This document shows positions 1 through 47,800 of a stretch of DNA of 47,800 nt, piece after piece. A program made the position numbers and the translations under genes. Below the pieces are notes generated by a model. The model made no database searches. It had not been told where the DNA came from and saw only the letters and a program-made list of their open reading frames with translations. How positions within the stretch are numbered: the stretch's first letter is position 1; each line of letters begins with the position of its first letter. Source of the DNA: a virus (Duplodnaviria > Heunggongvirae > Uroviricota > Caudoviricetes); IMG/VR virus record IMGVR_UViG_2563366820_000002, positions 1 through 47,800 of that record. The stretch is one strand, 5' to 3'.

Positions 1-1284
1 TTACTTCTTCGCCTCTGCAACCACTTTGCTACCCACGCCGCGGTTATTGTATTCCCACATGCGGTTGTAGTTAGTGTCATTCAGATTACGCTGTACTTCG
101 TCGTTATCATCAACGTTGCCAGTATTACCCGCAAACGGACGATTGGAAATCACCGCATCGGCCCACGGTTTAGCCGTGTTAAAACCTTCGTTGATGGCGC
201 TATCACGGATCACCACCTGACCGTTGGTATTGGCATCAACATCCAGCGAGCGGCCCAGTTGCGCCACGCCATCACCGGAAGCATTGAAACGGCTGTTTAC
301 GGCGAGGAAACCGTAGTAAATGTTGGACAGCGTAGCCGGTGCAAACACATACGCTTCTTGCTGAGTACGTGAGTTCACCACGCGGAATTCGGTATTATCG
401 AACACCACTGCGCCGCGACCAGAAACGATATCCACATCCCCTTCAATGTAACTGTTGGTCACCAGAGTACGCGGCTGACGGTTGGTTTCTAGACGGTTTT
501 GCACACCACTGTTGGTGACAAAGAAGGTATTCTGACGACCGAGAATGTTGACGTTATTGATCTGCACTTTGTCGCCATCAGTACGCAGTGCCACCGCCGG
601 ATGGTTACCCGCATCTACGCTATCGCCCAGCGTGTTTTCGATGGTCAGGTTTTGCAGTTGCAGGCCATTGTTTTGTGACCAGAAGACCGCAGAGCAGAGA
701 ACGCCGATACTGTCGCTGCGTTTGCTCTGGCAGCTATCGTACATATACCACGCTGGTTTACCTGGCATATATTTGCCGCGCGGGTTGACGTCGTGACGCC
801 AGTCGGCAGGGCTCATGCCCCCATCAAGGGAAAGCCCAATCTTCACATCAATCGGTTTTTCACCTGTACCGTACAGAGTAATTCCACCCGGAGCGGCAGG
901 GACATACACCGTTCCCTGATACTCACCAGGCATCACGGCAATATACTGGCGCTTGTTGGTACGCTTGATAATTGCCGCATCTACCGCCGCCTGAATCGTG
1001 GTATGCGTTACACCTTGAGTACCCGCCGGGCCGACAACAAAGTCAGGTTGCGCAGGCAGGGTAATCGGGGAAGGATTCCACGCTGCAGCACCTGGCGTCA
1101 GGGATGCAAAATAGTGTTGAGCATCGAAATTCTGCGCTTCTTTTGCCGACAGAATCGGGCGAGAAGAGGTACCAGGCGCGGTTTGATCAGAAGGACGTTG
1201 ATCGGGCGGTGTTGAGCTACAGGCGGTCAGCGTCACGCCAAAAGCCAATGCCAGCGCCAGACGGGAAACTGAAAATGTGTTCAC
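1..1284 (-). CDS. ybhC: Host outer-membrane lipoprotein YbhC (pectinesterase-fold putative thioesterase)
   Basis: 427-aa ORF with lipoprotein signal (LTAC) matching my recollection of E. coli YbhC, which flanks lambda attB. Confidence 0.85.
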   Translation of the reverse strand: MNTFSVSRLALALAFGVTLTACSSTPPDQRPSDQTAPGTSSRPILSAKEAQNFDAQHYFASLTPGAAAWNPSPITLPAQPDFVVGPAGTQGVTHTTIQAAVDAAIIKRTNKRQYIAVMPGEYQGTVYVPAAPGGITLYGTGEKPIDVKIGLSLDGGMSPADWRHDVNPRGKYMPGKPAWYMYDSCQSKRSDSIGVLCSAVFWSQNNGLQLQNLTIENTLGDSVDAGNHPAVALRTDGDKVQINNVNILGRQNTFFVTNSGVQNRLETNRQPRTLVTNSYIEGDVDIVSGRGAVVFDNTEFRVVNSRTQQEAYVFAPATLSNIYYGFLAVNSRFNASGDGVAQLGRSLDVDANTNGQVVIRDSAINEGFNTAKPWADAVISNRPFAGNTGNVDDNDEVQRNLNDTNYNRMWEYNNRGVGSKVVAEAKK

Positions 1285-1319
1285 AGGTTGCTCCGGGCTA
1301 TGAAATAGAAAAATGAATC

Positions 1320-1425
1320 CGTTGAAGCCTGCTTTTTTATACTAAGTTGGCATTATAAAAAAGCATTGCTTATCAATTTGTTGCAACGAACAGGTCACTA
1401 TCAGTCAAAATAAAATCATTATTTG
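1320..1425. other. attL (bacterial arm, 15-bp core 1331-1345, phage P' arm with Int arm-type sites)
   Basis: tgaagcctGCTTTTTTATACTAAgttggcattataaaaaagcattgcttatcaatttgttgcaacgaacaggtcactatcagtcaaaataaaatcatt matches the lambda attP core and P' arm as I recall them. Confidence 0.9.
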
Positions 1426-2489
1426 ATTTCAATTTTGTCCCACTCCCTGCCTCTGTCATCACGATACTGTGATGCCATGGTGTCCGACTTATGCCCGAGA
1501 AGATGTTGAGCAAACTTATCGCTTATCTGCTTCTCATAGAGTCTTGCAGACAAACTGCGCAACTCGTGAAAGGTAGGCGGATCCCCTTCGAAGGAAAGAC
1601 CTGATGCTTTTCGTGCGCGCATAAAATACCTTGATACTGTGCCGGATGAAAGCGGTTCACGACGAGTAGATGCAATTATGGTTTCTCCGCCAAGAATCTC
1701 TTTGCATTTATCAAGTGTTTCCTTCATTGATATCCCGAGGGCATCAACATGCAATGCTGTTGGGATGGCAATTTTTACGCCTGTTTTGCTTTGCTCGACA
1801 TAAAGATATCCATCTACGATATCAGACCACTTCATTTCGCATAAATCACCAACTCGCTGCCCGGTAACAACAGCCAGTTCCATTGCAAGTCTTAGCCAAC
1901 ATGGTGATGATTCTGCTGCTTGATAAATTTTCAGGTATTCGTCAGCCGTAAGTCTTGATCTCCTTACCTCTGATTTTGCTGCGCGAGTGGCAGCGACAGG
2001 GTTTGTTGTTATATGGCCTTCAGCTATTGCCTCTCGGAATGCATCGCTCAGTGTTGATCTGATTAACTTGGCTGACGCCGCCTTGCCCTCGTCTATGTAT
2101 CCATTGAGCATTGCCGCAATTTCTTTTGTGGTGATGTCTTCAAGTGGAGCATCAGGCAGACCCCTCCTTATTGCTTTAATTTTGCTCATGTAATTTATGA
2201 GTGTCTTCTGCTTGATTCCTCTGCTGGCCAGGATTTTTTCGTAGCGATCAAGCCATGAATGTAACGTAACGGAATTATCACTGTTGATTCTCGCTGTCAG
2301 AGGCTTGTGTTTGTGTCCTGAAAATAACTCAATGTTGGCCTGTATAGCTTCAGTGATTGCTATCCTCCTGTCTCGGCCTAATCCAAACTCTTTACCCGTC
2401 CTTGGGTCCCTGTAGCAGTAATATCCATTGTTTCTTATATAAAGGTTAGGGGGTAAATCCCGGCGCTCATGACTTCGCCTTCTTCCCAT
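1419..2489 (-). CDS. int: Integrase (tyrosine recombinase), lambda Int
   Basis: 356-aa translation matches lambda Int as I recall it (MGRRRSHERRDLPPNLYIRNNGYYCYRDPRTGKEFGLG...); ATG at 2489. Confidence 0.95.
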   Translation of the reverse strand: MGRRRSHERRDLPPNLYIRNNGYYCYRDPRTGKEFGLGRDRRIAITEAIQANIELFSGHKHKPLTARINSDNSVTLHSWLDRYEKILASRGIKQKTLINYMSKIKAIRRGLPDAPLEDITTKEIAAMLNGYIDEGKAASAKLIRSTLSDAFREAIAEGHITTNPVAATRAAKSEVRRSRLTADEYLKIYQAAESSPCWLRLAMELAVVTGQRVGDLCEMKWSDIVDGYLYVEQSKTGVKIAIPTALHVDALGISMKETLDKCKEILGGETIIASTRREPLSSGTVSRYFMRARKASGLSFEGDPPTFHELRSLSARLYEKQISDKFAQHLLGHKSDTMASQYRDDRGREWDKIEIK

Positions 2490-2685
2490 TTCTGATCCTC
2501 TTCAAAAGGCTACCTGTTACTGGTCGATTTAAGTCAACCTTTACCGCTGATTCGTGGAACAGATACTCTCTTCCATCCTTAACCGGAGGAGGGAATATCC
2601 TGCATTCGCGCACCCATCGACGAACTGTTTCAAGGCTTCTTGGGCGTCGCTGGCGAGCGTTCCACTCCTGAAGTGTCAAGTACAT
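2467..2685 (-). CDS. xis: Excisionase, lambda Xis
   Basis: 72-aa product MYLTLQEWNARQRRPRSLETVRRWVRE... from the internal ATG at 2685 (track ORF extends to 2724); overlaps int; GGAG RBS. Confidence 0.9.
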   Translation of the reverse strand: MYLTLQEWNARQRRPRSLETVRRWVRECRIFPPPVKDGREYLFHESAVKVDLNRPVTGSLLKRIRNGKKAKS

Positions 2686-2710
2686 CGCAAAGTCTCCGCA
2701 ATTACACGCA

Positions 2711-2733
2711 AGAAAAAGCCGCATTGATGCGGC
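2711..2733 (-). terminator. Intrinsic terminator upstream of xis (leftward operon)
   Basis: Hairpin GCCGCA-TTGA-TGCGGC followed on the minus strand by TTTTTCTT. Confidence 0.5.
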
Positions 2734-2789
2734 GATGGTAGGTCTGGATATCTTGAGAAATGAACAGGCCTCATCGAGTGTGAGGCGGG

Positions 2790-3134
2790 TTAGTCCTTGC
2801 GTAGCTCGATGATTCTTCTGTAAGTCTCTGGTGCTTTGTTCCCGTACGTCTTCATTTCAGACTTCAACAGAGCAACGAGTGAATCCCATTCGTTGAGGAT
2901 TCCTTTGAATGCCGGAACGCGCTTTGCAACCTTGTCGAATGAATCTCTGATTTCTGGAATCTGCTCAACAAGTGCAACGCATCGTCGGAAGTCTGCTACG
3001 TCATGTGGAGCGCCGAAGTGATGACCATAGATATTCTTTTTCAGTCCACATGCGATTGAGGCAAGAGTTGCGCTACTGATGCCAACATCGCCAGTCGATT
3101 GCCATTTCAAAACCTTCATAGCCAAATCTGACAT
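2790..3134 (-). CDS. Hypothetical early protein, 114 aa
   Basis: ATG at 3134 with GGAG RBS; no family recognised. Confidence 0.6.
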   Translation of the reverse strand: MSDLAMKVLKWQSTGDVGISSATLASIACGLKKNIYGHHFGAPHDVADFRRCVALVEQIPEIRDSFDKVAKRVPAFKGILNEWDSLVALLKSEMKTYGNKAPETYRRIIELRKD

Positions 3135-3206
3135 TTCTTGTCTCCATAAAACAAAACCCGCCGTAGCGAGTTCAGATAAAAGAAATCCCCGCGAGTGCGA
3201 GGATTG

Positions 3207-3491
3207 TTATTCATTGCCGATATTCACCTTTATCGCGAACACCTTTACCGGTTTATCGCCGAAGTGCGGATGTGTGATTGTCTTGATTTCATATCCGTCA
3301 TACGGGACGTCAATTCTTCGGCTGGAATCGTCGCGCTTCGGATATCCCTTTGTGATAATCAGGCGGTCATACTCCCGGAACATAATTCGCTTATTCCAGT
3401 AGTCATTACACAGGCGATACTCTTCCGTTTTCTCGCCTGACTTCATCTGGTCGAAATATTCACCGTTAACTGCCAGTTGAAGGTTAGCCAC
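3207..3491 (-). CDS. ASCH/PUA-like (DUF3850-type) protein, 94 aa
   Basis: GTG start at 3491 with strong AAGGAGG RBS, overlapping the stop of the upstream gene; composition resembles DUF3850 proteins. Confidence 0.6.
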   Translation of the reverse strand: MANLQLAVNGEYFDQMKSGEKTEEYRLCNDYWNKRIMFREYDRLIITKGYPKRDDSSRRIDVPYDGYEIKTITHPHFGDKPVKVFAIKVNIGNE

Positions 3492-3969
3492 GGTTAACCT
3501 CCTTCGGCGGTTCTGGTAGCGGCATCCAGTGGGTTACATTGCGGCTCTGCGTTTCGAAGAACTCCTCACCATTGCGGACGACATCAAAAAATTCACCGTC
3601 TCGATATTGCGCATAAAGAACGAATGCGCCATCACATAAAATAATTACGTGCTGACCATCATCAGGCATTCGCTCACTACAGCTTATCCAACCATCCGGA
3701 GTTACCGGCACTGGCTGGGCGGTGTAAAGTGGAACAACTCGCCCTCCCCATTGCTTAACACTACTCTCAGCGAACACTAAATGCTCAGTCCGATAATACC
3801 CAGGGGCATCAATATCTTTTCTTTCGCTATCCCACATGTAAACCACCGGTTCTGCTTCCAGTGATGCCAGTGCAATTCGTGCCAGTTCCATTTGTTCGCC
3901 ACGAGTAAGTCCGTTTTCAAGCGGATTTTTAATGAACAATTCAATACGTTCTTTGGTAATAGAATTCAT
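3484..3969 (-). CDS. DUF551-type phage protein, 161 aa
   Basis: C-terminal ...THWMPLPEPPK signature of DUF551; N-terminal module shared with ORF 4164-4613. Confidence 0.7.
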   Translation of the reverse strand: MNSITKERIELFIKNPLENGLTRGEQMELARIALASLEAEPVVYMWDSERKDIDAPGYYRTEHLVFAESSVKQWGGRVVPLYTAQPVPVTPDGWISCSERMPDDGQHVIILCDGAFVLYAQYRDGEFFDVVRNGEEFFETQSRNVTHWMPLPEPPKEVNRG

Positions 3970-3970
3970 G

Positions 3971-4162
3971 CTATTTCACCTTAATCTCAACATTTCGCAG
4001 CTTTAGCTCTACTGGCAGGTCTGACTTTCCGGTTAATGCCAATGCGAGATTTTCTGGAGTAATGAGAGCAGTTATTGTTTTCCCCCTCGCCAGACGAATA
4101 ATCATTCGTATATCGCAATCGTCACATACTCCCGGTCGAACAATTGATATTTGTCCATTCAT
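3971..4162 (-). CDS. Hypothetical small protein, 63 aa
   Basis: ATG at 4162 with AAGGAG RBS; the track start at 4183 is a TTG. Confidence 0.5.
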   Translation of the reverse strand: MNGQISIVRPGVCDDCDIRMIIRLARGKTITALITPENLALALTGKSDLPVELKLRNVEIKVK

Positions 4163-4163
4163 C

Positions 4164-4613
4164 TCACGCTCCTTTGATGCCAATGTTTACAGCCTGGCAA
4201 GCCTCTTTGAGCACCCAGTCAACAGCGTCTTTCCATGCTCCGGTTTCGACTGGCGGATTTTCACGCTTAACCTGTTCATAGAAGCGCACTGCTTTAACCA
4301 GTCCTTCTGATGTCACCGGGACTGGCGGGGCAGTGAATAAGGCCTGAATCTCATAGCTCGGCCTGTCGTTGCAATCCTCTTTTGTCGGTACATATTTCCA
4401 GTCACCAACCCACGAATCCCCCTGAGAGTCCGTAACACCTTTTTTCACGTAGCGATATCGCCACGCGACTGGCTCTGCTTCCAACGATGCCAGCGCGATA
4501 CGAAACACATCAGCAAGCAGACTGTTTGATGATTGGTTATCGTGCGCCGGGTCGCTCAGGAAGCCAGTGATGAATGATTTAATCTCCGCGCTTTCTCTGG
4601 TAATGGTGGTCAT
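4164..4613 (-). CDS. Hypothetical early protein, 150 aa, N-terminal module paralogous to 3484-3969
   Basis: ATG at 4613 (MTTITRES...); shares the ...RIALASLEAEPV... block with the DUF551 protein but has a different C-terminus. Confidence 0.65.
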   Translation of the reverse strand: MTTITRESAEIKSFITGFLSDPAHDNQSSNSLLADVFRIALASLEAEPVAWRYRYVKKGVTDSQGDSWVGDWKYVPTKEDCNDRPSYEIQALFTAPPVPVTSEGLVKAVRFYEQVKRENPPVETGAWKDAVDWVLKEACQAVNIGIKGA

Positions 4614-4699
4614 TTCAGTTTTCCTTATATGGATTAATTTTATTGTGCAGTGCGTTGAACGACGCCCATGCCACGTCGTTATACAATTCAATAACTGGT

Positions 4700-5026
4700 T
4701 CAATTATTTTTCCGATTATCCAGACAAAAATTAGCGGGGATATCGGTGTCATCAACACGATAAACAGAATGAGAAACAGAAATTCTACTACTCTGTTTTT
4801 TCGCGGATATTCTTTTCTGAATAATGTAGGCACACCACTCTCCTTTAGTGCGCAAGTGGTTTTTCCAGCGGTTTTGCGCTGCGCTGGGCTTATCTTTGAT
4901 TCCCTCTCTGGCAATTCCAGAATATAAGTACAACACCATACGGCGATTGCTAACTATCAACCACTGGCTGGGATAGCAACGGCTGTATACACGGGAAATA
5001 AGCATCTTTGCTTTACGGTTTTTCAT
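4700..5026 (-). CDS. Hypothetical protein, 108 aa (uncertain)
   Basis: ATG at 5026 with AGGAGA RBS and ATGA overlap with a 31-codon Arg-rich ORF upstream; low-complexity basic sequence, could be non-coding. Confidence 0.3.
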   Translation of the reverse strand: MKNRKAKMLISRVYSRCYPSQWLIVSNRRMVLYLYSGIAREGIKDKPSAAQNRWKNHLRTKGEWCAYIIQKRISAKKQSSRISVSHSVYRVDDTDIPANFCLDNRKNN

Positions 5027-5198
5027 CGTTTTGCTCTCCTGCGTCTCTTTGCTGCTCGTCGCGCCGCTGCAATACCGGTATGGCGGCGCTTTGGTGCCGG
5101 GATGATGTTGTCAGCCATCAGGACATGTGGCTTTGTAATTAGCGCAGAAGCCCAAAAACGAGTCTGGTACGGTAACAAGCCGATACATGCCACATGCA

Positions 5199-5726
5199 CT
5201 ACTCACCTCCTTTGATGCGAATGCCAGCGGCGCGCGGCACATTAACTTCCACGATGCGCACTGTTGGTTTGTACATCTCAATCGCTGTCAGCCAGTCAGC
5301 GCCGGTCATGCGCTTTTCTGCATCGCCATTAGTCCACTTAACCGGCACACCAATAGCCTTCATCGCGATTTCTATTTCCCCGGCAATGGCGCTTTTTCCG
5401 CAACCAGTAAAACCAGATACAACGACAAGAACTTCGCCTTTGGCTGGTTTTATTTCCCGTGCTTCCAGTTCTGCAATGCGCTTTTTTGCTGCTTCCAGTT
5501 CATCCAGTAATTCCAGTACGGTAGCCGGATTAGCCTTGGCAACAAAATCCCGGACTGGCTTACAATCAATCTCCGCAATGGGTTGATACGATGTGTAGCC
5601 ATGCTGTCTTGTATAACTACCGTGACGAATAACAAAAAAATCACCATTTATTTTTTTAGCCTGCCACTTATCTTCACCGGCTTTCTCTGCCGCTTCACGC
5701 AGTGCCTGATAATCAATCTTGCTCAC
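5199..5726 (-). CDS. Early protein with coiled-coil segment and Walker-A-like GFTGCGKS motif (possibly ead/Ea22-like)
   Basis: GTG start at 5726 with AAGGAGG RBS; 175 aa. Confidence 0.6.
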   Translation of the reverse strand: MSKIDYQALREAAEKAGEDKWQAKKINGDFFVIRHGSYTRQHGYTSYQPIAEIDCKPVRDFVAKANPATVLELLDELEAAKKRIAELEAREIKPAKGEVLVVVSGFTGCGKSAIAGEIEIAMKAIGVPVKWTNGDAEKRMTGADWLTAIEMYKPTVRIVEVNVPRAAGIRIKGGE

Positions 5727-5886
5727 TGGTTGCCTCCTTTACGCTACATCGCATTCAGATATTTGTTTTGATTCACTGACGGAAAAGAATTTCTCTTTAG
5801 CAATTCCTCTCTCGATGGCATTGGCTTTACGCGCTGGCGAATAATCATTTCTGCCGGAAGAATGCCGGGATTGTATGCAAGTCCTC

Positions 5887-6195
5887 TCATGATTTACTCT
5901 CCACGAACTGGTCAATAGCCATGCTAAGTGACACACCTAAAGTCTCGATATGTTGCTGAATATCCTGTAGCGTCTGCGCCTGAGATAACAGGATTTCACG
6001 GTTGCATAATTCTTTAACCAGATGCTCAAACTTGCTGTAATAACCGATACGGCTTAGTGTTTCTTTCCCTGCATTCTCGCCTTCTTTGATAATTCCTCTT
6101 TCGCTAAGAATCAGATCGTGTTTGGTTCCGGTAATAACGTATTTTCCGAGGTCGATGTTTAGCTTCATTGTTTTCATTGTTAATTCCTCAGTCAT
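5887..6195 (-). CDS. Hypothetical protein, 103 aa
   Basis: ATG at 6195 ([11 protein letters not shown]...) with AGGA RBS; the track ORF extends upstream without a credible start. Confidence 0.55.
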
Positions 6196-6484
6196 TACTG
6201 ATAGCGCCATAGCGTGAGCGGTAATTACGCAGGCGCGGGTCGATATATTCAGGGAAGTGGGTATATGTGGCTTTGCGGAATGGTCGGATTGATGTCTGGT
6301 AAATTCGCTCGCGTTCTTCTTTCTCTGCAAGCCATATACAGTGGCGAAATTCCTTTTCCTCTTTCGTTTCCTGCGGTAGAGACATTATTCGATCGTAGTT
6401 TTTTCTGAATTTATCCAGCACCTCCGATACGGAATTGCCGGAACAGCGGCGCGGGTCATCCGCACCATACAGAGGCGCTGGCAT
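6188..6484 (-). CDS. Hypothetical protein, 98 aa
   Basis: ATG at 6484 with AGGAG RBS. Confidence 0.6.
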   Translation of the reverse strand: MPAPLYGADDPRRCSGNSVSEVLDKFRKNYDRIMSLPQETKEEKEFRHCIWLAEKEERERIYQTSIRPFRKATYTHFPEYIDPRLRNYRSRYGAISND

Positions 6485-6497
6485 GATTTTCTCCTGA

Positions 6498-7004
6498 TTA
6501 AATTGCGTGAATAGCGTGACGAGGGAAGGGGAGAGTTACTGGTGCAAAGGGTATATCGTCGTCAAAATCCATCGGAGGTTCGTTGTGTTGTGCTGGTGAT
6601 GATTGCTGCTGTGGCTTCTGTGATTGCCTGCTGGCTGCTTGTTGTTTGCTGTCGCCAATGCCGCCAAGCATTTGCATCACGCCATTAATTCCGACATGAA
6701 CCTCGGTTGTGTAACGGTCTTGCCCTGACTGGTCTTTCCACTTTCTGGTTCTCAGCATTCCCTCGAAATAAATCTGATCACCTTTTTTCACATACTGCCC
6801 CACGACCTCAGCCAGTTTCCCGGATACAGCAACACGATGCCATTCAGTCAATTCCTTTTGCTCGCCAGTATTTTTATCTCGCCATTGTTCTGACGTGGCT
6901 ATTGTCAGGTTAGCGAACGCTGTTCCTGATGGTGAGTATCGAACTTCCGGGTCTTGTCCTACCCGACCAAGGATAATCACCTTATTTACGCCTCTGCTTG
7001 CCAT
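6498..7004 (-). CDS. ssb: Single-stranded DNA-binding protein with a 15-residue C-terminal extension
   Basis: OB-fold N-terminus [27 protein letters not shown]... and acidic tip ...MDFDDDIPF, followed by [15 protein letters not shown] before the stop. Confidence 0.9.
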
Positions 7005-7712
7005 TTATGCCGCCTGTTTTAGTTCGTTAACTCTGATGTTCATTACCTGAACGCATTTAGCCTGCGCCTCCTCGTTGCCAGCCATTAATTGCCAGTCACG
7101 CTGATAACGCTCGATGAGTTTTTTCTTGTCAGTTTCTGTTGACGCATAATCGCTGAAGTCTTTCAGGATTTGTTCGCAGTCAACCGATGGAGATTTCTGG
7201 TTGGTATTTTCTGGTGATGGTTTGTTATCTGATGCTGGGATTGCCCATCCCGGCAGCGATGGAGGGAGCCAGTAAAATCCTGTTCCATCCTTCAGTTTTG
7301 CCCTGTGCCACCCCTGCTTTTTATCGAGAGATGTTTGTGCGAAACCTTCCTCAAGGTTATACAGATACCGACCGATTCCCCACTGAACGGCAGCACGCTT
7401 CATTGCACCTGAACGACCACCTTTGACGGCTTCTACCTGCGTGTTTTCAGCAGCATCCCATTTGGTTACCCATTCGGAATCAATCTTGATTGATATGCCG
7501 CATTCAACTCCGCCGTTGTTGGGAATATCGCGGTATTCATTGCGCCATCCTGCTTTGCCGCAAACATCGTCCAGGCGTTTCATGATTGCCCGGTTCGTGA
7601 CATAAGCCAGCACCATAGCCCACACTTTTCCATCGCGTGTTTTACCGCTTTGCTGTATTCGCCATTCGATATCTTCAGGGCTGAATGGCTCATCGAATTT
7701 ATTCAAATCCAT
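7005..7712 (-). CDS. Single-strand annealing protein (Rad52/Sak-like recombinase)
   Basis: 235 aa, ATG at 7712 with GAGGTG RBS; sits directly upstream of ssb in the slot lambda uses for bet/exo. Confidence 0.6.
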   Translation of the reverse strand: MDLNKFDEPFSPEDIEWRIQQSGKTRDGKVWAMVLAYVTNRAIMKRLDDVCGKAGWRNEYRDIPNNGGVECGISIKIDSEWVTKWDAAENTQVEAVKGGRSGAMKRAAVQWGIGRYLYNLEEGFAQTSLDKKQGWHRAKLKDGTGFYWLPPSLPGWAIPASDNKPSPENTNQKSPSVDCEQILKDFSDYASTETDKKKLIERYQRDWQLMAGNEEAQAKCVQVMNIRVNELKQAA

Positions 7713-7811
7713 AATTCACCTCAGAATGGACATGGCCCAAGGAAATAACGCTGATTTAATACTTCGACTCGGGACAAATTAAGGCATACCCGCATTCCTT
7801 CGCGGTCACCA

Positions 7812-7970
7812 TTATGGCGATACCAGAGAGCTTTCTGCGTGTACATGCGTCTCTGTAACTTGCTCTCCTTCACTGTGGTTGCAAGTGACATGAATATCTC
7901 CTTCGTTACCGATTAATTCTTTCATCTGACGAATGAATTCTTCGTCTGACCAGTTATCTGTAAAACTCAT
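7812..7970 (-). CDS. Small acidic protein, 52 aa, in the slot lambda uses for gam
   Basis: ATG at 7970 overlaps the kil-like stop (ATGA); MSFTDNWSDEEFIRQMKELIGNEGDIHVTCNHSEGEQVTETHVHAESSLVSP. Confidence 0.45.
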   Translation of the reverse strand: MSFTDNWSDEEFIRQMKELIGNEGDIHVTCNHSEGEQVTETHVHAESSLVSP

Positions 7971-8119
7971 TTCCTGCGATACCACGGAAGGTTGATAGCT
8001 GATTTCATCGCTTTATTTGCTTCAAGCCACATTTTTGAATCACCAATAAATCTGGCTATTACTGCTTTGTTCTGTGCAGCACGAAGCATCTGGTGATTGA
8101 TGGCTATTTCATTGCGCAT
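7967..8119 (-). CDS. Kil-like small protein, 50 aa
   Basis: ATG at 8119 with GAGG RBS, overlapping cIII; position immediately downstream of cIII as in lambda, and an FIGD-K-M-EA block that I associate with lambda Kil. Confidence 0.5.
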   Translation of the reverse strand: MRNEIAINHQMLRAAQNKAVIARFIGDSKMWLEANKAMKSAINLPWYRRK

Positions 8120-8235
8120 AATAAGACCTCAACTCTTTTCCATCCGTCACGTAATTTACGGGTGATTCGTTCAAGTAAAGATTCATTTAGTTGGAAGGCA
8201 CCCATGCGAGCGCCTCCCGCGATTGCGTAAATCAT
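8104..8235 (-). CDS. cIII: CIII (FtsH inhibitor), 43 aa
   Basis: MIYAIAGGARMGAFQLNESLLERITRKLRDGWKR... shares YAIAG and ESLLERITRKLRDGWKR with lambda CIII as I recall it; AAGGAA RBS. Confidence 0.75.
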   Translation of the reverse strand: MIYAIAGGARMGAFQLNESLLERITRKLRDGWKRVEVLLCAMK

Positions 8236-8258
8236 GGGTGGTTCCTTATGTTGGTTTA

Positions 8259-9227
8259 TTAGTAGGTTATTTTTGTTGCGAATACTTCGCCTTTTACGAT
8301 GGCTGTTATGATATTTTTAGCAACATCTTCTGATGCGCCAACCTTGATAAGGTCAGCAAGTATTTTGTTATTTACTTCTTTCCGGTGAGCTTTATCCTTT
8401 GCTCTACGCTCTTCTTCGTCCTTGATTCTTTTTTCTTCTGCTATTCTGGCTTGCTCTTTTGCTTCAGCCTCGCGCCGGATTCGTTCAGCCTCCTCCTGTG
8501 CTTTTCGGCGTTCTGCTTCAATTGCCGCATGCTTTTCTCTTTCAGCTCGTTCTGCTGCCTCTTTTGCTTCGCGCTGTGCTCGTTGCTCGGCTTCAATGCG
8601 TTCACGCTCTGCACGTTCCGCTGCGGCCTTAGCTTCTGCTTCTCGCCTTGCTGCTGCTTCAATTTCGGCTTTTGCCTTTGCTTCGGCTTCTGCTCTGGCT
8701 TTCTCTTCAGCTTCTCTTTTTAAGCGTTCTTCATGCTCTCGCTTTTCCTGCTCCGCTTTGAGTCTTGCCTCTTCTCTTTGGCGGTCAAATTCGCGATCCA
8801 TCAAAATCGCTATTTCATGGTCAGACTCAATTTGCTTTGCGAGAGCTTCAGCTGCTGCCTTAGCTTCTTCTTCGGCTTTAATCCGCGCCTGTTCTTCCTC
8901 ATAATCAGTAAGAGGCTGGCGCGCCTTGGCTTTCAGTTCATCAAGGCGATCACGCACTGTCTTGCGGTTGGCATCAATTAGCTTTGGAATTTCCTTCAGT
9001 TCAGCAACAAGGTCTTTGCCAAGACCATCGAGATATGTTTTCGTCTGCGCAACTTTATACGCCAGAGAAGCGATCTCCTTTCTGCCCTTTGCCGTTGTGA
9101 TATCAGGCACAAAGGACATAACTTCACGTTCAACCTTTTGAAGGATTTCTTCAATCTGGTCGGCAGACTGAAATACAGTCATTGCATTTGCTTTTTCAAT
9201 AACAACTAAATCTGTTACTTCACTCAT
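8259..9227 (-). CDS. Hypothetical protein with long Glu/Ala/Lys/Arg-rich predicted coiled-coil, 322 aa
   Basis: ATG at 9227 with AAGGAGG RBS; globular N- and C-terminal parts flank ~130 residues of EAKAKAE/RREAE repeats. Confidence 0.75.
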   Translation of the reverse strand: MSEVTDLVVIEKANAMTVFQSADQIEEILQKVEREVMSFVPDITTAKGRKEIASLAYKVAQTKTYLDGLGKDLVAELKEIPKLIDANRKTVRDRLDELKAKARQPLTDYEEEQARIKAEEEAKAAAEALAKQIESDHEIAILMDREFDRQREEARLKAEQEKREHEERLKREAEEKARAEAEAKAKAEIEAAARREAEAKAAAERAERERIEAEQRAQREAKEAAERAEREKHAAIEAERRKAQEEAERIRREAEAKEQARIAEEKRIKDEEERRAKDKAHRKEVNNKILADLIKVGASEDVAKNIITAIVKGEVFATKITY

Positions 9228-9261
9228 ATATCCTCCTTCGTTGTATTCTTTAAAAACGCTC

Positions 9262-9630
9262 TCAGGCGGCTTTGATAGTCATATCATCTGAATCAAATAT
9301 TCCTGATGTGTCGATATCGGTAATTCTTATTCCTTCGCTACCATCCATTGGAGGCCATCCTTCCTGACCATTTCCATCATCCCAGTCGAACTCACAAACA
9401 ACACCATATGCATTTAAGTCTTTCGAAATTGCTATAAGCAGAGCATGTTGCGCCAGCATGATTAATACAGCATTTAATACAGCGCCGTGTTTATTGAGTC
9501 GGTATTCAGAGTCTGACCAGAAATTATTAATCTGGTGAAGTTTTTCCTCTGTCATTACGTCATGGTCGATTTCAATTTCTATTGATGCTTTCCAGTCGTA
9601 ATCAATGATGTATTTTTTGATGTTTGACAT
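9262..9630 (-). CDS. Hypothetical protein, 122 aa (same length and position as lambda Ea10, unverified)
   Basis: ATG at 9630 with GAGGA RBS. Confidence 0.6.
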   Translation of the reverse strand: MSNIKKYIIDYDWKASIEIEIDHDVMTEEKLHQINNFWSDSEYRLNKHGAVLNAVLIMLAQHALLIAISKDLNAYGVVCEFDWDDGNGQEGWPPMDGSEGIRITDIDTSGIFDSDDMTIKAA

Positions 9631-9646
9631 CTATTCATATCCTCAT

Positions 9647-9675
9647 AGATAAAAATCGCCCTCACATTAGAGGGC
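9647..9675 (-). terminator. Intrinsic terminator (leftward)
   Basis: Hairpin GCCCTC-N6-GAGGGC followed on the minus strand by GATTTTTAT. Confidence 0.6.
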
Positions 9676-9792
9676 AAAGAAGATTTCCAATAATCAGAAC
9701 AAGTCGGCTCCTGTTTAGTTACGAGCGACATTGCTCCGTGTATTCACTAGTTGGAATGAATACACAGTGCAGTGTTTATTCTGTTGTTTATG

Positions 9793-9820
9793 CCAAAAAT
9801 AAAGGCCGACTATGCGGCCT
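9793..9820 (-). terminator. Intrinsic terminator after the 149-aa membrane protein gene
   Basis: Hairpin AGGCCG-N5-CGGCCT followed on the minus strand by TTTATTTTT; gene stop at 9825. Confidence 0.65.
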
Positions 9821-9824
9821 GAAA

Positions 9825-10274
9825 TCACTTAACCAATGATGCTGCATATTCGATAAGGTAAAGCTTTGGGGCCAGCCAAATTTTTAACCAAGTCATATTG
9901 GTTACTACACCAATAATAAAAATCCCCCACAGAGTCAAAACTCCAACCAATGGCATGATAAGAAGGTTAATATCTCCTTTGCTATCCCAAACCATTGTCG
10001 GCCTGTATTTGGGATTTCCCCTCTCCCATGAGTATCCTTCATCACCGATTTTACCTGTCTCAACTCTTTGGCACTGCTTCTTCATAAACCAGAAAACCAG
10101 TGGGATTGTTAGAATGGCTATTAATGTTTTAATCAGACTGTCAACCATATTCCATAGCAGCAACTGATGAACAACATCAGGAATCTGCGCTTGGCTGAAT
10201 GAAACAGCCGCGTCTATTCCATTGCTGGCTTTTTGCAGTAGTTCTACGAGAATCTTGTTTGCTTGTTCTTCCAT
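9825..10274 (-). CDS. Membrane protein, 149 aa (possible superinfection-exclusion type)
   Basis: ATG at 10274 with AGGGGA RBS; hydrophobic helices (LIAILTIPLVFWF, LLIMPLVGVLTLWGIFIIGVV); own terminator downstream. Confidence 0.7.
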   Translation of the reverse strand: MEEQANKILVELLQKASNGIDAAVSFSQAQIPDVVHQLLLWNMVDSLIKTLIAILTIPLVFWFMKKQCQRVETGKIGDEGYSWERGNPKYRPTMVWDSKGDINLLIMPLVGVLTLWGIFIIGVVTNMTWLKIWLAPKLYLIEYAASLVK

Positions 10275-10333
10275 ATATCCCCTTGATTGTAATAAGCATG
10301 AAATTATTTACGGCCAAAAAATAAAGGCCACCA

Positions 10334-10534
10334 TCAGGCAGCCTTGTTATTCTGTTTACCAAGTTCTCTGGCAATCATTGCCGTTGTTCGTATTGCCCAT
10401 TTATCGACATATTTCCCATCCTCCATTACAGGAAACATTTCTTCAGGCTTAACCATGCATTCCGATTGCAGCTTGCATCCATTGCATCGCTTGAATTGTC
10501 CACACCATTGATTTTTATCAATAGTCGTAGTCAT
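10334..10534 (-). CDS. Ral-like restriction-alleviation protein, 66 aa
   Basis: Cys-rich CGQFKRCNGCKLQSEC; same length as lambda ral and adjacent to N; assignment from memory and position. Confidence 0.5.
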   Translation of the reverse strand: MTTTIDKNQWCGQFKRCNGCKLQSECMVKPEEMFPVMEDGKYVDKWAIRTTAMIARELGKQNNKAA

Positions 10535-10604
10535 ACGGATAGTCCTGGTATTGTTCCATCACATCCTGCGGATGCTCTTCGAACTCTTCAAATTCTTCTT
10601 CCAT
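10518..10604 (-). CDS. Highly acidic 28-aa peptide ORF (MEEEFEEFEEHPQDVMEQYQDYPYDYDY)
   Basis: ATG at 10604 with GAGGTG RBS 8 nt after the N stop; overlaps the Ral-like start. Confidence 0.4.
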   Translation of the reverse strand: MEEEFEEFEEHPQDVMEQYQDYPYDYDY

Positions 10605-10612
10605 ATCTCACC

Positions 10613-10912
10613 TCAAATAAGTGGTTTGCTGCCTAATTTCATTTTCTGGCGACCAACACAAGTCACACCCATTTCACTGCGTGGCTTGCGGTAGTAAATA
10701 CGGTTCTGTTTACGCTCGACTTCTTCTGCCTTCTTGCAGCGAAGGCCTCCGAGTGATGCTGCTTTATCTGCTCTTACGCAACCAGAGAGCTTTAGCGCAA
10801 TTTTTCGCGCCAGTCTCTGCTCTTGCATTGCCTGTTCACGTTGAGCCTGCCTGCGTGCTCTGCGGCGATTTCTGGTGTTATCGTCAGCCAGATATGTAAT
10901 GACTACTGTCAT
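10613..10912 (-). CDS. N: Antitermination protein N (phage 21-like)
   Basis: Arginine-rich motif NTRNRRRARRQAQREQ near the N-terminus and C-terminus ...GVTCVGRQKMKLGSKPLI resembling lambda N ...GITCSGRQKIKGKSIPLI; GGAGG RBS. Confidence 0.8.
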   Translation of the reverse strand: MTVVITYLADDNTRNRRRARRQAQREQAMQEQRLARKIALKLSGCVRADKAASLGGLRCKKAEEVERKQNRIYYRKPRSEMGVTCVGRQKMKLGSKPLI

Positions 10913-11019
10913 GTTGACCTCCGATGATTGACTTTGGCGGTGACGCGCCGGGTGCTTATCTTCCGGTTGCCGTCGGGCAGCTGCACTTCACGTCACCCCA
11001 AAGCCAACTACTCTTTGGT

Positions 11020-11060
11020 TCCCGCATTTCGGCGGGACAATCCCATCAATGTTAAAGAGC
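11020..11060 (-). promoter_or_regulatory. nutL (boxA GCTCTTTAAC, boxB hairpin)
   Basis: Minus-strand boxA 11051-11060 followed by boxB UCCCGC-CGAAAU-GCGGGA at 11020-11037; boxB is identical to the one at nutR. Confidence 0.75.
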
Positions 11061-11104
11061 CTGCCAATCTGTTCCGTTTGGCTACCAGCGTCCTGCTGAT
11101 GGCT

Positions 11105-11195
11105 AAAGAATACTGTAGGTATTTTATTGTGTAAATACCCAAGGTATTTATTTTTGATGAAATAATGATAAACAAATGAATACAAAGGATATTTA
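11105..11195 (-). promoter_or_regulatory. pL promoter with OL operators
   Basis: Minus-strand -35 TTTACA (11130-11135), 17-bp spacer, -10 TATTCT (11107-11112); 15-bp AATAC-N5-GTATT sites at 11109-11123 and 11134-11148, weaker at 11179-11193. Confidence 0.65.
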
Positions 11196-11279
11196 TTTTT
11201 TCGGTGTCTGCTTGTTCAGTGCTTTTTATGCGGGATATGTGAAGTGGATCCCGATAGCTATTGCTGCCGGGATTATGGG

Positions 11280-11648
11280 TTAGTCAGCGAAGGTTAAGAC
11301 GAGAATTACCTTAATGATGTCTGCTACAACAGACACGGCCATAGATAAACCAAAGACGATCCAAGCCATAGAGATGTCTTCACTACCATCGTATAGAGTT
11401 CCGTAATCACTGGTGTAAGGCGTAAATGTCGCGCCTTGATACAATAGGTATAAGCTTGATCCATAGAGGATAAATGCAGATATCCCTTGTATTGCTATGA
11501 TCACCAGAATCATGAAACGAGCTGATCTATGCGCCCAAGCCTGGCTTATTTTTTCTGATAGAGATTTCGCAATAAAAGCATGCGCTAAGCCGTAAATTGT
11601 CGATATTGCCAACATCCCCAAAAAGCTTGCTATAGCGGTTCCAACCAT
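11280..11648 (-). CDS. Membrane protein, 122 aa, downstream of cI in the lambda rexAB slot
   Basis: ATG at 11648 with AAGGGG RBS 17 nt after the cI stop (track start 11669 is TTG); three predicted transmembrane helices. Confidence 0.7.
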   Translation of the reverse strand: MVGTAIASFLGMLAISTIYGLAHAFIAKSLSEKISQAWAHRSARFMILVIIAIQGISAFILYGSSLYLLYQGATFTPYTSDYGTLYDGSEDISMAWIVFGLSMAVSVVADIIKVILVLTFAD

Positions 11649-11665
11649 ATTCGCCCCTTGCGTGA

Positions 11666-12382
11666 TCAAACCAGCCTTAGTTTTGTCTCAATTGCAACGC
11701 CTATAATCTTGCAGTTTCCATTGATTGGCACGAGAGGCCATGCAGGATTAAGTCCCTTGAGGTATTTATTCCCGCCGTCGATTATCAGCTTCTTGAATGT
11801 TGCTTCGTTAGAGTCAGAAAGTTTTGCTATGACCAAGCTGCCGTTGATCGCCTCCCTTCCGGTATCGAAAAGAACGAATGTTCCCTCTGGAATGCTTAAC
11901 CCAACCGGTGCCGTCATTGAATCACCTTCCACTTTAAGCCAGAACGCATTACCTTGAATATGCGCGTCAGACTCAAGCCAAACATCTATGTCTTTAATGG
12001 TGTATGGTTCGCATGCTTCACACCACGAGCCAGCCTGGATACTGCTTAACACCGGATACCTCTTTCCTGCTCTGTATTCCCCTGCATACCTTACGTTGGC
12101 ATCGCTCTTAAGGCTTTCTGCCTGTTCTGCAACCTTGGCAGCAATTGACTGGCTAAAATCAGCAATTGAGACTTGCAACAATCGTGCAAAACCAGATGCA
12201 ACCTCAACGTTTAGCGCGTTTCTGCCATTAAGATAATGCCCTACCGCTCCTTGGGTGATACCCAGTTCATCAGCAATTGAATATTGGGTTATTCCCAATT
12301 CTTTCTTTTTTGACTCATACAAAGCCTTAAGCCGCTTAGCGTCTTCGAGCTGTTCTGTCGTCAGTGATTTTTTATTTTCCAT
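11666..12382 (-). CDS. cI: CI repressor (HTH plus S24 LexA-like autopeptidase domain)
   Basis: 238 aa; N-terminus LTTEQLEDAKRLKALYESKKKELGITQ parallels lambda CI; C-terminal domain has GDSM and FKKL catalytic motifs; divergent from cro. Confidence 0.9.
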   Translation of the reverse strand: MENKKSLTTEQLEDAKRLKALYESKKKELGITQYSIADELGITQGAVGHYLNGRNALNVEVASGFARLLQVSIADFSQSIAAKVAEQAESLKSDANVRYAGEYRAGKRYPVLSSIQAGSWCEACEPYTIKDIDVWLESDAHIQGNAFWLKVEGDSMTAPVGLSIPEGTFVLFDTGREAINGSLVIAKLSDSNEATFKKLIIDGGNKYLKGLNPAWPLVPINGNCKIIGVAIETKLRLV

Positions 12383-12388
12383 AGCTTA

Positions 12389-12459
12389 ATTCTAATAGCT
12401 AAGGTACTTAAACTAAAAATACCCTGAGTATTGATTGCTTTGAATACCTGTAGTATTCT
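12389..12459. promoter_or_regulatory. OR operators with divergent pRM and pR
   Basis: AATAC-N5-GTATT sites at 12394-12408, 12418-12432 and 12443-12457 (centres 24-25 bp apart); pR -35 TTGATT 12431-12436 and -10 TATTCT 12454-12459; pRM -10 TAGAAT on the minus strand at 12389-12394. Confidence 0.7.
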
Positions 12460-12488
12460 TTGTTCATGGTTAATAACGGAGAGTGCAT

Positions 12489-12683
12489 ATGATTCGAATG
12501 ACACTTGCCGATTACGCCAAAATCCATGGACAGGCTAAAGCAGCCAGTGACTTTGGTGTAATCCAGTGCGCTATCAGCAAGGCCATTCTGGCAGGCCGTA
12601 ACATCATGGTTACGGTAAAGCCTGATGGCAGTGTGATTGGAGAGGAAGTTCGTCCTTTCCCAAGCAACAAGAAAAACAAATAG
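12489..12683 (+). CDS. cro: Cro repressor
   Basis: [64 protein letters not shown] parallels lambda Cro; ATG at 12489 with GGAGAG RBS (track start 12483 is GTG). Confidence 0.9.
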
Positions 12684-12689
12684 TAACAC

Positions 12690-12733
12690 CGCTCTTTAAC
12701 AGTCATGGTCCTCATTCCCGCCGAAATGCGGGA
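12690..12733 (+). promoter_or_regulatory. nutR (boxA CGCTCTTTAA, boxB hairpin)
   Basis: boxA 12690-12699; boxB TCCCGC-CGAAAT-GCGGGA 12716-12733. Confidence 0.8.
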
Positions 12734-12791
12734 ATACAACGCGCATAAGTTGATGCGCATAACTTCTTATTTGTTAAGGAAATACTTACAT

Positions 12792-13085
12792 ATGGAACTT
12801 ACAAGTACTCGCAAGAAAGCGAATGCAATTACAAGCAACATCCTGAATAGAATTGCTGTACGTGGTCAGCGAAAGGTTGCCGACGCGTTAGGGATTAATG
12901 AATCGCAAATTTCGCGATGGAAAGACAGCTTCATCCCAAAAATGGGAATGCTTCTGGCTGTTCTTGAATGGGGCGTCGTTGACGACGATATGGCTCGATT
13001 GGCACGACAAGTTGCTTCGATTCTCACCAATAAAAAACGCCCGGCGGCAACCGAGCGTTCTGATCAAATCCAGATGGAGTTCTGA
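12792..13085 (+). CDS. cII: CII transcriptional activator
   Basis: 97 aa from ATG 12792; ...ESQISRWKDSFIPKMGMLLAVLEWGVVDDDMARLARQVASILTNKKRPAATERSDQIQMEF nearly identical to lambda CII over the C-terminal two thirds. Confidence 0.9.
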   Translation: MELTSTRKKANAITSNILNRIAVRGQRKVADALGINESQISRWKDSFIPKMGMLLAVLEWGVVDDDMARLARQVASILTNKKRPAATERSDQIQMEF

Positions 13086-13117
13086 GGTCATTACTGGATC
13101 AATCCACAGGAGTCATT

Positions 13118-13963
13118 ATGACAAATACAGCAAAAATACTCAACTTCGGCAGAGGTAACTTTGCCGAACAGGAGCTAAGAGTGGCTGATATCGATGATGG
13201 TTACACCAGATTCGCTAACGAGCTGCTGGAAGCTATCGCAAGTGCCGATTTAACCGCTCGCCAGTTGAAAGTTATGCTGGCCTACGTCCGGAAAACATAT
13301 GGCTTCAATAAGAAAACAGATCGAATAGCCGATGAGCAAATTGCTCAGTTAACAGGACTGTCAAGGCAGAATGTTAACAAGGCTAAAAAAGAACTGATTT
13401 CAATGAATTGCCTGTTTATGGATGGAAATAAAATCGGTGTAAACAGGGAGGTATCTGCGTGGCAATTCAGCAAGTGTCTCCAAGTTAGCAACTTTGTCTC
13501 GAAGTTAGAGACAAAAAATGTCTCCAAATTAGAGACACTCAATGTCTCGAAGTTAGAGACACACAAAAGACATTCTTTAAAGACAAAAGAAAATATTAAT
13601 AAACCCCCTATATCCCCCAAAAAAGTTTCTCAGAAGTTCGACCCGCTAGAAACAGAGTTGCCTGATTGGTTATCAGCAGAAACATGGTTGTCGTGGGTTA
13701 CCTATCGCAAGGAGATAGGTAAGTCGATCAAGTCTAAGCAAAGTGTCACTCAGGCTATCAACGTTCTAAGCAGAAGTCTGGAGAAGGGATATACACCTGA
13801 AGAAATTATAAACCAGAGCATCGCCAGTGGTTGGCAGGGGATTTTTGAGCCCAAGACTCCAAAGGGGAAATCTCAACCGAGGCCGCAGCATCGAGCTATG
13901 CAGGAAAACTTTGCCACCAAAGATTACGGACAAACTGAAATGCCTTCATGGGCGCAGGAGTGA
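13118..13963 (+). CDS. O: Replication initiator O
   Basis: N-terminus MTNTAKILNFGRGNFAEQELRVADIDDGYTRFANELLEA... parallels lambda O; origin iterons lie inside the gene. Confidence 0.9.
   Translation: MTNTAKILNFGRGNFAEQELRVADIDDGYTRFANELLEAIASADLTARQLKVMLAYVRKTYGFNKKTDRIADEQIAQLTGLSRQNVNKAKKELISMNCLFMDGNKIGVNREVSAWQFSKCLQVSNFVSKLETKNVSKLETLNVSKLETHKRHSLKTKENINKPPISPKKVSQKFDPLETELPDWLSAETWLSWVTYRKEIGKSIKSKQSVTQAINVLSRSLEKGYTPEEIINQSIASGWQGIFEPKTPKGKSQPRPQHRAMQENFATKDYGQTEMPSWAQE
13471..13561. repeat. Replication origin iterons (four ~19-bp repeats, 24-bp period) followed by an AT-rich segment
   Basis: TGTCTCGAAGTTAGAGACA at 13495-13513 and 13543-13561, TGTCTCCAAATTAGAGACA at 13519-13537, degenerate copy near 13474-13492; AT-rich stretch to about 13610. 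Confidence 0.85.
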
Positions 13964-13965
13964 AC

Positions 13966-14811
13966 ATGACGCTGGATGAAAAGATCTCCCAACTGGAGAA
14001 AAAACTTGCAGAATTGAGTTCTCCGCCAATTGCTATCGAGCATACAGCTGTAGAAATTGGCACTGGCATCTGTGAAAAACATGGTGAGTTTGAGCAGCGT
14101 AACCGTTACTCGACTGGGCCAATTAAGTTTGCCTCAAGACCTAGCGAATGCCCGGAATGCATGAGAGATGAGCTTATTCGGCTACAGGCAGAGAAGATTA
14201 AAATCGACGAGGAATCACGTAAGCGCAATGTCGAGTTTCTGTTGAATAATCTTGATATTCCTGAACGATTCAAGGGTTGCACACTACAGAACTACGAGCC
14301 AGTTAACGACGATGCAAAGAGAGTGCTCAGGGTGTGTCAGGCATACGCCAGCAAATGGCCTGAGAGGTTACAGAAAGGCGGTGGGCTGGTTATGTGTGGA
14401 AAGCCTGGTACTGGAAAGAATCATCTTGCACTGGCTATCGCCCGGCACGCAATTACGGAACATCAAAGCTCAGCTATTTTCACAACGGCGCTGAAAATTG
14501 CCAGAGAATATAAATCAACATGGTCGAAAAACTCCACCCGCACAGAGGATGAAGTGATCAGACAGTTCACTAAACCTGACCTGCTAATTATCGATGAGGT
14601 TGGTGTGCAGTTTGGAAGCGAGGCGGAAAAGATGATCATGTTCGAAATCATCAACACCCGCTACGAGCGCATGAAGCCAACAATCCTGATTAGCAACCAG
14701 AGCAAAGATGAACTGTCTGCATTCATTGGTGAGCGTGTTATTGACAGGATGAATGATGGCGGCGGATGCACCCTTGCGTTTACATGGGATAGTTACAGGA
14801 GCAGATCGTGA
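13966..14811 (+). CDS. DnaC-like helicase loader (IstB-type AAA+ ATPase)
   Basis: Walker A GKPGTGKNHLA, Walker B LLIIDEVG; ATG at 13966 with AGGAG RBS just after the O stop. Confidence 0.85.
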   Translation: MTLDEKISQLEKKLAELSSPPIAIEHTAVEIGTGICEKHGEFEQRNRYSTGPIKFASRPSECPECMRDELIRLQAEKIKIDEESRKRNVEFLLNNLDIPERFKGCTLQNYEPVNDDAKRVLRVCQAYASKWPERLQKGGGLVMCGKPGTGKNHLALAIARHAITEHQSSAIFTTALKIAREYKSTWSKNSTRTEDEVIRQFTKPDLLIIDEVGVQFGSEAEKMIMFEIINTRYERMKPTILISNQSKDELSAFIGERVIDRMNDGGGCTLAFTWDSYRSRS

Positions 14812-15098
14812 CTGGAAAAGAAATCATCCTGGAATATCTGAAAACTCATGAACAATTCTCCCCACATGAATTAGCACTGATTACCGGAATACCAAATAAC
14901 AGAATCGCTCAAGCAGCAAGGCATATGGTGAAACAAGGGTATTTGAGTGTTGTTGAGCGTAAGTGGAAGACGGTTATTTATGCAAAACGCAAAGTGAAGA
15001 AGGAGCCAATTAAAAGAAATCCAGATGGTACGGGGTGGGGATGTGCAAATCCAATGACGGCGTTTATTAATAGGGTGCTTATGGAGGTAAGGCAATGA
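14808..15098 (+). CDS. Hypothetical protein, 96 aa, possible winged-helix
   Basis: GTG start overlapping the upstream stop; no family recognised. Confidence 0.55.
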   Translation: MTGKEIILEYLKTHEQFSPHELALITGIPNNRIAQAARHMVKQGYLSVVERKWKTVIYAKRKVKKEPIKRNPDGTGWGCANPMTAFINRVLMEVRQ

Positions 15099-15175
15099 CC
15101 ATCTACATCACTGAGCTAATAACAGGCCTGCTGGTAATCGCAGGCCTTTTTATTTGGGGGAGAGGGAAGTCATGA
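15095..15175 (+). CDS. 26-aa hydrophobic peptide ORF ([26 protein letters not shown])
   Basis: ATGA overlaps at both ends (upstream stop and ninB start); GGAGG RBS 7 nt upstream; encloses the tR2-like hairpin. Confidence 0.4.
   Translation: MTIYITELITGLLVIAGLFIWGRGKS
15124..15155 (+). terminator. tR2-like intrinsic terminator between the replication and nin regions
   Basis: 8-bp stem AGGCCTGC/GCAGGCCT, loop TGGTAATC, followed by TTTTTATTT. Confidence 0.8.
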
Positions 15176-15612
15176 AAAAACTAACCTTTGAAATTCGATC
15201 TCCAGCACATCAGCAAAACGCTATTCACGCAGTACAGCAAATTCTTCCAGACCCAACCAAACCAATCGTAGTAACCATTCAGGAACGCAACCGCAGCTTA
15301 GACCAAAACCGAAAGCTTTGGGCTTGCCTTGGTGACGTCTCTCGTCAGGTTGAATGGCATGGTCGCTGGCTGGATGCAGAAAGCTGGAAGTGTGTGTTTA
15401 CCGCAGCATTAAAGCAGCAGGACGTTGTTCCTAACCTTGCCGGGAATGGCTTTGTGGTAATAGGCCAGTCAACCAGCAGGATGCGTGTAAGCGAATTTGC
15501 GGAGCTATTAGAGCTTATACAGGCATTCGGTACAGAGCGTGGAGTTAAGTGGTCAGACGAAGCGAGACTGGCTATGGAATGGAAAGCGAGATGGGGAGAC
15601 AGGGCTGCATGA
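15172..15612 (+). CDS. ninB: NinB recombination protein
   Basis: [55 protein letters not shown]... matches lambda NinB as I recall it; ATG at 15172. Confidence 0.9.
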
Positions 15613-15785
15613 GGCGACAGCGACGAAGTATCACCGACATAATCTGTGAAAACTGCAAATACCTTCCAACGAAACGCTCCAGAAATAAACGCAAGCCAAT
15701 CCCAAAAGAATCTGACGTAAAAACCTTCAACTACACGGCTCACCTGTGGGATATCCGGTGGCTAAGACATCGTGCGAGGAAATGA
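15609..15785 (+). CDS. Nin-region small basic protein, 58 aa (NinD/NinE-like)
   Basis: ATGA overlap with the ninB stop; [23 protein letters not shown]... Confidence 0.6.
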
Positions 15786-16147
15786 CAATGAATTATTCAC
15801 AGTTAAGTGATTTTGAAATTAACAAGCGAGTGGCAATTTGCTGTGGATTTGCTCCCGAAGATTGCGAAATCGCAAAGTTGGGAACATCAATCGTTGGTGT
15901 TGAGTGGGATGACGAAACTGGTTATGCAATAAAAACGGTTGATTACTGTAAAAGCCCATCAGACGCAGAGCCGATTATCGTAGAGAACAGAATTGGCATT
16001 ATTCCAGCGCCAGAAAATGGATTATGGAAGGCAGCGCATAGAAAAGTTGGCAGTGATAGTACCCCATATCATATGACTCAAGATGAAAACCCACTCCGCG
16101 CTGCCATGATTGTCTTTCTCATGATGCAGGACGCCAATAATGCTTAG
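15782..16147 (+). CDS. Nin-region hypothetical protein, 121 aa
   Basis: ATG at 15782 overlapping the upstream stop; GAGGAA RBS. Confidence 0.6.
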
Positions 16148-16316
16148 CCCATCCCAATCCCTTCAATACCAGAAAGAAAGCGTCGAGCGGGCTTTAACGT
16201 GCGCTAACTGCGGCCAGAAGCTGCATGTGCTGGAAGTTCACGTGTGTGAGCACTGCTGCGCAGAACTGATGAGCGATCCGAATAGCTCAATGTACGAGGA
16301 AGAAGACGATGGCTAA
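16140..16316 (+). CDS. ninF: NinF, 58 aa
   Basis: [50 protein letters not shown]...; below the track cutoff. Confidence 0.75.
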
Positions 16317-16914
16317 ACCAGCGCGAAGGAAATGCAAAATATGCAAGGAATGGTTTCACCCGGCATTCTCAAATCAGTGGTGGTGCTGCCCGGAACACGG
16401 AACTCAGTTAGCACTCAAACTACAAAGTAAACAGCGAAAAAAAGCGGAAAAAGCAGCAGAGAAGAAACGACGACGAGAGGAGCAGAAACAGAAAGATAAA
16501 CTGAAGATTCGAAAACTCGCCTTAAAGCCCCGCAGTTACTGGATTAAACAAGCCCAACAAGCCGTAAACGCCTTCATCAGAGAAAGAGACCGCGACTTAC
16601 CATGTATCTCGTGCGGAACGCTCACGTCTGCTCAGTGGGATGCCGGGCATTACCGGACAACTGCTGCGGCACCTCAACTCCGATTTGATGAACGCAATAT
16701 TCACAAGCAATGCGTGGTGTGCAACCAGCACAAAAGCGGAAATCTCGTTCCGTATCGCGTCGAACTGATTAATCGCATCGGGCAGGAAGCAGTAGACGAA
16801 ATCGAATCAAACCATAACCGCCATCGCTGGACTGTCGAAGAGTGCAAGGCGATCAAGGCGGAGTATCAGCAGAAACTCAAAGACCTGCGAAATAGCAGAA
16901 GTGAGGCCGCATGA
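16309..16914 (+). CDS. ninG: NinG (Rap-like recombination-associated endonuclease)
   Basis: 201 aa with Cys/His-rich N-terminus and lysine-rich linker, as in lambda NinG. Confidence 0.85.
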
Positions 16915-17117
16915 CGTTCTCAGTAAAAACCATTCCAGACATGCTCGTTGAAGCATACGGAAACCAGACAGAAGTAGCACGCAGACTGAAATGTAGTCGC
17001 GGTACGGTCAGAAAATACGTTGATGATAAAGACGGGAAAATGCACGCCATCGTCAACGACGTTCTCATGGTTCATCGCGGATGGAGTGAAAGAGATGAGC
17101 CATTACGAAAAAATTGA
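16911..17117 (+). CDS. ninH: NinH, 68 aa
   Basis: ATGA overlap with the ninG stop; same length as lambda NinH. Confidence 0.75.
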
Positions 17118-17760
17118 TGGCAGCAAATACCGAAATATTTGGGTAGTTGGCGACCTGCACGGATGCTACACGAACCTGATGAAAAAACTGGAGACGATAG
17201 GATTCGACACCAAAAAAGATCTGCTTATCTCGGTTGGCGATTTGGTCGATCGCGGTACAGAGAACGTCGAATGCCTGGAATTAATCACATTCCCCTGGTT
17301 CAGAGCTGTACGTGGAAACCATGAGCAAATGATGATTGATGGCTTATCAGAGCGTGGAAACGTCAATCACTGGATGCTTAATGGCGGTGGCTGGTTCTTT
17401 AATCTCGATTACGACAAAGAAATTCTGGCTAAAGCTCTTGCCCATAAAGCAGATGAACTTCCGTTAATCATCGAACTGGTGAGCAAAGATAAAAAATATG
17501 TCATCTGCCACGCCGATTATCCTTGTGACGAATACGAGTTTGGAAAGCCAGTTGATCATCAGCAGGTAATCTGGAACCGCGAACGAATCAGCAACTCACA
17601 AGACGGGATCGTGAAAGAAATCAAAGGCGCGGACACGTTCATCTTTGGTCATACGCCAGCAGTGAAACCACTCAAGTTTGCCAACCAGATGTATATCGAT
17701 ACCGGCGCAGTGTTCTGCGGAAACCTCACATTGATTCAGGTACAGGGAGAAGGCGCATGA
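17095..17760 (+). CDS. Ser/Thr protein phosphatase (lambda PPase-type, NinI)
   Basis: Metallophosphatase motifs GDLHG, GDLVDRG, GNHE; from ATG 17095 matches the lambda phosphatase as I recall it. Confidence 0.9.
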
Positions 17761-18380
17761 GACTCGAAAGCGTAGCTAAATTTCATTCGCCAAAAAGCCC
17801 GATGATGAGCGACTCACCACGGGCCACGGCTTCTGACTCTCTTTCCGGTACTGATGTGATGGCTGCTATGGGGATGGCGCAATCACAAGCCGGATTCGGA
17901 ATGGCTGCATTCTGCGGTAAGCATGAACTCAGCCAGAACGACAAACAAAAGGCTATCAACTATCTGATGCAATTTGCACACAAGGTATCGGGGAAATACC
18001 GTGGTGTGGCAAAGCTCGAAGGAAATACTAAGGCAAAGGTGCTGCAAGTGCTCGCAACATTCGCTTATGCGGATTATTGCCGTAGTGCTGCGACGCCGGG
18101 AGCAAGATGCAGAGATTGCCACGGTACAGGCCGTGCGGTTGATATAGCAAAAACAGAGCAGTGGGGGAGAGTTGTTGAGAAAGAGTGCGGAAGATGCAAA
18201 GGTGTCGGCTATTCAAGAATGCCAGCAAGCGCCGCATATCGCGCTGTAACGATGCTAATCCCAAACCTTACTCAACCCACCTGGTCACGCACTGTTAAGC
18301 CGCTGTATGACGCTCTGGTGGTGCAATGCCACAAAGAAGAGTCAATCGCAGACAACATTTTGAATGCGGTCACACGTTAA
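17757..18380 (+). CDS. Q: Late-gene antiterminator Q
   Basis: 207 aa matching lambda Q as I recall it ([27 protein letters not shown]...). Confidence 0.95.
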
Positions 18381-18423
18381 CAGCATGATTGCCACGGATG
18401 GCAACATATTAACGGCATGATAT

Positions 18424-18451
18424 TGACTCTTTGAATAAAGTTGGGTAAATT
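18424..18451 (+). promoter_or_regulatory. Late promoter pR' (-35 TTGACT, -10 TAAATT) with qut region
   Basis: TTGACT 18424-18429, 16-bp spacer, TAAATT 18446-18451; context matches lambda pR'. Confidence 0.8.
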
Positions 18452-18590
18452 TGACACAACGATGGGTTAATTCGCTCGTTGTGGTAGTGAGATAAAAAGA
18501 GGCGGCGCTTACTACCGATTCCGCCTAGTTGGTCACTTCGACGTATCGTCTGGAACTCCAACCATCGCAGGCTGAGAGGTTTGTAAAATG

Positions 18591-18650
18591 CAATCCCGAA
18601 ACAGTTCGCAGGTAATATTAGAGCCTGCATAACGGTTTCGGGATTTTTTA
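18591..18650 (+). terminator. tR' terminator (end of the short 6S-type leader transcript from pR')
   Basis: Long hairpin AATCCCGAAAC...GTTTCGGGATT followed by TTTTTAT. Confidence 0.8.
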
Positions 18651-19047
18651 TATCTGTGCAACAGGTAAGAGCATTCTCCTTTATGTGGCTTGGCTTAAAT
18701 GCATTGAGTGCTCTTTCCGTTGTGCTGAATTAAGCGAATGCCGGAAGCAGAACCGGATCACCAAATGCGTACAGGCGTCATCGCCGCCCAGCAACAGCAC
18801 AACCCAAACTGAGCCGTAGCCACTGGCTATCCTGAATTCATCAGTGATAGTTACGCTGCGGCCTTCTACACATGACCTTCGTGAAAGCGGGTGGCAAGAG
18901 GCTGCGCTAACAACCTCCTGCCGTTTTGCCCGTGCATATCGGTCACGAACAAATCTGATTACTAAACACAGTAGCCTGGATTTGTTCTATCAGTAATCGA
19001 CCTTATTCCTAATTAAATAGAGCAAATCCCCTTATTGGGGGTAAGAC

Positions 19048-19371
19048 ATGAAGATGCCAGAAAAACATGACCTGTTAGCCGCCATTCTCGCGGCAAAGGA
19101 ACAAGGCATCGGGGCAATCCTTGCGTTTGCAATGGCGTACCTTCGCGGCAGATATAATGGCGGTGCGTTTACAAAAACAGTAATCGACGCAACGATGTGC
19201 GCCATTATCGCCTGGTTCATTCGTGACCTTCTCGACTTCGCCGGACTAAGTAGCAATCTCGCTTATATAACGAGCGTGTTCATCGGCTACATCGGTACTG
19301 ACTCGATTGGTTCGCTTATCAAACGCTTCGCTGCTAAAAAAGCCGGAGTAGAAGATGGTGGAAATCAATAA
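19048..19371 (+). CDS. S: Holin/antiholin S (dual start)
   Basis: [39 protein letters not shown]... matches lambda S; Met1-Lys2-Met3 dual-start motif. Confidence 0.95.
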
Positions 19372-19831
19372 TCAACGTAAGGCGTTCCTCGATATGCTGG
19401 CGTGGTCAGAGGGAACTGATAACGGACGACAGAAAACCAGAAATCATGGTTATGACGTCATTGTTGGCGGAGAGCTATTCACTGATTACTCCGATCACCC
19501 TCGCAAACTTGTCACGCTAAACCCCAAACTCAAATCAACAGCCGCCGGACGTTACCAGCTTCTTTCCCGTTGGTGGGATGCCTACCGTAAGCAGCTTGGC
19601 CTGAAAGACTTCTCTCCTAAAAGCCAGGATGCTGTTGCATTGCAGCAGATTAAGGAGCGTGGCGCTTTGCCGATGATTGATCGCGGTGATATCCGTCAGG
19701 CTATCGACCGTTGCAGCAATATATGGGCTTCACTGCCGGGCGCTGGTTATGGTCAGTTCGAGCATAAGGCTGACAGTCTGATTGCAAAATTCAAAGAAGC
19801 TGGCGGAACGGTCAGAGAGATTGAGGTATGA
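19355..19831 (+). CDS. R: Endolysin R (lytic transglycosylase)
   Basis: [49 protein letters not shown]... matches lambda R. Confidence 0.95.
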
Positions 19832-20265
19832 GCAGAGTAACCGCGATTATCTCCGCTCTGGTTATCTGCATCGTCGTCTGCCTGTCATGGGGTGTTAATC
19901 ATTACCGTGATAACGCCATCGCCTACAAAGAACAGCGCGATAAGGCCGCATTCATTATCGCTGACATGCAGAAACGTCAACGCAATGTAGCAGAACTCGA
20001 CGCCAGATATACAAAGGAGCTTGCTGATGCTAACGCGACTATCGAAAGTCTCCGTGCTGATGTTTCTGCTGGTCGTAAGCGCATGCAAGTCGCCGCCACC
20101 TGTGCAAAGTCAACGACCGGAGCCAGCAGCATGGGCGATGGAGAAAGCCCAAGACTTACAGCAGATGCTGAACTCAATTATTACCGTCTACGAAGTGGAA
20201 TCGACAGGATAACCGCGCAGGTTAACTACCTGCAGGAGTACATCAGGACGCAATGCCTGAAATAA
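19828..20265 (+). CDS. Rz: i-spanin Rz
   Basis: N-terminal TM segment [21 protein letters not shown] as in lambda Rz; C-terminal half diverges from lambda. Confidence 0.85.
20021..20212 (+). CDS. Rz1: o-spanin Rz1 lipoprotein, embedded in the +1 frame of Rz
   Basis: Lipobox LVVSAC followed by proline-rich [11 protein letters not shown]; exact start among the upstream Met codons is uncertain. Confidence 0.7.
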
Positions 20266-20295
20266 TTTTTTGCAAATCACAAAGTCAATTTAATG

Positions 20296-20320
20296 AGCCT
20301 CGCGATGCGGGGCTTTTTTA
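20296..20320 (+). terminator. Intrinsic terminator after the lysis cassette
   Basis: Hairpin AGCCTCGC-GAT-GCGGGGCT followed by TTTTTTAT. Confidence 0.65.
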
Positions 20321-20462
20321 TGTCCGCAGTAAACGCGCATCTCACGCGCATATTAACGAGAGCCTTTCAGTAAGCGGGCCTGAGAATTGCCGTTATAGGT
20401 GGCGACCTCTCTCGGGCGGCTTTTCTGTGAGACAGGCTCACTTTCTAAAAGGTAAAGACGCT

Positions 20463-20951
20463 ATGAACCAATTAGAAGAAAAGCTTCAAAGAATGATTTC
20501 CTTATACAAGGAAGATAGCTGCCAAAAAGTTCCTGAAAACATCGCAGAGTTAATGAAATTGGCAAGTGAATTTTCTGGCATGCTTAAGTCGTCAGGTGTT
20601 CGGTCAGCGTTCTTTGTTGAAATGCTGATGCACGGCGGACTTATGGCAACAATGAGACGTGTAATGGAAGACCAGAGAAAAGAACCTCCTCAGGTATACG
20701 TTTTGTCATCGAAGAAAACTGGGCTAACCAAAATTGGGTATTCATCCAACATTCCACAACGCATCAAATCGCTTGGCAACTCTGGACCAGACTGTTTGAA
20801 GCTTGAGTGCCTGATCCCTGGTGGAAGAGAAACTGAAAACATGCTTCATCGCAAATTTGCCGCAAAGAGAAAGCACGGTGAATGGTTCGCCCTGTCCAAG
20901 GATGACATTGAGGGGTTGAAATCTGTAGCGCTTACTTCTGATGGCTATTAA
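20463..20951 (+). CDS. GIY-YIG-like (T5orf172-type) domain protein with an unassigned N-terminal domain, 162 aa
   Basis: C-terminal VYVLSS-KTGLTKIGYSSNIPQRIKSL...ETENMLHRKF...GEWF pattern; ATG at 20463 preferred over the track start 20253, which spans the terminator hairpin. Confidence 0.65.
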   Translation: MNQLEEKLQRMISLYKEDSCQKVPENIAELMKLASEFSGMLKSSGVRSAFFVEMLMHGGLMATMRRVMEDQRKEPPQVYVLSSKKTGLTKIGYSSNIPQRIKSLGNSGPDCLKLECLIPGGRETENMLHRKFAAKRKHGEWFALSKDDIEGLKSVALTSDGY

Positions 20952-21278
20952 TGCTTGTTTAGAGCAATTTTCATAACAGCTCTTCATTACAAAGCCCATC
21001 TACGGGTGGGCTTGATAATGAAACCGGAGTTAATTTCTGGTCACTAATTAATGGCAGTACCGCGAAACAACCCAAGCCAGTAAGTGGGGAAATAACACTG
21101 GCAGCCACTGAAAGATGAACCTCCAGCCTTATGGCAAAAAAGATTCTTTGTGGTGGCGGACTGATGGAAAGACATCGGTTATTGCAGAGACCATTCAATG
21201 AGTGGTCTCGACAATGGCTTATACCCTACACGGGATAACTTAACTGATATCCCTTTTAACGGATAAACGGAGCCAACA

Positions 21279-21521
21279 ATGGCAGAGATTATTCCCATGA
21301 CTGAAGAACAGAAATTCCAGTTAGAGATTTACAAACTGGTCATGAACCAGAACGCAGCCGCAGAAGAAGCATTTCAATTTATTGGCACTGACGAACTGAA
21401 GCTTGAGCTATTCAAAATTCACTTCCAGTCAGGCGGCGCTAATTCAGATATCACGACCCGCACTATCGAAGCGGTGCGTAAATCGAAGGAAGCGTTAGAC
21501 CTGTTCACTACCGGAGCATGA
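21279..21521 (+). CDS. Hypothetical small protein, 80 aa
   Basis: ATG with GGAG RBS; upstream 6-bp inverted repeat GGGATA-N10-TATCCC at 21231-21252. Confidence 0.55.
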   Translation: MAEIIPMTEEQKFQLEIYKLVMNQNAAAEEAFQFIGTDELKLELFKIHFQSGGANSDITTRTIEAVRKSKEALDLFTTGA

Positions 21522-21522
21522 T

Positions 21523-21714
21523 GTGAGCCGCGTAATCAATTTGGGTAAGGAGAAGAAATTCCCAATTACTCAAGAGCTATACGAGCGGCTGGAAAGCGTC
21601 ATCCATGATTATGGTGAAATCAGTGTATGTGAGGCGATTGGCACACTCGAATTGCTGAAGCAGTCATTGATTGAAAGCATGAAGAGCCAACGACCAGAAA
21701 TGACAATTAAGTGA
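21523..21714 (+). CDS. Hypothetical small protein, 63 aa
   Basis: GTG start 2 nt after the upstream stop with GGAG RBS; followed by a terminator. Confidence 0.5.
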   Translation: MSRVINLGKEKKFPITQELYERLESVIHDYGEISVCEAIGTLELLKQSLIESMKSQRPEMTIK

Positions 21715-21723
21715 GATGAATAT

Positions 21724-21750
21724 GGCAGCACTCAACATGCTGCCTTTTAT
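21724..21750 (+). terminator. Intrinsic terminator between convergent small-gene pairs
   Basis: Hairpin GGCAGCA-CTCAACA-TGCTGCC followed by TTTTAT. Confidence 0.7.
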
Positions 21751-21761
21751 CGTTGATTAGT

Positions 21762-22001
21762 TTAACCGTGAGCTTCACGACCGTTTTCGTCTTCAGGCAC
21801 ACGGAAACGCCAGTACTTATCTGGCTTAACCCAAACAACACTTTCACCGCTATCAACCCTGAATTTATTAATCACTTTTGTTGATAGCGCTTGGTTGCCA
21901 TCCGCATTTTCTTTGAGGTGCTGCTCGTTATGTTGTTTAACGAGATAATCCACAACATCCTGCTGATAAAGGCAACCCTCTGTTGATAAAACGGACATCA
22001 T
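21762..22001 (-). CDS. Hypothetical protein, 79 aa
   Basis: ATG at 22001 without a clear RBS; protein-like composition. Confidence 0.4.
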   Translation of the reverse strand: MMSVLSTEGCLYQQDVVDYLVKQHNEQHLKENADGNQALSTKVINKFRVDSGESVVWVKPDKYWRFRVPEDENGREAHG

Positions 22002-22045
22002 CCATGATGAAATATCATCAAGAGTTAAGGTTGGTGTGTTTGGGG

Positions 22046-22228
22046 CTATGGCTTTGGGGTAACGCGCTCAAGAGATTCCGGTCTGAAATATCCTTGCTCA
22101 AGCTTCTTGCCGGCAAACCATTGACAAAGAAAAGAGTTACCTTGGGTAGATGAAAATAACCTGATAGTCATGTCAGGTCCGCCTGATTTCAGTTTAACAA
22201 TGTCACCTGTTTTAAACTCATCATTCAT
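22046..22228 (-). CDS. DUF2158-type (YodC-like) small protein, 60 aa
   Basis: ATG at 22228 with AAGGAG RBS (track start 22261 is GTG); MNDEFKTGDIVKLKSGGPDMTI... pattern typical of DUF2158. Confidence 0.6.
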   Translation of the reverse strand: MNDEFKTGDIVKLKSGGPDMTIRLFSSTQGNSFLCQWFAGKKLEQGYFRPESLERVTPKP

Positions 22229-22254
22229 AACAATCTCCTTATGGGAAGTAAAAA

Positions 22255-22842
22255 ATGGCACTCACCGACAAACAAGAAATGTTCTGTCGCGAGTACCTCA
22301 TCGATTTAAACGCCACGCAAGCGGCTATTCGGGCGGGGTACAGCGCAAAGACAGCTAACCGTACCGCATCCGAAAACCTGTCAAAACCTGACATCAAGTT
22401 AAGAATCGCCGAACTGAAAGCGCAACGCAATGATCTTGTTGGTATTAATGCAGAATATGTACTTAATCGCCTTATTGAAATCGACCAGATGGATGTGCTC
22501 GACATTCTCCTGCAAAACGGTGAGCTAAAGCCCATTAAAGACTGGCCTAAGGTATGGCGCACAACGCTATCAGGAATGGATGTCGTGGAGATGGCATCCG
22601 CAGATAGCGCCGCACTTCTGAAGAAAATCAAATGGCCTGATAAGGTCAAAAACCTCGAACTTCTTGGTAAGCATGTTTCTGTTCAGGCATTTAAAGAGCA
22701 AACATCTACAGAAATAACTGGCGCTGATGGTGGGCCTGTTCGTTATGCCGATATGTCAGAAGAGTTACTTGAAGAGAAACTGAAGGAGCTTGGTAATGGC
22801 AGGCGCTCCAATCAGCTTGAATCGAAACGCTCAGATTTATGA
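22255..22842 (+). CDS. Terminase small subunit
   Basis: 195 aa directly upstream of and overlapping the large subunit; N-terminus MALTDKQEMFCREYLIDLNATQAAIRAGYS typical of small terminase DNA-binding domains. Confidence 0.7.
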   Translation: MALTDKQEMFCREYLIDLNATQAAIRAGYSAKTANRTASENLSKPDIKLRIAELKAQRNDLVGINAEYVLNRLIEIDQMDVLDILLQNGELKPIKDWPKVWRTTLSGMDVVEMASADSAALLKKIKWPDKVKNLELLGKHVSVQAFKEQTSTEITGADGGPVRYADMSEELLEEKLKELGNGRRSNQLESKRSDL

Positions 22843-24316
22843 GTTGCACAAAGAGCTTGCTATCCGCTCAGCAAGGAAAAACCTTCTCGATTTCACTTTG
22901 TACACTAATCCGCAATACGAAACAGGTTGGTTTAACGAGCTGCTTTGTGCTGAGCTAGATCACTTTCTGGATGAAGTTAAAGCCGGAAACATGCCCAGGC
23001 TAATGGTGTTTGCCCCTCCGCGCTCAGGAAAGAGTGAGTTGTGCTCTCGCCGCTTCCCAGCGTATGTGTTAGGACAGCATCCATCATGGAACATTATCTC
23101 GTGCTCATATTCTTCTGACCTGTCAGACCGAATGAGCCGTGACGTTAAACGCATTATCACCTCTGATAAGTACGCTGATGTTTTCCCTGACGTGAAAATA
23201 CCCTCAGGACGCAGTTTGGCGGGAGGTATCAACAAAACCGAGCTATGGGAACCAGTTGATGCCAAAGGCGAACTACACGGCGGCTCATATCGTTCTGCTG
23301 GTGTTAACGGTGGCATCACCGGGCAGGGTATGAACATTGGGGTTATTGATGACCCCGCGAAAGATTACAAAACCGCATCGTCTCCAACTTACCAGGAAGC
23401 GGTGATGGACTGGTACGACACGACATTCTTCACGCGTGTTGACCCGAAGATAAACGGCATCGTCATCATTCTGACACGCTGGCATCAAAACGATCTCGCC
23501 GGACAGTTATTAAAACTGGCAGAAGAAGGCGGGGAACGCTGGCGCGTAGTTAGCTTCCCTATGGAGGCTGAAAAGGAGGAGATCCATGAACTCAACGGTA
23601 ACGTATATCGACTGCGCAATCCCGGTGAAATTCTGTTCCCTGAGCGCATGCCGAGAGAGTTCGTAGAGAAATGCAAACAGCGCGGTTCCCTTGTATGGAA
23701 TGCTCTTTATCAGCAACGACCAACCGCCAAAGGCGGGGGGCTTATTAAGTCTGAATGGTTTGGTGAATATTCGGTACTCCCTCCCATGCAATGGCGTGCC
23801 GTCTATGGAGACACCGCACAGAAAACAAAAGAGGTCAACGACTTCTCAGTATTCGAGCACTGGGGGCTTGGTACTGACGGGTACATCTATCTGATCGATA
23901 TGATTCGCGGTAAATGGGAGGCCGATGAATTACAACGCCGTGCTGTTGCATTCTGGGAAAAGTGCAAAACTCTGAAGAATGGGCCGCTTCGCCACATGGC
24001 GATAGAGGACAAGTCATCTGGCACAGGCCTGATACAGAACATCCGTAAAAAAGCGATATGCCCCATCAAAGCAATTCAGCGCGATAAGGATAAGTACACG
24101 CGACTGATGGACGTACAGGGTTATATCGAGTCCGGTTACATCAAGTTGCCCAGCAGCGCACCATTCATCAACGACTTCCTCGTTGAGATGGAAGCTATTA
24201 ATCCTGATTTCAATACGCACGACGACCAGCTTGATCCGATGATGGATGCCATCGATGAGATGAAAAATGGCAATGGTCCGTTACGTATATCTGAAGACCT
24301 TTTGAGGCTCGCATAG
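22796..24316 (+). CDS. Terminase large subunit
   Basis: ATPase Walker [10 protein letters not shown] and C-terminal nuclease region; ATG at 22796 with GAAGGAG RBS. Confidence 0.9.
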
Positions 24317-25851
24317 TGTTTAATTTTTTGAGAAAGAAAAAATCTGAGCCTCAGAAAGAAGAGGCGAAACAGCCAATGTCTCTGGCGAATGTTCTTGCGA
24401 TTATTAACGAACAGGAGCGAATTAAAAATGAAGGCGAGGCATTGCGTAGAATTGAGAGATACGTACCCCCGCCAGGCGTTATTCCTGAACATATTGGGGA
24501 GTCAGCTCTGGCGATGGACTCCACGCCGTACAGTTACCTTAACTCAGCAAACATCACCGCATATGGCTACGGTGGATTTCCTGGCTACCCATATCTGTCT
24601 CAACTTGCTCAGTTGCCGGAGTATCGCAAGATTACTGGCACGATAGCAGAAGAGATGACGCGAAAATGGATTGAGCTGAAGCATGTAGGTAAAGACGATG
24701 GTGACGACAAGGCCGATAAAATTCGCCAGCTTGACGAAGCATTAAAGCGTTTCAGAGTGCGAGAGAAGTTTCGCGAGGCAGCGGAACATGACGGTTACTT
24801 CGGGCGCGGACAGATTTATATCGACGTGAAGACGCCAAGCGGTAACTCAGCCTGGCTGGTACCCGACGAACTGGATAAGAAGCTCTATATCAGCCCGCGC
24901 AAGATTACCAAAGGAAGCCTGAATGGTTTCCGCGTTATCGAGGCCATGTGGACTTACCCGGGCGTGTATAACGCTGACAATCCTCTAAGCCCTGACTTCT
25001 TCAATCCATCTGAATGGTATGTCATGGGGCGCACGGTTCACGCCAGTCGCATGTTGACAATGATTTCTCGCCAGGTGCCAGACATTCTCAAAGCGGCGTA
25101 CAACTTCGGCGGCTTGTCGCTGAGTCAGATGGCAGAGCCATACGTGCAGAACTGGTTGAGAACACGTGACAGCGTTAGCGATCTGGTTCATTCGTTTGTG
25201 GTCTATGGGCTGAAGACGAACATGCAGAATGCCTTGTCTGGAATTGCAGACCCAAACCTGTTTATGCGTGCCGAGCTATTCAATAAGGTTCGCGACAATC
25301 GCGGAATGTTCCTTATTGATAAGGATGGAGAAGAATTCTTCCAGTTTGTGACAAGTCTGTCCGGAGTTGATGCTCTTCAGGCGCAAGCGCAGGAACAAAT
25401 GGCATCGGTATCAAGCATTCCTCTGGTTAAGCTCCTTGGCATCACTCCTAACGGGCTAAACGCTTCATCTGATGGCGAAATCCGCGTCTTCTATGACTCA
25501 ATACACGCCATGCAGGAGAATCTGTTCAGGGTGCCGCTGAAAACAGTGCTGGATGTTATCCAGTTGAATGAATTTGGCGAGATTGACCCTGACATTGATT
25601 TTGAATTCCTGCCGCTGTACGAGCTTACAGAAGCAGAGAAAGCCGAGATCATGAAACATCAGTCTGAGGCTGATAAGAACTATGCCGAAGCTGGCGTGTT
25701 CGACCTTGATGCAATAAGAAGCATGCGCCAGTCGGATAAGGCCAGCCCATACCACATGATGGAATCTGAATATGACGAAGAAGAGCACGAAAACGAGTCC
25801 GTCGAAGAAGGATTCGAAGACCCGGAAAACCCTTCGTCCAGTCAGAGCTAA
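24316..25851 (+). CDS. Portal protein
   Basis: 511-aa ORF following the terminase; GTG start at 24316 overlapping the terminase stop (alternative ATG at 24376). Confidence 0.75.
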
Positions 25852-26590
25852 TGCCGGAGTTCATGAGTGGTATCGCTCTGAGCTTCTCAAACTGGTTAGG
25901 GAGATGGATAAGTCATACCGATACTGGCTTGAGGGCGCATACAAAAACAACATGGCGATGGATTCCAGTCCCGCGAATGAGTTAAAGCGCAGATTGTCCA
26001 GACTAGGCAAGCAGTGGGAGCATAAATTCAATGAACTGGCTAAGAAACTGGCTGATCGCTTCGTTGATAAGACACTGCGCAACACCGACGTTTCGTTACA
26101 CTCAGCGTTAAAGGCTGGCGGATTTACCGTTAAGTTCACAATGAATGACGAGCTTAAGAACGTGATGCAGGCTGTCGTTAACGAGAACGTCAACCTGATT
26201 AAATCCATACCTGAACACTATCACACACAGGTTGAGACGATAGTCATGCAGTCTGTCAGCCGTGGTCGTGACCTTGGCTATCTCACTGATGAACTGGTTA
26301 AGCGATATGGCATTACACGCAGACGCGCTGAGACGATCGCACGCGATCAGAACAACAAAGCTACAGCGGTAATTCAGTCTGAACGGCAGAAGAAGTTAGG
26401 AATCACCAAAGGAATCTGGCGTCACTCACACGCCGGGAAGCAGCCAAGACCATCCCATGTGAAAGCTGACGGTAAAGAGTTCGACCTCGATAAAGGGCTG
26501 TATCTCGATGGTGAATGGGTGCTGCCGGGAGAGGCTATCAACTGCCGTTGTACGTGGTCTCCTGTTATCCCTGGGATAGATAGAAAATGA
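25772..26590 (+). CDS. Head morphogenesis protein (SPP1 gp7 / Mu F-like minor head protein)
   Basis: Position after portal; 80-nt overlap with the portal gene, so the true start may be a downstream ATG. Confidence 0.6.
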
Positions 26591-26681
26591 TTGAGGTTTT
26601 ATGGTCTCTGGGCTTAGTGTTGATTTTTGGTTGTTTAATGATTGCACTGCTGAAAATAGCTATGCCCAAGAGGAAATAATG

Positions 26682-26703
26682 GCCGCTACTGCGGCTTTTT
26701 TAT
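26682..26703 (+). terminator. Intrinsic terminator-like hairpin inside the virion operon
   Basis: GCCGC-TACT-GCGGC followed by TTTTTTATT. Confidence 0.5.
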
Positions 26704-26724
26704 TGCCTGCCGAAAGGTAAAAGC

Positions 26725-27951
26725 ATGCCATTACGCAAAGTTAAAGGCGACTGGCAATGGGGATATCACGGATTGGCATTCGACAAGGCAACGGTGCGTT
26801 CCTTTGATAAGGATGGGCGTTTGCATATCGAAGTGACGCCAATCAGTAAGGCTAACGTTTGCCCTTATTATGGACGTGAAATCCCTAATTACAGATCGCT
26901 AGGTTTACAGCCTGACAAAGTTTACCACCTGCTTCGCGACCCGAAAGAGTTAGCCAAAGCAGCATCTACATTCAACAACATCCCGCTCCTTAACGAACAC
27001 ATTCCGGTTACTGCTTCAGACCCTCAGAAAATGGCTGTGGTTGGTTCTACTGGTACTGATGCTGAGTTTGACGGGACTTATCTCAAGAACTCGCTTGTCG
27101 TATGGGACGCAGATTCTATCGCTGGAATCGAGACAGACGAGAAGAAAGAACTTTCGTCGGCCTACAGATATGTAGCTGACATGACCCCCGGCGTGCATGA
27201 AGGCCAGCCATACGATGGTGTAATGCGCGATATCGTCGGGAACCACGTTGCTCTCGTAACAGAGGGAAGAGCCGGATCCGACGTTGTTGTCGGGGATTCA
27301 ATACCAACAGGAATGAAATCAATGTCAGAACTTACTAAAAAGTTAATGGCAGTTATCACGCCGATGCTGGCCAGTGATGAGAAGCCAGAAGAAGTGGAAA
27401 AGAAAGTGCAAAAGGTTGTTGAAGACGAAGCCACTCAGGCCGAGAGAGATAATGAGTCAGAAGCAGAGCGTCTGAAACGTGAAGAGGATGAACTAAAAGA
27501 GCGTGAAGAACGTGAGCGAAAGGACCGCGATCGTGACCGCAAAGAAGCGGAAGACGAAGATGATGACGGCAAGGATAAAAAGACTGCCGAGGATGAAGAC
27601 GATGATGAGAATAAAGCAGCTATGGATGCCGCATTGATTCGAAAAGCTGAAGAGAATGTGATGGGGCGTATCCGTCAAGCCAATGAGGCTCGAGAATGCG
27701 TTCGTGCTTTGGTTGGTGATGTGAGTCTGGTCGCCATGGATTCCGCAGAGTCTATTTATCGCTTTGCTCTTGATTCAATCGGTGCCGAACATAAAGGCGT
27801 TCATCCTTCAGCACTTAAATCGATGGTTGAATTTGCTATCAGCCAGAAAGCGGTAGTTCGCAAACCATCTCATGGTATGGGTATGGATGCTGCCGCAACC
27901 AATTCTTTCGCCAAGGCATTTCCTGGCGCAACTAAACTGAAACGGAGCTAA
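26725..27951 (+). CDS. Head scaffolding/maturation-type protein (DUF2213-like) with a highly charged central region
   Basis: 408 aa; central Glu/Asp/Lys/Arg-rich coiled stretch; lies between portal and major capsid genes. Confidence 0.6.
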
Positions 27952-27954
27952 GAA

Positions 27955-28434
27955 ATGAGTGGCTTTCAAAGTGTAATTAATCAGCAACAGGCGCCAGGAG
28001 TTGAAGGGGATTTCGCTTCGGCTAACCCTAAAGCAAGTCTTCTTGCAGGTGAGGGAGCTCTTGTTGCCGGTGCAAATGGGGTTGTTGTTGGTCGCTTTGC
28101 ATGGGTAAGCAATGGTGTTGTCAATAACACTGGAACCGGTGCTCCTGCCGGTTTCGTTCATCGGGAAGGGCAGGCGTCTGTCACCACATGGCTTGGTGAA
28201 TCATCTATGACTATTCAGCCTGGAGTTCAGATGACATTGATGACTGCTGGTGACTACTGGGTGAAAACGGCCGGTGCGGCAACCGTAGGGCAGAAGATTT
28301 TCGCCAAACTGTCAGATGGAACCATTACCGCTGGCGATGCCGGGGCGTCAATCTCGGATTACGTTGAAACAAAATTTGTTGTTGGCAGTGCTGGCGAGGC
28401 TGGCGAATTGATTCAGATGGGCACCTGGAGCTAA
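27955..28434 (+). CDS. Virion structural protein, 159 aa (possible head decoration protein)
   Basis: Gly/Ala/Val-rich; immediately upstream of the major capsid gene. Confidence 0.5.
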   Translation: MSGFQSVINQQQAPGVEGDFASANPKASLLAGEGALVAGANGVVVGRFAWVSNGVVNNTGTGAPAGFVHREGQASVTTWLGESSMTIQPGVQMTLMTAGDYWVKTAGAATVGQKIFAKLSDGTITAGDAGASISDYVETKFVVGSAGEAGELIQMGTWS

Positions 28435-28437
28435 TAC

Positions 28438-29478
28438 ATGAATAACGCAGAATTTTTACAACATAAAGCTATGGCTGAGCGAGATTACGGTGTAATCCTT
28501 CCGGAAGCCAAAGCCTATCTGACGGATGCTGTTGCTAATAGCTATTCCTATGCAATGGACTCTCAGCCTTCACTGGTAACAACCAGCAACTCTGGCATTC
28601 CATGGTACTTCACTAATTACGTTGACCCGGAACTGATTCGCATCCTTGTCACTCCGATGAAAGCGGTGGAAATTCTGGGGGAAACGAAGAAGGGAGACTG
28701 GACCACCATGACCGCACAATTCCCGGTTGTGGAATCAACGGGTCAGGTTTCCAGTTATGGTGACTACAACAATAATGGGCAGGTAAATGCTAACGTCAAC
28801 TGGGTTGCTCGTGAGTCCTATCTGTACCAGACCATTACTCAGTGGGGTGAGCTGGAACTTGACCGTTACGGTGAAGGCCGCATTGCATGGGCTCAACAAC
28901 TGAATACGGCTTCTGCGCTGACCCTGAATAAGTTTCAGAACAAGTCCTACTTCTTCGGCGTTGCTGGCCTGAAGAACTACGGCATTCTGAATGACCCTAA
29001 CCTTCCGGCATCAATCACCCCGGGCGCAACGGGTACTGGCAGCGGAACTACCTGGGCAACCAAAGATGGTCAGGCGGTGTATGACGATATCCAGGCGCTT
29101 TACATGCAGTTAGTGAAGCAGACCAAGGGGTACGTTGAGCGAGACAGCAAGATGACGCTGACGATGAGTCCAGAGTCAGAAGCAAATCTGACCAAGACCA
29201 ACATGTACAACGTCAACGTGTCTGATCAGCTGAAGAAAAACTTCCCGAACCTGCGTGTTGTCACTGCTGTTGAGTACAAAACCGAATCCGGCGAACTGGT
29301 TCAGTTGATTGCCGACGATCTGGATGGTCAGGACACCGGCTACTGCGCATTTACCGAAAAAATGCGTGCACATCCGGTTGTGGTTGATCTGTCCGCGTAT
29401 AAACAAAAGAAAACAGGCGGCACCTGGGGCGCAATCATTCGCCAGCCGCTAGCATTTGCAAGCATGTTGGGGGTTTAA
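28438..29478 (+). CDS. Major capsid protein
   Basis: 346 aa, position and size in the head module. Confidence 0.7.
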
Positions 29479-29481
29479 TTC

Positions 29482-29829
29482 ATGGCAGAAATGGTAAGCG
29501 TTGGCTGCAAATTGCCAAATGGCCTTCAGGTCACTCTGGATGGAAAAACGGTAATTCTTAACGGGGCGGCAACAACTGCCCTCCGTGGTCTTGATGGTGC
29601 AATTCCTGAGGGGGCTTTCGGAGTTACCATGGTCGAGAAAGACTTCATGGATAAGTTCATCGAGACCTATAAGGATGCCGCGTATATTCAGAACAATGCA
29701 ATCTTCATTCAGAAAGATATTCGCAGTCTGAATGCGCAGGGTAAAGATCTGAAAGAATCAAAAACTGGCCTCGAAGGTCTTGACCCGGAAAATCCGGCTC
29801 CGGGCGTAAAAAAGGCTGACGAAAAATAG
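29482..29829 (+). CDS. Head-associated hypothetical protein, 115 aa
   Basis: ATG with coupling to the capsid gene. Confidence 0.55.
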   Translation: MAEMVSVGCKLPNGLQVTLDGKTVILNGAATTALRGLDGAIPEGAFGVTMVEKDFMDKFIETYKDAAYIQNNAIFIQKDIRSLNAQGKDLKESKTGLEGLDPENPAPGVKKADEK

Positions 29830-29841
29830 CGGGAGCAGCAA

Positions 29842-30273
29842 ATGGGCGTCGTAATATTTGACCCCTCCGCATTTAAGCTACGCTATCCTGAATTCTCATC
29901 TGTCGACGACGCACTTCTTCAGCAGTATTTCACGCAAGCAACCATTTATCTCGATAACACAGACTCAAGTCGTGTGTCGGATTTGGCTGTACGCTCAATG
30001 CTGCTGAATATGCTGGTTGCCCATATCGCCTGTTTGTATTCAGGAGCGAATGGGCAGTCTCCATCCGGATTGGTTGGAAGAATCGACAGTGCTTCAGAGG
30101 GTTCGGTTAGCGTTCATGCCGATATGCCAGGGGGAACAGCAAATTCAGCATGGTACATGCAAACAAAGTACGGGGCTGATTACTGGAATGCTACGGCGCC
30201 GTTTCGCACCTTCCAGTATATAAGCGGGCATTCTCCATCAAATTACCCGTATGGGTATTACCGGAGGTACTGA
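29842..30273 (+). CDS. Head-tail connector/completion-type protein, 143 aa
   Basis: Position between head and tail genes. Confidence 0.5.
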
Positions 30274-30839
30274 TGGATAAGGTGATGGAGTTCCTTGATT
30301 CAGTTGGTAGTGAGTTGTCCTCAAAGCAATTGAAGGTCGGGTTTCTTGAAGATGCCACCTATCCGGATGGTACTTCTATGCCAATGGTTGCAGCATCTAA
30401 CGAATTTGGTAACCCGGCAAGTGGAAGTCCGCCAAGGCCATTCTTCAGGAATGCTATAGCTTCTAAATCTGAAGAGTGGTCAGAAAAGGTCGAAAAGCTC
30501 ATGAAATCGCATGACGGAGATACGGATACTGTTCTGAATCTTATCGGCGAGATCATAAAAGCAGACATTCAGGAATCCATTCGAACTATTCAAGAGCCGC
30601 CATTAAGCCCGGTAACAGTACTTCTAAGAAGTCGATTCCCTAATAACAGGGCGGAAATGACTAAGTGGGATGTAGTGAAGGCCAGAGAAGATGTTTTTGG
30701 TGGTCCGGGCTATTTCGGTCCGGTGAAAAAGGTTGATGTTGATATGAGCAACAACAAGCCTCTCATATGGACCGAGGACATGTTAAGGGCTGTTGATTAT
30801 GAGGTAGGTGAAATTGAATCTTCGACAGATATCCAATAA
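30273..30839 (+). CDS. Virion structural protein, 188 aa (neck region)
   Basis: ATG overlapping the upstream stop. Confidence 0.5.
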   Translation: MDKVMEFLDSVGSELSSKQLKVGFLEDATYPDGTSMPMVAASNEFGNPASGSPPRPFFRNAIASKSEEWSEKVEKLMKSHDGDTDTVLNLIGEIIKADIQESIRTIQEPPLSPVTVLLRSRFPNNRAEMTKWDVVKAREDVFGGPGYFGPVKKVDVDMSNNKPLIWTEDMLRAVDYEVGEIESSTDIQ

Positions 30840-31185
30840 TGCGATCACAAGCATTAACCCCAACATCCCGGCAATCCTGAAAAAGTATGCAGGTGAAACT
30901 ATCGGCCCCGGTCGCAAGCCGATTCCGTCTTATCTCCCTGACCAGAACGTTACCATTCAACTACAGCCAATCAGTCGCGGCGACATGCAACACGTCGATG
31001 GATTGAATATTCAGGGGCTGGCAAAAGTGATTTACGTCAATGGTAATTACTTCAGTGTGCAGCGAGAACTGGAGCAGGGCGGAGATATCTTCGTGATTAA
31101 CGGGGAGCAATGGCTTGTTGTTGAGCCAATAGAATTGTGGCCTGACTGGTGCCGGCTGATTGCTGTATTGCAGGTAAGCCCATGA
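30808..31185 (+). CDS. Virion structural protein, 125 aa
   Basis: GTG start at 30808; exact start uncertain. Confidence 0.45.
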   Translation: MKLNLRQISNNAITSINPNIPAILKKYAGETIGPGRKPIPSYLPDQNVTIQLQPISRGDMQHVDGLNIQGLAKVIYVNGNYFSVQRELEQGGDIFVINGEQWLVVEPIELWPDWCRLIAVLQVSP

Positions 31186-31697
31186 ATGATTTCACTGTCG
31201 ATAATATTATCGATGTACTTGCTGGCTACATAGAACCTATCGCTGGTAAATGCCTGCAGGCTCAGGCTAACCGTGTACCAATGCCCAAAGATCAGTTCTG
31301 TATCCTGACCCCTTTGCGATTCACCAGACTATCCACTACGAGAGAGCTTAAACAAGATACCGGCTCTCCGGACACAAGCACCATGGGATATACGGAAGTT
31401 CGCCAGGCTGATATTCAGGTAGATATCTATGGTCAGGGGGCAGGGGATAGAGCTATTGCACTGGAAACAACATTCACCAGTGGATATGGCTACGACATCA
31501 TCAAGGCTATTGATGCACGGCTTGCGCCGCTTTACTCATCTCCTGCCATTCAGGCGCCGATGATCAACGCCGAGAGTCAGTGGCAGGAGCGTTACACGTT
31601 AACTCTTTCCCTGCAAGCACACATCACCGTGTCGTTCCAGCAGGACTATTTCGACAAAGCAGAAATTTCAACTGAACAGGTGGATAACCGCCCATGA
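31182..31697 (+). CDS. Virion structural protein, 171 aa
   Basis: ATG at 31182 overlapping the upstream stop (ATGA); track start 31149 is GTG. Confidence 0.5.
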   Translation: MNDFTVDNIIDVLAGYIEPIAGKCLQAQANRVPMPKDQFCILTPLRFTRLSTTRELKQDTGSPDTSTMGYTEVRQADIQVDIYGQGAGDRAIALETTFTSGYGYDIIKAIDARLAPLYSSPAIQAPMINAESQWQERYTLTLSLQAHITVSFQQDYFDKAEISTEQVDNRP

Positions 31698-33184
31698 GCA
31701 CAATCCCTTTATCTGTAGATTTTAATATCACGCCCAATGTCGTTACGCCTGCCGGTTCTGCGGTTGATGCTAACGGCCTGATGTTGACCGATAACGAGCT
31801 TATCCCGGTTGGCGCGGTACAATCTTATTACTCCTCATCTGATGTATCAGCTTTAATGGGGAGTGAATCGAAAGAATTCCTCGCCGCACAACAGTATTTT
31901 AACGGATACGAAAACTCATCCGTTATTCCTGGTGAACTGCTGATGTATCGTATTGTTACTTCACCAGTGGCTGGGTATCTTCTGTCCGGCAACCTGAAAG
32001 GTGTTACCCTGGCAACACTGAAAGCGATTCCAGCAGGAACAATCACCCTTTCCATTGACGGTGAGTCGACTACCAGCACATCAATTGATTTGTCCACAGC
32101 CACAAGTTTTAGTGATATTGCGTCCAAGTTGCAGGTTGGAATTGGTGCAAGCAAGGTGGTGGTTGAATGGTTGCCAATCGCTAACCGATTCATCATTCGC
32201 TCTGCCACTACTGGCGCAGAGAGTGAAGTGTCTTATGCTTCTGCTGGCGCTCTGGCTACCGGGTTGTTACTGACGCAGGATTCCGCAGCGATTGTATCAC
32301 CGGGTTCTGATGCGGTAACGCTGACAGACACGATGAACAACATCATCAACGTCAACCAGAACTGGATCCTGTTTAACTCGCTGGTCGAACTGACCGATGA
32401 CCAGAAAACAGAATTGTGCGCATGGGCAAGCAGCAGTAAAAACCGGTTTGGATATGTTGTTCACGACACCACTTCAGCAGGAACGGTAGCCAATAATGCA
32501 AATTGCTTTGTGCAGAAAGTGGTTGTGGCAAATGGCTACGAGAACATTTTTCCGGTGTACGGAACATACCTGTATAGCGTTACAGCACTGGCATATGCTG
32601 CATCCGTGGATTTTGCACGCACCAATGGGCGTATCTCGTTCAAGTTCCGTGGATTTTCAGGGTTAGCACCCAACGTAAGCGATCTGGCGACCGCTCAGGC
32701 ACTGAAGTCAAACGGTTACAACTTCTACGGCTCATACAGCCTGAACAAAACAATGGCGCAGTACGCATCTGATGGTGCCATTACTGGCAAGTTTGTATGG
32801 CTGGACAGTTTTATTAATCAGGCATGGATTAATGCCAATCTGGTTAGTGCTTTTGCCAACCTGTTCACCAATAATCAGTCTTACCCGTTCAATGAGACAG
32901 GATACGGCGCAGTTTCTGCTGCTGTTATTGATGTTGCTGAACAGGCTCTCAATTTCGGGGCTATTCAGCGTGGCGTGAAACTTGATAATGCGCAAACCAG
33001 AATTGTGAATAACACAGTTGGAAAAGATATCTCATCGACGCTGTATTCACAGGGCTGGTTCCTGTACATCCCGACACAGTCAGGCTCTGCACGCATTGAG
33101 CGCGACCTGAAAGGTGTCATTTTTTATTATGTCGATGGGCAACTTATTCAGTCCATCACAATGTCCTCAACCGCGATTTTATAA
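31694..33184 (+). CDS. Tail sheath-like protein
   Basis: 496 aa, first large gene of the tail module and immediately upstream of a tube-sized gene. Confidence 0.55.
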   Translation: MSTIPLSVDFNITPNVVTPAGSAVDANGLMLTDNELIPVGAVQSYYSSSDVSALMGSESKEFLAAQQYFNGYENSSVIPGELLMYRIVTSPVAGYLLSGNLKGVTLATLKAIPAGTITLSIDGESTTSTSIDLSTATSFSDIASKLQVGIGASKVVVEWLPIANRFIIRSATTGAESEVSYASAGALATGLLLTQDSAAIVSPGSDAVTLTDTMNNIINVNQNWILFNSLVELTDDQKTELCAWASSSKNRFGYVVHDTTSAGTVANNANCFVQKVVVANGYENIFPVYGTYLYSVTALAYAASVDFARTNGRISFKFRGFSGLAPNVSDLATAQALKSNGYNFYGSYSLNKTMAQYASDGAITGKFVWLDSFINQAWINANLVSAFANLFTNNQSYPFNETGYGAVSAAVIDVAEQALNFGAIQRGVKLDNAQTRIVNNTVGKDISSTLYSQGWFLYIPTQSGSARIERDLKGVIFYYVDGQLIQSITMSSTAIL

Positions 33185-33195
33185 GGGAATAAATC

Positions 33196-33630
33196 ATGCC
33201 TATCGATATTACCTCGGCAAACAGTAAGCTGCGAATCGTCGTACCCGCTTACTACCCTGGCGGTTTTGATGTTGACGACTACGCAGCTGATAACATGTTT
33301 GAAACTGGTGCGTTACAGAACAAAGAAGACATGATGTCAGCGGACGGTAAATACCATGCTGGTTTTATCTTTAACCCGACAGAGTTCACCATCAACCTGA
33401 TGCCCACATCCAATGCTGGCTCGCTGATTGATGACTGGTATGCAGCGGAGAGAACCGCAATTTCAGCGTTTCAGTGTAATGCGGTGCTTACAGTTCCGGC
33501 TCTCGGCGCGAAGTGGAATTTTGTGAACGGGGTTCTTTATACATGGACTCCAACCCCTCCGGGTCGGCGCGTACTGCAACCACGCCCGGCAGTATTTCAC
33601 TTTGAGTCTGTAACACGGAGCACTATCTGA
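33196..33630 (+). CDS. Tail tube-like protein
   Basis: 144 aa following the sheath-like gene. Confidence 0.5.
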   Translation: MPIDITSANSKLRIVVPAYYPGGFDVDDYAADNMFETGALQNKEDMMSADGKYHAGFIFNPTEFTINLMPTSNAGSLIDDWYAAERTAISAFQCNAVLTVPALGAKWNFVNGVLYTWTPTPPGRRVLQPRPAVFHFESVTRSTI

Positions 33631-34037
33631 TGGCACGTAAAGAAATCCCCTTTATCGTGGAAGACGATAATCGCGACAATGGGAAGGAGTTCATTATCAC
33701 AGAGATGTCGGCATGGGATGCCGACGAACTGGCACAGGATTTATTCCGCTCCATGGGGGAATCGGGATTCTCTGGCATTCCTGCTGATGTGATTGCCATG
33801 GGGTGTGCTGGCCTTGCCACCCTTGGTCTGAATGTTCTTTCTGCCGCATCGCCGGAAGTCGCCAGAAAACTTCGTGATCGCCTGATGTCAACTGTGCAAA
33901 TTGTGATTACACACGAAGGCAGCAGACAGGTGCGAACCGTGAAGCCTGTCGACTTTGAAGAGGTATCAACCATTCGTCAGGTAATGGATAAGGTATTTAA
34001 AGTTAATTTTGATTTTTTAACGATCGCCGGAGAGTGA
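33630..34037 (+). CDS. Tail assembly chaperone (zero-frame product)
   Basis: Acidic 135-aa protein immediately upstream of the tape measure gene; slippery heptamer near its 3' end. Confidence 0.7.
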   Translation: MARKEIPFIVEDDNRDNGKEFIITEMSAWDADELAQDLFRSMGESGFSGIPADVIAMGCAGLATLGLNVLSAASPEVARKLRDRLMSTVQIVITHEGSRQVRTVKPVDFEEVSTIRQVMDKVFKVNFDFLTIAGE

Positions 34038-34252
34038 AGTACCCGTTCATGGAAGAGGAGACTCTTCCGGCAAAACTCGTTCGCCCCGTAAACGTCACAC
34101 CATCAATGAACGCCATTATCTGTTCAGGAAAAGCCACTTATACCGATTTGCAGGAACGGTTATCTGTTCGTGATATGTATAACCTTCTGGAAATTATCTC
34201 GGTGGAATCATTTAACAAGCGGGTCTGGAATAAACATCAGGAGCAGCGATGA
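34013..34252 (+). other. Programmed -1 frameshift site and extension ORF of the tail assembly chaperone
   Basis: Zero-frame gaT TTT TTA at 34013-34019 is an X_XXY_YYZ slippery site; -1 frame stays open to 34252, overlapping the tape measure start. Confidence 0.65.
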
Positions 34253-36024
34253 TTATCAATGAGTTGGCCTACAAGGTCACAATTAAGGCCGATGAATTCC
34301 TGAATGGAAAACGGAAAGTAAAGCAGGAAGCACAAGACCTTAAAAACGAAATAGAGAGATCTTCATCTGCGATAGAAAGGTCAACAACCTCCTCAATGTC
34401 CAAAACGGCTAAGGAGACCGACAAAGCTGCTGTTGCAATGAAAGGGTTGACTGCTTCATTTAATGGATTTTTGGGGCTTTCGACACGCTTTGTGGCTGTT
34501 GGCGGTGTGTTGACAGCCGTAGCCATTGGCATTCACCGTGCATTTGAAAGTACTTCGGAGTCAATTGTAAGAGCCAGTAATATGGGGAGAATGCTTGGAA
34601 CAAGCGCCAGTAACGTTCTTGGTACTCAGTATGGATTCTCTCGAATTGGTCAGAACGGCGGCGCGTTCCTTGGGGCTCAGATGAGCGCCAGGATGGCGCT
34701 TTCCAATATAGAAGACCCAACAATTTTCGGCGGACTTACACCGGAGGCTCAGAATTTACTAACAACTGGAGCGAGAACAGGCATTGATATTAGTAAGCTT
34801 GGAGGTAAATCTGAAGATGCTCTGGCGGAATTTCAGAAATATGGGAAGAACCATAACGAGAAACAGTTAATGCAAGTGCTTTCTGCTTTTGGTTATGACC
34901 CTAATCTTGCCGGGGATATTAAAAGCGGAAAAGCTGTGCAGATGGTATCTGAGGAAGAGAAACGATGGCAGATGACCAAAGAGCAGGAAGAAGCACAGCG
35001 TAATATTCTTGCTACGACTAAAGCCCTTGACTCGCAATTTGCTCAGGTTAAACAAGAACTAATGGCTACATTTGGCCCTGAAGTGCTTAAAGCAGAACAG
35101 GAGTTTTTAGAGTGGCTGAAAAACAACAAGGGTGACATTGTTGGGTTCTTCAGGAACCTGAGTACAGGTATTGATGGTTTTGTTAAAGCCGTTGGTGGCG
35201 CTGGAAACGCATTGGGCATTCTTGCTGCCATGGCTCTTCTTAGCGGCAAGGGGTTAGGAAGCAAGCTGGGCTTAATCGGTACGATTGGTGTTTTGGGGCA
35301 GATGGTACAAGACCAGTATAAAGATGTTCCTGATGCACAAAGGCCTTGGTTTTTTCAGCAGCACTGGTTCGAAAGATTATTCAATATTGAATATGAAGAT
35401 CCAAATCAGGATATACCAACAAATCCATCAGGAAAAACAAGAGCGGATAGAAACTTCAACCCATTAAATCTTAGAACTAAAGGTAATGCAGGTAGGGATT
35501 CTGGAGGGTTTGCGAAGTACACTGATGATGAGTCAGGATGGGAAGCAGCAAGAAGGCAATTATCTCTGTATTACACAAGAGATAAACTTAACACTATAAA
35601 CGGTATTATTACGAAATGGGCTCCACCTTCAGAAAACGATACCGCCTCATACATAAAGCAAGTTTCTAAGGCAATGGGGGTTGATGCAAATGAAAAACTC
35701 GACCTTTCAGACCCGTCTGTTATGGCTAAATTAAGTTCCTACATGGCACGACATGAAGGTTATTCAAATTGGAAGCGGGGTCTTGATTATGGTAACCCAA
35801 CGAAAAATAGCAATGCCGCGTACTACCAAACCCAGCAAAGATTGGCTAATGGATCTGCAAACCAATCCTATGCCCAGAGCGTTGTTAACAATTACAACAG
35901 CCAGCACATAGGAGAGGTAAAGGTAATTGCCAAAACGGATCAATCCTCAAAACTAACAGAAGGATTTAAGGAGTTGAATCGCAGATCATCAGTAAACCAG
36001 GCATTTTCAAGTGGTGTTAGATAG
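34249..36024 (+). CDS. Tail tape measure protein
   Basis: 591 aa, Gly/Ala-rich with a hydrophobic segment, follows the frameshifted chaperone pair. Confidence 0.7.
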   Translation: MIINELAYKVTIKADEFLNGKRKVKQEAQDLKNEIERSSSAIERSTTSSMSKTAKETDKAAVAMKGLTASFNGFLGLSTRFVAVGGVLTAVAIGIHRAFESTSESIVRASNMGRMLGTSASNVLGTQYGFSRIGQNGGAFLGAQMSARMALSNIEDPTIFGGLTPEAQNLLTTGARTGIDISKLGGKSEDALAEFQKYGKNHNEKQLMQVLSAFGYDPNLAGDIKSGKAVQMVSEEEKRWQMTKEQEEAQRNILATTKALDSQFAQVKQELMATFGPEVLKAEQEFLEWLKNNKGDIVGFFRNLSTGIDGFVKAVGGAGNALGILAAMALLSGKGLGSKLGLIGTIGVLGQMVQDQYKDVPDAQRPWFFQQHWFERLFNIEYEDPNQDIPTNPSGKTRADRNFNPLNLRTKGNAGRDSGGFAKYTDDESGWEAARRQLSLYYTRDKLNTINGIITKWAPPSENDTASYIKQVSKAMGVDANEKLDLSDPSVMAKLSSYMARHEGYSNWKRGLDYGNPTKNSNAAYYQTQQRLANGSANQSYAQSVVNNYNSQHIGEVKVIAKTDQSSKLTEGFKELNRRSSVNQAFSSGVR

Positions 36025-36483
36025 TTAAAAGTTGCGATGGGATGGCGAAGCAATGGCAAAACCTCCAAGTGTTACCATTTCATCTCTAAAAGCCTTATCT
36101 TTAGCTGCTTTTTGTGCACCTGACATGATGTTCTTGTGAAAATAGTCTCTGAACTTGGCCTCTTCCTCGGATACATCTGGAGTAAAACGACCATAGTCAG
36201 ATTCAATCTTATCTAAAATTATGCTTGCAGTATTGGGCTTGAAGATTGAGTATGACAAAAAAACTCGACAATCATTCGCTTGTTCCATGACGAATTTTTT
36301 CATGTCATCAGGGTTAAATCTTCTTGATTCAGAAGCGTATTTTTGAGCCAACCCAATGCAAGCAATCTCAGCTTCCTTGGTGACATGATCTGGTGGAATA
36401 AGTCCTTCTTCTCCATGCGCCGAAGCTAAGAATAGCCAAGAGGAGATAATAGGAATGGCATAACGAATATATGATTTCTTCAT
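36025..36483 (-). CDS. Secreted/periplasmic protein with signal peptide, 152 aa
   Basis: N-terminal MKKSYIRYAIPIISSWLFLASAHG signal-like sequence; co-oriented with the upstream repressor gene. Confidence 0.65.
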   Translation of the reverse strand: MKKSYIRYAIPIISSWLFLASAHGEEGLIPPDHVTKEAEIACIGLAQKYASESRRFNPDDMKKFVMEQANDCRVFLSYSIFKPNTASIILDKIESDYGRFTPDVSEEEAKFRDYFHKNIMSGAQKAAKDKAFRDEMVTLGGFAIASPSHRNF

Positions 36484-36619
36484 ATTATAATCCTTGTGCT
36501 GTTTTTATGATTCTACCCATTAAATGAAGAAAAAACACGCAACACTCAGTTTTGTCCAGGATAGCATGTGACTCAAGGGAGCGCAGCCTACCTGGGTTGG
36601 TTAAGTGATTTCGTGCTTA

Positions 36620-37480
36620 TTACTTGTCTGGTGAGTGTTTATAACGGGCCTGTGAAAGGCTGTAGTTAGCTAACTTCTCAAGGCGCTCAGCAATTTCATC
36701 TAGTCGCTTAAGACGTTCGTCAAAGGGTGTATTCTTGTCAAATTTTGTATTTGACCAAAAATCTTGGCTAACCTTGTGTGCTTCCTCAACCAGTTTCTCT
36801 ACTTCGCTATGCGGCATTGGAGAGATAAGTTTTTCCCTCTTGATTCGAAACTGAGAATGAATAGCCACGCCAACAACCTCGATAAAATCAGGTTGGAACA
36901 TGGGGTATAAAGGGTTAAGTGACTTAAGGTAGATTTGGCGCTGATCCAGTATAAACTGCTTAAATACAGCCTCAGAATTATCATTTAGCACACACATCAC
37001 AAAGTCACCAGAAACAGCCTTTAGCGATGAATCGAAAGTTACGATTGTTCCAGGGGGAAAGCTAATCCCATCACCGGAAGACATGGATTCACCTTGTATT
37101 TCAACGGCAAAACAGTATTCATTGGCTTCAGGAGGGGCTGGAATAAAGTCCTTTATAGCAGCAGTCTTTAGTAAATCATCTAGCGATTCAAATCTTGCCT
37201 GTACGTGTGTTAGCACAGGAATCTCGCGCACAGTAACAGTTCTCTTGACACTGCTAACGTCAGGGCCATCTCCTTTCCCTTGCGTAAGCCATTCAGTGGT
37301 AGTTCCCAATGCAGCTGCAAGGTTTTGAAGTGCCTTTTCTCTTGGTTTAGCTTCCCCACCCTCGTAAGCAGCGATCTGTCTGGGTACCACGCCTACTTTC
37401 TTGGCAAGCTCGGATTGAGTCAAACCGATGGAGTTGCGCGCTATGGCAACTCGTTTAGAAAAAGAATCATCAAAACTCAT
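36620..37480 (-). CDS. LexA/CI-type repressor: HTH-XRE plus S24 autopeptidase domain with a ~70-aa C-terminal extension
   Basis: N-terminal IGLTQSELAKKVGVVPRQIAAYEGG helix-turn-helix; GESM serine motif and FKQF lysine motif; 286 aa. Confidence 0.8.
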   Translation of the reverse strand: MSFDDSFSKRVAIARNSIGLTQSELAKKVGVVPRQIAAYEGGEAKPREKALQNLAAALGTTTEWLTQGKGDGPDVSSVKRTVTVREIPVLTHVQARFESLDDLLKTAAIKDFIPAPPEANEYCFAVEIQGESMSSGDGISFPPGTIVTFDSSLKAVSGDFVMCVLNDNSEAVFKQFILDQRQIYLKSLNPLYPMFQPDFIEVVGVAIHSQFRIKREKLISPMPHSEVEKLVEEAHKVSQDFWSNTKFDKNTPFDERLKRLDEIAERLEKLANYSLSQARYKHSPDK

Positions 37481-37577
37481 ATTTGCACCTTAAAAAATCA
37501 TTGACTCAATATATGTCTGGTACTAACCTAATGTTGAAGATTGAGTAATTGAATAACAAAACTACATGAGGTGAATA

Positions 37578-37751
37578 ATGGAACAGAAGAAAAAAGATAT
37601 CAAGCCTATCTCCTACCGCCCAAGTGCTGAGGTGCGTGAGTTTTTGGAAGGCAACGCAGCTAAAAGCTACCGCTCAATTCAGGGAATGCTTGATTTCTTT
37701 ATGGCAAGAGTGATGGAGATGGAGAGGAAAGGTGAAATTGTCATTCATTAA
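37578..37751 (+). CDS. Small regulator, 57 aa, possible ribbon-helix-helix (Arc/Mnt-like)
   Basis: ATG with GAGGTG RBS, divergent from the repressor; an RHH fold is an inference from the pattern. Confidence 0.5.
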   Translation: MEQKKKDIKPISYRPSAEVREFLEGNAAKSYRSIQGMLDFFMARVMEMERKGEIVIH

Positions 37752-37823
37752 AAACGTTGAAGCCCAACGGTGGCTAGACCGTCTGGGCTTCGGTATCAAC
37801 AAATCGGCTTAGGAAATATTGAC

Positions 37824-38702
37824 ATGAAAAGTATAGCAAAGATACAAAACGATTTCACCATCTTCAAATTCGGCGACAGTGAAATCCGCGTCATCAACAA
37901 GTGCGGTGAGCCGTGGTTTGTAGCTAAAGATGTTTGTGATGCTTTAGCTTTGACTAACTCACGCAAGGCGCTTACTGCACTTGATGACGATGAAAAGGGA
38001 GTAACTTTAAGTTACACCCTTGGTGGTGAGCAGAATTTAAGCATTGTGAGCGAATCAGGTATGTATACATTGGTTTTGCGCTGCCGCGATGCCGTCAATA
38101 AAGGTTCAGTCCCGCACAAATTCCGCAAGTGGGTAACAGCAGAAGTTCTGCCTTCAATTCGCAAATATGGCGAGTATGTGAAAGGCAAGAAAACCACAGT
38201 TGAGGAAAGAACACCGCTACGCGATGCAGTAAACATGCTGGTAGGAAAGAAAGGACTTCGCTATGACGATGCATACAATATGGTTCATCAGCGTTTTGGT
38301 ATTGACAGCATTGATGAACTTTCAATTGAACAAATCCCGCTGGCCGTAGAGTACATCCACAGGGTGGTGCTTGAAGGTGAGTTCATTGGCAAGCAAGAGA
38401 AGAAAGCAAACGAGCTTTCTGCAAAAGAAGCAAACAGCCTTGTATGGTTATGGGATTATGCCAACCGCTCACAGGCATTATTCCGCGAACTGTATCCGGC
38501 ATTAAAACAAATTCAATCGAACTATTCCGGCAGATGCTACGACTACGGCCATGAGTTCTCGTATGTTATCGGAACGGCGAGAGACGTTTTAATCAACCAC
38601 ACACGAGATGTTGATATCAATGAGCCAGACGGACCAACAAATCTTTCTGCATGGATAAGGCTTAAGAATAAAGAATTGCCGCCTTCTGTTCATCTGTATT
38701 AA
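37824..38702 (+). CDS. Bro-N domain antirepressor-like protein
   Basis: N-terminus [43 protein letters not shown] typical of Bro-N; ATG at 37824 with AGGAAA RBS. Confidence 0.75.
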
Positions 38703-38718
38703 TGACGCATCTGGTGGT

Positions 38719-38748
38719 GAAAAAAAACCGCCAGTGTGCTGCTGGCGG
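38719..38748 (-). terminator. Hairpin with a flanking A-run (terminator geometry on the minus strand)
   Basis: CCGCCAG-TGTGCTG-CTGGCGG preceded on the plus strand by AAAAAAAA. Confidence 0.4.
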
Positions 38749-38786
38749 CCTATGTCACACCCTTACTACCACATAAGGAATGCCTA

Positions 38787-39515
38787 ATGACTTTTAAGAA
38801 TGTAGCAAACATCGGATCCGTTGTCACGGATAAAACCATTGATAGCCAGTACCTGTTAGAGATGGTCAATCATGCTCGTAGACAGTGCGGGGAAAAAGAA
38901 GTTCGAAATAACGACTTTATTGCACGCATTAAGGATGAACTTGAAGGTGAGCACTACGAAATTTTCGTAGTTCAAAAATCAAACAAGACAACTTCTGAAA
39001 AAGTTGTTATGTCAATTAAGCAAGCCCTTCGAGTGGCTGCTCGTGAATCTAAAGCTGTTCGCCGCTCACTTGTAGACCAACTTGAAAGTATGCAAGAAGC
39101 GCACATTAAAAGCGGTAAATCGTCGAGTGGACTTGTTGAGTATCGCCAGGCGCGAACATTGAAAATGACGGTTGAAGCTGTTACCAATCTGTTCGATTTG
39201 ATGCCAAATCTTGCGCCGGAAGCAAAGCAGACTGCGGCCGCAAGCATAATCAACCCGATCGTTGGTTTTAATGCAATACCCCTTCCGGCAATAGAAGAGC
39301 ATTACTACTCAGCAGGGGAGGTTGCAGAGCAGCTTGGAGTAACGGCCAACAAGATTGGTCGCATTGCTAACGCAAACAACCTCAAAACTGAGCAGTACGG
39401 GAAGTTCTTCCTGGATAAATCGGCGCATTCCAGCAAACAGGTGGAAGCATTCCGCTACAACTCAAAAGGAGTTGAAGTATTGAGAAATCTAGTTAATGTT
39501 TCTACCGCAGCCTAA
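38787..39515 (+). CDS. Antirepressor-like protein (Rha/Ant-type N-terminus, KilAC-type C-terminus)
   Basis: 242 aa from ATG 38787 with AAGGAA RBS; C-terminal YYSAGEVAEQLGVTANKIGRIANANNL resembles antirepressor C-terminal domains. Confidence 0.6.
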   Translation: MTFKNVANIGSVVTDKTIDSQYLLEMVNHARRQCGEKEVRNNDFIARIKDELEGEHYEIFVVQKSNKTTSEKVVMSIKQALRVAARESKAVRRSLVDQLESMQEAHIKSGKSSSGLVEYRQARTLKMTVEAVTNLFDLMPNLAPEAKQTAAASIINPIVGFNAIPLPAIEEHYYSAGEVAEQLGVTANKIGRIANANNLKTEQYGKFFLDKSAHSSKQVEAFRYNSKGVEVLRNLVNVSTAA

Positions 39516-39537
39516 TTAAATCTTTTTATAAAAACCA

Positions 39538-39562
39538 ACCCAGCTTCGGCTGGGTTTTTGTT
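39538..39562 (+). terminator. Intrinsic terminator closing the inserted island
   Basis: ACCCAGC-TTCG-GCTGGGT followed by TTTTTGTTT. Confidence 0.75.
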
Positions 39563-39575
39563 TAATGGAGAGTAG

Positions 39576-40391
39576 ATGGGCATAATCGATTTAAACACAG
39601 CAGACATATTCAATGCTATCGGTGGTGGCTCTCCGCTTTCGATCATCGACAGCGTTCTGCATCCTCAGTATGTGATTCGTGACAGGGAAACTGGCGAGGT
39701 TGCTCTTGAGTTCAGTGGTATGGCATCCGTACAGCCAAGTGGAAGGGCGCAAATAACAAACGCCCCGGTGGAGAAAGGGAAATACCAGTCCATCAACAAA
39801 GTTAAAGAACCCGCCAGAGTAAGATGTGCAATCATCGTAAATGGTCTTACTGGTTTTTCCGGCAATATCCCGAATATTTTCGATCTCACATTCACAAGCC
39901 AGAACAGCACGCTGAACACAATCAAAACGATGCTGTCCTCTGCAAAAACATACGATATTGAAACGCCAAAGGAAACTCTGGAGAGTTTCGACCTTGTTGA
40001 CCACTATTACGAAGTTAACTCTCAAAAGGGGGTGACTCTTCTGACGGTTTATCTTGATTTTCAGGAGGTCATTCAGCAAATGGAGGTTATCCTCTCTGGA
40101 TCTCAGTCAGAACAGAAGCCAACGGATAACAATAAGTCACAGGGAGATGTAGGAGTTGATCCGCAAATAACCAATGGCGGAGCCAGGGAATCTACTGTCG
40201 ATGAGCTAAGTAAATCATGGTCATCACTGAAGTCATCTGTTGGAGAAATCACTGGAAAAATCTCCGACACAATCAAGACTGAATTCCAGAGTGCTCTTGA
40301 TACGGTATCCAAACCAATACTCGAAGTCACAAACAGCGCAACAAAAAAAGCGGCAGATATTGCAAAAAATATAGTTAAGGCGAGTACATGA
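39576..40391 (+). CDS. Baseplate-associated protein, 271 aa
   Basis: First gene after the island; GGAG RBS. Confidence 0.5.
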   Translation: MGIIDLNTADIFNAIGGGSPLSIIDSVLHPQYVIRDRETGEVALEFSGMASVQPSGRAQITNAPVEKGKYQSINKVKEPARVRCAIIVNGLTGFSGNIPNIFDLTFTSQNSTLNTIKTMLSSAKTYDIETPKETLESFDLVDHYYEVNSQKGVTLLTVYLDFQEVIQQMEVILSGSQSEQKPTDNNKSQGDVGVDPQITNGGARESTVDELSKSWSSLKSSVGEITGKISDTIKTEFQSALDTVSKPILEVTNSATKKAADIAKNIVKAST

Positions 40392-40690
40392 TTACAGTAT
40401 CTGTTCTTCCCAGCAAATCTCAGTCCATTTCGGTAAGTCTGGCTGGTCAGCAATGTAATATAAAACTTGTTCAGCGACAGAGTTTTATGTACATGGATTT
40501 AACTGTTAATGGAGTCCCAATTATGCAGGGCGTTCCATGTCTGCATGGGAATAAGATGGTAAGATATTCCTACCTTGGATTTAAGGGAGACCTTATTTTC
40601 ATTGATAATGATGGGGAATCGGACCCGCGATGGGAAGGCTTGGGTAGCCGTTACTTGCTGTATTACATCGAGGAAAACGAGCTTGTATAA
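40388..40690 (+). CDS. Baseplate-associated small protein, 100 aa
   Basis: ATG overlapping the upstream stop. Confidence 0.5.
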   Translation: MITVSVLPSKSQSISVSLAGQQCNIKLVQRQSFMYMDLTVNGVPIMQGVPCLHGNKMVRYSYLGFKGDLIFIDNDGESDPRWEGLGSRYLLYYIEENELV

Positions 40691-41564
40691 AAATCACAGT
40701 CTTCGGTTTGACTTCACGAATGAATCATCAGCATTTGATAAAAATGGAAACAATAAAATCTCCATCAGAAATGTTAAGTCAACAGTATCCCTGAACTTTG
40801 TTACCGGTCGGGGAGGTGCTCAGGCTGATATATCTCTTTACGGGTTAGGAATCGAAAGACTTGCTGATATATCAGGGAAGGCTGATGGTATTGTTGGGGA
40901 AGGTCAGAAGTTAAATGTTGAGGTATTTGCTGATGATTCTCTTGTTTTCTCCGGCACGATGCTTTCATCAATAGCAAACATGAATTCTGCTCCTGAAAGC
41001 AGTCTGATGATAACAGCCTCTTCTAATGTTGATTTACAGAACATGCCAGCAAGCCCGTTTACAGCGCAGGGGGCGCAAAGTGTTGAAGATGTCATCTCAT
41101 CCATTTGTGCAAGTGCAGGTTATGAAGCTGTGTTTAATAATGTAAAAGGGATGACAACATCAGGAAGTCCGCATTTTGAAGGAAGTGTTTTTGAGCAACT
41201 TTATAGGGTCTGTTCAGATTATGGACTGGCGATGTCAGCTACGCCACCGACAAAAGTAGAGTTCTGGCCTTCAGAAAAAAACAGAGACGATGTAATTCCG
41301 TTTATATCCAGAGAATACGGACTTGTTGGATATCCTGTATTTTCAAATGGGGGACTGATGTTTCAGACGCAATATTCATCTCTCCTTTGCATTGGAAGAT
41401 ATGTGGATATCAAAACAGAACTACCACATGCAAGCGGAAGGTATAAGTTAACCTCCGTTCGGCATGAATTATCATCATGGATGCCAAATGGTTCATGGCA
41501 CTCAATATGTATTGCCGCCAGAACAGCGGAACAAAGAACAGAGGCGCAACAGAATAATGGATAA
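40683..41564 (+). CDS. Baseplate hub-like protein
   Basis: Track ORF 40575-41564 overlaps the upstream gene; a TTG at 40683 with GAGGAA RBS is the most plausible start (alternative ATG at 40608). Confidence 0.45.
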   Translation: MYKNHSLRFDFTNESSAFDKNGNNKISIRNVKSTVSLNFVTGRGGAQADISLYGLGIERLADISGKADGIVGEGQKLNVEVFADDSLVFSGTMLSSIANMNSAPESSLMITASSNVDLQNMPASPFTAQGAQSVEDVISSICASAGYEAVFNNVKGMTTSGSPHFEGSVFEQLYRVCSDYGLAMSATPPTKVEFWPSEKNRDDVIPFISREYGLVGYPVFSNGGLMFQTQYSSLLCIGRYVDIKTELPHASGRYKLTSVRHELSSWMPNGSWHSICIAARTAEQRTEAQQNNG

Positions 41565-42249
41565 GCAACTATTTACTCCAACGCCTGCTCAGGTAAGTGA
41601 GGCTCAATCTCAGGAATATATTTTTGAGATGCTGATGTCTGGATATTTCTTCATTGAGTTAGCGAGAGTTAAGGAAGTCAGGGGTGAGGCACCAGATTTA
41701 GTTGTTGATGCTCTTCCTTTGCTTACCAGAACAGACCGTACAGGAAAAATGATTTCTAACTCGGTTTTATATGATCTCCCCGTATGGCGGTTGCAGAGAG
41801 GAAACAGCGCTATAATTATGGACCCTGTGGCGGGTGATATTGGTCTGATTGCGGTATGCGACAAAGACACATCACTGGTAAGAAAAAATCGTAAAGAATC
41901 AGTACCTGGAAGCAAAAGGCGACACAGTAAATCTGATGCAATTTATCTTGGTGGGGTATTAAATATTGCACCTACTCAATTCATTGAATTTGCTGATGGT
42001 GCAATAAACATAACCACGCCTAATCCACTAAATATTAAATGTTCATCGTTAAATATTGATGCTCCTGATGGAGTCAACATGAATACTCCTTTACTTAAAG
42101 TAAGCGGTGATATTCAGGATAACGCAAGTTCACAGTCATCTACTGTTAAAAATTTAAGGGTCAACTATAACAATCACAAACATCCTGTTTCAGGTGTACA
42201 AAGTGGTGGGGCAACAATAAATTCCAATGCAACGGATAAACCGACATGA
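41557..42249 (+). CDS. Baseplate spike/assembly protein V-like
   Basis: ATG at 41557 (MDKQLFTPTPAQV...) overlapping the upstream stop. Confidence 0.5.
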   Translation: MDKQLFTPTPAQVSEAQSQEYIFEMLMSGYFFIELARVKEVRGEAPDLVVDALPLLTRTDRTGKMISNSVLYDLPVWRLQRGNSAIIMDPVAGDIGLIAVCDKDTSLVRKNRKESVPGSKRRHSKSDAIYLGGVLNIAPTQFIEFADGAINITTPNPLNIKCSSLNIDAPDGVNMNTPLLKVSGDIQDNASSQSSTVKNLRVNYNNHKHPVSGVQSGGATINSNATDKPT

Positions 42250-42605
42250 CATACAGAACTATGCAACTGGACACATCTACGTGGGACTTGACGCTTGACG
42301 GAAATGGCAATCTGGCGATCGCAGAAGAATCATATTCTGTTGCTCAGGATGTCGCCAGTGCATGCCTGGTGTTTTCAGGAGAGTGTTATTACGACAATAC
42401 ACTTGGGATCCCATGGAAGACAGAAGTTCTTGGCAGGCGACCATCTCCTGGTTTTATTGCTCAGAAAATGCAGGCTGAAGCACTCAAATTACCCGTTGTT
42501 GAGGATGCTCTGGCATCAGTTTTCTTTGACAAGAATACACGCACAACTCGCGGCACAATCCGCGTTACAGATATCAATGGTAATATTGCACAGGCCACCT
42601 TATGA
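42246..42605 (+). CDS. Baseplate wedge protein (gpW/gp25-like)
   Basis: 119 aa immediately upstream of the J-like gene; ATGA overlap. Confidence 0.5.
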   Translation: MTYRTMQLDTSTWDLTLDGNGNLAIAEESYSVAQDVASACLVFSGECYYDNTLGIPWKTEVLGRRPSPGFIAQKMQAEALKLPVVEDALASVFFDKNTRTTRGTIRVTDINGNIAQATL

Positions 42606-43831
42606 CGATATTAAATACGGCTGTTCCTGATGTAACCATCACTGAAAACGGTCTTTCAGTTCCCGACATAGCGGATGTTCTGGCGGGAAGACTTACAGAC
42701 ATGTCAACGGCTCTTGGTGGTGGTGCAAGTCAATCACTGAGTTCACCGCAAGGGCAGATCGCACAGTCTGATACTGAAATTATCGCTCAGGAATACGACA
42801 AGCTTCTTTGTTTGTTTAATCAAATTAATCCTGACTTTTCAACTGGCAGATTCCAGGACGGGATTGGCCGGATTTACTTTATGGAACGGATCGCTGCACA
42901 GGGGACCGTTGTTACAGCGACATGCATTGGTCAGGTTGGAACCACCATACCTGCGGGTAGTACTGCTGTTGATGCGAGTGGATATATATATCAGTCAATT
43001 GACAATGCCGTAATACCCTCATCAGGCTCTGTTGATGTGCAGTTTGTCAACACAACAACCGGGCCAATTCCGTGTGCAGCCGGCTCCCTGAATCAGATTT
43101 ATCGAGCCGTTTCCGGATGGGATGCTGTAAATAATATTAGCCCTGGGGTCGTTGGTGTTGATGTTGAATCACGGATCGCCTTTGAAACTCGCCGGAGGCA
43201 ATCAGTTGCCAGAAACAGCAGAAATCAGGATGCGTCTACATTAGCTGCGTTACTTGCGACAGATGGTGTGCTTGATGCTTACGTATGGTCAAACAGAACT
43301 GCAGAAACAGTAAATAAAGGAACAACGAATTTCCCGATTCTTGCGCATTCTGTTTATATTTGTGTTTATGGCGGGGCTGATACTGATGTTGCTGAGTCAA
43401 TATTCAATACTTATAACCCCGGCGCCAATATGAATGGTGATACAACGTTCACTGTTTACGATAACGTTAATTACATGCCGCCATATCCATCTTACGTAAT
43501 GCAATGGCAAAAGGCATCACCTACGCGGGTTTACTTTAAGGTAAATGTCGATGCTTCACTAAATCCCCCAAGTGATATTACTAAACAAGTAAAGGAAATG
43601 ATTGTCACTGTGTTCAATGGAGGGTATGAGGGTATTGGAAAGGCACGAATTGGTTCTACTATAAATGCTGGTAAATACTATGCCCCTGTTATTTCAATAT
43701 CTCCTGATACAGTTGGCATTTTGTCTCTTGAAGTTTCTCTCGATGGTTCACTATACGGACCTGCTGTAACTATGGGCATAGACCAGGTTCCAACTATTCA
43801 GGAATCAGATATCATTGTTACATTATCGTAG
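42602..43831 (+). CDS. Baseplate J-like protein
   Basis: 409 aa in the baseplate cluster. Confidence 0.65.
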   Translation: MTILNTAVPDVTITENGLSVPDIADVLAGRLTDMSTALGGGASQSLSSPQGQIAQSDTEIIAQEYDKLLCLFNQINPDFSTGRFQDGIGRIYFMERIAAQGTVVTATCIGQVGTTIPAGSTAVDASGYIYQSIDNAVIPSSGSVDVQFVNTTTGPIPCAAGSLNQIYRAVSGWDAVNNISPGVVGVDVESRIAFETRRRQSVARNSRNQDASTLAALLATDGVLDAYVWSNRTAETVNKGTTNFPILAHSVYICVYGGADTDVAESIFNTYNPGANMNGDTTFTVYDNVNYMPPYPSYVMQWQKASPTRVYFKVNVDASLNPPSDITKQVKEMIVTVFNGGYEGIGKARIGSTINAGKYYAPVISISPDTVGILSLEVSLDGSLYGPAVTMGIDQVPTIQESDIIVTLS

Positions 43832-43841
43832 GGGGAGCTGT

Positions 43842-44480
43842 ATGTGGGAAGACACAATTCTTACCCAATACTCGGCAAGTAAAAAATTATTGTCCATCAT
43901 AGACACATTTAACCAGGCAGTGAGCCTTGATGATTTCACTGAGGAATTCATTAAAAAGGTATGGGATTTAACTACCTGCGAAACATTCGGGCTTGATATG
44001 TGGGGGGGAATTGTTGGCATAAGCAGATATATTGTTGCGCCAATAGATAGCGATTCATTTGGATTTAGCGAAGCAGATGATGGGAGTACTGATTACCCGG
44101 CACCATTTAATAATTCTCCGTTTTACGGCGGCATTCAGGAAACAACGAATGTCAGGCTTGGGGATGATGCTTACAGAACATTAATACTCTGCAAGGCTTT
44201 TACTAACATCAGTGTGGCAACCATTCCTGATATAAATAAATTTCTAAAAATACTTTTTTATCAAAGAGGGAGAGCATATTGCGTAAATTATCGAGATATG
44301 ACAATAGGAATAACGTTTGAATTTGAGCTTGCGCCATACGAAGAATCTATTCTCACGAATTATGAGGTAATGCCCGTTCCGAGTGGTGTTCTGGTAAATA
44401 TACGTAAAATCATTAGCCCTTATTTTGGTTTTGCATCTGATGCCTATCCGTTTAATGATGGCACATTTTATAGGAATTAA
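43842..44480 (+). CDS. Baseplate/tail protein I-like
   Basis: ATG at 43842 with GGGGGAG RBS. Confidence 0.5.
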   Translation: MWEDTILTQYSASKKLLSIIDTFNQAVSLDDFTEEFIKKVWDLTTCETFGLDMWGGIVGISRYIVAPIDSDSFGFSEADDGSTDYPAPFNNSPFYGGIQETTNVRLGDDAYRTLILCKAFTNISVATIPDINKFLKILFYQRGRAYCVNYRDMTIGITFEFELAPYEESILTNYEVMPVPSGVLVNIRKIISPYFGFASDAYPFNDGTFYRN

Positions 44481-44482
44481 GC

Positions 44483-45382
44483 ATGAATCGTTCTGACTCA
44501 CCTAAAAAACAACCCAAGCCATTTGGGGTTAATGGACAGAGAGGGGCAATATTGCCAACCACCCCTGCAGGAGATAACTCAGCATCGTATGAACAGGGGT
44601 TTCCTCCAATAACAATGATCCTGAAATCTGCTGGCGGTTTGCCACCAAAAGGCCAGGATATGAACCAAATTTTATACGAACTTTCTGCTCTGGGTAGATG
44701 GTCGAGCACCGGGGCGCTGAATACTTTTGATTCTGAATTTGCTTCGGAGATTTCTGGATATCCGTCAGGGGCGATGCTCATCTCGAACGATGGGGAAAGA
44801 ATATTCATTAACACAACAGAAGGAAATCTATCTGATCCAAACAGCAATGGTGCCGGGTGGAAAGATGTTTTTTCATACCTTGGTTTAGGAGAAGCGGCGA
44901 AAAGGGATGTGGGCACGACAGTCGGAACCGTTGCCGCTGGTGATGATTTACGCATAACAGGAGCACTTCAAAAGGCAAATAATCTTTATGAGTTAACAAA
45001 TAAATCTGACGCAAGAGCTAATCTTGGGTTAGGAACCGTTGCAACAAAAAACGTGGGAAATAGTGCTGGGCAAATACCTGATATGTCTTACTGGTCTTCA
45101 CCGGCAGGCGGAATTAATTTCCCGAATGGGTTCCAGATGCGATTCGGGACTATCGCTGGTAATGGTGGAAAATTATTTTCTACGCCATTTACAAACCAGT
45201 GCTATGGAATTGTTTTCGGACAAACATATGCATCCAACTATTGGATATTCAGCCCAATGTACAGAGCGTCAGACCTCAGTAAAACAGGTTTTGCTTTTAT
45301 AAATAAGGCATGGTCTGGCGTTCCAGGGACAGCATCCCAGGATGCTGGTGAATCTGTTTTTTATCTTGCAGTAGGGTATTAA
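44483..45382 (+). CDS. Tail fibre protein
   Basis: 299 aa, Gly/Ser/Thr/Asn-rich, immediately upstream of a tail fibre assembly gene. Confidence 0.6.
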   Translation: MNRSDSPKKQPKPFGVNGQRGAILPTTPAGDNSASYEQGFPPITMILKSAGGLPPKGQDMNQILYELSALGRWSSTGALNTFDSEFASEISGYPSGAMLISNDGERIFINTTEGNLSDPNSNGAGWKDVFSYLGLGEAAKRDVGTTVGTVAAGDDLRITGALQKANNLYELTNKSDARANLGLGTVATKNVGNSAGQIPDMSYWSSPAGGINFPNGFQMRFGTIAGNGGKLFSTPFTNQCYGIVFGQTYASNYWIFSPMYRASDLSKTGFAFINKAWSGVPGTASQDAGESVFYLAVGY

Positions 45383-45383
45383 T

Positions 45384-45815
45384 ATGGAAATGGTTTATAG
45401 CGCCTCAAATAATAGTTTTTTCGCTAAAAATGATGTGGCGAAATATGAACAGGACGGATGGGAACTTGCTGATATTGTCGAAGTGACATATGACACTTAC
45501 CTGGAATTTATTGAAGACAGAACGTTGCAAGGGAAAGTACGCATCGCGGGTGATGATGGACATCCTGCCTGGGGGGATATGCCTCCACCGACACACGACG
45601 AACTTATTGCTGCCGCTGAACAAATTCGCCAGCAACTGCTGGCACATGCGGACGAAACTATGCTCGACTGGCGAACAGAACTGATGCTCGGTGAAATCAA
45701 CGACACCAACAAGGAGAAACTGTCGGCGTGGTTGGCATTTAAAAATGACGTTAAATCTATCAATGTCTCAACCGATCCAGAGCATGTGATATGGCCAACC
45801 TTTCCAGATGAATAG
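45384..45815 (+). CDS. Tail fibre assembly protein (Tfa chaperone)
   Basis: 143 aa following the fibre gene; Tfa-like sequence. Confidence 0.8.
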   Translation: MEMVYSASNNSFFAKNDVAKYEQDGWELADIVEVTYDTYLEFIEDRTLQGKVRIAGDDGHPAWGDMPPPTHDELIAAAEQIRQQLLAHADETMLDWRTELMLGEINDTNKEKLSAWLAFKNDVKSINVSTDPEHVIWPTFPDE

Positions 45816-45973
45816 CTAAATCAGGTTTGTCAAAAATACAATCATGCGATTGATATATGCACTAGGCAGTGGATGAATTATCCACTGCTATGGCCTCCTC
45901 AATAATGATTCTGCCGCAGGTATATTTATATTCAATGACAACGCAAATACTGTATAGTATACTTTTGTAAAGT

Positions 45974-46993
45974 ATGCAACATTCATTAGCAATGAAAAAC
46001 TGCGCAGGTAGTCATGAAATGAGAAAAATAAGTAATGTAATTTTTGATAGAGATCACACCATTGAACTAAAAGGCGTTGCTATTCTCCTTGTCATGCTTG
46101 GGCATGTAAATGTAATCCCGCACGCCGGGGCATATGGTGTTGCTCTATTCCTTATGCTGTCAGGCTTTGGCCTTGTGCAATCTTACATTAAATCAGGGTT
46201 GGATTCTTTTTTTTCAAAAAGGCTATCAAAAGTACTTGTTCCATACGCTATTATAACCATTGTTTGGATTATTGCTTTTGGACATCCAGCAATTACAAAT
46301 GATGACTTTTATCATTTAGCGATTACCATACTAGGCATTGATTTGAATGCCACTATAGATCCTAGTATGTGGTATATATCTTTTATAATAATATGGTATC
46401 TGGCTTTTTTTCTAATTTTTAGCGCTAATATCTCTATTAATATTAAAATAGCCTTCCTTTTCCTTTTTTCTGTATTGCTTTACAAAAACGCAGATATATT
46501 CCCTCCTCCAGCAGGTGCCGGACTATACGTTGCTGCATTTCCACTAGGTTCACTAATTGGAGTGGTGTATGAAAAAGTCAAAGGATATGCAATAGATAAA
46601 TGGATATTACTTTTGTTTGTCATAGTTTCTTTGGTGTCCTTAATTTTATCCCTTTATTTTTATAAAGGGATTGATGTTAGTTTTTTTGACTATGCAGCAA
46701 CAAATATAGCAAGCGCATTTCTTATAATTGGAATTACATCGATTCTTAGAGTTGCAAATATAAACATAACACCATTGAAATTTGTTGGCATACTATCTTA
46801 CGAGATGTATCTTATAGAATTCATGTTTTTGATGAAAGCATACCATTTATTATCGTTTATAAGTTCAGATGGGATAAAATCCGTCTTGTTTGTTGTAATT
46901 GTTTGTATTTTTGCATACGTATATAAATACGTACTTTCAATAGTTTTTAAAGCGCTCAGGAAGGCATTACCAAACTCAAAAATATATACTTAG
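45974..46993 (+). CDS. Acyltransferase-3 family integral membrane protein (putative surface-polysaccharide O-acetylase)
   Basis: Multi-pass hydrophobic protein with N-terminal ...RDHTIELKGVAILLVMLGH... motif; start among ATGs at 45974/45992/46019 uncertain. Confidence 0.75.
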   Translation: MQHSLAMKNCAGSHEMRKISNVIFDRDHTIELKGVAILLVMLGHVNVIPHAGAYGVALFLMLSGFGLVQSYIKSGLDSFFSKRLSKVLVPYAIITIVWIIAFGHPAITNDDFYHLAITILGIDLNATIDPSMWYISFIIIWYLAFFLIFSANISINIKIAFLFLFSVLLYKNADIFPPPAGAGLYVAAFPLGSLIGVVYEKVKGYAIDKWILLLFVIVSLVSLILSLYFYKGIDVSFFDYAATNIASAFLIIGITSILRVANINITPLKFVGILSYEMYLIEFMFLMKAYHLLSFISSDGIKSVLFVVIVCIFAYVYKYVLSIVFKALRKALPNSKIYT

Positions 46994-47371
46994 GTAGATC
47001 TATATATAGATAATGTCTACATACGGAGCAGGCTATCGTTGGATATTATGCTGGTAGCCTGTATCAATTCTACAACTCTACATGGCGAACTATCCTTAGC
47101 CAGGGATGTCATACGCATAGCGGATTATTCAAACACATCCTTAAGCACTCATGGCAGACCTTCTTTATCATCTTGTACTTGCACTGTTTCATGAATTTCA
47201 TTCATAGGAATTAACTTAACCTTTGCACCCAGAATGATTAGGAGGACACGTTTTGTTAGCTCATTAAAACCTAAGGTTTTTTCTGGTAAACCTGCAAAGG
47301 GTCTCATGATATAGACCGGTTCAGCAAAGATTCTTATCCTATTCCTTTGCTGATTTGATATAGAGCATTTA

Positions 47372-47391
47372 TACTGTGATTTTATCCAGTA
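47372..47391 (+). promoter_or_regulatory. SOS (LexA) box upstream of the UmuD'-like gene
   Basis: TACTGTGATTTTATCCAGTA: left half-site matches CTGT, right half-site CCAG deviates by one base from ACAG. Confidence 0.55.
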
Positions 47392-47410
47392 TTGATGACT
47401 GAGGTGCATC

Positions 47411-47800
47411 ATGGGATTCCCGAGTCCGGCTGCAGACTACGTTGAGCAACGCATATCGCTCGACGAGACGTTAATCAGCAAACCATCGGCAACGTACTTC
47501 ATGCGGTCAGGGAAAACGTACTGGCGAGAAGGCATCATGTACGGTGCTTTGCTCGTCGTTGACAGTTCACTGATGCCGTTTGATGGCTCGTTGCTGATTT
47601 GTTCAGTTGACAATGAGTTCAGAGTGAAGCGATACAAGCGCTCCCCTAAACCACATCTGATTAATCTTGAGACTGGAGCGGTAGAGGTGATACCAAAGCC
47701 GACCAGCCTGTTTGATGATGAGTCGCATTTTTTTGGGGTGATTACGTACATCATCAATGATGCGCGTTCCGGTGAGTTTGATGATTGCTCTGTGATGTAG
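47411..47800 (+). CDS. UmuD'-like protein (pre-truncated UmuD homologue, HumD-like)
   Basis: Begins MGFPSPAADYVEQRI, aligning to UmuD from the Cys24-Gly25 cleavage site onward; GAGGTG RBS; stop at the window end. Confidence 0.8.
   Translation: MGFPSPAADYVEQRISLDETLISKPSATYFMRSGKTYWREGIMYGALLVVDSSLMPFDGSLLICSVDNEFRVKRYKRSPKPHLINLETGAVEVIPKPTSLFDDESHFFGVITYIINDARSGEFDDCSVM

Follow-up and report, generated by a model that had tools for sequence, protein, structure and literature searches.

The tR2 signal of phage lambda is an N-antiterminated intrinsic terminator that is removed by the nin5 deletion. It is usually treated as an intergenic signal, yet natively it lies wholly inside a translated frame, that of the short gene ninA (lambda "Orf26"). 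tR2 looks intergenic because the RefSeq record of lambda (NC_001416) leaves ninA unannotated and PGAP usually omits the gene too. Records in which ninA is annotated include AJ237660, NC_002371 and NC_005344. In the phage 21 record AJ237660, the ORF was deposited as 'ninA: NinA protein', and a newer phage 21 record describes it through its 'Similarity to phage lambda Orf26'. The P22 record annotates ninA with a terminator feature inside the gene, as is also the case in the newer phage 21 and Sf6 records, and the Sf6 record labels the region 'gene 45 protein, similar to phage 21 NinA', 'bsq6; boundary sequence' and 'terminator; homology to phage lambda; tR2'. Furthermore, ninA is listed among the nin genes of lambda and P22 in papers, where the tight ATGA packing of the region has also been remarked upon. 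Literature searches on the function of NinA or Orf26 returned nothing relevant, and no report in which NinA was detected in the membrane.

The influence of the NinA start site on tR2 has been measured by Li et al. 2016 (PMC4824070), who placed lambda tR2 and its native upstream sequence between RFP and GFP. The lambda tR2 hairpin terminates in these reporters with an efficiency of ~0.9. Construct W48, which carries the Shine-Dalgarno (SD) sequence and AUG of NinA, exhibited a termination efficiency of 0.721 and an upstream RFP signal of 4.8e4, compared with 0.862 and 1.0e5 when the SD was changed from GGAG to CCAG (W48-up1), and 0.870 and 1.2e5 when the AUG was changed to AAG (W48-up2). The sequence 3' of the T-tract was replaced in the W48 constructs, and neither the ATGA couplings nor the 3' end of the native locus is present. 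The authors concluded that the NinA start site 'is not weak' and that even this near a start codon a terminator retains most of its activity, and they attributed the loss of RFP in W48 to nonstop decay, since RNAs terminated at tR2 end inside the ORF. In its reference to the NinA start, the same paper credits Kroger & Hobom 1982 and a ribosome-profiling study (Liu 2013).

Here, we analysed the ninA locus of a 47,800-nucleotide stretch of DNA from a virus of the Caudoviricetes (IMG/VR record IMGVR_UViG_2563366820_000002, positions 1 to 47,800; hereafter, the window) and compared it with several hundred related loci. We propose, with a probability of roughly 60%, that ninA acts as a translated bridging cistron within the chain of nin genes, by which ribosomes would be handed across tR2 to the next gene on read-through transcripts, the efficiency of tR2 would be modestly lowered, and RNAs ended at tR2 would be made nonstop.

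Layout of the ninA locus

The 26-codon frame spanning positions 15095..15175 of the window (+ strand; ATG 15095-15097, TGA 15173-15175) is the known, named lambdoid-phage gene ninA, a short translated cistron enclosing tR2. Besides the ORF call, this assignment draws on a match to PHROG 5907 (E=1.6e-19, residues 1-26), a family of unknown function, and on exact identity of the peptide to UniRef K7PHM1, 'NinA protein', seen on 78 contigs. A tblastn search with the peptide returned 100% identity in many phages, and the 106 nt running from the ninA ATG into ninB are identical to those of phage lambda save for one synonymous ATC/ATT difference. The preliminary description of this DNA had reported a real ORF and its layout correctly, without recognising it as the named gene ninA. 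ninA DNA is present in 2,088 of 5,426 complete E. coli genomes (~38%), with up to six copies per genome and ~3,000 E. coli copies in total. Exact tR2/ninA matches were also found in assemblies labelled Pseudomonas, Oceanobacillus, Bradyrhizobium, Shewanella, Veillonella and others (L310, L313, L315, L323, L328 and more), several of them on ~48.4 kb or low-coverage contigs; most matches outside Escherichia and Shimwellia are most likely lambda control-DNA contamination of assemblies.

The gene preceding ninA (14808..15098, + strand) encodes a 96-aa Ren-like/MarR-like product (PHROG 1687, E=1.4e-39; PHROG 142, Ren-like, E=6e-13). Its TGA (15096-15098) lies inside the ATGA at 15095-15098 that holds the ninA start, as the preliminary description had claimed for this end of the ORF. 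The proposed GGAGG ribosome-binding site was likewise located at 15083..15087 (+ strand), 7 nt 5' of the ATG and within the last codons of the upstream gene. The duplex formed by this SD with the anti-SD amounts to -10.6 kcal/mol, a value reached by 0.4% of random intragenic positions.

A tR2-like hairpin had been placed inside the ORF, and it is indeed found there. The terminator hairpin (15124..15147, + strand) coincides with ninA codons 10-18 and consists of an 8-bp GC-rich stem, with arms AGGCCTGC (15124-15131) and GCAGGCCT (15140-15147), and the 8-nt loop TGGTAATC. Its energy is -15.7 kcal/mol (z = -2.9 against shuffles), and it is followed by the T-tract TTTTATTT (15148..15155, + strand), which is read as Phe-Ile-Trp codons. 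In the alignment, hairpin and T-tract have the same sequence as lambda tR2. The purine-rich ribosome-binding region of ninB, GGGGGAGAGGGAAG (15156..15169, + strand), encodes the Gly-Arg-Gly-Lys tail of NinA. Finally, the second ATGA (15172-15175), also anticipated in the preliminary description, joins the ninA stop to the ATG of ninB (15172..15612, + strand), which encodes the Orf recombination mediator (146 aa, MKKLTF...; PHROG 72, E=9e-59).

The surrounding region (window 13948..17117) comprises nine consecutive cistrons, each overlapping the next by 4 or 8 nt: DnaC-like, Ren-like, ninA, ninB, ninE, a 121-133-aa ORF, ninF, ninG and ninH. Together they form the classical 'chain of interlinked genes', a term of Kroger & Hobom 1982 as cited in PMC4824070 and PMC10695390.

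Conservation of the ninA frame and its junctions

Loci were gathered in four ways, by NinB, by the hairpin, by the 3' arm combined with different downstream contexts, and by the ninA 5' end with a non-lambda continuation. Upstream of ninA, seven junction classes were distinguished, representing six unrelated gene families: two Ren types, a DnaB-like helicase, and four products ending in ...KKKGGF, ...NVTEY, ...EREMKQ and ...NEEYWQ. In all seven, the upstream gene stops at -3 to +1 of the ninA ATG, and the SD duplex energy ranges from -5.9 to -11.6 kcal/mol. The weakest of these values is reached by 8% of random intragenic positions in the window, where the median for long-ORF starts is -4.9, and over six independent classes this gives a probability of ~3e-7. 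Because the SDs lie outside the block shared between loci, they have not been inherited with it.

Downstream of ninA, at least 11 unrelated genes were found, with start codons within 14 nt of the ninA stop (from 11 nt before to 9 nt after its first base) and, in one case, an in-frame fusion. The junction types include ATGA, GTGA, GTGGCTGA, ATGGTTAA and TAAATG. The empirical null for a start so near a stop is 0.38 per junction, giving P(>=10 of 11) = 5e-4. The tail of NinA varies with the gene that follows, reading GRGKS, GRVNRG, GRGKCG, GRGK, GRVIGGFKK, GRG, GGEK, GRGKHG, IKNEGDPDGHR, IKSEG or IGSER. In L112, L114, L117, L153 and others, ninB is absent after ninA, and the next gene often starts at GTGGCTGA or ATGGTTAA; the products of these genes have hydrophobic N-termini (VAEFMLVAFKCV, VADWQIPIIILA, MVNWMLAAIKCI), their first codons being common before they diverge.

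The same 5' codons of ninA are followed by any of three hairpin types, that of lambda, that of HK97/HK544 (gp56) and a third, and the frame is open through all three. The HK97/HK544 and third hairpins differ by a compensatory T-A to C-G change in the stem. Among 286 unique contexts, 262 have an intact start and a frame open through the T-tract; two are broken, and one carries W21stop. In about 20 of the 286, ninA codon 11 and the hairpin are separated by an HNH endonuclease-like gene, and the abutment of the HNH stop on the hairpin in these contexts implies that enclosure of the terminator by ninA is not obligatory.

In the HNH-containing locus L025 (758..1504; also L089, L165, L194, L390, L408 and others), the inserted 203-aa ORF (L025 841..1452) resembles an HNH/AP2-type homing endonuclease. 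Its TAA stop abuts the tR2 stem, and the ninA 5' end opens a new hydrophobic ORF of 34 aa, which overlaps the start of the HNH gene. A 61-63-aa ORF through the hairpin of such loci was considered as an alternative ninA and set aside as probably an off-frame artefact of the HNH gene 3' end. In two unique contexts, 18 nt of the tR2 hairpin are duplicated in tandem and in frame (GCAGGCCTGCTGGTAATC), a change that adds six codons to ninA and creates alternative stems.

The layout recurs with unrelated neighbours, and both SD strength and stop-start proximity exceed their empirical nulls; the arrangement is not a chance one. Taken together, the junctions, the SDs and a frame open through three different hairpins show, at the level of sequence comparison, that selection favours initiation of ninA, keeps the frame open across the terminator and maintains contact between the ninA stop and the start of the next gene. 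Translation of ninA is accordingly a selected property.

The same comparisons bear on a different explanation, namely that the block is kept mainly as a terminator and 'boundary sequence', a short shared joint in the DNA where recombination between lambdoid phages exchanges replication and nin modules, with the ORF as a tolerated by-product. Such a joint would fit the Sf6 record, which applies the boundary label, together with tR2, to exactly the ninA interval. It would also fit the extent of homology with other phages, which begins at the ninA ATG or at most 12 nt from it and ends past the T-tract or the SD, the occurrence of the same 70-80 nt between seven upstream and at least 11 downstream gene types, and the nucleotide identity of the ninA block, near 100% even between unrelated flanks. 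However, a pure DNA joint leaves unexplained the strong, well-spaced SDs of six unrelated upstream genes and the stop-on-next-start in at least 10 of 11 downstream contexts, both outside the shared block, as well as the in vivo activity of the ninA start site (PMC4824070). We consider this explanation highly doubtful.

Hydrophobicity of NinA and selection on the peptide

The preliminary description had suggested that the ORF may encode a small single-pass membrane peptide. A 19-residue stretch of NinA reaches a KD value of 2.04, which ranks it among the highest 1.2% of frame windows, and sums to ~+0.5 kcal/mol (+0.46) on the Hessa scale; a putative membrane peptide is plausible. In its full form, this explanation holds that NinA is a functional inner-membrane micro-protein, with its N-terminus out and its basic C-terminus in, that acts in trans on a host or phage target, while the terminator merely shares the DNA. 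It gains from the N-terminal MTIYITELI(T/A)G common to all four central alleles and from allele D (MTIYITELIAGLSLLMVLTVYIIKYILYANKKTN, HNH-linked), which has no terminator hairpin and is also highly hydrophobic. Among the other alleles, the lambda type is likewise high, whereas the HK97 type is weak (Hessa sum +2.9) and the third (allele C), which forms a fusion with the next gene, lacks hydrophobicity. Moreover, the hydrophobic core of allele A, the lambda type, is the GC stem and T-tract read in this frame, and the ninB SD supplies its Gly/Arg/Lys tail; across loci, the C-terminus varies freely according to which gene comes next.

Selection was assessed by counting distinct mutations in ascertainment-unbiased locus sets. 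Outside the hairpin, in codons 2-10, the synonymous mutations numbered 10 and the nonsynonymous ones 13, against 21:60 possible (omega ~0.46, P = 0.05-0.10), and the nonsynonymous replacements were mostly conservative. In codons 11-15, covering the 5' arm and loop, the counts were 3 and 7 (omega ~1.3), with L13Q (5 contexts), L13R, G11V and I15T falling in the supposed membrane core. An early count of 8:4 synonymous to nonsynonymous in codons 2-10, taken from haplotypes, weakened to 10:13 with more data, and we make no claim of clear purifying selection on the peptide. Selection on the NinA peptide is thus weak as judged from these alignments. The lean of codons 2-10 towards synonymous and conservative changes, together with the hydrophobic, terminator-free allele, suggests that the peptide itself may matter. 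Neither Pfam nor NCBIfam holds a family for NinA, and we know of no toxicity or other phenotype reported for it. Weighing both sides, we regard a trans-acting membrane micro-protein as a tentative and somewhat unlikely explanation, although it can coexist with a bridging cistron.

Translation of ninA and termination at tR2

According to the preliminary description, translation through the ORF might modulate termination, and mutation of its start codon would provide a check. Both points are addressed by the published lambda constructs, whose tR2 is identical in sequence. The rise in efficiency from 0.72 to 0.86-0.87 in the SD and AUG mutants corresponds to a fall in read-through from ~28% to ~13% (PMC4824070). 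The proposed direction of the effect is therefore supported, its size is modest, and tR2 still ends most transcripts; as regards the start codon, AUG to AAG does lower read-through at tR2 in a reporter construct. For the lambda sequence, these reporters show an active NinA start site, a modest effect on termination and a twofold loss of the upstream reporter signal.

Our own reading of the published data adds two points. In Table S4 (PMC4824070), constructs W38 and W43, in which the AUG has little or no SD and stands 8-13 nt past the RFP stop, terminate with efficiencies of 0.78 and 0.74, compared with 0.92 for W28, which suggests that terminating ribosomes restart at the NinA AUG. Furthermore, the native spacing of 26 nt between the upstream stop and the stem falls between those of W23 (0.83) and W28 (0.92); thus, a ribosome parked at the upstream stop would leave tR2 largely active.

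Another explanation is a leader-peptide-type attenuator, in which a physiological signal would set where the ribosome stands on ninA and thereby whether tR2 forms. The architecture resembles that of the pyrBI leader, where the terminator lies within the leader ORF (Table S9, PMC4824070), and ninA codons 8-9, just 5' of the stem, are the rare CTA and ATA. These codons are not conserved, however, being often replaced by common ones (CTT/CTG, GTA/ATG). An Rfam scan of the window returned no gathering-level match, and near the ORF just chance-level, sub-threshold ones; among them is Trp_leader (15049..15153, 19.8 bits, E = 0.17), which spans the ninA start through tR2 but falls far short of the gathering score (41) and probably reflects nothing more than the terminator. 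Neither the MFE nor the centroid structure contains a competing antiterminator helix, the measured ribosome effect is only ~15 percentage points (PMC4824070), and the known control of tR2 is N antitermination. An attenuator of this type is consequently extremely improbable.

ninB and its link to ninA

The preliminary description had also raised the possibility that translation of the ORF modulates ninB expression. A putative translational coupling of ninA and ninB would be consistent with the conserved stop-start overlaps. A mechanism in which the ninB ribosome-binding site is hidden by structure and opened by translation of ninA was unsupported, as no significant structure occluding that site was detected at the locus (z = -0.35). 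Neither ninA nor tR2 accompanies ninB in at least 13 loci (L012, L030, L033 and 10 or more others); there, the gene is near-identical and retains its own SD, and the sequence is homologous to the window only from AGAGGGAAGTCATGA, the ninB ribosome-binding site, onwards.

Discussion

The ORF observation was accurate and is not new, since ninA has been named for decades, appears in public records and has already had its influence on tR2 measured. It accordingly carries little weight as a discovery and some value as an annotation point. That a translated frame encloses tR2 bears on the interpretation of termination, nonstop decay and ribosome-polymerase coupling at a widely used model terminator.

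As a bridging cistron, ninA would operate as follows. Ribosomes ending the Ren-like gene would stop at the TGA of the first ATGA, and either these would restart or fresh ones would load on the strong SD at the ninA AUG. On transcripts carried past tR2, which in lambda would be mainly N-antiterminated, ribosomes would translate through the hairpin and terminate within the second ATGA, right where ninB starts, leaving the flow from replication genes into nin genes unbroken. A ribosome present in ninA early enough would hinder folding of the hairpin and approximately double read-through, and transcripts ended at tR2 would end inside ninA and hence be non-stop mRNAs that would be rescued and degraded. 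We infer the hand-over of ribosomes to ninB, as well as translation rather than the peptide as the main selected property. Several observations count against the bridging cistron: the effect on termination is small, tR2 keeping ~72% efficiency (PMC4824070), ninB is also found without ninA, and plaque formation does not require the nin region as a whole (PMC10695390). The HNH contexts, the lack of significant occlusion at the ninB ribosome-binding site and the hints that the peptide matters weigh on the same side.

A stronger version would make the placement of tR2 inside a translated frame a selected design, in which un-antiterminated transcripts become non-stop ninA mRNAs whose tmRNA rescue and nonstop decay lower the upstream replication genes in the absence of N, and/or in which NinA is a functional single-pass membrane micro-protein. 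The halving of upstream RFP and its restoration by mutations of the NinA start (PMC4824070) show the physical effect to be real. This stronger version nevertheless appears quite unlikely to us.

Comparison with described systems places ninA closest to its lambdoid namesakes. Small hydrophobic peptides such as the type I toxins Ibs and ShoB have ~20-35 aa and one hydrophobic stretch, a size like that of NinA. In contrast to these toxins, ninA was seen without an antisense RNA or a dedicated promoter, and constraint on its peptide is weak in the core. With attenuators of the pyrBI type, ninA shares a short ORF that is read through an intrinsic terminator and a hairpin that a close-following ribosome would suppress. 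It differs from them in lying inside an operon and being coupled to the upstream gene, in a hairpin just 30 nt from the start, in the small size of the effect, and in having no known sensing signal and no antiterminator alternative. The ninA genes of lambda, phage 21, P22 and Sf6 have the same peptide as the NinA entries, the same place between a replication or ren gene and ninB, the same ATGA couplings and the same enclosed tR2, and gp56 of HK97/HK544 is a ninA variant with another hairpin and a longer tail. From lambda ninA there is no substantive difference, although the upstream partner here is a diverged Ren-like/MarR-like gene and the SD GGAGG is stronger than the GGAG of lambda. The ATGA coupling of the lambda nin region is likewise reproduced, with 4-nt overlaps at both ends of ninA as at other junctions from the DnaC-like gene to ninH. 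Compared with the other links of this chain, ninA is the shortest by far and the sole one with a terminator inside.

What the first reader, a model, noticed from the sequence alone, without database searches (positions are those of the whole stretch)
34013..34252. Slippery heptamer predicting a -1 frameshift in the tail assembly chaperone
The chaperone ORF contains gaT TTT TTA in the zero frame 18 nt before its stop. A -1 slip there continues for another 72 codons to overlap the tape measure start, the arrangement conserved in tailed phages (as lambda G/GT). It is seen directly in the sequence rather than assumed from annotation.
Basis: partly seen in the sequence, partly recalled or inferred. 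Interest (0 to 1): 0.35.

Follow-up and report, generated by a model that had tools for sequence, protein, structure and literature searches.

The report
Tail chaperone −1 frameshift site
A slippery T TTT TTA near the end of a prophage tail-assembly chaperone gene very probably lets a minority of ribosomes slip back one base and make a longer chaperone, the well-known lambda G/GT and P2 E/E' arrangement, here in a phage group where no record examined annotates it.

Summary
The chaperone ORF (33630-34037) carries T TTT TTA in the zero frame at 34013-34019. The -1 frame opens at exactly 34013 and runs 77 codons (not 72) to a TGA at 34250-52, which overlaps the tape-measure ATG at 34249.

In one genome this is only mildly unlikely by chance (about 0.025). 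The comparative evidence is what decides it:
- 78 of 79 related viral contigs carry an in-frame T TTT TTN, 76 of them exactly 15 nt before the stop.
- Distant relatives use G GGT TTT or T TTT TTC at the same codon. The two exceptions keep a shift-prone tetramer.
- The -1 extension is conserved as protein (phrog_3976; entropy by codon position 1.13/0.86/1.58 bits) but has no conserved start codon or Shine-Dalgarno.

The anatomy matches lambda G/GT and P2 E/E+E', read here from their records. The modelled N-domain resembles annotated tail assembly chaperones.

No conserved downstream RNA stimulator was found, and efficiency was not measured. No sequence record examined annotates the shift; the extension is called a separate hypothetical protein.

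This is an ordinary, unannotated new member of a well-known kind. Interest is low.

The parts
33630..34037 (+). Short form of the tail assembly chaperone (TAC-N, 135 aa), zero frame
   Evidence: phrog_1932 'tail assembly chaperone' E 4.6e-52. Pfam Phage_TAC_15 20.9 bits, just under the 22-bit cut-off. Lies between tube and tape measure genes. Modelled N-domain resembles annotated TACs.
34013..34019 (+). Slippery heptamer T TTT TTA (X XXY YYZ in the zero frame); Phe129-Leu130
   Evidence: The Phe codon is one of 9 invariant columns in the 10-lineage chaperone alignment. T TTT TTN at the homologous place in 78 of 79 viral contigs.
34013..34037 (+). The 25-nt zone where the zero and -1 frames are both open; the only place where a -1 shift can give the long product
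   Evidence: the -1 frame opens at 34013 after TGA 34010-12; the zero frame stops at 34035-37.
34019..34252 (+). -1 frame extension, 77 codons plus TGA (NDRRRVKYPF...NKHQEQR). Predicted long form is 130 + 77 = 207 aa: a flexible linker, then a three-helix C-domain
   Evidence: phrog_3976 E 4e-15. Conserved peptide alignment. Entropy by codon position 1.13/0.86/1.58 bits in the -1 frame. AF2 model.
34049..34252 (+). The piece that PGAP annotates as a separate 67-aa hypothetical protein (WP_001311526.1 in relatives); judged to be a fragment of the extension
   Evidence: The ATG at 34049 has no Shine-Dalgarno at working distance, and this start is not conserved in relatives.
34249..36024 (+). Tape measure protein with a lytic C-terminal region (591 aa). 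Its ATG overlaps the extension's stop (ATGA) and has its own AGGAG at 34239-43
   Evidence: phrog_873 / phrog_2013 / phrog_2276; sequence.
33196..33630 (+). Tail tube protein (context; the presumed partner of the extension domain)
   Evidence: Pfam E217_Gp32 5.5e-17; phrog_1964.
31694..33184 (+). Tail sheath (context; shows this is a contractile tail)
   Evidence: DUF3383 4.3e-107; phrog_205 tail sheath.

Best explanation
[quoted passage not shown] Most ribosomes translate 33630-34037 and stop, giving the 135-aa chaperone. A minority, with tRNA-Phe on UUU in the P site and tRNA-Leu on UUA in the A site, slip back one base on U UUU UUA (34013-19), re-pair on UUU UUU, and continue with AAC at 34019. 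They make a 207-aa protein: the same N-domain, then a flexible linker, then a small helical C-domain encoded in the -1 frame, ending on the tape measure start codon. By analogy with lambda gpG/gpGT, the N-domain coats the tape measure protein and the rare C-domain recruits the tube protein, so the slip sets a fixed many-to-one ratio of the two forms. Shown here: the sequence anatomy, its conservation, the coding character of the extension without a start of its own, and the chaperone-like fold. Inferred: that the slip occurs, that it is ribosomal, its efficiency, and the role of the C-domain.
Against: There is no direct evidence of expression: no proteomics or reporter data for this clade turned up in the papers searched. 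No significant or conserved downstream stem-loop or pseudoknot was found (z = -0.24 for 34013-34110; structures in relatives are variable). In E. coli, U_UUU_UUA is not among the motifs listed as efficient, the U_UUA tetramer is weak, and motifs without a stimulator give low absolute frequencies (PMC4066793), so efficiency could be very low. In this particular prophage the zero-frame stop overlaps a GTG (GTGA at 34034-37), which could allow some termination-reinitiation. The single in-frame fusion (P0029) may simply be a homopolymer sequencing error.
Confidence: 0.82

Rival explanations
1. The downstream ORF is a separate small gene, translated from its own start (ATG 34049, as PGAP annotates) or by termination-reinitiation at the GTGA overlap (GTG 34034 / TGA 34035-37). 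The heptamer is incidental.
For: Every record examined annotates it that way. In this window a GTG overlaps the chaperone stop codon and an ATG lies 12 nt further on.
Against: Neither start is conserved. GTG at codon 5 occurs in 8 of 71 distinct relatives (plus a TTG in one more), and ATG at codon 10 or 11 in 31. 14 have their first ATG at codon 52 of about 77, and 5 have no ATG at all. An SD-like motif at working distance is almost never present. Here GGAG ends 1 nt before the GTG, and there is none before the ATG. By contrast the tape measure ATG has AGGAG 5 nt upstream. The peptide upstream of these starts is conserved. This reading does not explain the frozen T-run 15 nt before the stop in 76 of 79 contigs.
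Confidence: 0.05
2. The long form is made by transcriptional slippage. RNA polymerase adds one U on the T6 run, which puts the extension in frame on a fraction of the mRNAs; the ribosome does not slip.
For: The site is a homopolymer run. Inserting one T gives exactly the fusion frame, as the T9 metagenomic relative shows. U7 and A7 are under-represented in E. coli genes in all frames, possibly because of slippage or indels (PMC4066793). Non-frameshift routes to the long TAC have been proposed for T4-like phages (Vladimirov et al. 2022, as cited in PMC12846349 and PMC10885494; the paper itself is not held).
Against: Productive bacterial transcriptional slippage is described on runs of 9 A or T (PMC5009743), whereas here the run is 6. 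Relatives with G GGT TTT have only 4-5 T yet keep a perfect X XXY YYZ heptamer in phase (phiE131, vB_AsaM-56). The L050 exception has A_AAG and no run at all. Longer runs are not favoured (T7 in only 3 of 78).
Confidence: 0.08
3. Chance: the heptamer and the open -1 frame are coincidental and the extension is not expressed.
For: The single-genome probability is only about 0.025, and one comparable chance event exists in the same window (25827). No stimulatory RNA structure was found.
Against: Conservation of the site, the frame, the length and the peptide across 71 distinct sequences and 438 representative clusters. The extension has its own PHROG family.
Confidence: 0.02

Closest known systems
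Phage P2 E / E+E' (Peduovirus; contractile tail)
   Same: The chaperone gene lies directly after the tube gene and before the tape measure gene. The site is a U6-type heptamer (T TTT TTG) 18 nt before the stop, with a short -1 extension (57 codons) whose stop overlaps the tape measure start. The RefSeq record annotates it as a -1 translational frameshift.
   Different: No detectable sequence homology (hhalign probability 0.3%). P2 E is 91 aa against 135 aa here. The Z base is G rather than A. The tail module here is of the E217/PB1 type (DUF3383 sheath, E217_Gp32 tube), not the P2 type.
Phage lambda gpG / gpGT
   Same: A -1 slip on a canonical heptamer 15 nt before the stop of the chaperone gene, with the long form ending on the tape measure start. 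The reported ratio is about 30:1 and neither form is in the virion (PMC5009743; anatomy). No downstream stimulator was found here.
   Different: The heptamer is G GGA AAG (tRNA-Lys slip) rather than U6A. The extension is 144 codons against 77. Lambda has a non-contractile tail. No sequence homology (hhalign probability 0.4%).
Predicted TAC frameshift of Pakpunavirus / Vandenendeviridae and Andersonviridae (phage Adele; Moogle)
   Same: Myoviruses in which the piece downstream of TAC-N is routinely annotated as a hypothetical protein. A conserved poly-T motif lies near the 3' end of TAC-N and the -1 frame is uninterrupted in all genomes; the argument is the same kind of comparative one (PMC12846349). 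Moogle's 'tape measure chaperone' appears among the fold matches.
   Different: A different clade and a different motif (GTTTTT there, T TTT TTN or G GGT TTT here). That work does not cover the Gofduovirus / Obolenskvirus / Popoffvirus-like group to which this prophage belongs.
HK97 tail assembly chaperone (PDB 2ob9) and B. subtilis YqbN (PDB 3klu)

Membership tests
G/GT-type tail assembly chaperone with programmed -1 frameshift (Xu, Hendrix & Duda 2004; lambda G/GT, P2 E/E+E') | The gene lies between the major tail or tube gene and the tape measure gene, in the same transcription unit | tested here: met
   Tube 33196-33630, TAC 33630-34037, TMP 34249-36024. No plus-strand promoter-like or terminator-like site in 33000-36700.
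G/GT-type tail assembly chaperone with programmed -1 frameshift (Xu, Hendrix & Duda 2004; lambda G/GT, P2 E/E+E') | A second ORF in the -1 frame overlaps the 3' end of the first and runs up to the tape measure gene | tested here: met
   -1 frame open 34013-34252; its stop overlaps ATG 34249. The same holds in all relatives examined.
G/GT-type tail assembly chaperone with programmed -1 frameshift (Xu, Hendrix & Duda 2004; lambda G/GT, P2 E/E+E') | A canonical slippery sequence (X XXY YYZ) in zero-frame phase inside the overlap | tested here: met
   T TTT TTA at 34013-19. 78 of 79 related contigs. Alternative canonical heptamers in distant relatives.
G/GT-type tail assembly chaperone with programmed -1 frameshift (Xu, Hendrix & Duda 2004; lambda G/GT, P2 E/E+E') | The downstream ORF has no conserved translation start of its own but is conserved as protein | tested here: met
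   start and SD survey, codon-position entropy; peptide alignment; phrog_3976.
G/GT-type tail assembly chaperone with programmed -1 frameshift (Xu, Hendrix & Duda 2004; lambda G/GT, P2 E/E+E') | Two proteins sharing an N-terminus are actually made, in a fixed ratio with the long form in the minority | not testable with these tools
   Needs a reporter assay, western blot or mass spectrometry. No such data for this clade in the papers searched.
G/GT-type tail assembly chaperone with programmed -1 frameshift (Xu, Hendrix & Duda 2004; lambda G/GT, P2 E/E+E') | Both forms are required for tail assembly and absent from virions; the N part binds the tape measure and the C part binds the tube protein | not testable with these tools
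   Genetic and biochemical properties; inferred here only by analogy (PMC5009743).
Tail assembly chaperone fold / sequence families (PHROG 1932; Pfam PF21822 Phage_TAC_15; PDB 2ob9) | Significant match to a curated TAC sequence family | tested here: inconclusive
   phrog_1932 E 4.6e-52 over the full length. Pfam Phage_TAC_15 gives 20.9 bits, below the 22-bit gathering cut-off. 4 of 10 lineage representatives match at E<=0.01. Homologue P0029 passes with 25.5 bits. No PDB sequence relative.
Tail assembly chaperone fold / sequence families (PHROG 1932; Pfam PF21822 Phage_TAC_15; PDB 2ob9) | Structural resemblance to solved or annotated TACs | tested here: met
   [not shown]

The most novel reading that the evidence does not exclude
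The U6N site in this clade is not a plain lambda-like slip. It would work without any RNA stimulator, through a mixed mechanism: P-site slippage of tRNA-Phe while the A site waits on the rarely used UUA codon, plus a contribution from RNA-polymerase slippage. The long:short ratio would then respond to host physiology (tRNA-Leu supply, growth rate). The T9 in-frame relative (P0029) would be a real lineage that has fixed the long form. That would mean the ratio rule held to be essential in lambda is relaxed in these contractile-tail phages.
Probability: 0.06. Interest if true: 0.5.

Novelty: new member of a known kind. Interest (0 to 1): 0.18.

Why it matters
The main value is for annotation. 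In the E. coli RefSeq chromosomes examined, and in the GenBank and RefSeq phage records examined for the Gofduovirus, Popoffvirus, Obolenskvirus and related groups, the extension is called a separate hypothetical protein of 44 to 70 aa, or is not annotated at all (Klebsiella ST15-VIM1phi2.1, Acetobacter phiAO1, Burkholderia phiE131). It should instead be a joined CDS with a -1 ribosomal slippage. The result adds one more large clade (438 clusters at 50% identity) to the evidence that the two-form chaperone is near-universal in long-tailed phages. It also provides a clean natural series of heptamer variants (U6A, U6C, U6G, U6U, G3U4, and the tetramers A_AAG and U_UUU) at one homologous site, with no evident stimulator, which could be used to compare slip efficiencies. 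It does not change any concept.

Tried and rejected
(1) A downstream stimulatory RNA. Folding 34013-34110 gave z = -0.24 against shuffles. The 60 nt after the site in ten lineages share no hairpin at a fixed distance, with z from -3.1 to +2.0. The local CCGGAGAG...CUCUUCCGG pairing in the window is not conserved, so I rejected it as a defining part.

(2) Close phage relatives by DNA. There is no megablast match in the phage collection; relatives were found only at protein level.

(3) Sequence homology to lambda G and P2 E. None was detected.

(4) PDB sequence search with the chaperone profile. Nothing at E<=1.

(5) Single-sequence AlphaFold. The model was useless (pLDDT 38.6) and was replaced by the run with an alignment.

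(6) Natural in-frame fusions as independent proof. Only one was found (P0029), and it sits on a T9 homopolymer in a single metagenome contig, so it may be a sequencing error. There are none among the top 150 representatives. The apparent junction-spanning hits (P0144, P0259 and others) are low-complexity zero-frame tails, and P0152 is the -1 frame called from an upstream ATG.

(7) -2 slippage, which occurs on U6A in eukaryotic systems (PMC3458567). The +1/-2 frame is open for 50 codons here but only 2-57 codons in relatives and is not conserved. I rejected it as a functional product.

(8) Vladimirov et al. 2022 on T4-like TACs could not be read.

Full report
**1. The observation**

The window between 31.7 and 36.0 kb encodes, on the plus strand:
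- a contractile-tail sheath (31694-33184; DUF3383, E 4e-107; phrog_205);
- a tail tube protein (33196-33630; Pfam E217_Gp32; phrog_1964);
- a 135-aa ORF (33630-34037) that matches phrog_1932 'tail assembly chaperone' at E 4.6e-52 and Pfam Phage_TAC_15 just below its cut-off (20.9 against 22 bits);
- a 591-aa tape measure protein with a lytic C-terminal part (34249-36024).

The chaperone ORF ends ...AAT TTT GAT TTT TTA ACG ATC GCC GGA GAG TGA. The heptamer T TTT TTA is at 34013-34019 in X XXY YYZ phase, with 15 nt between it and the stop codon. The -1 frame opens at exactly 34013, because a -1 frame TGA lies at 34010-12. It stays open for 77 codons after the slip, to TGA 34250-52, which overlaps the tape measure ATG at 34249 (ATGA).

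The only slip is '72 codons', which is the length of the GTG-started ORF 34034-34252, not of the extension (77 codons). The predicted long form is 130 + 77 = 207 aa.

**2. Is it more than chance?**

In the 58 long ORFs of the window, in-frame X XXY YYZ heptamers occur 48 times in 13,198 codons, or 0.0036 per codon. The productive zone is 25 nt, about seven positions, so the chance of a heptamer there is roughly 0.025. Of the 48 heptamers, this one alone has a -1 extension that reaches the next gene. One look-alike exists (A AAC CCT at 25827, 15 nt before the portal stop, 50-codon extension), so events of this type do arise by chance. On its own the window is suggestive, not conclusive.

**3. 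Where the window comes from**

The window is a complete temperate prophage. From left to right it carries:
- a host pectinesterase-family gene, then a lambda-type integrase at 1419-2489;
- an S24/HTH repressor at 11666-12382 and O-like and DnaC-like replication genes;
- terminase, portal, a MuF-like protein, then the tail genes.

Its tube-to-TMP segment is 99% identical in only 4 of 5,426 complete E. coli genomes and 93% identical in a fifth. Another 15 genomes share only part of it. No phage record is close at DNA level.

At protein level the chaperone finds 98 phage records: Edwardsiella Edno5 and GF-2 (Gofduovirus, 68-69% identity), Vibrio IKEMa6-1 (64%), and at about 30-37% Burkholderia, Pseudomonas, Aeromonas (Popoffvirus), Klebsiella, Acetobacter and Acinetobacter (Obolenskvirus and phiAC-1) myoviruses.

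No record examined annotates a frameshift. The downstream piece is a 'hypothetical protein' of 44-70 aa, or is left unannotated.

**4. Comparative test of the site**

I read the homologous region in ten lineages. A canonical heptamer in phase sits at the same codon in nine of them:

| Site | Lineages |
|---|---|
| T TTT TTA | E. coli, Edno5 and GF-2, Vibrio, Acetobacter phiAO1, Acinetobacter phiAC-1 and AB3P2 |
| T TTT TTC | Pseudomonas Amjad_SA |
| G GGT TTT | Burkholderia phiE131, Aeromonas vB_AsaM-56 |

The Phe codon inside the heptamer is one of only nine invariant columns of the chaperone alignment.

In a wider sweep of viral contigs, 79 loci had a complete chaperone ORF:
- 78 carry T TTT TTN in phase (A 38, C 28, G 9, T 3). 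76 of these are exactly 15 nt before the stop; the other two are 18 and 30 nt before it.
- The -1 frame is open 61-74 codons beyond the chaperone stop in all 79.
- The +1 frame is open only 2-57 codons.

Synonymous positions are frozen at the site. Elsewhere in these genes Phe is TTC 155 times and TTT 130 times, but at the site it is always TTT. The preceding codon always ends in T whether it encodes Asp, Gly, Asn or Ser. The invariance of the run in that table follows from how the loci were selected; 78 of 79 is the unselected figure.

The two relatives without a heptamer keep a shift-prone tetramer in the same short zone: A_AAG in L050 and U_UUU in Klebsiella ST15-VIM1phi2.1. Sharma et al. 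found A_AAG >> U_UUC > U_UUU to be the most shift-prone tetramers in E. coli (PMC4066793).

**5. Is the extension translated, and from where?**

The extension matches its own PHROG (phrog_3976, E 4e-15). Among 71 distinct extension sequences:
- Mean entropy by -1 frame codon position is 1.13, 0.86 and 1.58 bits. This is the signature of a protein-coding frame.
- There is no conserved start. The first ATG/GTG/TTG lies anywhere from codon 5 to codon 52. Acetobacter phiAO1 has none in 89 codons, and Burkholderia phiE131 has none before codon 45 of 75. 14 sequences have their first ATG at codon 52.
- A Shine-Dalgarno-like motif at working distance is almost never present.

The peptide is nevertheless conserved from its first codons: NDRRRVKYPF, INRSRVKFPF, STRSRVRFPY, RNWRRVDWPL and so on.

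In the five zero-frame codons between the heptamer and the stop, conservation runs second > first > third position when read in the -1 frame. That is the order expected of coding sequence. Read in the zero frame it runs first > third > second, which is not. This is modest support that the overlap itself is read in the -1 frame.

In the window, the candidate starts are GTG 34034 (GGAG only 1 nt upstream) and ATG 34049 (no SD). By contrast the tape measure ATG has AGGAG 5 nt upstream. No plus-strand promoter-like or terminator-like site interrupts the tube-TAC-TMP stretch.

**6. Database view of the two parts**

Searching with the predicted 207-aa product gave 423 hits in the 90%-identity collection. 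Of the 120 listed, all but one are chaperone-only proteins of 128-136 aa.

The exception is P0029 (210 aa, 52% identity, 100% coverage), from one metagenome contig with the same tail gene order. Its DNA reads AGT TTT TTT TTC AAT AGG, a T9 run that puts both parts in one frame, with junction FSFFFNRRRV. One T fewer would restore the two-frame arrangement. It is therefore either a genuine fused variant or a homopolymer error. Either way it shows what the frameshift product looks like, and its N-part passes the Pfam TAC_15 cut-off (25.5 bits).

The exhaustive search of cluster representatives found 438 clusters. Among the best 150:
- matches to the chaperone part end at query residues 129-135, which is at the slip site;
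- matches to the extension are separate ORFs of 36-91 aa;
- none is a fusion.

**7. Mechanism**

The best-supported mechanism is tandem -1 ribosomal slippage on U UUU UUA: tRNA-Phe in the P site and tRNA-Leu in the A site re-pair on UUU UUU.

I found no downstream stimulator. Folding of 34013-34110 is no better than shuffled sequence (z = -0.24), and relatives share no hairpin at a fixed distance. In E. coli reporters, motifs without a stimulator give low frequencies, U-type heptamers ending in C or U are the better ones, and the U_UUA tetramer is weak (PMC4066793). A low ratio, as in lambda (about 30:1, PMC5009743), is thus plausible, but it was not measured here.

Transcriptional slippage is the main mechanistic rival, because the site is a homopolymer and inserting one U gives the same product. 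Three points count against it:
- Productive bacterial cases use runs of about 9 (PMC5009743).
- The G GGT TTT relatives have only 4-5 T but keep a perfect phased heptamer.
- T7 is rare, at 3 of 78.

**8. Structure**

A single-sequence model was useless (pLDDT 38.6). With a 59-sequence alignment the 207-aa product modelled at pLDDT 82:
- an alpha/beta N-domain (1-134, mostly above 90) whose last helix carries the slip site;
- a low-confidence linker (about 135-157);
- a three-helix C-domain (158-206), encoded wholly in the -1 frame.

**9. Comparison with the known cases**

I read lambda and P2 from their records:

| | Heptamer | nt before the stop | -1 extension (codons) | Overlap with the tape measure start |
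|---|---|---|---|---|
| lambda G | G GGA AAG | 15 | 144 | 8 nt |
| P2 E | T TTT TTG (annotated '-1 translational frameshift') | 18 | 57 | 8 nt |
| window | T TTT TTA | 15 | 77 | 4 nt |

P2 E/E+E' is the closest functional analogue: a contractile tail, a U6 heptamer and a short extension. There is no sequence homology to either protein; the review likewise notes low sequence similarity among these ORFs in different phages (PMC5009743).

A 2025 paper makes the same comparative argument for a different myovirus group, Pakpunavirus and Andersonviridae, with a GTTTTT motif (PMC12846349). The papers held on this clade (the Obolenskvirus phages Brutus and Scipio, and Edno5) never use the word frameshift.

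**10. Verdict**

This is a G/GT-type programmed -1 frameshift in a tail assembly chaperone. It is strongly supported by conservation but not demonstrated by experiment, and no record examined annotates it in this clade. It is a new member of a well-known kind and of low surprise. Its practical value is in correcting annotation and in offering a natural series of heptamer variants at one site.

Noticed in passing
window 36025-39515: A variable island sits between the tape measure gene and the baseplate genes. It holds a minus-strand 152-aa protein with a signal-peptide-like N-terminus (36025-36483), a second S24/HTH repressor-like gene (36620-37480, minus strand; the primary repressor is at 11666-12382), and two antirepressor genes (37770-38702 with Bro-N and P22_AR_C domains; 38736-39515, phrog_1726). 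The same slot holds a P63C-domain protein in E. coli SC422 (L001), and two Arc-family regulators plus a partial antirepressor gene in IGC_RcoliRes_1.1 (L094), which resembles the P22 immI region. It looks like an exchangeable secondary-immunity module inside the tail operon.
   Followed up: partly
window ~34322 (73 nt into the tape measure gene); loci H7-H15, L094: At least nine of the listed E. coli genomes (H7-H15) keep tube, chaperone and extension at 99% identity, but the similarity stops 73 nt into the tape measure gene. Their tape measure is a different SLT-domain protein (1818 nt in L094). So a recombination joint lies just inside the TMP N-terminus, even though the chaperone is supposed to bind the TMP.
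   Followed up: partly
L013 4001-4633 (ENA metagenome contig, protein P0029): This is the only single-ORF version of chaperone plus extension that I found. It is created by a T9 run at the slip site (AGT TTT TTT TTC AAT). It is either a real fused variant or a homopolymer error; the data cannot tell which.
   Followed up: partly
L005 3114-3605 (Burkholderia phage phiE131): An HNH homing endonuclease gene is inserted between the end of the -1 extension (3111) and the tape measure start (3642). This breaks the usual stop/start overlap.
   Followed up: no
L050 ~1854 and L008 ~2953: The two relatives without a canonical heptamer have only the tetramers A_AAG (12 nt before the stop) and U_UUU (18 nt before the stop) in the overlap. 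They are possible natural examples of tetramer-only TAC frameshifting.
   Followed up: partly
[not shown]
   Followed up: no
window 25827-25833: An in-frame A AAC CCT lies 15 nt before the portal gene stop, with a 50-codon -1 extension. The motif class is a poor one (A_AA.C_CC.A was one of three motifs below threshold even with a pseudoknot in Sharma et al.). I treated it as a chance control and did not check it in relatives. The portal ORF (to 25851) also overlaps the mechanically listed start of the MuF-like ORF (25772) by 80 nt, so that start is probably further downstream.
   Followed up: no
window 1-2489 and 45974-46993: The prophage sits next to a host pectinesterase-family gene and has a lambda-type integrase with an arm-binding domain. 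An acyltransferase-family gene (Acyl_transf_3) lies near the right end and may be an O-antigen-modifying moron.
   Followed up: no

Follow-up and report, generated by a model that had tools for sequence, protein, structure and literature searches.

The DNA analysed here (the window) is a stretch of 47,800 nucleotides that represents an E. coli prophage at att-lambda. The features found in its right arm, near the right end of the prophage, are listed in Table 1. The sequence-only reading of this DNA had placed a multi-pass acyltransferase-3 (AT3) gene after the tail fibre assembly gene in this region, and this was borne out by the match to PF01757, by the structure model and by the gene context. 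The tail fibre assembly gene has 88.6% nucleotide identity with the gene preceding the AT3 homologue in the related locus L001. In other E. coli, e14/Mu-like invertible fibre segments share the C-terminal part of the tail fibre and the start of the next gene. On the far side of the AT3 gene, the dinI-like ORF has no Pfam match on its own but is 48% identical over 44 amino acids (E = 9e-9) to the DinI-family protein found 3' of the AT3 homologue of C. freundii, and humD scores 212.8 bits against the cut-off of 120 for its equivalog model. A search of positions 45700-47500 against Rfam (E <= 1) gave nothing.

Table 1. Features at the right end of the prophage (positions in the window).
Feature	Position	Strand	Description
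Tail fibre gene	44483..45382	+	299 aa; receptor-binding module 5' of AT3 gene; phrog_1396 tail fiber protein, E = 9.4e-73
Tail fibre assembly protein gene	45384..45815	+	143 aa; PF02413 Caudo_TAP, E = 2.3e-22
Hairpin GCAGTGGAT-GAATT-ATCCACTGC	45866..45888	+	9-bp stem, 5-nt loop; between late (tail) operon and AT3 gene
Best sigma-70-like promoter candidate for AT3 gene	45935..45963	+	ATGACA-17-TATACT, 10/12; overlaps TACTGTATA (45948-45956); putative function
In-frame leader MKNCAGSHE	45992..46018	+	In relatives a separate mini-ORF with its stop just 5' of the AT3 start
Standalone AT3 membrane protein gene	46019..46993	+	324 aa; GC 32.6%
Perfect 14-bp palindrome ATCTATATATAGAT	46998..47011		Chance feature
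Decayed dinI-like ORF (context)	47149..47412	-	Convergent with AT3 gene
LexA-box-like site TACTGTGATTTTATCCAGTA	47371..47390		CTG-N10-CAG; between dinI remnant and humD; read from sequence
humD (context)	47411..47800	+	Pre-cleaved UmuD'-like; last gene of window; NF051876 HumD equivalog; phrog_811

The full open reading frame around the AT3 gene spans 45974-46993 on the plus strand and would encode 339 residues, and gene callers differ in the length that they assign to the product (324, 333 or 339 residues). The most likely start is the ATG that gives 324 residues. The leader in front of it is closed in relatives: in L001 and L002 the region reads ATG AAA AAC TGC GCA GGT AGT CGT TAA ATG, and in L010 and L018 it reads ATGAAACGTATCGGCTAA-GAA/TAA-ATG. 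A length of 324 residues, in agreement with a start at 46019, is annotated for database proteins named "acyltransferase family protein [Escherichia coli]", for example WP_052773589.1, which clusters with the present protein at an identity of 90% or more. The databases thus already contain the protein under a generic name, and it is an ordinary, uncharacterised example of a class with which temperate phages acetylate surface sugars and alter what other phages and antibodies recognise. Just past the 3' end of the gene, the palindrome that had been reported at 46997-47010 does exist as a perfect one, at the slightly different position given in Table 1. It is a chance feature: the window has three perfect 14-bp palindromes where 3.2 would be expected (local P = 0.20), the sequence forms no stable fold (z = +0.3), and relatives carry GTTTCTGATTGGT at this position, all of which speaks against a terminator or an operator.

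The family assignment of the protein is clear. The ORF matches PF01757 with E = 8.7e-17 and 61.6 bits (cut-off 31), with residues 32-320 of the 339-residue frame aligned to profile positions 7-323 of 326, and it matches phrog_3333, "O-acetyltransferase", with E = 5.6e-14 and 52.9 bits. No NCBIfam model, no sequence in the PDB and no PADLOC entry matched the protein. The AT3 family is characterized by an R/K-X10-H motif in transmembrane helix 1 together with an RXXR motif (PMC9558356, PMC9833829). The first of these is intact as K18-X10-H29. The second, on the cytoplasmic face of helix 3, is R68-L-S-K71, with the second arginine conservatively replaced by lysine; position 71 is lysine or arginine in most relatives. 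In an alignment of 31 sequences, His29, Ser48, Gly49, Gly51 and Pro75 are invariant, while residue 18 (Lys or Arg), Arg68, Tyr76 and the block S260-Y-E-x-Y-L are conserved in at least 90%. The usual C-terminal histidine is a glutamate in most of this clade.

The AlphaFold2 model of the protein (pLDDT 92.1, pTM 0.90) contains ten long helices. Hydropathy and the positive-inside pattern of Lys and Arg residues fit a predicted topology with both termini in the cytoplasm; the long loop that joins helices 3 and 4 would lie in the periplasm, in line with the published description of Oac (PMC9833829). The predicted fold matches the TmAT type, that of the transmembrane acyltransferases HGSNAT and GWT1. 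These solved members of the superfamily are eukaryotic, are only 11-15% identical to the present protein and use different acceptors; a Foldseek search of the model against the PDB gave nothing meaningful and retrieved neither of them.

It is useful to compare the protein with characterized phage enzymes. Oac (OacA) of Shigella phage Sf6, an O-antigen rhamnose 2-O-acetylase, is also a standalone AT3 protein of about 330 residues with a ten-helix architecture, both termini inside and the long loop between helices 3 and 4. It shares PF01757 and phrog_3333 with the present protein, and its gene lies directly beside that for the receptor-binding tailspike, close to the end of the prophage. Oac of the E. 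coli O157 phage phiV10, which shares phrog_3333, is another phage-borne AT3-only protein in E. coli; its gene directly follows the tail-fibre gene and is annotated for host O-antigen acetylation and superinfection immunity. The comparison with Oac-type acetylases suggested in the sequence-only reading gives the same PHROG and a matching gene slot, with similarity at family level only. BLASTP against Sf6 Oac gave a non-significant E-value of 0.05 with the alignment out of register, and the hhalign probability was 50% for Sf6 Oac and 20% (E = 1.1e-3) for phiV10 Oac. With phrog_3333 the present protein scores 53 bits and Sf6 Oac 230 bits; the E-values of the two proven enzymes are 1.8e-54 and 5.8e-68, far from the value found here. 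The arginine motif is R-x-x-K here and R-x-R-R in Sf6 Oac, although hhalign places Arg68 and Lys71 opposite Oac Arg73 and Arg76 and aligns K18-X10-H29 to the His region of Oac TM1. The AT3 gene and the tail genes point in the same direction here, and in opposite directions in Sf6. At the level of sequence, the protein is best described as a distant outlier of the Oac-type enzymes, not an orthologue.

The Salmonella proteins OafA and OafB (GtrC family II) carry the same R/K-X10-H and RXXR motifs in their AT3 domains and are described by the same acyl-CoA pore model; OafB is linked to a prophage and affects phage interactions (PMC9558356). These are AT3-SGNH fusions of about 600-640 residues, whereas the present chain ends eight residues past helix 10. 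It does not belong to the fused class of OafA, OafB and OatA, in which a periplasmic SGNH domain follows an 11th helix: Pfam finds no SGNH domain in the protein, and no SGNH partner gene lies adjacent.

The composition and distribution of the gene are those of a moron. Its GC content contrasts with 45.7% for the window, its GC3 is 26%, and all orthologues have 27-36% GC within surroundings of 34-58%. Among related prophages it shows presence/absence polymorphism: in the same slot one prophage has an LbH acetyltransferase and another passes directly to a humD fragment, and both lack the AT3 gene. Megablast and blastn searches with 45816-47410 found no match in 5,426 complete E. coli genomes, which leaves no nucleotide-level empty-site comparison in that set. 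Megablast and tblastn (E <= 1e-5) found none in 50,697 deposited phage records, among them phiV10. A search of 1.84 billion representative proteins gives 43 clusters at E <= 1e-30.

The relatives examined are 31-84% identical and occur in prophages of E. coli, Citrobacter, Enterobacter, Aeromonas and Lysinibacillus, where they lie beside tail-fibre, tailspike or integrase genes; two more are chromosomal with no obvious phage genes nearby. One E. coli relative occupies the same slot, 3' of the tail-fibre assembly gene, at the ssrA end of its prophage. In C. freundii the gene follows a P22-type tailspike and is followed by dinI and humD, as here. A 40%-identical relative stands after the tail-fibre genes in a prophage of Lysinibacillus, a Gram-positive host, and in all four IMG/VR contigs examined the gene directly adjoins the tail-fibre assembly gene. 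None of the homologues examined is located in an O-antigen gene cluster.

The analysis shows the identity of the gene, its motifs, fold and foreign composition, the purifying selection on it and its recurrent linkage to phage receptor-binding genes; what follows on donor, acceptor, expression in the lysogen and phenotype is inferred. If the enzyme works as other family members do, it would take up acyl-CoA (most likely acetyl-CoA) from the cytoplasm into a central pore, where the basic residues Lys18, Arg68 and Lys71 would hold it. Close to the periplasmic face, the thioester would then meet the invariant His29, and its acyl group would be passed on to a hydroxyl group on a glycan of the envelope, most likely the repeat unit of the O-antigen. 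We consider it reasonably probable that the gene is a moron of a temperate E. coli phage that encodes a standalone transmembrane O-acyltransferase, and that acylation of the O-antigen would result in lysogenic conversion. The surface epitope would be altered, and phages that use this glycan, including the phage's own kind, would adsorb less well. If the enzyme is active, the changed surface chemistry of E. coli could shift serotyping, antibody recognition and susceptibility to phages, therapeutic ones included. Alleles of this family are rare and far removed from the Oac enzymes studied so far, so that knowledge of their substrate would add a data point on the poorly mapped relation of AT3 sequence to acceptor specificity; otherwise the gene is routine cargo of the lysogenic-conversion type.

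The main alternative, which is possible but clearly less probable, keeps the same chemistry and changes the acceptor to enterobacterial common antigen, capsule or colanic acid, LPS core or periplasmic glucans. WecH, for example, acts on enterobacterial common antigen and OpgC on periplasmic glucans. The distance of the clade from both phage Oac enzymes favours such an acceptor, as do the relatives in prophages of Gram-positive bacteria, in which O-antigen is absent, and of bacteria with unrelated O-antigens, and the location of every homologue examined outside O-antigen gene clusters. AT3-only proteins as a group also use many acceptors (PMC9558356). However, the phage-borne AT3-only enzymes with a proven substrate in that review all act on O-antigen (PMC9558356), and the slot beside receptor-binding genes mirrors these proven cases. 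A more speculative and rather doubtful proposal is that the proteins form a distinct small AT3-only clade that moves as a unit with the tail-fibre and fibre-assembly modules of temperate phages, whether the hosts are Gram-negative or Gram-positive. They might then be receptor-masking partners co-selected with a particular receptor-binding tip and act on a glycan other than classical O-antigen, and the conserved mini-ORF leader might control their translation.

The tail genes and the AT3 gene are separated by 203 nucleotides. The hairpin described in the sequence-only reading was confirmed at exactly the same position. As RNA it has a predicted stability of -18.2 kcal/mol (z = -3.4), which none of 200 shuffled sequences reached, and perfect 9-bp stems with loops of 3-8 nucleotides number four in the window against 1.3 expected (local probability 0.08). 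The stem also forms in L001-L004 (-22.1 kcal/mol), where a compensatory double change has replaced one A-T pair by G-C and one pair is G.U. It does not qualify as a canonical Rho-independent terminator: the stem is followed by TATGGCCTCC in place of a T-run, and a terminator scan does not call it. In C. freundii and E. asburiae the orthologous loci carry terminator-like hairpins at this point as well, unrelated to the present one. The hairpin is probably a terminator-like insulator that lacks a T-run. As such it would end or attenuate transcription of the tail operon, and the AT3 gene could then use its own AT-rich promoter in the lysogen.

In the AT-rich region noted earlier as promoter-like, the best sigma-70-like site is the candidate listed in Table 1, but such sites are not enriched overall (five found, 8.9 expected) and the candidate is poorly conserved in L001. 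The hexamer TATAGT (45953-45958) is kept in E. coli and Pantoea-like orthologues, in an ambiguous alignment register. Manual and MAFFT registers disagree on a conserved promoter motif across the orthologues, and no claim is made for one. Phase variation of the Dam/OxyR type, known from gtr operons, was also considered and rejected, as GATC is absent between 45775 and 46051, an interval that includes the promoter region. The T8 tract at 46207-46214 encodes a conserved Ser-Phe-Phe-Ser and shows no sign of variation.

It is improbable that expression depends mainly on lytic growth, by read-through of transcripts from the late tail operon, and that the product modifies receptors on the dying cell and its debris, sparing the progeny from re-adsorption, instead of acting in the lysogen. 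The shared orientation with the tail genes and the position 203 nucleotides 3' of them would permit this, the missing T-run may make termination leaky, and the promoter assignment is weak. Yet in IMG/VR relatives the AT3 gene and the tail-fibre assembly gene converge, which makes read-through impossible, and terminator-like hairpins flank the orthologues of C. freundii and E. asburiae on both sides. In a P2-like prophage of Aeromonas the relative lies between the C repressor and int genes with gaps of 45 nucleotides, which suggests co-transcription with the repressor-integrase block in the lysogen.

It is very unlikely that the gene is inert cargo that is unexpressed or encodes an inactive product. 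No terminator was found 3' of the gene in the window, the adjoining dinI is decayed and the gene is rare in E. coli. Against this, the reading frame is intact with every family motif kept, the structure model is confident, and dN/dS is 0.18 against an 85.5%-identical allele, which indicates purifying selection. At 90% identity the protein falls into a cluster of 35 sequences, and the most frequent of these is seen on 44 contigs.

The least probable alternative is SOS regulation through TACTGTATA, which occurs once, corresponds to the left half-site of the LexA consensus and falls in the promoter-like site. The half SOS box seen in the sequence-only reading is present as a sequence but is not a LexA site: its full 20-mer TACTGTATAGTATACTTTTG reads CTG-N10-TTT without the right-hand CAG, a LexA consensus scan gives no site in the window within three mismatches, and the motif is unconserved, being TACCGTATA in the closest relative with CTG changed to CCG in L001-L004. 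A complete LexA box lies instead 1.4 kb downstream, before humD. This box aligns with the C. freundii locus, where it is kept as TACTGTGTTTTTATCCGGTA, and it is a genuine LexA-box-like site that would serve humD and dinI.

The gene that follows the tail-fibre assembly gene is very probably a functional acyltransferase-3 (AT3) moron, that is, a cargo gene of the prophage. The sequence-only reading had placed an AT3 gene near the right end of the prophage, and both points hold: the open reading frame matches PF01757 over its full length, and the placement is reasonable because in related prophages of E. coli the final phage feature ahead of host genes is a humD fragment. The window closes on the last base of the humD stop codon, and attR lies beyond it. 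The window is a piece of E. coli chromosome. Over bases 1-2600 it is 99% identical to sequence present in thousands of E. coli genomes, namely ybhC and the genes for a tyrosine integrase and an excisionase, and the integrase carries the lambda arm-binding domain; the prophage is therefore located at the att-lambda site. Its early region is lambdoid (S24 repressor and CII), while the tail is of myovirus type (DUF3383 sheath, baseplate J, DUF2612 wedge), the tail fibre and its assembly protein being the last tail genes ahead of the AT3 gene. At positions 44900-45621 the DNA for the tail-fibre C-terminus and the initial 240 nt of the assembly gene share 89-97% identity with e14/Mu-like invertible tail-fibre segments of other E. 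coli, which occur there alongside a fragment of a recombinase (L093, L094). This homology ends within the assembly gene, forming a mosaic joint at ~45621.

Features around the AT3 gene at the right end of the window
Feature	Position	Strand	Remarks
Tail fibre, 299 aa	44483-45382	+	phrog_1396
Tail-fibre assembly protein	45384-45815	+	PF02413
Hairpin, 9-bp stem	45866-45888		as RNA -18.2 kcal/mol, z = -3.4
Best promoter-like match	45935-45963		10/12
Half SOS box TACTGTATA	45948-45956		present once
AT3 open reading frame	45974-46993	+	PF01757
Palindrome, 14 bp	46998-47011		perfect
Decayed dinI-like ORF	47149-47412	-	48% identity over 44 aa to DinI-family gene at the corresponding position of a C. 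freundii prophage
LexA-type box TACTGTGATTTTATCCAGTA	47371-47390		between dinI remnant and humD; complete CTG-N10-CAG, read from the sequence
humD	ends 47800	+	NF051876 equivalog, 212.8 bits

Three in-frame ATG codons (45974, 45992 and 46019) are candidate starts. The start was taken as 46019 because TAA directly precedes the third ATG in the nearest distinct allele (P0002, 84% amino acid identity, E. coli loci L001-L004), AGGT is found 9 nt upstream, and 324 aa is the annotated length in most NCBI entries. The stretch 45992-46018, fused in frame in the window, is a separate mini-ORF in L001 (MKNCAGSR-stop, L001 coordinates 9975-10001), and Enterobacter-type orthologues also have a separate one (MKRIG-stop, L010 and L018, about 25 nt upstream of the start). 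In several orthologues it ends at the AT3 start codon or 3 nt before, and, judged from its sequence, it could serve as a leader or in translational coupling.

An exhaustive HMMER search of 1.84 billion representative proteins matched 1,232 clusters at E <= 1e-3, 410 at E <= 1e-10 and 43 at E <= 1e-30, nearly all of 300-360 aa; by sequence, the clade of standalone AT3 proteins to which it belongs is a small one. An alignment of 31 sequences shows H29, S48, G49, G51, P75, W118, Y127, F174, G177 and G257 to be invariant, while conservation reaches 90% or more at K18, R68, Y76, D114 and S260-Y-E-x-Y-L. The R/K-X10-H motif corresponds to K18-X10-H29 and the RXXR region to K67-R68-L-S-K71, with lysine in place of the second arginine. 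These two motifs define AT3 function in Oac, OafA and OafB (PMC9558356, PMC9833829). The AlphaFold model from this alignment (pLDDT 92.1, pTM 0.90) has ten long helices. Basic residues on alternate loops fit a predicted N-in/C-in topology, and an acidic loop of 27 residues between helices 3 and 4 is predicted to be periplasmic; the same topology and periplasmic helix 3-4 loop are described in the literature for Oac. No SGNH domain was found in the protein, and no candidate partner gene is adjacent.

Such an AT3-only O-acyltransferase would take an acyl group, probably acetyl, from acyl-CoA in the cytoplasm and pass it through a pore to a periplasm-facing glycan, with K18, R68 and K71 binding the CoA phosphates and H29 being catalytic. 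We consider it rather probable that the protein modifies a surface glycan with a consequence for phage interaction. The likeliest glycan would be the O-antigen, in which case lysogenic conversion and weaker adsorption of phages using it would result, but this specific assignment is tentative. The main alternative is another acceptor. A homology comparison with Oac-type O-antigen acetylases, as the sequence-only reading had suggested, was made with the proven enzymes of Shigella phage Sf6 and E. coli O157 phage phiV10. The protein shares the AT3 family with them and its motifs line up, but in phrog_3333 it is a distant outlier: the E-value is 5.6e-14 for the window protein versus 5.8e-68 and 1.8e-54 for the two Oac proteins, BLASTP against Sf6 Oac gives no significant match, and profile comparison reaches a probability of only 50% with Sf6 Oac and 20% with phiV10 Oac. 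From its sequence the protein is an AT3 member, apparently Oac-like in working, but it is no Oac orthologue, and the acceptor cannot be transferred by homology. None of the AT3 homologues examined is located in an O-antigen biosynthesis cluster.

The context of the relatives is the most informative evidence on the role of the gene. P0002 occupies the identical slot after the assembly gene, as the last gene before ssrA/smpB. In C. freundii (P0010, 57% identity) the gene directly follows a P22-type tailspike and precedes dinI, humD and host genes; in E. asburiae (P0012, 59%) it lies in a prophage remnant with an integrase and dinI and umuC fragments. The Lysinibacillus relative (P0020, 40%) is in a prophage after tail-fibre genes and before lysis genes. 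All four IMG/VR relatives (L022, L024, L026 and L027, 31-37%) adjoin a tail-fibre assembly gene, two of them in the P2 G/FI moron slot. The exceptions, from Clostridium (P0017, 40%) and a Pantoea-like genome (P0004, 59%), are chromosomal with no obvious phage genes. The proven genes have comparable positions, with Sf6 oac flanked by the tailspike gene and int, and phiV10 oac immediately behind the tail-fibre gene. This consistent link of the clade to tail-fibre modules, in temperate phages of Gram-negative and Gram-positive hosts, is of modest interest.

A second, improbable alternative is expression by read-through in the lytic phase. The hairpin after the assembly gene lies exactly where the sequence-only reading had put it, and is best read as a terminator-like insulator that closes the tail operon; it has no T-run and is thus possibly leaky. 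Against a first-order Markov simulation of the window, perfect 9-bp hairpins are mildly unusual (4 versus 1.3 expected, local P = 0.08). In L001-L004 a compensatory replacement of A-T by G-C and a single G.U pair, the latter workable on plus-strand RNA only, maintain the stem, which folds at -22.1 kcal/mol; with two sequence variants, this covariation lends the hairpin thin support. C. freundii has in the same place an unrelated terminator-like hairpin, AATGCAGGCGGAAATCGCCTGCATT, with a T-rich tail, and E. asburiae another unrelated one. In a P2-like Aeromonas prophage the relative (P0014, 53%) is found between the C repressor and int, separated by gaps of 45 nt; by analogy with P2 biology, this implies probable lysogenic co-transcription. 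The 14-bp palindrome is present one base from its claimed position; being at chance frequency in the same simulation (3 versus 3.2 expected, local P = 0.20), unconserved and without a fold, it was rejected as a functional element. No Rfam family matched the region around the gene.

A third alternative, that the gene is inert cargo, is improbable; it is far more likely a functional cargo gene acquired horizontally. An AT3 acyltransferase is a textbook type of phage cargo, and databases already list this one as "acyltransferase family protein [Escherichia coli]". Its GC content is 32.6% (GC3 26%) versus 45.7% for the window, and all orthologues show the same contrast with their surroundings. The dN/dS against the 85.5%-identical L001 allele is 0.18, slightly below the 0.23 of the neighbouring assembly gene. 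The gene is missing from related prophages whose baseplate genes are about 90% identical: E. coli STEC299 (L006 9549-10121, NZ_CP022279) carries in the slot, on the opposite strand, an LbH-type hexapeptide-repeat "serine acetyltransferase", so that unrelated acetyltransferase families share one moron slot, and the KCJ3K291 prophage has no slot gene, only the humD fragment and dacD directly. The window and P0002 alleles are absent from 5,426 complete E. coli genomes, 50,697 phage records and all Enterobacterales species representatives in GTDB; the gene occurs in draft E. coli assemblies, metagenomes and one IMG/VR prophage. In that near-identical prophage (L021) it differs by 2 nt. A P4-type integrase of another element (L021 7789-8946, minus strand) lies within 6 nt after humD there, and the chromosomal context thus differs from the att-lambda copy of the window. 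The small clade, far from the studied Oac enzymes and with a possible leader mini-ORF, is of modest interest.

SOS control through the half SOS box is the weakest alternative: the left half fits the LexA consensus, but the right half is CTTT in place of ACAG, relatives carry TACCGTATA at this position, and a complete LexA-type box is located elsewhere, upstream of humD. The motif is present as reported but is no LexA site, and its resemblance probably arises because it overlaps the -10 region of the highest-scoring promoter-like site. A search for the LexA consensus within 3 mismatches found no site in the window. The complete box is conserved at the C. freundii locus and lies 20 nt upstream of humD, whose product is a pre-cleaved UmuD'-like protein that starts at the UmuD cleavage-product position and has lost the SGDSM serine. 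No umuC-like partner gene is seen in the window, which stops with humD. The dinI-like ORF points away from humD and towards the AT3 gene; its Met start is replaced and its C-terminus has diverged, and L001-L003 retain a 46-aa remnant starting MFVELVY.

Within the tail gene block a two-gene insert of lower GC (about 40%) lies on the minus strand at 36025-37480. It encodes an HTH and S24 peptidase repressor-like protein of 286 aa, whose PADLOC matches to RmrA and capH are confined to the HTH, as well as a 152-aa ORF that matches no Pfam family. An ant/arc-like region with 96% identity to phage Kapi1 comes next, at 37750-38700. This could represent a second, immI-like immunity region or else a defence cassette. 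Just ahead of the packaging genes, a T5orf172/MUG113 (GIY-YIG-like) domain protein (20253-20951, plus strand) has a weak PADLOC PDC-S57 match (E = 1.5e-5).

Follow-up and report, generated by a model that had tools for sequence, protein, structure and literature searches.

The last gene of the window, the whole 47,800-nt stretch of DNA analysed here, is very probably a prophage-borne humD, a gene for a UmuD homologue that is made directly as UmuD' under LexA control and serves the host pol V. An earlier note on this DNA had described a pre-truncated UmuD' analogue like P1 humD behind an SOS box, and the family models and the homologues agree with that description. The HumD family has been known since 1999 and has a curated model; the window gene is of a known kind, with nothing new beyond small details at the family level.

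Membership in the HumD family

We compared the translated gene with family models and with annotated phages. The NCBIfam equivalog model for HumD (NF051876) matched at 212.8 bits against a cut-off of 120, with residues 1-129 on model positions 1-129, and the model for the autoproteolytic UmuD (NF007621) gave 86 bits, below its cut-off of 110, which leaves the protein outside that family. The Pfam S24 model (PF00717) was matched at 31.8 bits against a cut-off of 23.3, indicating an S24 fold, and the PHROGs match was phrog_811, 'UmuD-like' (1.3e-45). A tblastn search against annotated phages found matches in 81 records, the best being N15 gp26, P1 and P7 HumD, phiKO2 gp23, HK639, HK140 and D6, with 61-65% identity over mostly all 129 residues. 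P1 HumD, about 61% identical to the window allele, is the only experimentally characterised protein of the family; the P1 record annotates humD with the words 'functionally complements E. coli UmuD''. It has been described as an already activated, shorter UmuD carried by P1 (PMC7092418), and humD as a LexA-regulated SOS gene (PMC9603915).

Public records already contain the identical protein, A311_01379 of E. coli KTE146 (contig KB733122.1, assembly GCA_000352685.1), labelled 'hypothetical protein' in GenBank and 'HumD family' in UniRef. The allele is rare, with three member sequences on two or three contigs. Relatives of 85-95% identity are full length in other Escherichia and Citrobacter genomes, the exceptions being one of 147 aa (P0005), probably with a miscalled start, and one of 109 aa (P0006), the sole short one. 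At the nucleotide level relatives were few: megablast of 47100-47800 against the phage collection gave zero matches, and the best relative, in one E. coli P22-like prophage, matched at 85%.

The family tallies come from an alignment of UmuD with the 120 best homologue clusters. The protein starts with MGFPSP in 110 of these clusters, the remaining ones looking like miscalled longer starts, and with MGFP[SN]P in all 80 of 80 viral relatives. The family sample is shallow (62-94% pairwise identity), and 50 of the 129 columns are near-invariant. Two residues set the window allele apart from nearly all family members: Ser instead of Ala at residue 33 (FMRS for FMRA) and Ser instead of Pro at residue 127 (DDCSVM for DDCPVM).

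Start codon and alignment to UmuD

The humD ORF runs from its ATG at 47411 to a TAG at 47798-47800, the final bases of the window, and is full length and free of frameshifts or internal stops. The coordinates of this and the other features are listed in Table 1. We searched for an in-frame start further upstream and found none, the in-frame TGA intervening. Because this TGA shuts the humD frame, neither a longer, cleavable UmuD nor any other N-terminal extension is possible, and the full-length cleavable form was ruled out.

Table 1. Positions of humD, its control elements and other features in the window
Feature	Position	Strand	Remark
ybhC	1..1284	-	host gene, pectinesterase family
attL core GCTTTTTTATACTAA	1331-1345		with lambda-like P' arm
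Lambda-type integrase	1419..2489	-	
cI-like S24 repressor	11666..12382	-	
cII-like gene	12705..13085		
LexA-like site TACTGGATCAATCCACAGGA	13092-13111		one mismatch to TACTG-N10-CAGTA
Replication O gene	13118..		
Second HTH + S24 (LexA/cI-like) gene with antirepressor gene	36620..38702	- (S24 gene)	S24 gene of 286 aa
Bro-N/P22_AR_C antirepressor gene	37770..38702	+	
Acyltransferase-3 family gene (PF01757)	45974..46993	+	between tail-fibre assembly gene and dinI remnant
Decayed divergent dinI-like gene	47104..47331	-	from tblastn and synteny with L089 and L125; probable pseudogene
Candidate sigma-70 promoter	47347..47375	+	-35 TTGCTG 47347-47352, 17-nt spacer, -10 TATACT 47370-47375; assigned by eye
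Degenerate distal LexA box TGCTGATTTGATATAGAGCA	47348..47367	.	GAG in place of CAG in one arm; 4 nt before proximal box
Proximal LexA (SOS) box TACTGTGATTTTATCCAGTA	47372..47391	.	19 nt before humD ATG; predicted LexA binding
In-frame TGA	47396-47398	+	five codons 5' of humD ATG; ORF finder starts the ORF at 47411
Shine-Dalgarno GAGGTG	47401-47406	+	4 nt before humD ATG; kept as GAGGTG or GAGG in relatives
humD	47411..47800	+	complete 129-aa HumD-family gene, UmuD'-like, pre-truncated; last gene of window

HMMER comparison with solved structures aligned HumD residues 2-118 with UmuD' (1UMU, 1umu_A; E 1.9e-21), residue 2 falling on residue 1 of UmuD'. In full-length UmuD (8GMT chain B), residue 2 was aligned with residue 25 (Gly25), so that Met1-Gly2 lie opposite UmuD 24-25. 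Counted from Gly25, the identity with E. coli UmuD was 43%. The alignment and the upstream stop agree with the earlier proposal that the protein starts at the equivalent of Gly25, already in the UmuD' form. Given this identity to the solved UmuD' structures, the fold can be regarded as fixed.

In the same alignment, SGKTYW of HumD lies opposite SGDSMI of UmuD, with Ser60 replaced by Thr36, Met61 by Tyr37, and one residue deleted just before the motif. GDSM thus becomes GKTY, which bears out the suggested replacement of the G-x-S-M serine motif; the catalytic-lysine region, said to be retained, was found as FRVKRY opposite FTVKKL, with Lys97 kept as Lys73. Across the 120 clusters, Thr stands at the Ser60 position in 80 and Ser in 36, so that 116 have a hydroxyl residue there; the other four have Ala (3) or Met (1). 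Lys97 is retained in 118, and Lys73 is among the near-invariant columns; the Met61 position has His or Tyr instead. We rejected the GKTY motif as a peculiarity of the window gene, since Thr is the majority state in the family. Of the features of an active S24 peptidase, the window protein has the general-base Lys; it lacks the Ser nucleophile in G-x-S-M and has no Ala-Gly or Cys-Gly scissile bond of its own, beginning with Met-Gly and having nothing in frame upstream. These residues mark window HumD as a predicted non-self-cleaving member of the S24 fold. Retention of the hydroxyl-Lys pair in the family is a weak sign of constraint; because the family sample is shallow, this conservation by itself carries little weight.

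LexA box upstream of humD

The SOS-like box noted earlier at about 20 nt upstream was located as TACTGTGATTTTATCCAGTA, 19 nt from the ATG. It is the sole exact TACTG-N10-CAGTA in the 47.8 kb (0.01 expected; seen in 1 of 100 shuffles) and the top-scoring LexA-like 20-mer of the window on either strand. For the LexA matrix, we used 39 distinct operators that precede umuD in chromosomal umuD-umuC loci. The heterology-type score of the box was 10.6, within the range of the training operators, and that of the E. coli uvrB operator was 10.7. In 61 of 80 IMG/VR viral loci, a CTG-N10-CAG lies within 60 nt of the humD ATG, the commonest gap being 17-19 nt. P1 humD likewise has an annotated LexA site that ends 19 nt before the ATG, and boxes in N15, HK639 and the E. 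coli P22-like prophage align with that of the window. The LexA operator just 5' of the gene that marks SOS regulation in the family is thus present at the sequence level. The box had also been called degenerate; its AT-rich spacer is indeed off consensus, but both palindromic arms are perfect and the score is like that of the uvrB operator. Because the operator spacer is non-consensus, repression of humD may be leaky.

A subgroup of the viral loci (e.g. L099, L103 and L107) has no proximal box, and humD there lies downstream of another ORF, as in HK140. In the whole window, CTG-N10-CAG occurs 20 times against 11.7 +/- 2.9 expected, a mild excess that no shuffle reached, and none of the sites other than the humD box has LexA-like flanks or an AT-rich spacer. 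The site TACTGGATCAATCCACAGGA is found within the 32 nt that separate the cII-like gene from the replication O gene. It ranked fourth on the LexA matrix, with a score of 18.1, far worse than that of the humD box, and is probably due to chance.

Distal box and remnant of a divergent dinI-like gene

The candidate humD promoter agrees with the consensus at 8 of 12 positions, and its -10 element overlaps the proximal box; a promoter scan upstream of humD reported nothing at its threshold. The distal box TGCTGATTTGATATAGAGCA aligns with the intact distal box TACTGGTTGGATATACAGTA of three relatives (L089, L095 and L125), which carry two tandem boxes with the same 4-nt gap; in L095 the proximal box has a CAG-to-AAG change. 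The HI-like score of TGCTGATTTGATATAGAGCA was 22.2, outside the range of the training operators. Judged by these alignments, the truly degenerate element is the distal box, not the proximal one.

The divergent gene in L089 and L125 is of the DinI family (79-80 aa; PF06183 at 78.5 and 65.2 bits). The remnant at the same position in the window aligned with these genes by tblastn over 79 residues at 38% identity (E 3e-9, local search), with ATC in place of the ATG start (47331-47329) and two in-frame stops. The antisense ORF over the remnant (47149..47412, minus strand) encodes about 86-87 aa, is called 'hypothetical' in the source genome, and had no match in Pfam and NCBIfam searches. Among the 80 viral humD loci, 28 carry a divergent dinI-like gene, 15 of them at 78-93 nt from the humD ATG (79 nt in the window), 7 carry P1-type lxr instead, and 45 have neither upstream. 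On this evidence, the locus reads as what is left of a divergent dinI-humD cassette under LexA control: humD survives, and the dinI half and its operator have decayed.

Prophage edge downstream of humD

The earlier note had left open whether a umuC/polV-like partner follows humD and proposed sequence past 47800 as the check. In the source genome, the humD stop is followed by about 300 bp like the P arm of lambda attP, then the att core, ybhB, bioA, bioBFCD and uvrB. The attR core CTTTTTTATACTAA lies at L002 10692-10705, equal to window position 48102 if the window were extended, about 300 nt past its end. A umuC beyond the window end was rejected, since attR and the host genes ybhB and bioA come next. 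The large window ORFs contain no Y-family polymerase (IMS) domain. In 47 viral loci, at least 1300 nt of sequence follow humD, and none of these loci has a same-strand ORF of at least 150 aa after the gene. A ~420-aa ORF does follow in almost all of the chromosomal umuD-type loci identified by the same procedure, which makes this absence test for umuC valid. The window gene is an orphan without a cognate umuC, as the humD family is defined.

The other end of the window holds ybhC, the attL core, which matches that of attR, and the integrase gene (Table 1). The window consists of host ybhC and a prophage integrated at att-lambda, with humD as its last gene, and each end of the window falls on the end of a gene, as it would in a provirus call. 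Among the viral humD contigs (IMG/VR L089-L167), 15 of 80 end exactly at the humD stop, like the window, and 22 of 80 end within 350 nt. The gene adjoins int or attP also in HK639, HK140 and its nearest relative in E. coli (85% identity). Integrated prophages very often have humD as their final gene.

Other features of the prophage

The phage is a mosaic. Its early region is of lambda type (int/att, cII, O, DnaC-like), and 22790..44480 holds a T4-type large terminase, a DUF3383 sheath-like protein, Baseplate_J and other myovirus-type tail genes. When the right half of the window was compared by megablast, nothing beyond short mosaic patches matched catalogued phages, so no catalogued phage corresponds to it as a whole. 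Scans of the window with Rfam models and for tRNA genes gave no hits. The acyltransferase-3 gene lies in a stretch of 33% GC against ~46% for the rest and looks like an O-antigen-modifying (serotype-conversion) moron; an acyltransferase adjoins humD also in the E. coli P22-like prophage (L001). The second S24 gene and the neighbouring antirepressor gene stand amid tail and baseplate genes, separate from the cI-like S24 repressor, and may form an immunity/antirepressor module like immI of P22.

Proposed mechanism and alternative explanations

In the lysogen, host LexA would sit on 47372-47391, overlapping the likely -10 element, and humD would be off. DNA damage would activate RecA, LexA would cleave itself, and humD would be transcribed. 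The 129-aa product has no N-terminal arm and no Cys/Ala-Gly site, and because it lacks them, RecA-mediated self-cleavage would be unneeded. HumD would dimerise like UmuD'2 and join host UmuC and RecA-ATP in a pol V-type translesion enzyme, bypassing the slow step of activation from UmuD to UmuD'. The earlier term 'constitutively active' suits this cofactor in that no RecA-mediated cleavage is needed, but transcription is predicted to be LexA-repressed, and the presence of the protein would not be constitutive. In E. coli KTE146, humD occupies, as an accessory 'moron', the attR end of the lambda-Int prophage inserted at att-lambda.

LexA binding, induction by damage and partnership with host UmuC are extrapolated from published work on P1 HumD. 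Replacement of UmuD' (dimer formation, binding to UmuC and to the RecA filament, SOS mutagenesis) is known for P1 HumD, and the window allele would share it by likeness. P1 HumD is reported to form dimers, to bind both UmuC and RecA filaments, and to restore mutagenesis. It is also said to be poorly expressed and to complement well only from a high-copy plasmid, so that the physiological contribution may be small.

We think it unlikely that HumD mainly modulates RecA filaments or the SOS response for the benefit of the phage, instead of serving mutagenesis, and so tunes prophage induction. On that reading, HumD may bind RecA*, alone or with UmuC, and thereby dampen its activity in recombination or as a co-protease. 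RecA filaments are an established target of both UmuD'2C and DinI. The divergent dinI-like gene that shares the LexA operator region in 28 of 80 loci, in phiKO2 and in HK140, and as a remnant in the window, speaks for such a role, as does the LexA-like S24-type cI repressor of the prophage with its RecA*-dependent cleavage; the role would also fit an ancestral pairing with DinI, another RecA-filament binder. However, dinI is dead in the window and humD, being intact, has persisted without it; both dinI and lxr are missing upstream in 45 of 80 loci; and the sole experimental record of the family is that of P1 HumD complementing UmuD' in mutagenesis. We give still less credence to HumD as an enzyme whose Thr36/Lys73 pair would cut the UmuD of the host, or some other LexA-like protein, in trans and thereby hasten the activation of host pol V. 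The counts of 116 and 118 of 120 clusters for the hydroxyl residue and the Lys, with Lys73 near-invariant, point that way, and intermolecular cleavage is said to occur among UmuD-like proteins. Against this, Met61 is replaced by His or Tyr, one residue is deleted by the motif, the family is too shallow for conservation to weigh much, HK639 has Met at the Lys position, and Thr is not known as a nucleophile in S24 peptidases.

A wider form of the same idea, in which HumD proteins act in trans as proteases on host UmuD or a LexA-like repressor at RecA filaments and an ancestral dinI-humD cassette rewires SOS timing for the phage, seems to us very improbable too. If it were true, trans action would explain why the family retains the dyad with nothing of its own to cleave. 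Least of all do we expect humD to be a silent relic at the prophage edge, on the same path of decay as its dinI neighbour. The degenerate state of that neighbour and of the distal operator, the weak match of the promoter to the consensus and the rarity of the allele would all suit a relic; yet the ORF is full length and scores 212.8 bits over 129 positions, the Shine-Dalgarno sequence and the perfect-arm operator are retained, and relatives at 85-95% identity stay full length.

On the preferred reading, that of a LexA-controlled UmuD' substitute for host pol V, temperate enterobacterial phages carry, at the edge of the prophage, a damage-inducible accessory gene for a pol V cofactor that is made ready-activated. 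Such a gene could modestly raise the damage tolerance and mutability of the lysogen. Close relatives bear the wrong label, either 'LexA family transcriptional regulator' or 'S24 family peptidase'; the right name is HumD. The family tallies may help annotators: Thr for Ser in about two-thirds of clusters, an operator 17-19 nt from the ATG, no umuC after humD, often a divergent dinI, and often the last place in the prophage. Beyond annotation, the gene has little import.

Comparison with known systems

P1 HumD (P1 gp103) has 129 aa like the window protein, starts with MGFPSPAADYVE at the equivalent of UmuD Gly25, and is 61% identical to it. Both proteins match NF051876, share a C-terminal INDARSGEFDDC tail that is absent from UmuD, and have no cognate umuC. 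P1 HumD keeps Ser at the Ser60 position (ADSHH), whereas the window protein has Thr (GKTYW). The surroundings also differ: P1, a plasmid prophage, has the divergent LexA-controlled neighbour lxr and downstream phd-doc, and the window, an integrated lambda-Int prophage, has a dead dinI-like gene and attR.

N15 gp26, phiKO2 gp23 and the proteins of HK639 and HK140 are 62-64% identical to the window protein and equal to it in length, with the same truncation and with Thr at the Ser60 position. Their genes lie after tail-fibre genes and beside attP/int or partition genes. phiKO2 has an annotated LexA site, and phiKO2 and HK140 have an annotated divergent dinI-humD cassette of the same kind. HK639, unlike the window, lacks the Lys (FRIMRY). 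These four are siphoviruses or linear plasmid prophages, whereas the window phage has a sheath and baseplate, a myovirus-type tail module.

E. coli UmuD/UmuD' (PDB 1UMU, 1I4V, 8GMT) belongs to the same S24 fold family, with 43% identity over UmuD 25-136, GFPSPAADYVEQRI identical and Lys97 kept. In contrast to E. coli UmuD, window HumD lacks the 24-residue N-terminal arm and the Cys24-Gly25 site, has a C-terminal extension of about 10 residues, and is not in an operon with umuC. MucA, ImpA, RumA and SamA of plasmids and ICEs are, like humD, mobile-element-borne, SOS-regulated accessory subunits of pol V type (PMC7092418, PMC11541004). They are full length, need cleavage and stand in an operon with their own UmuC homologue, whereas humD is pre-truncated and an orphan.
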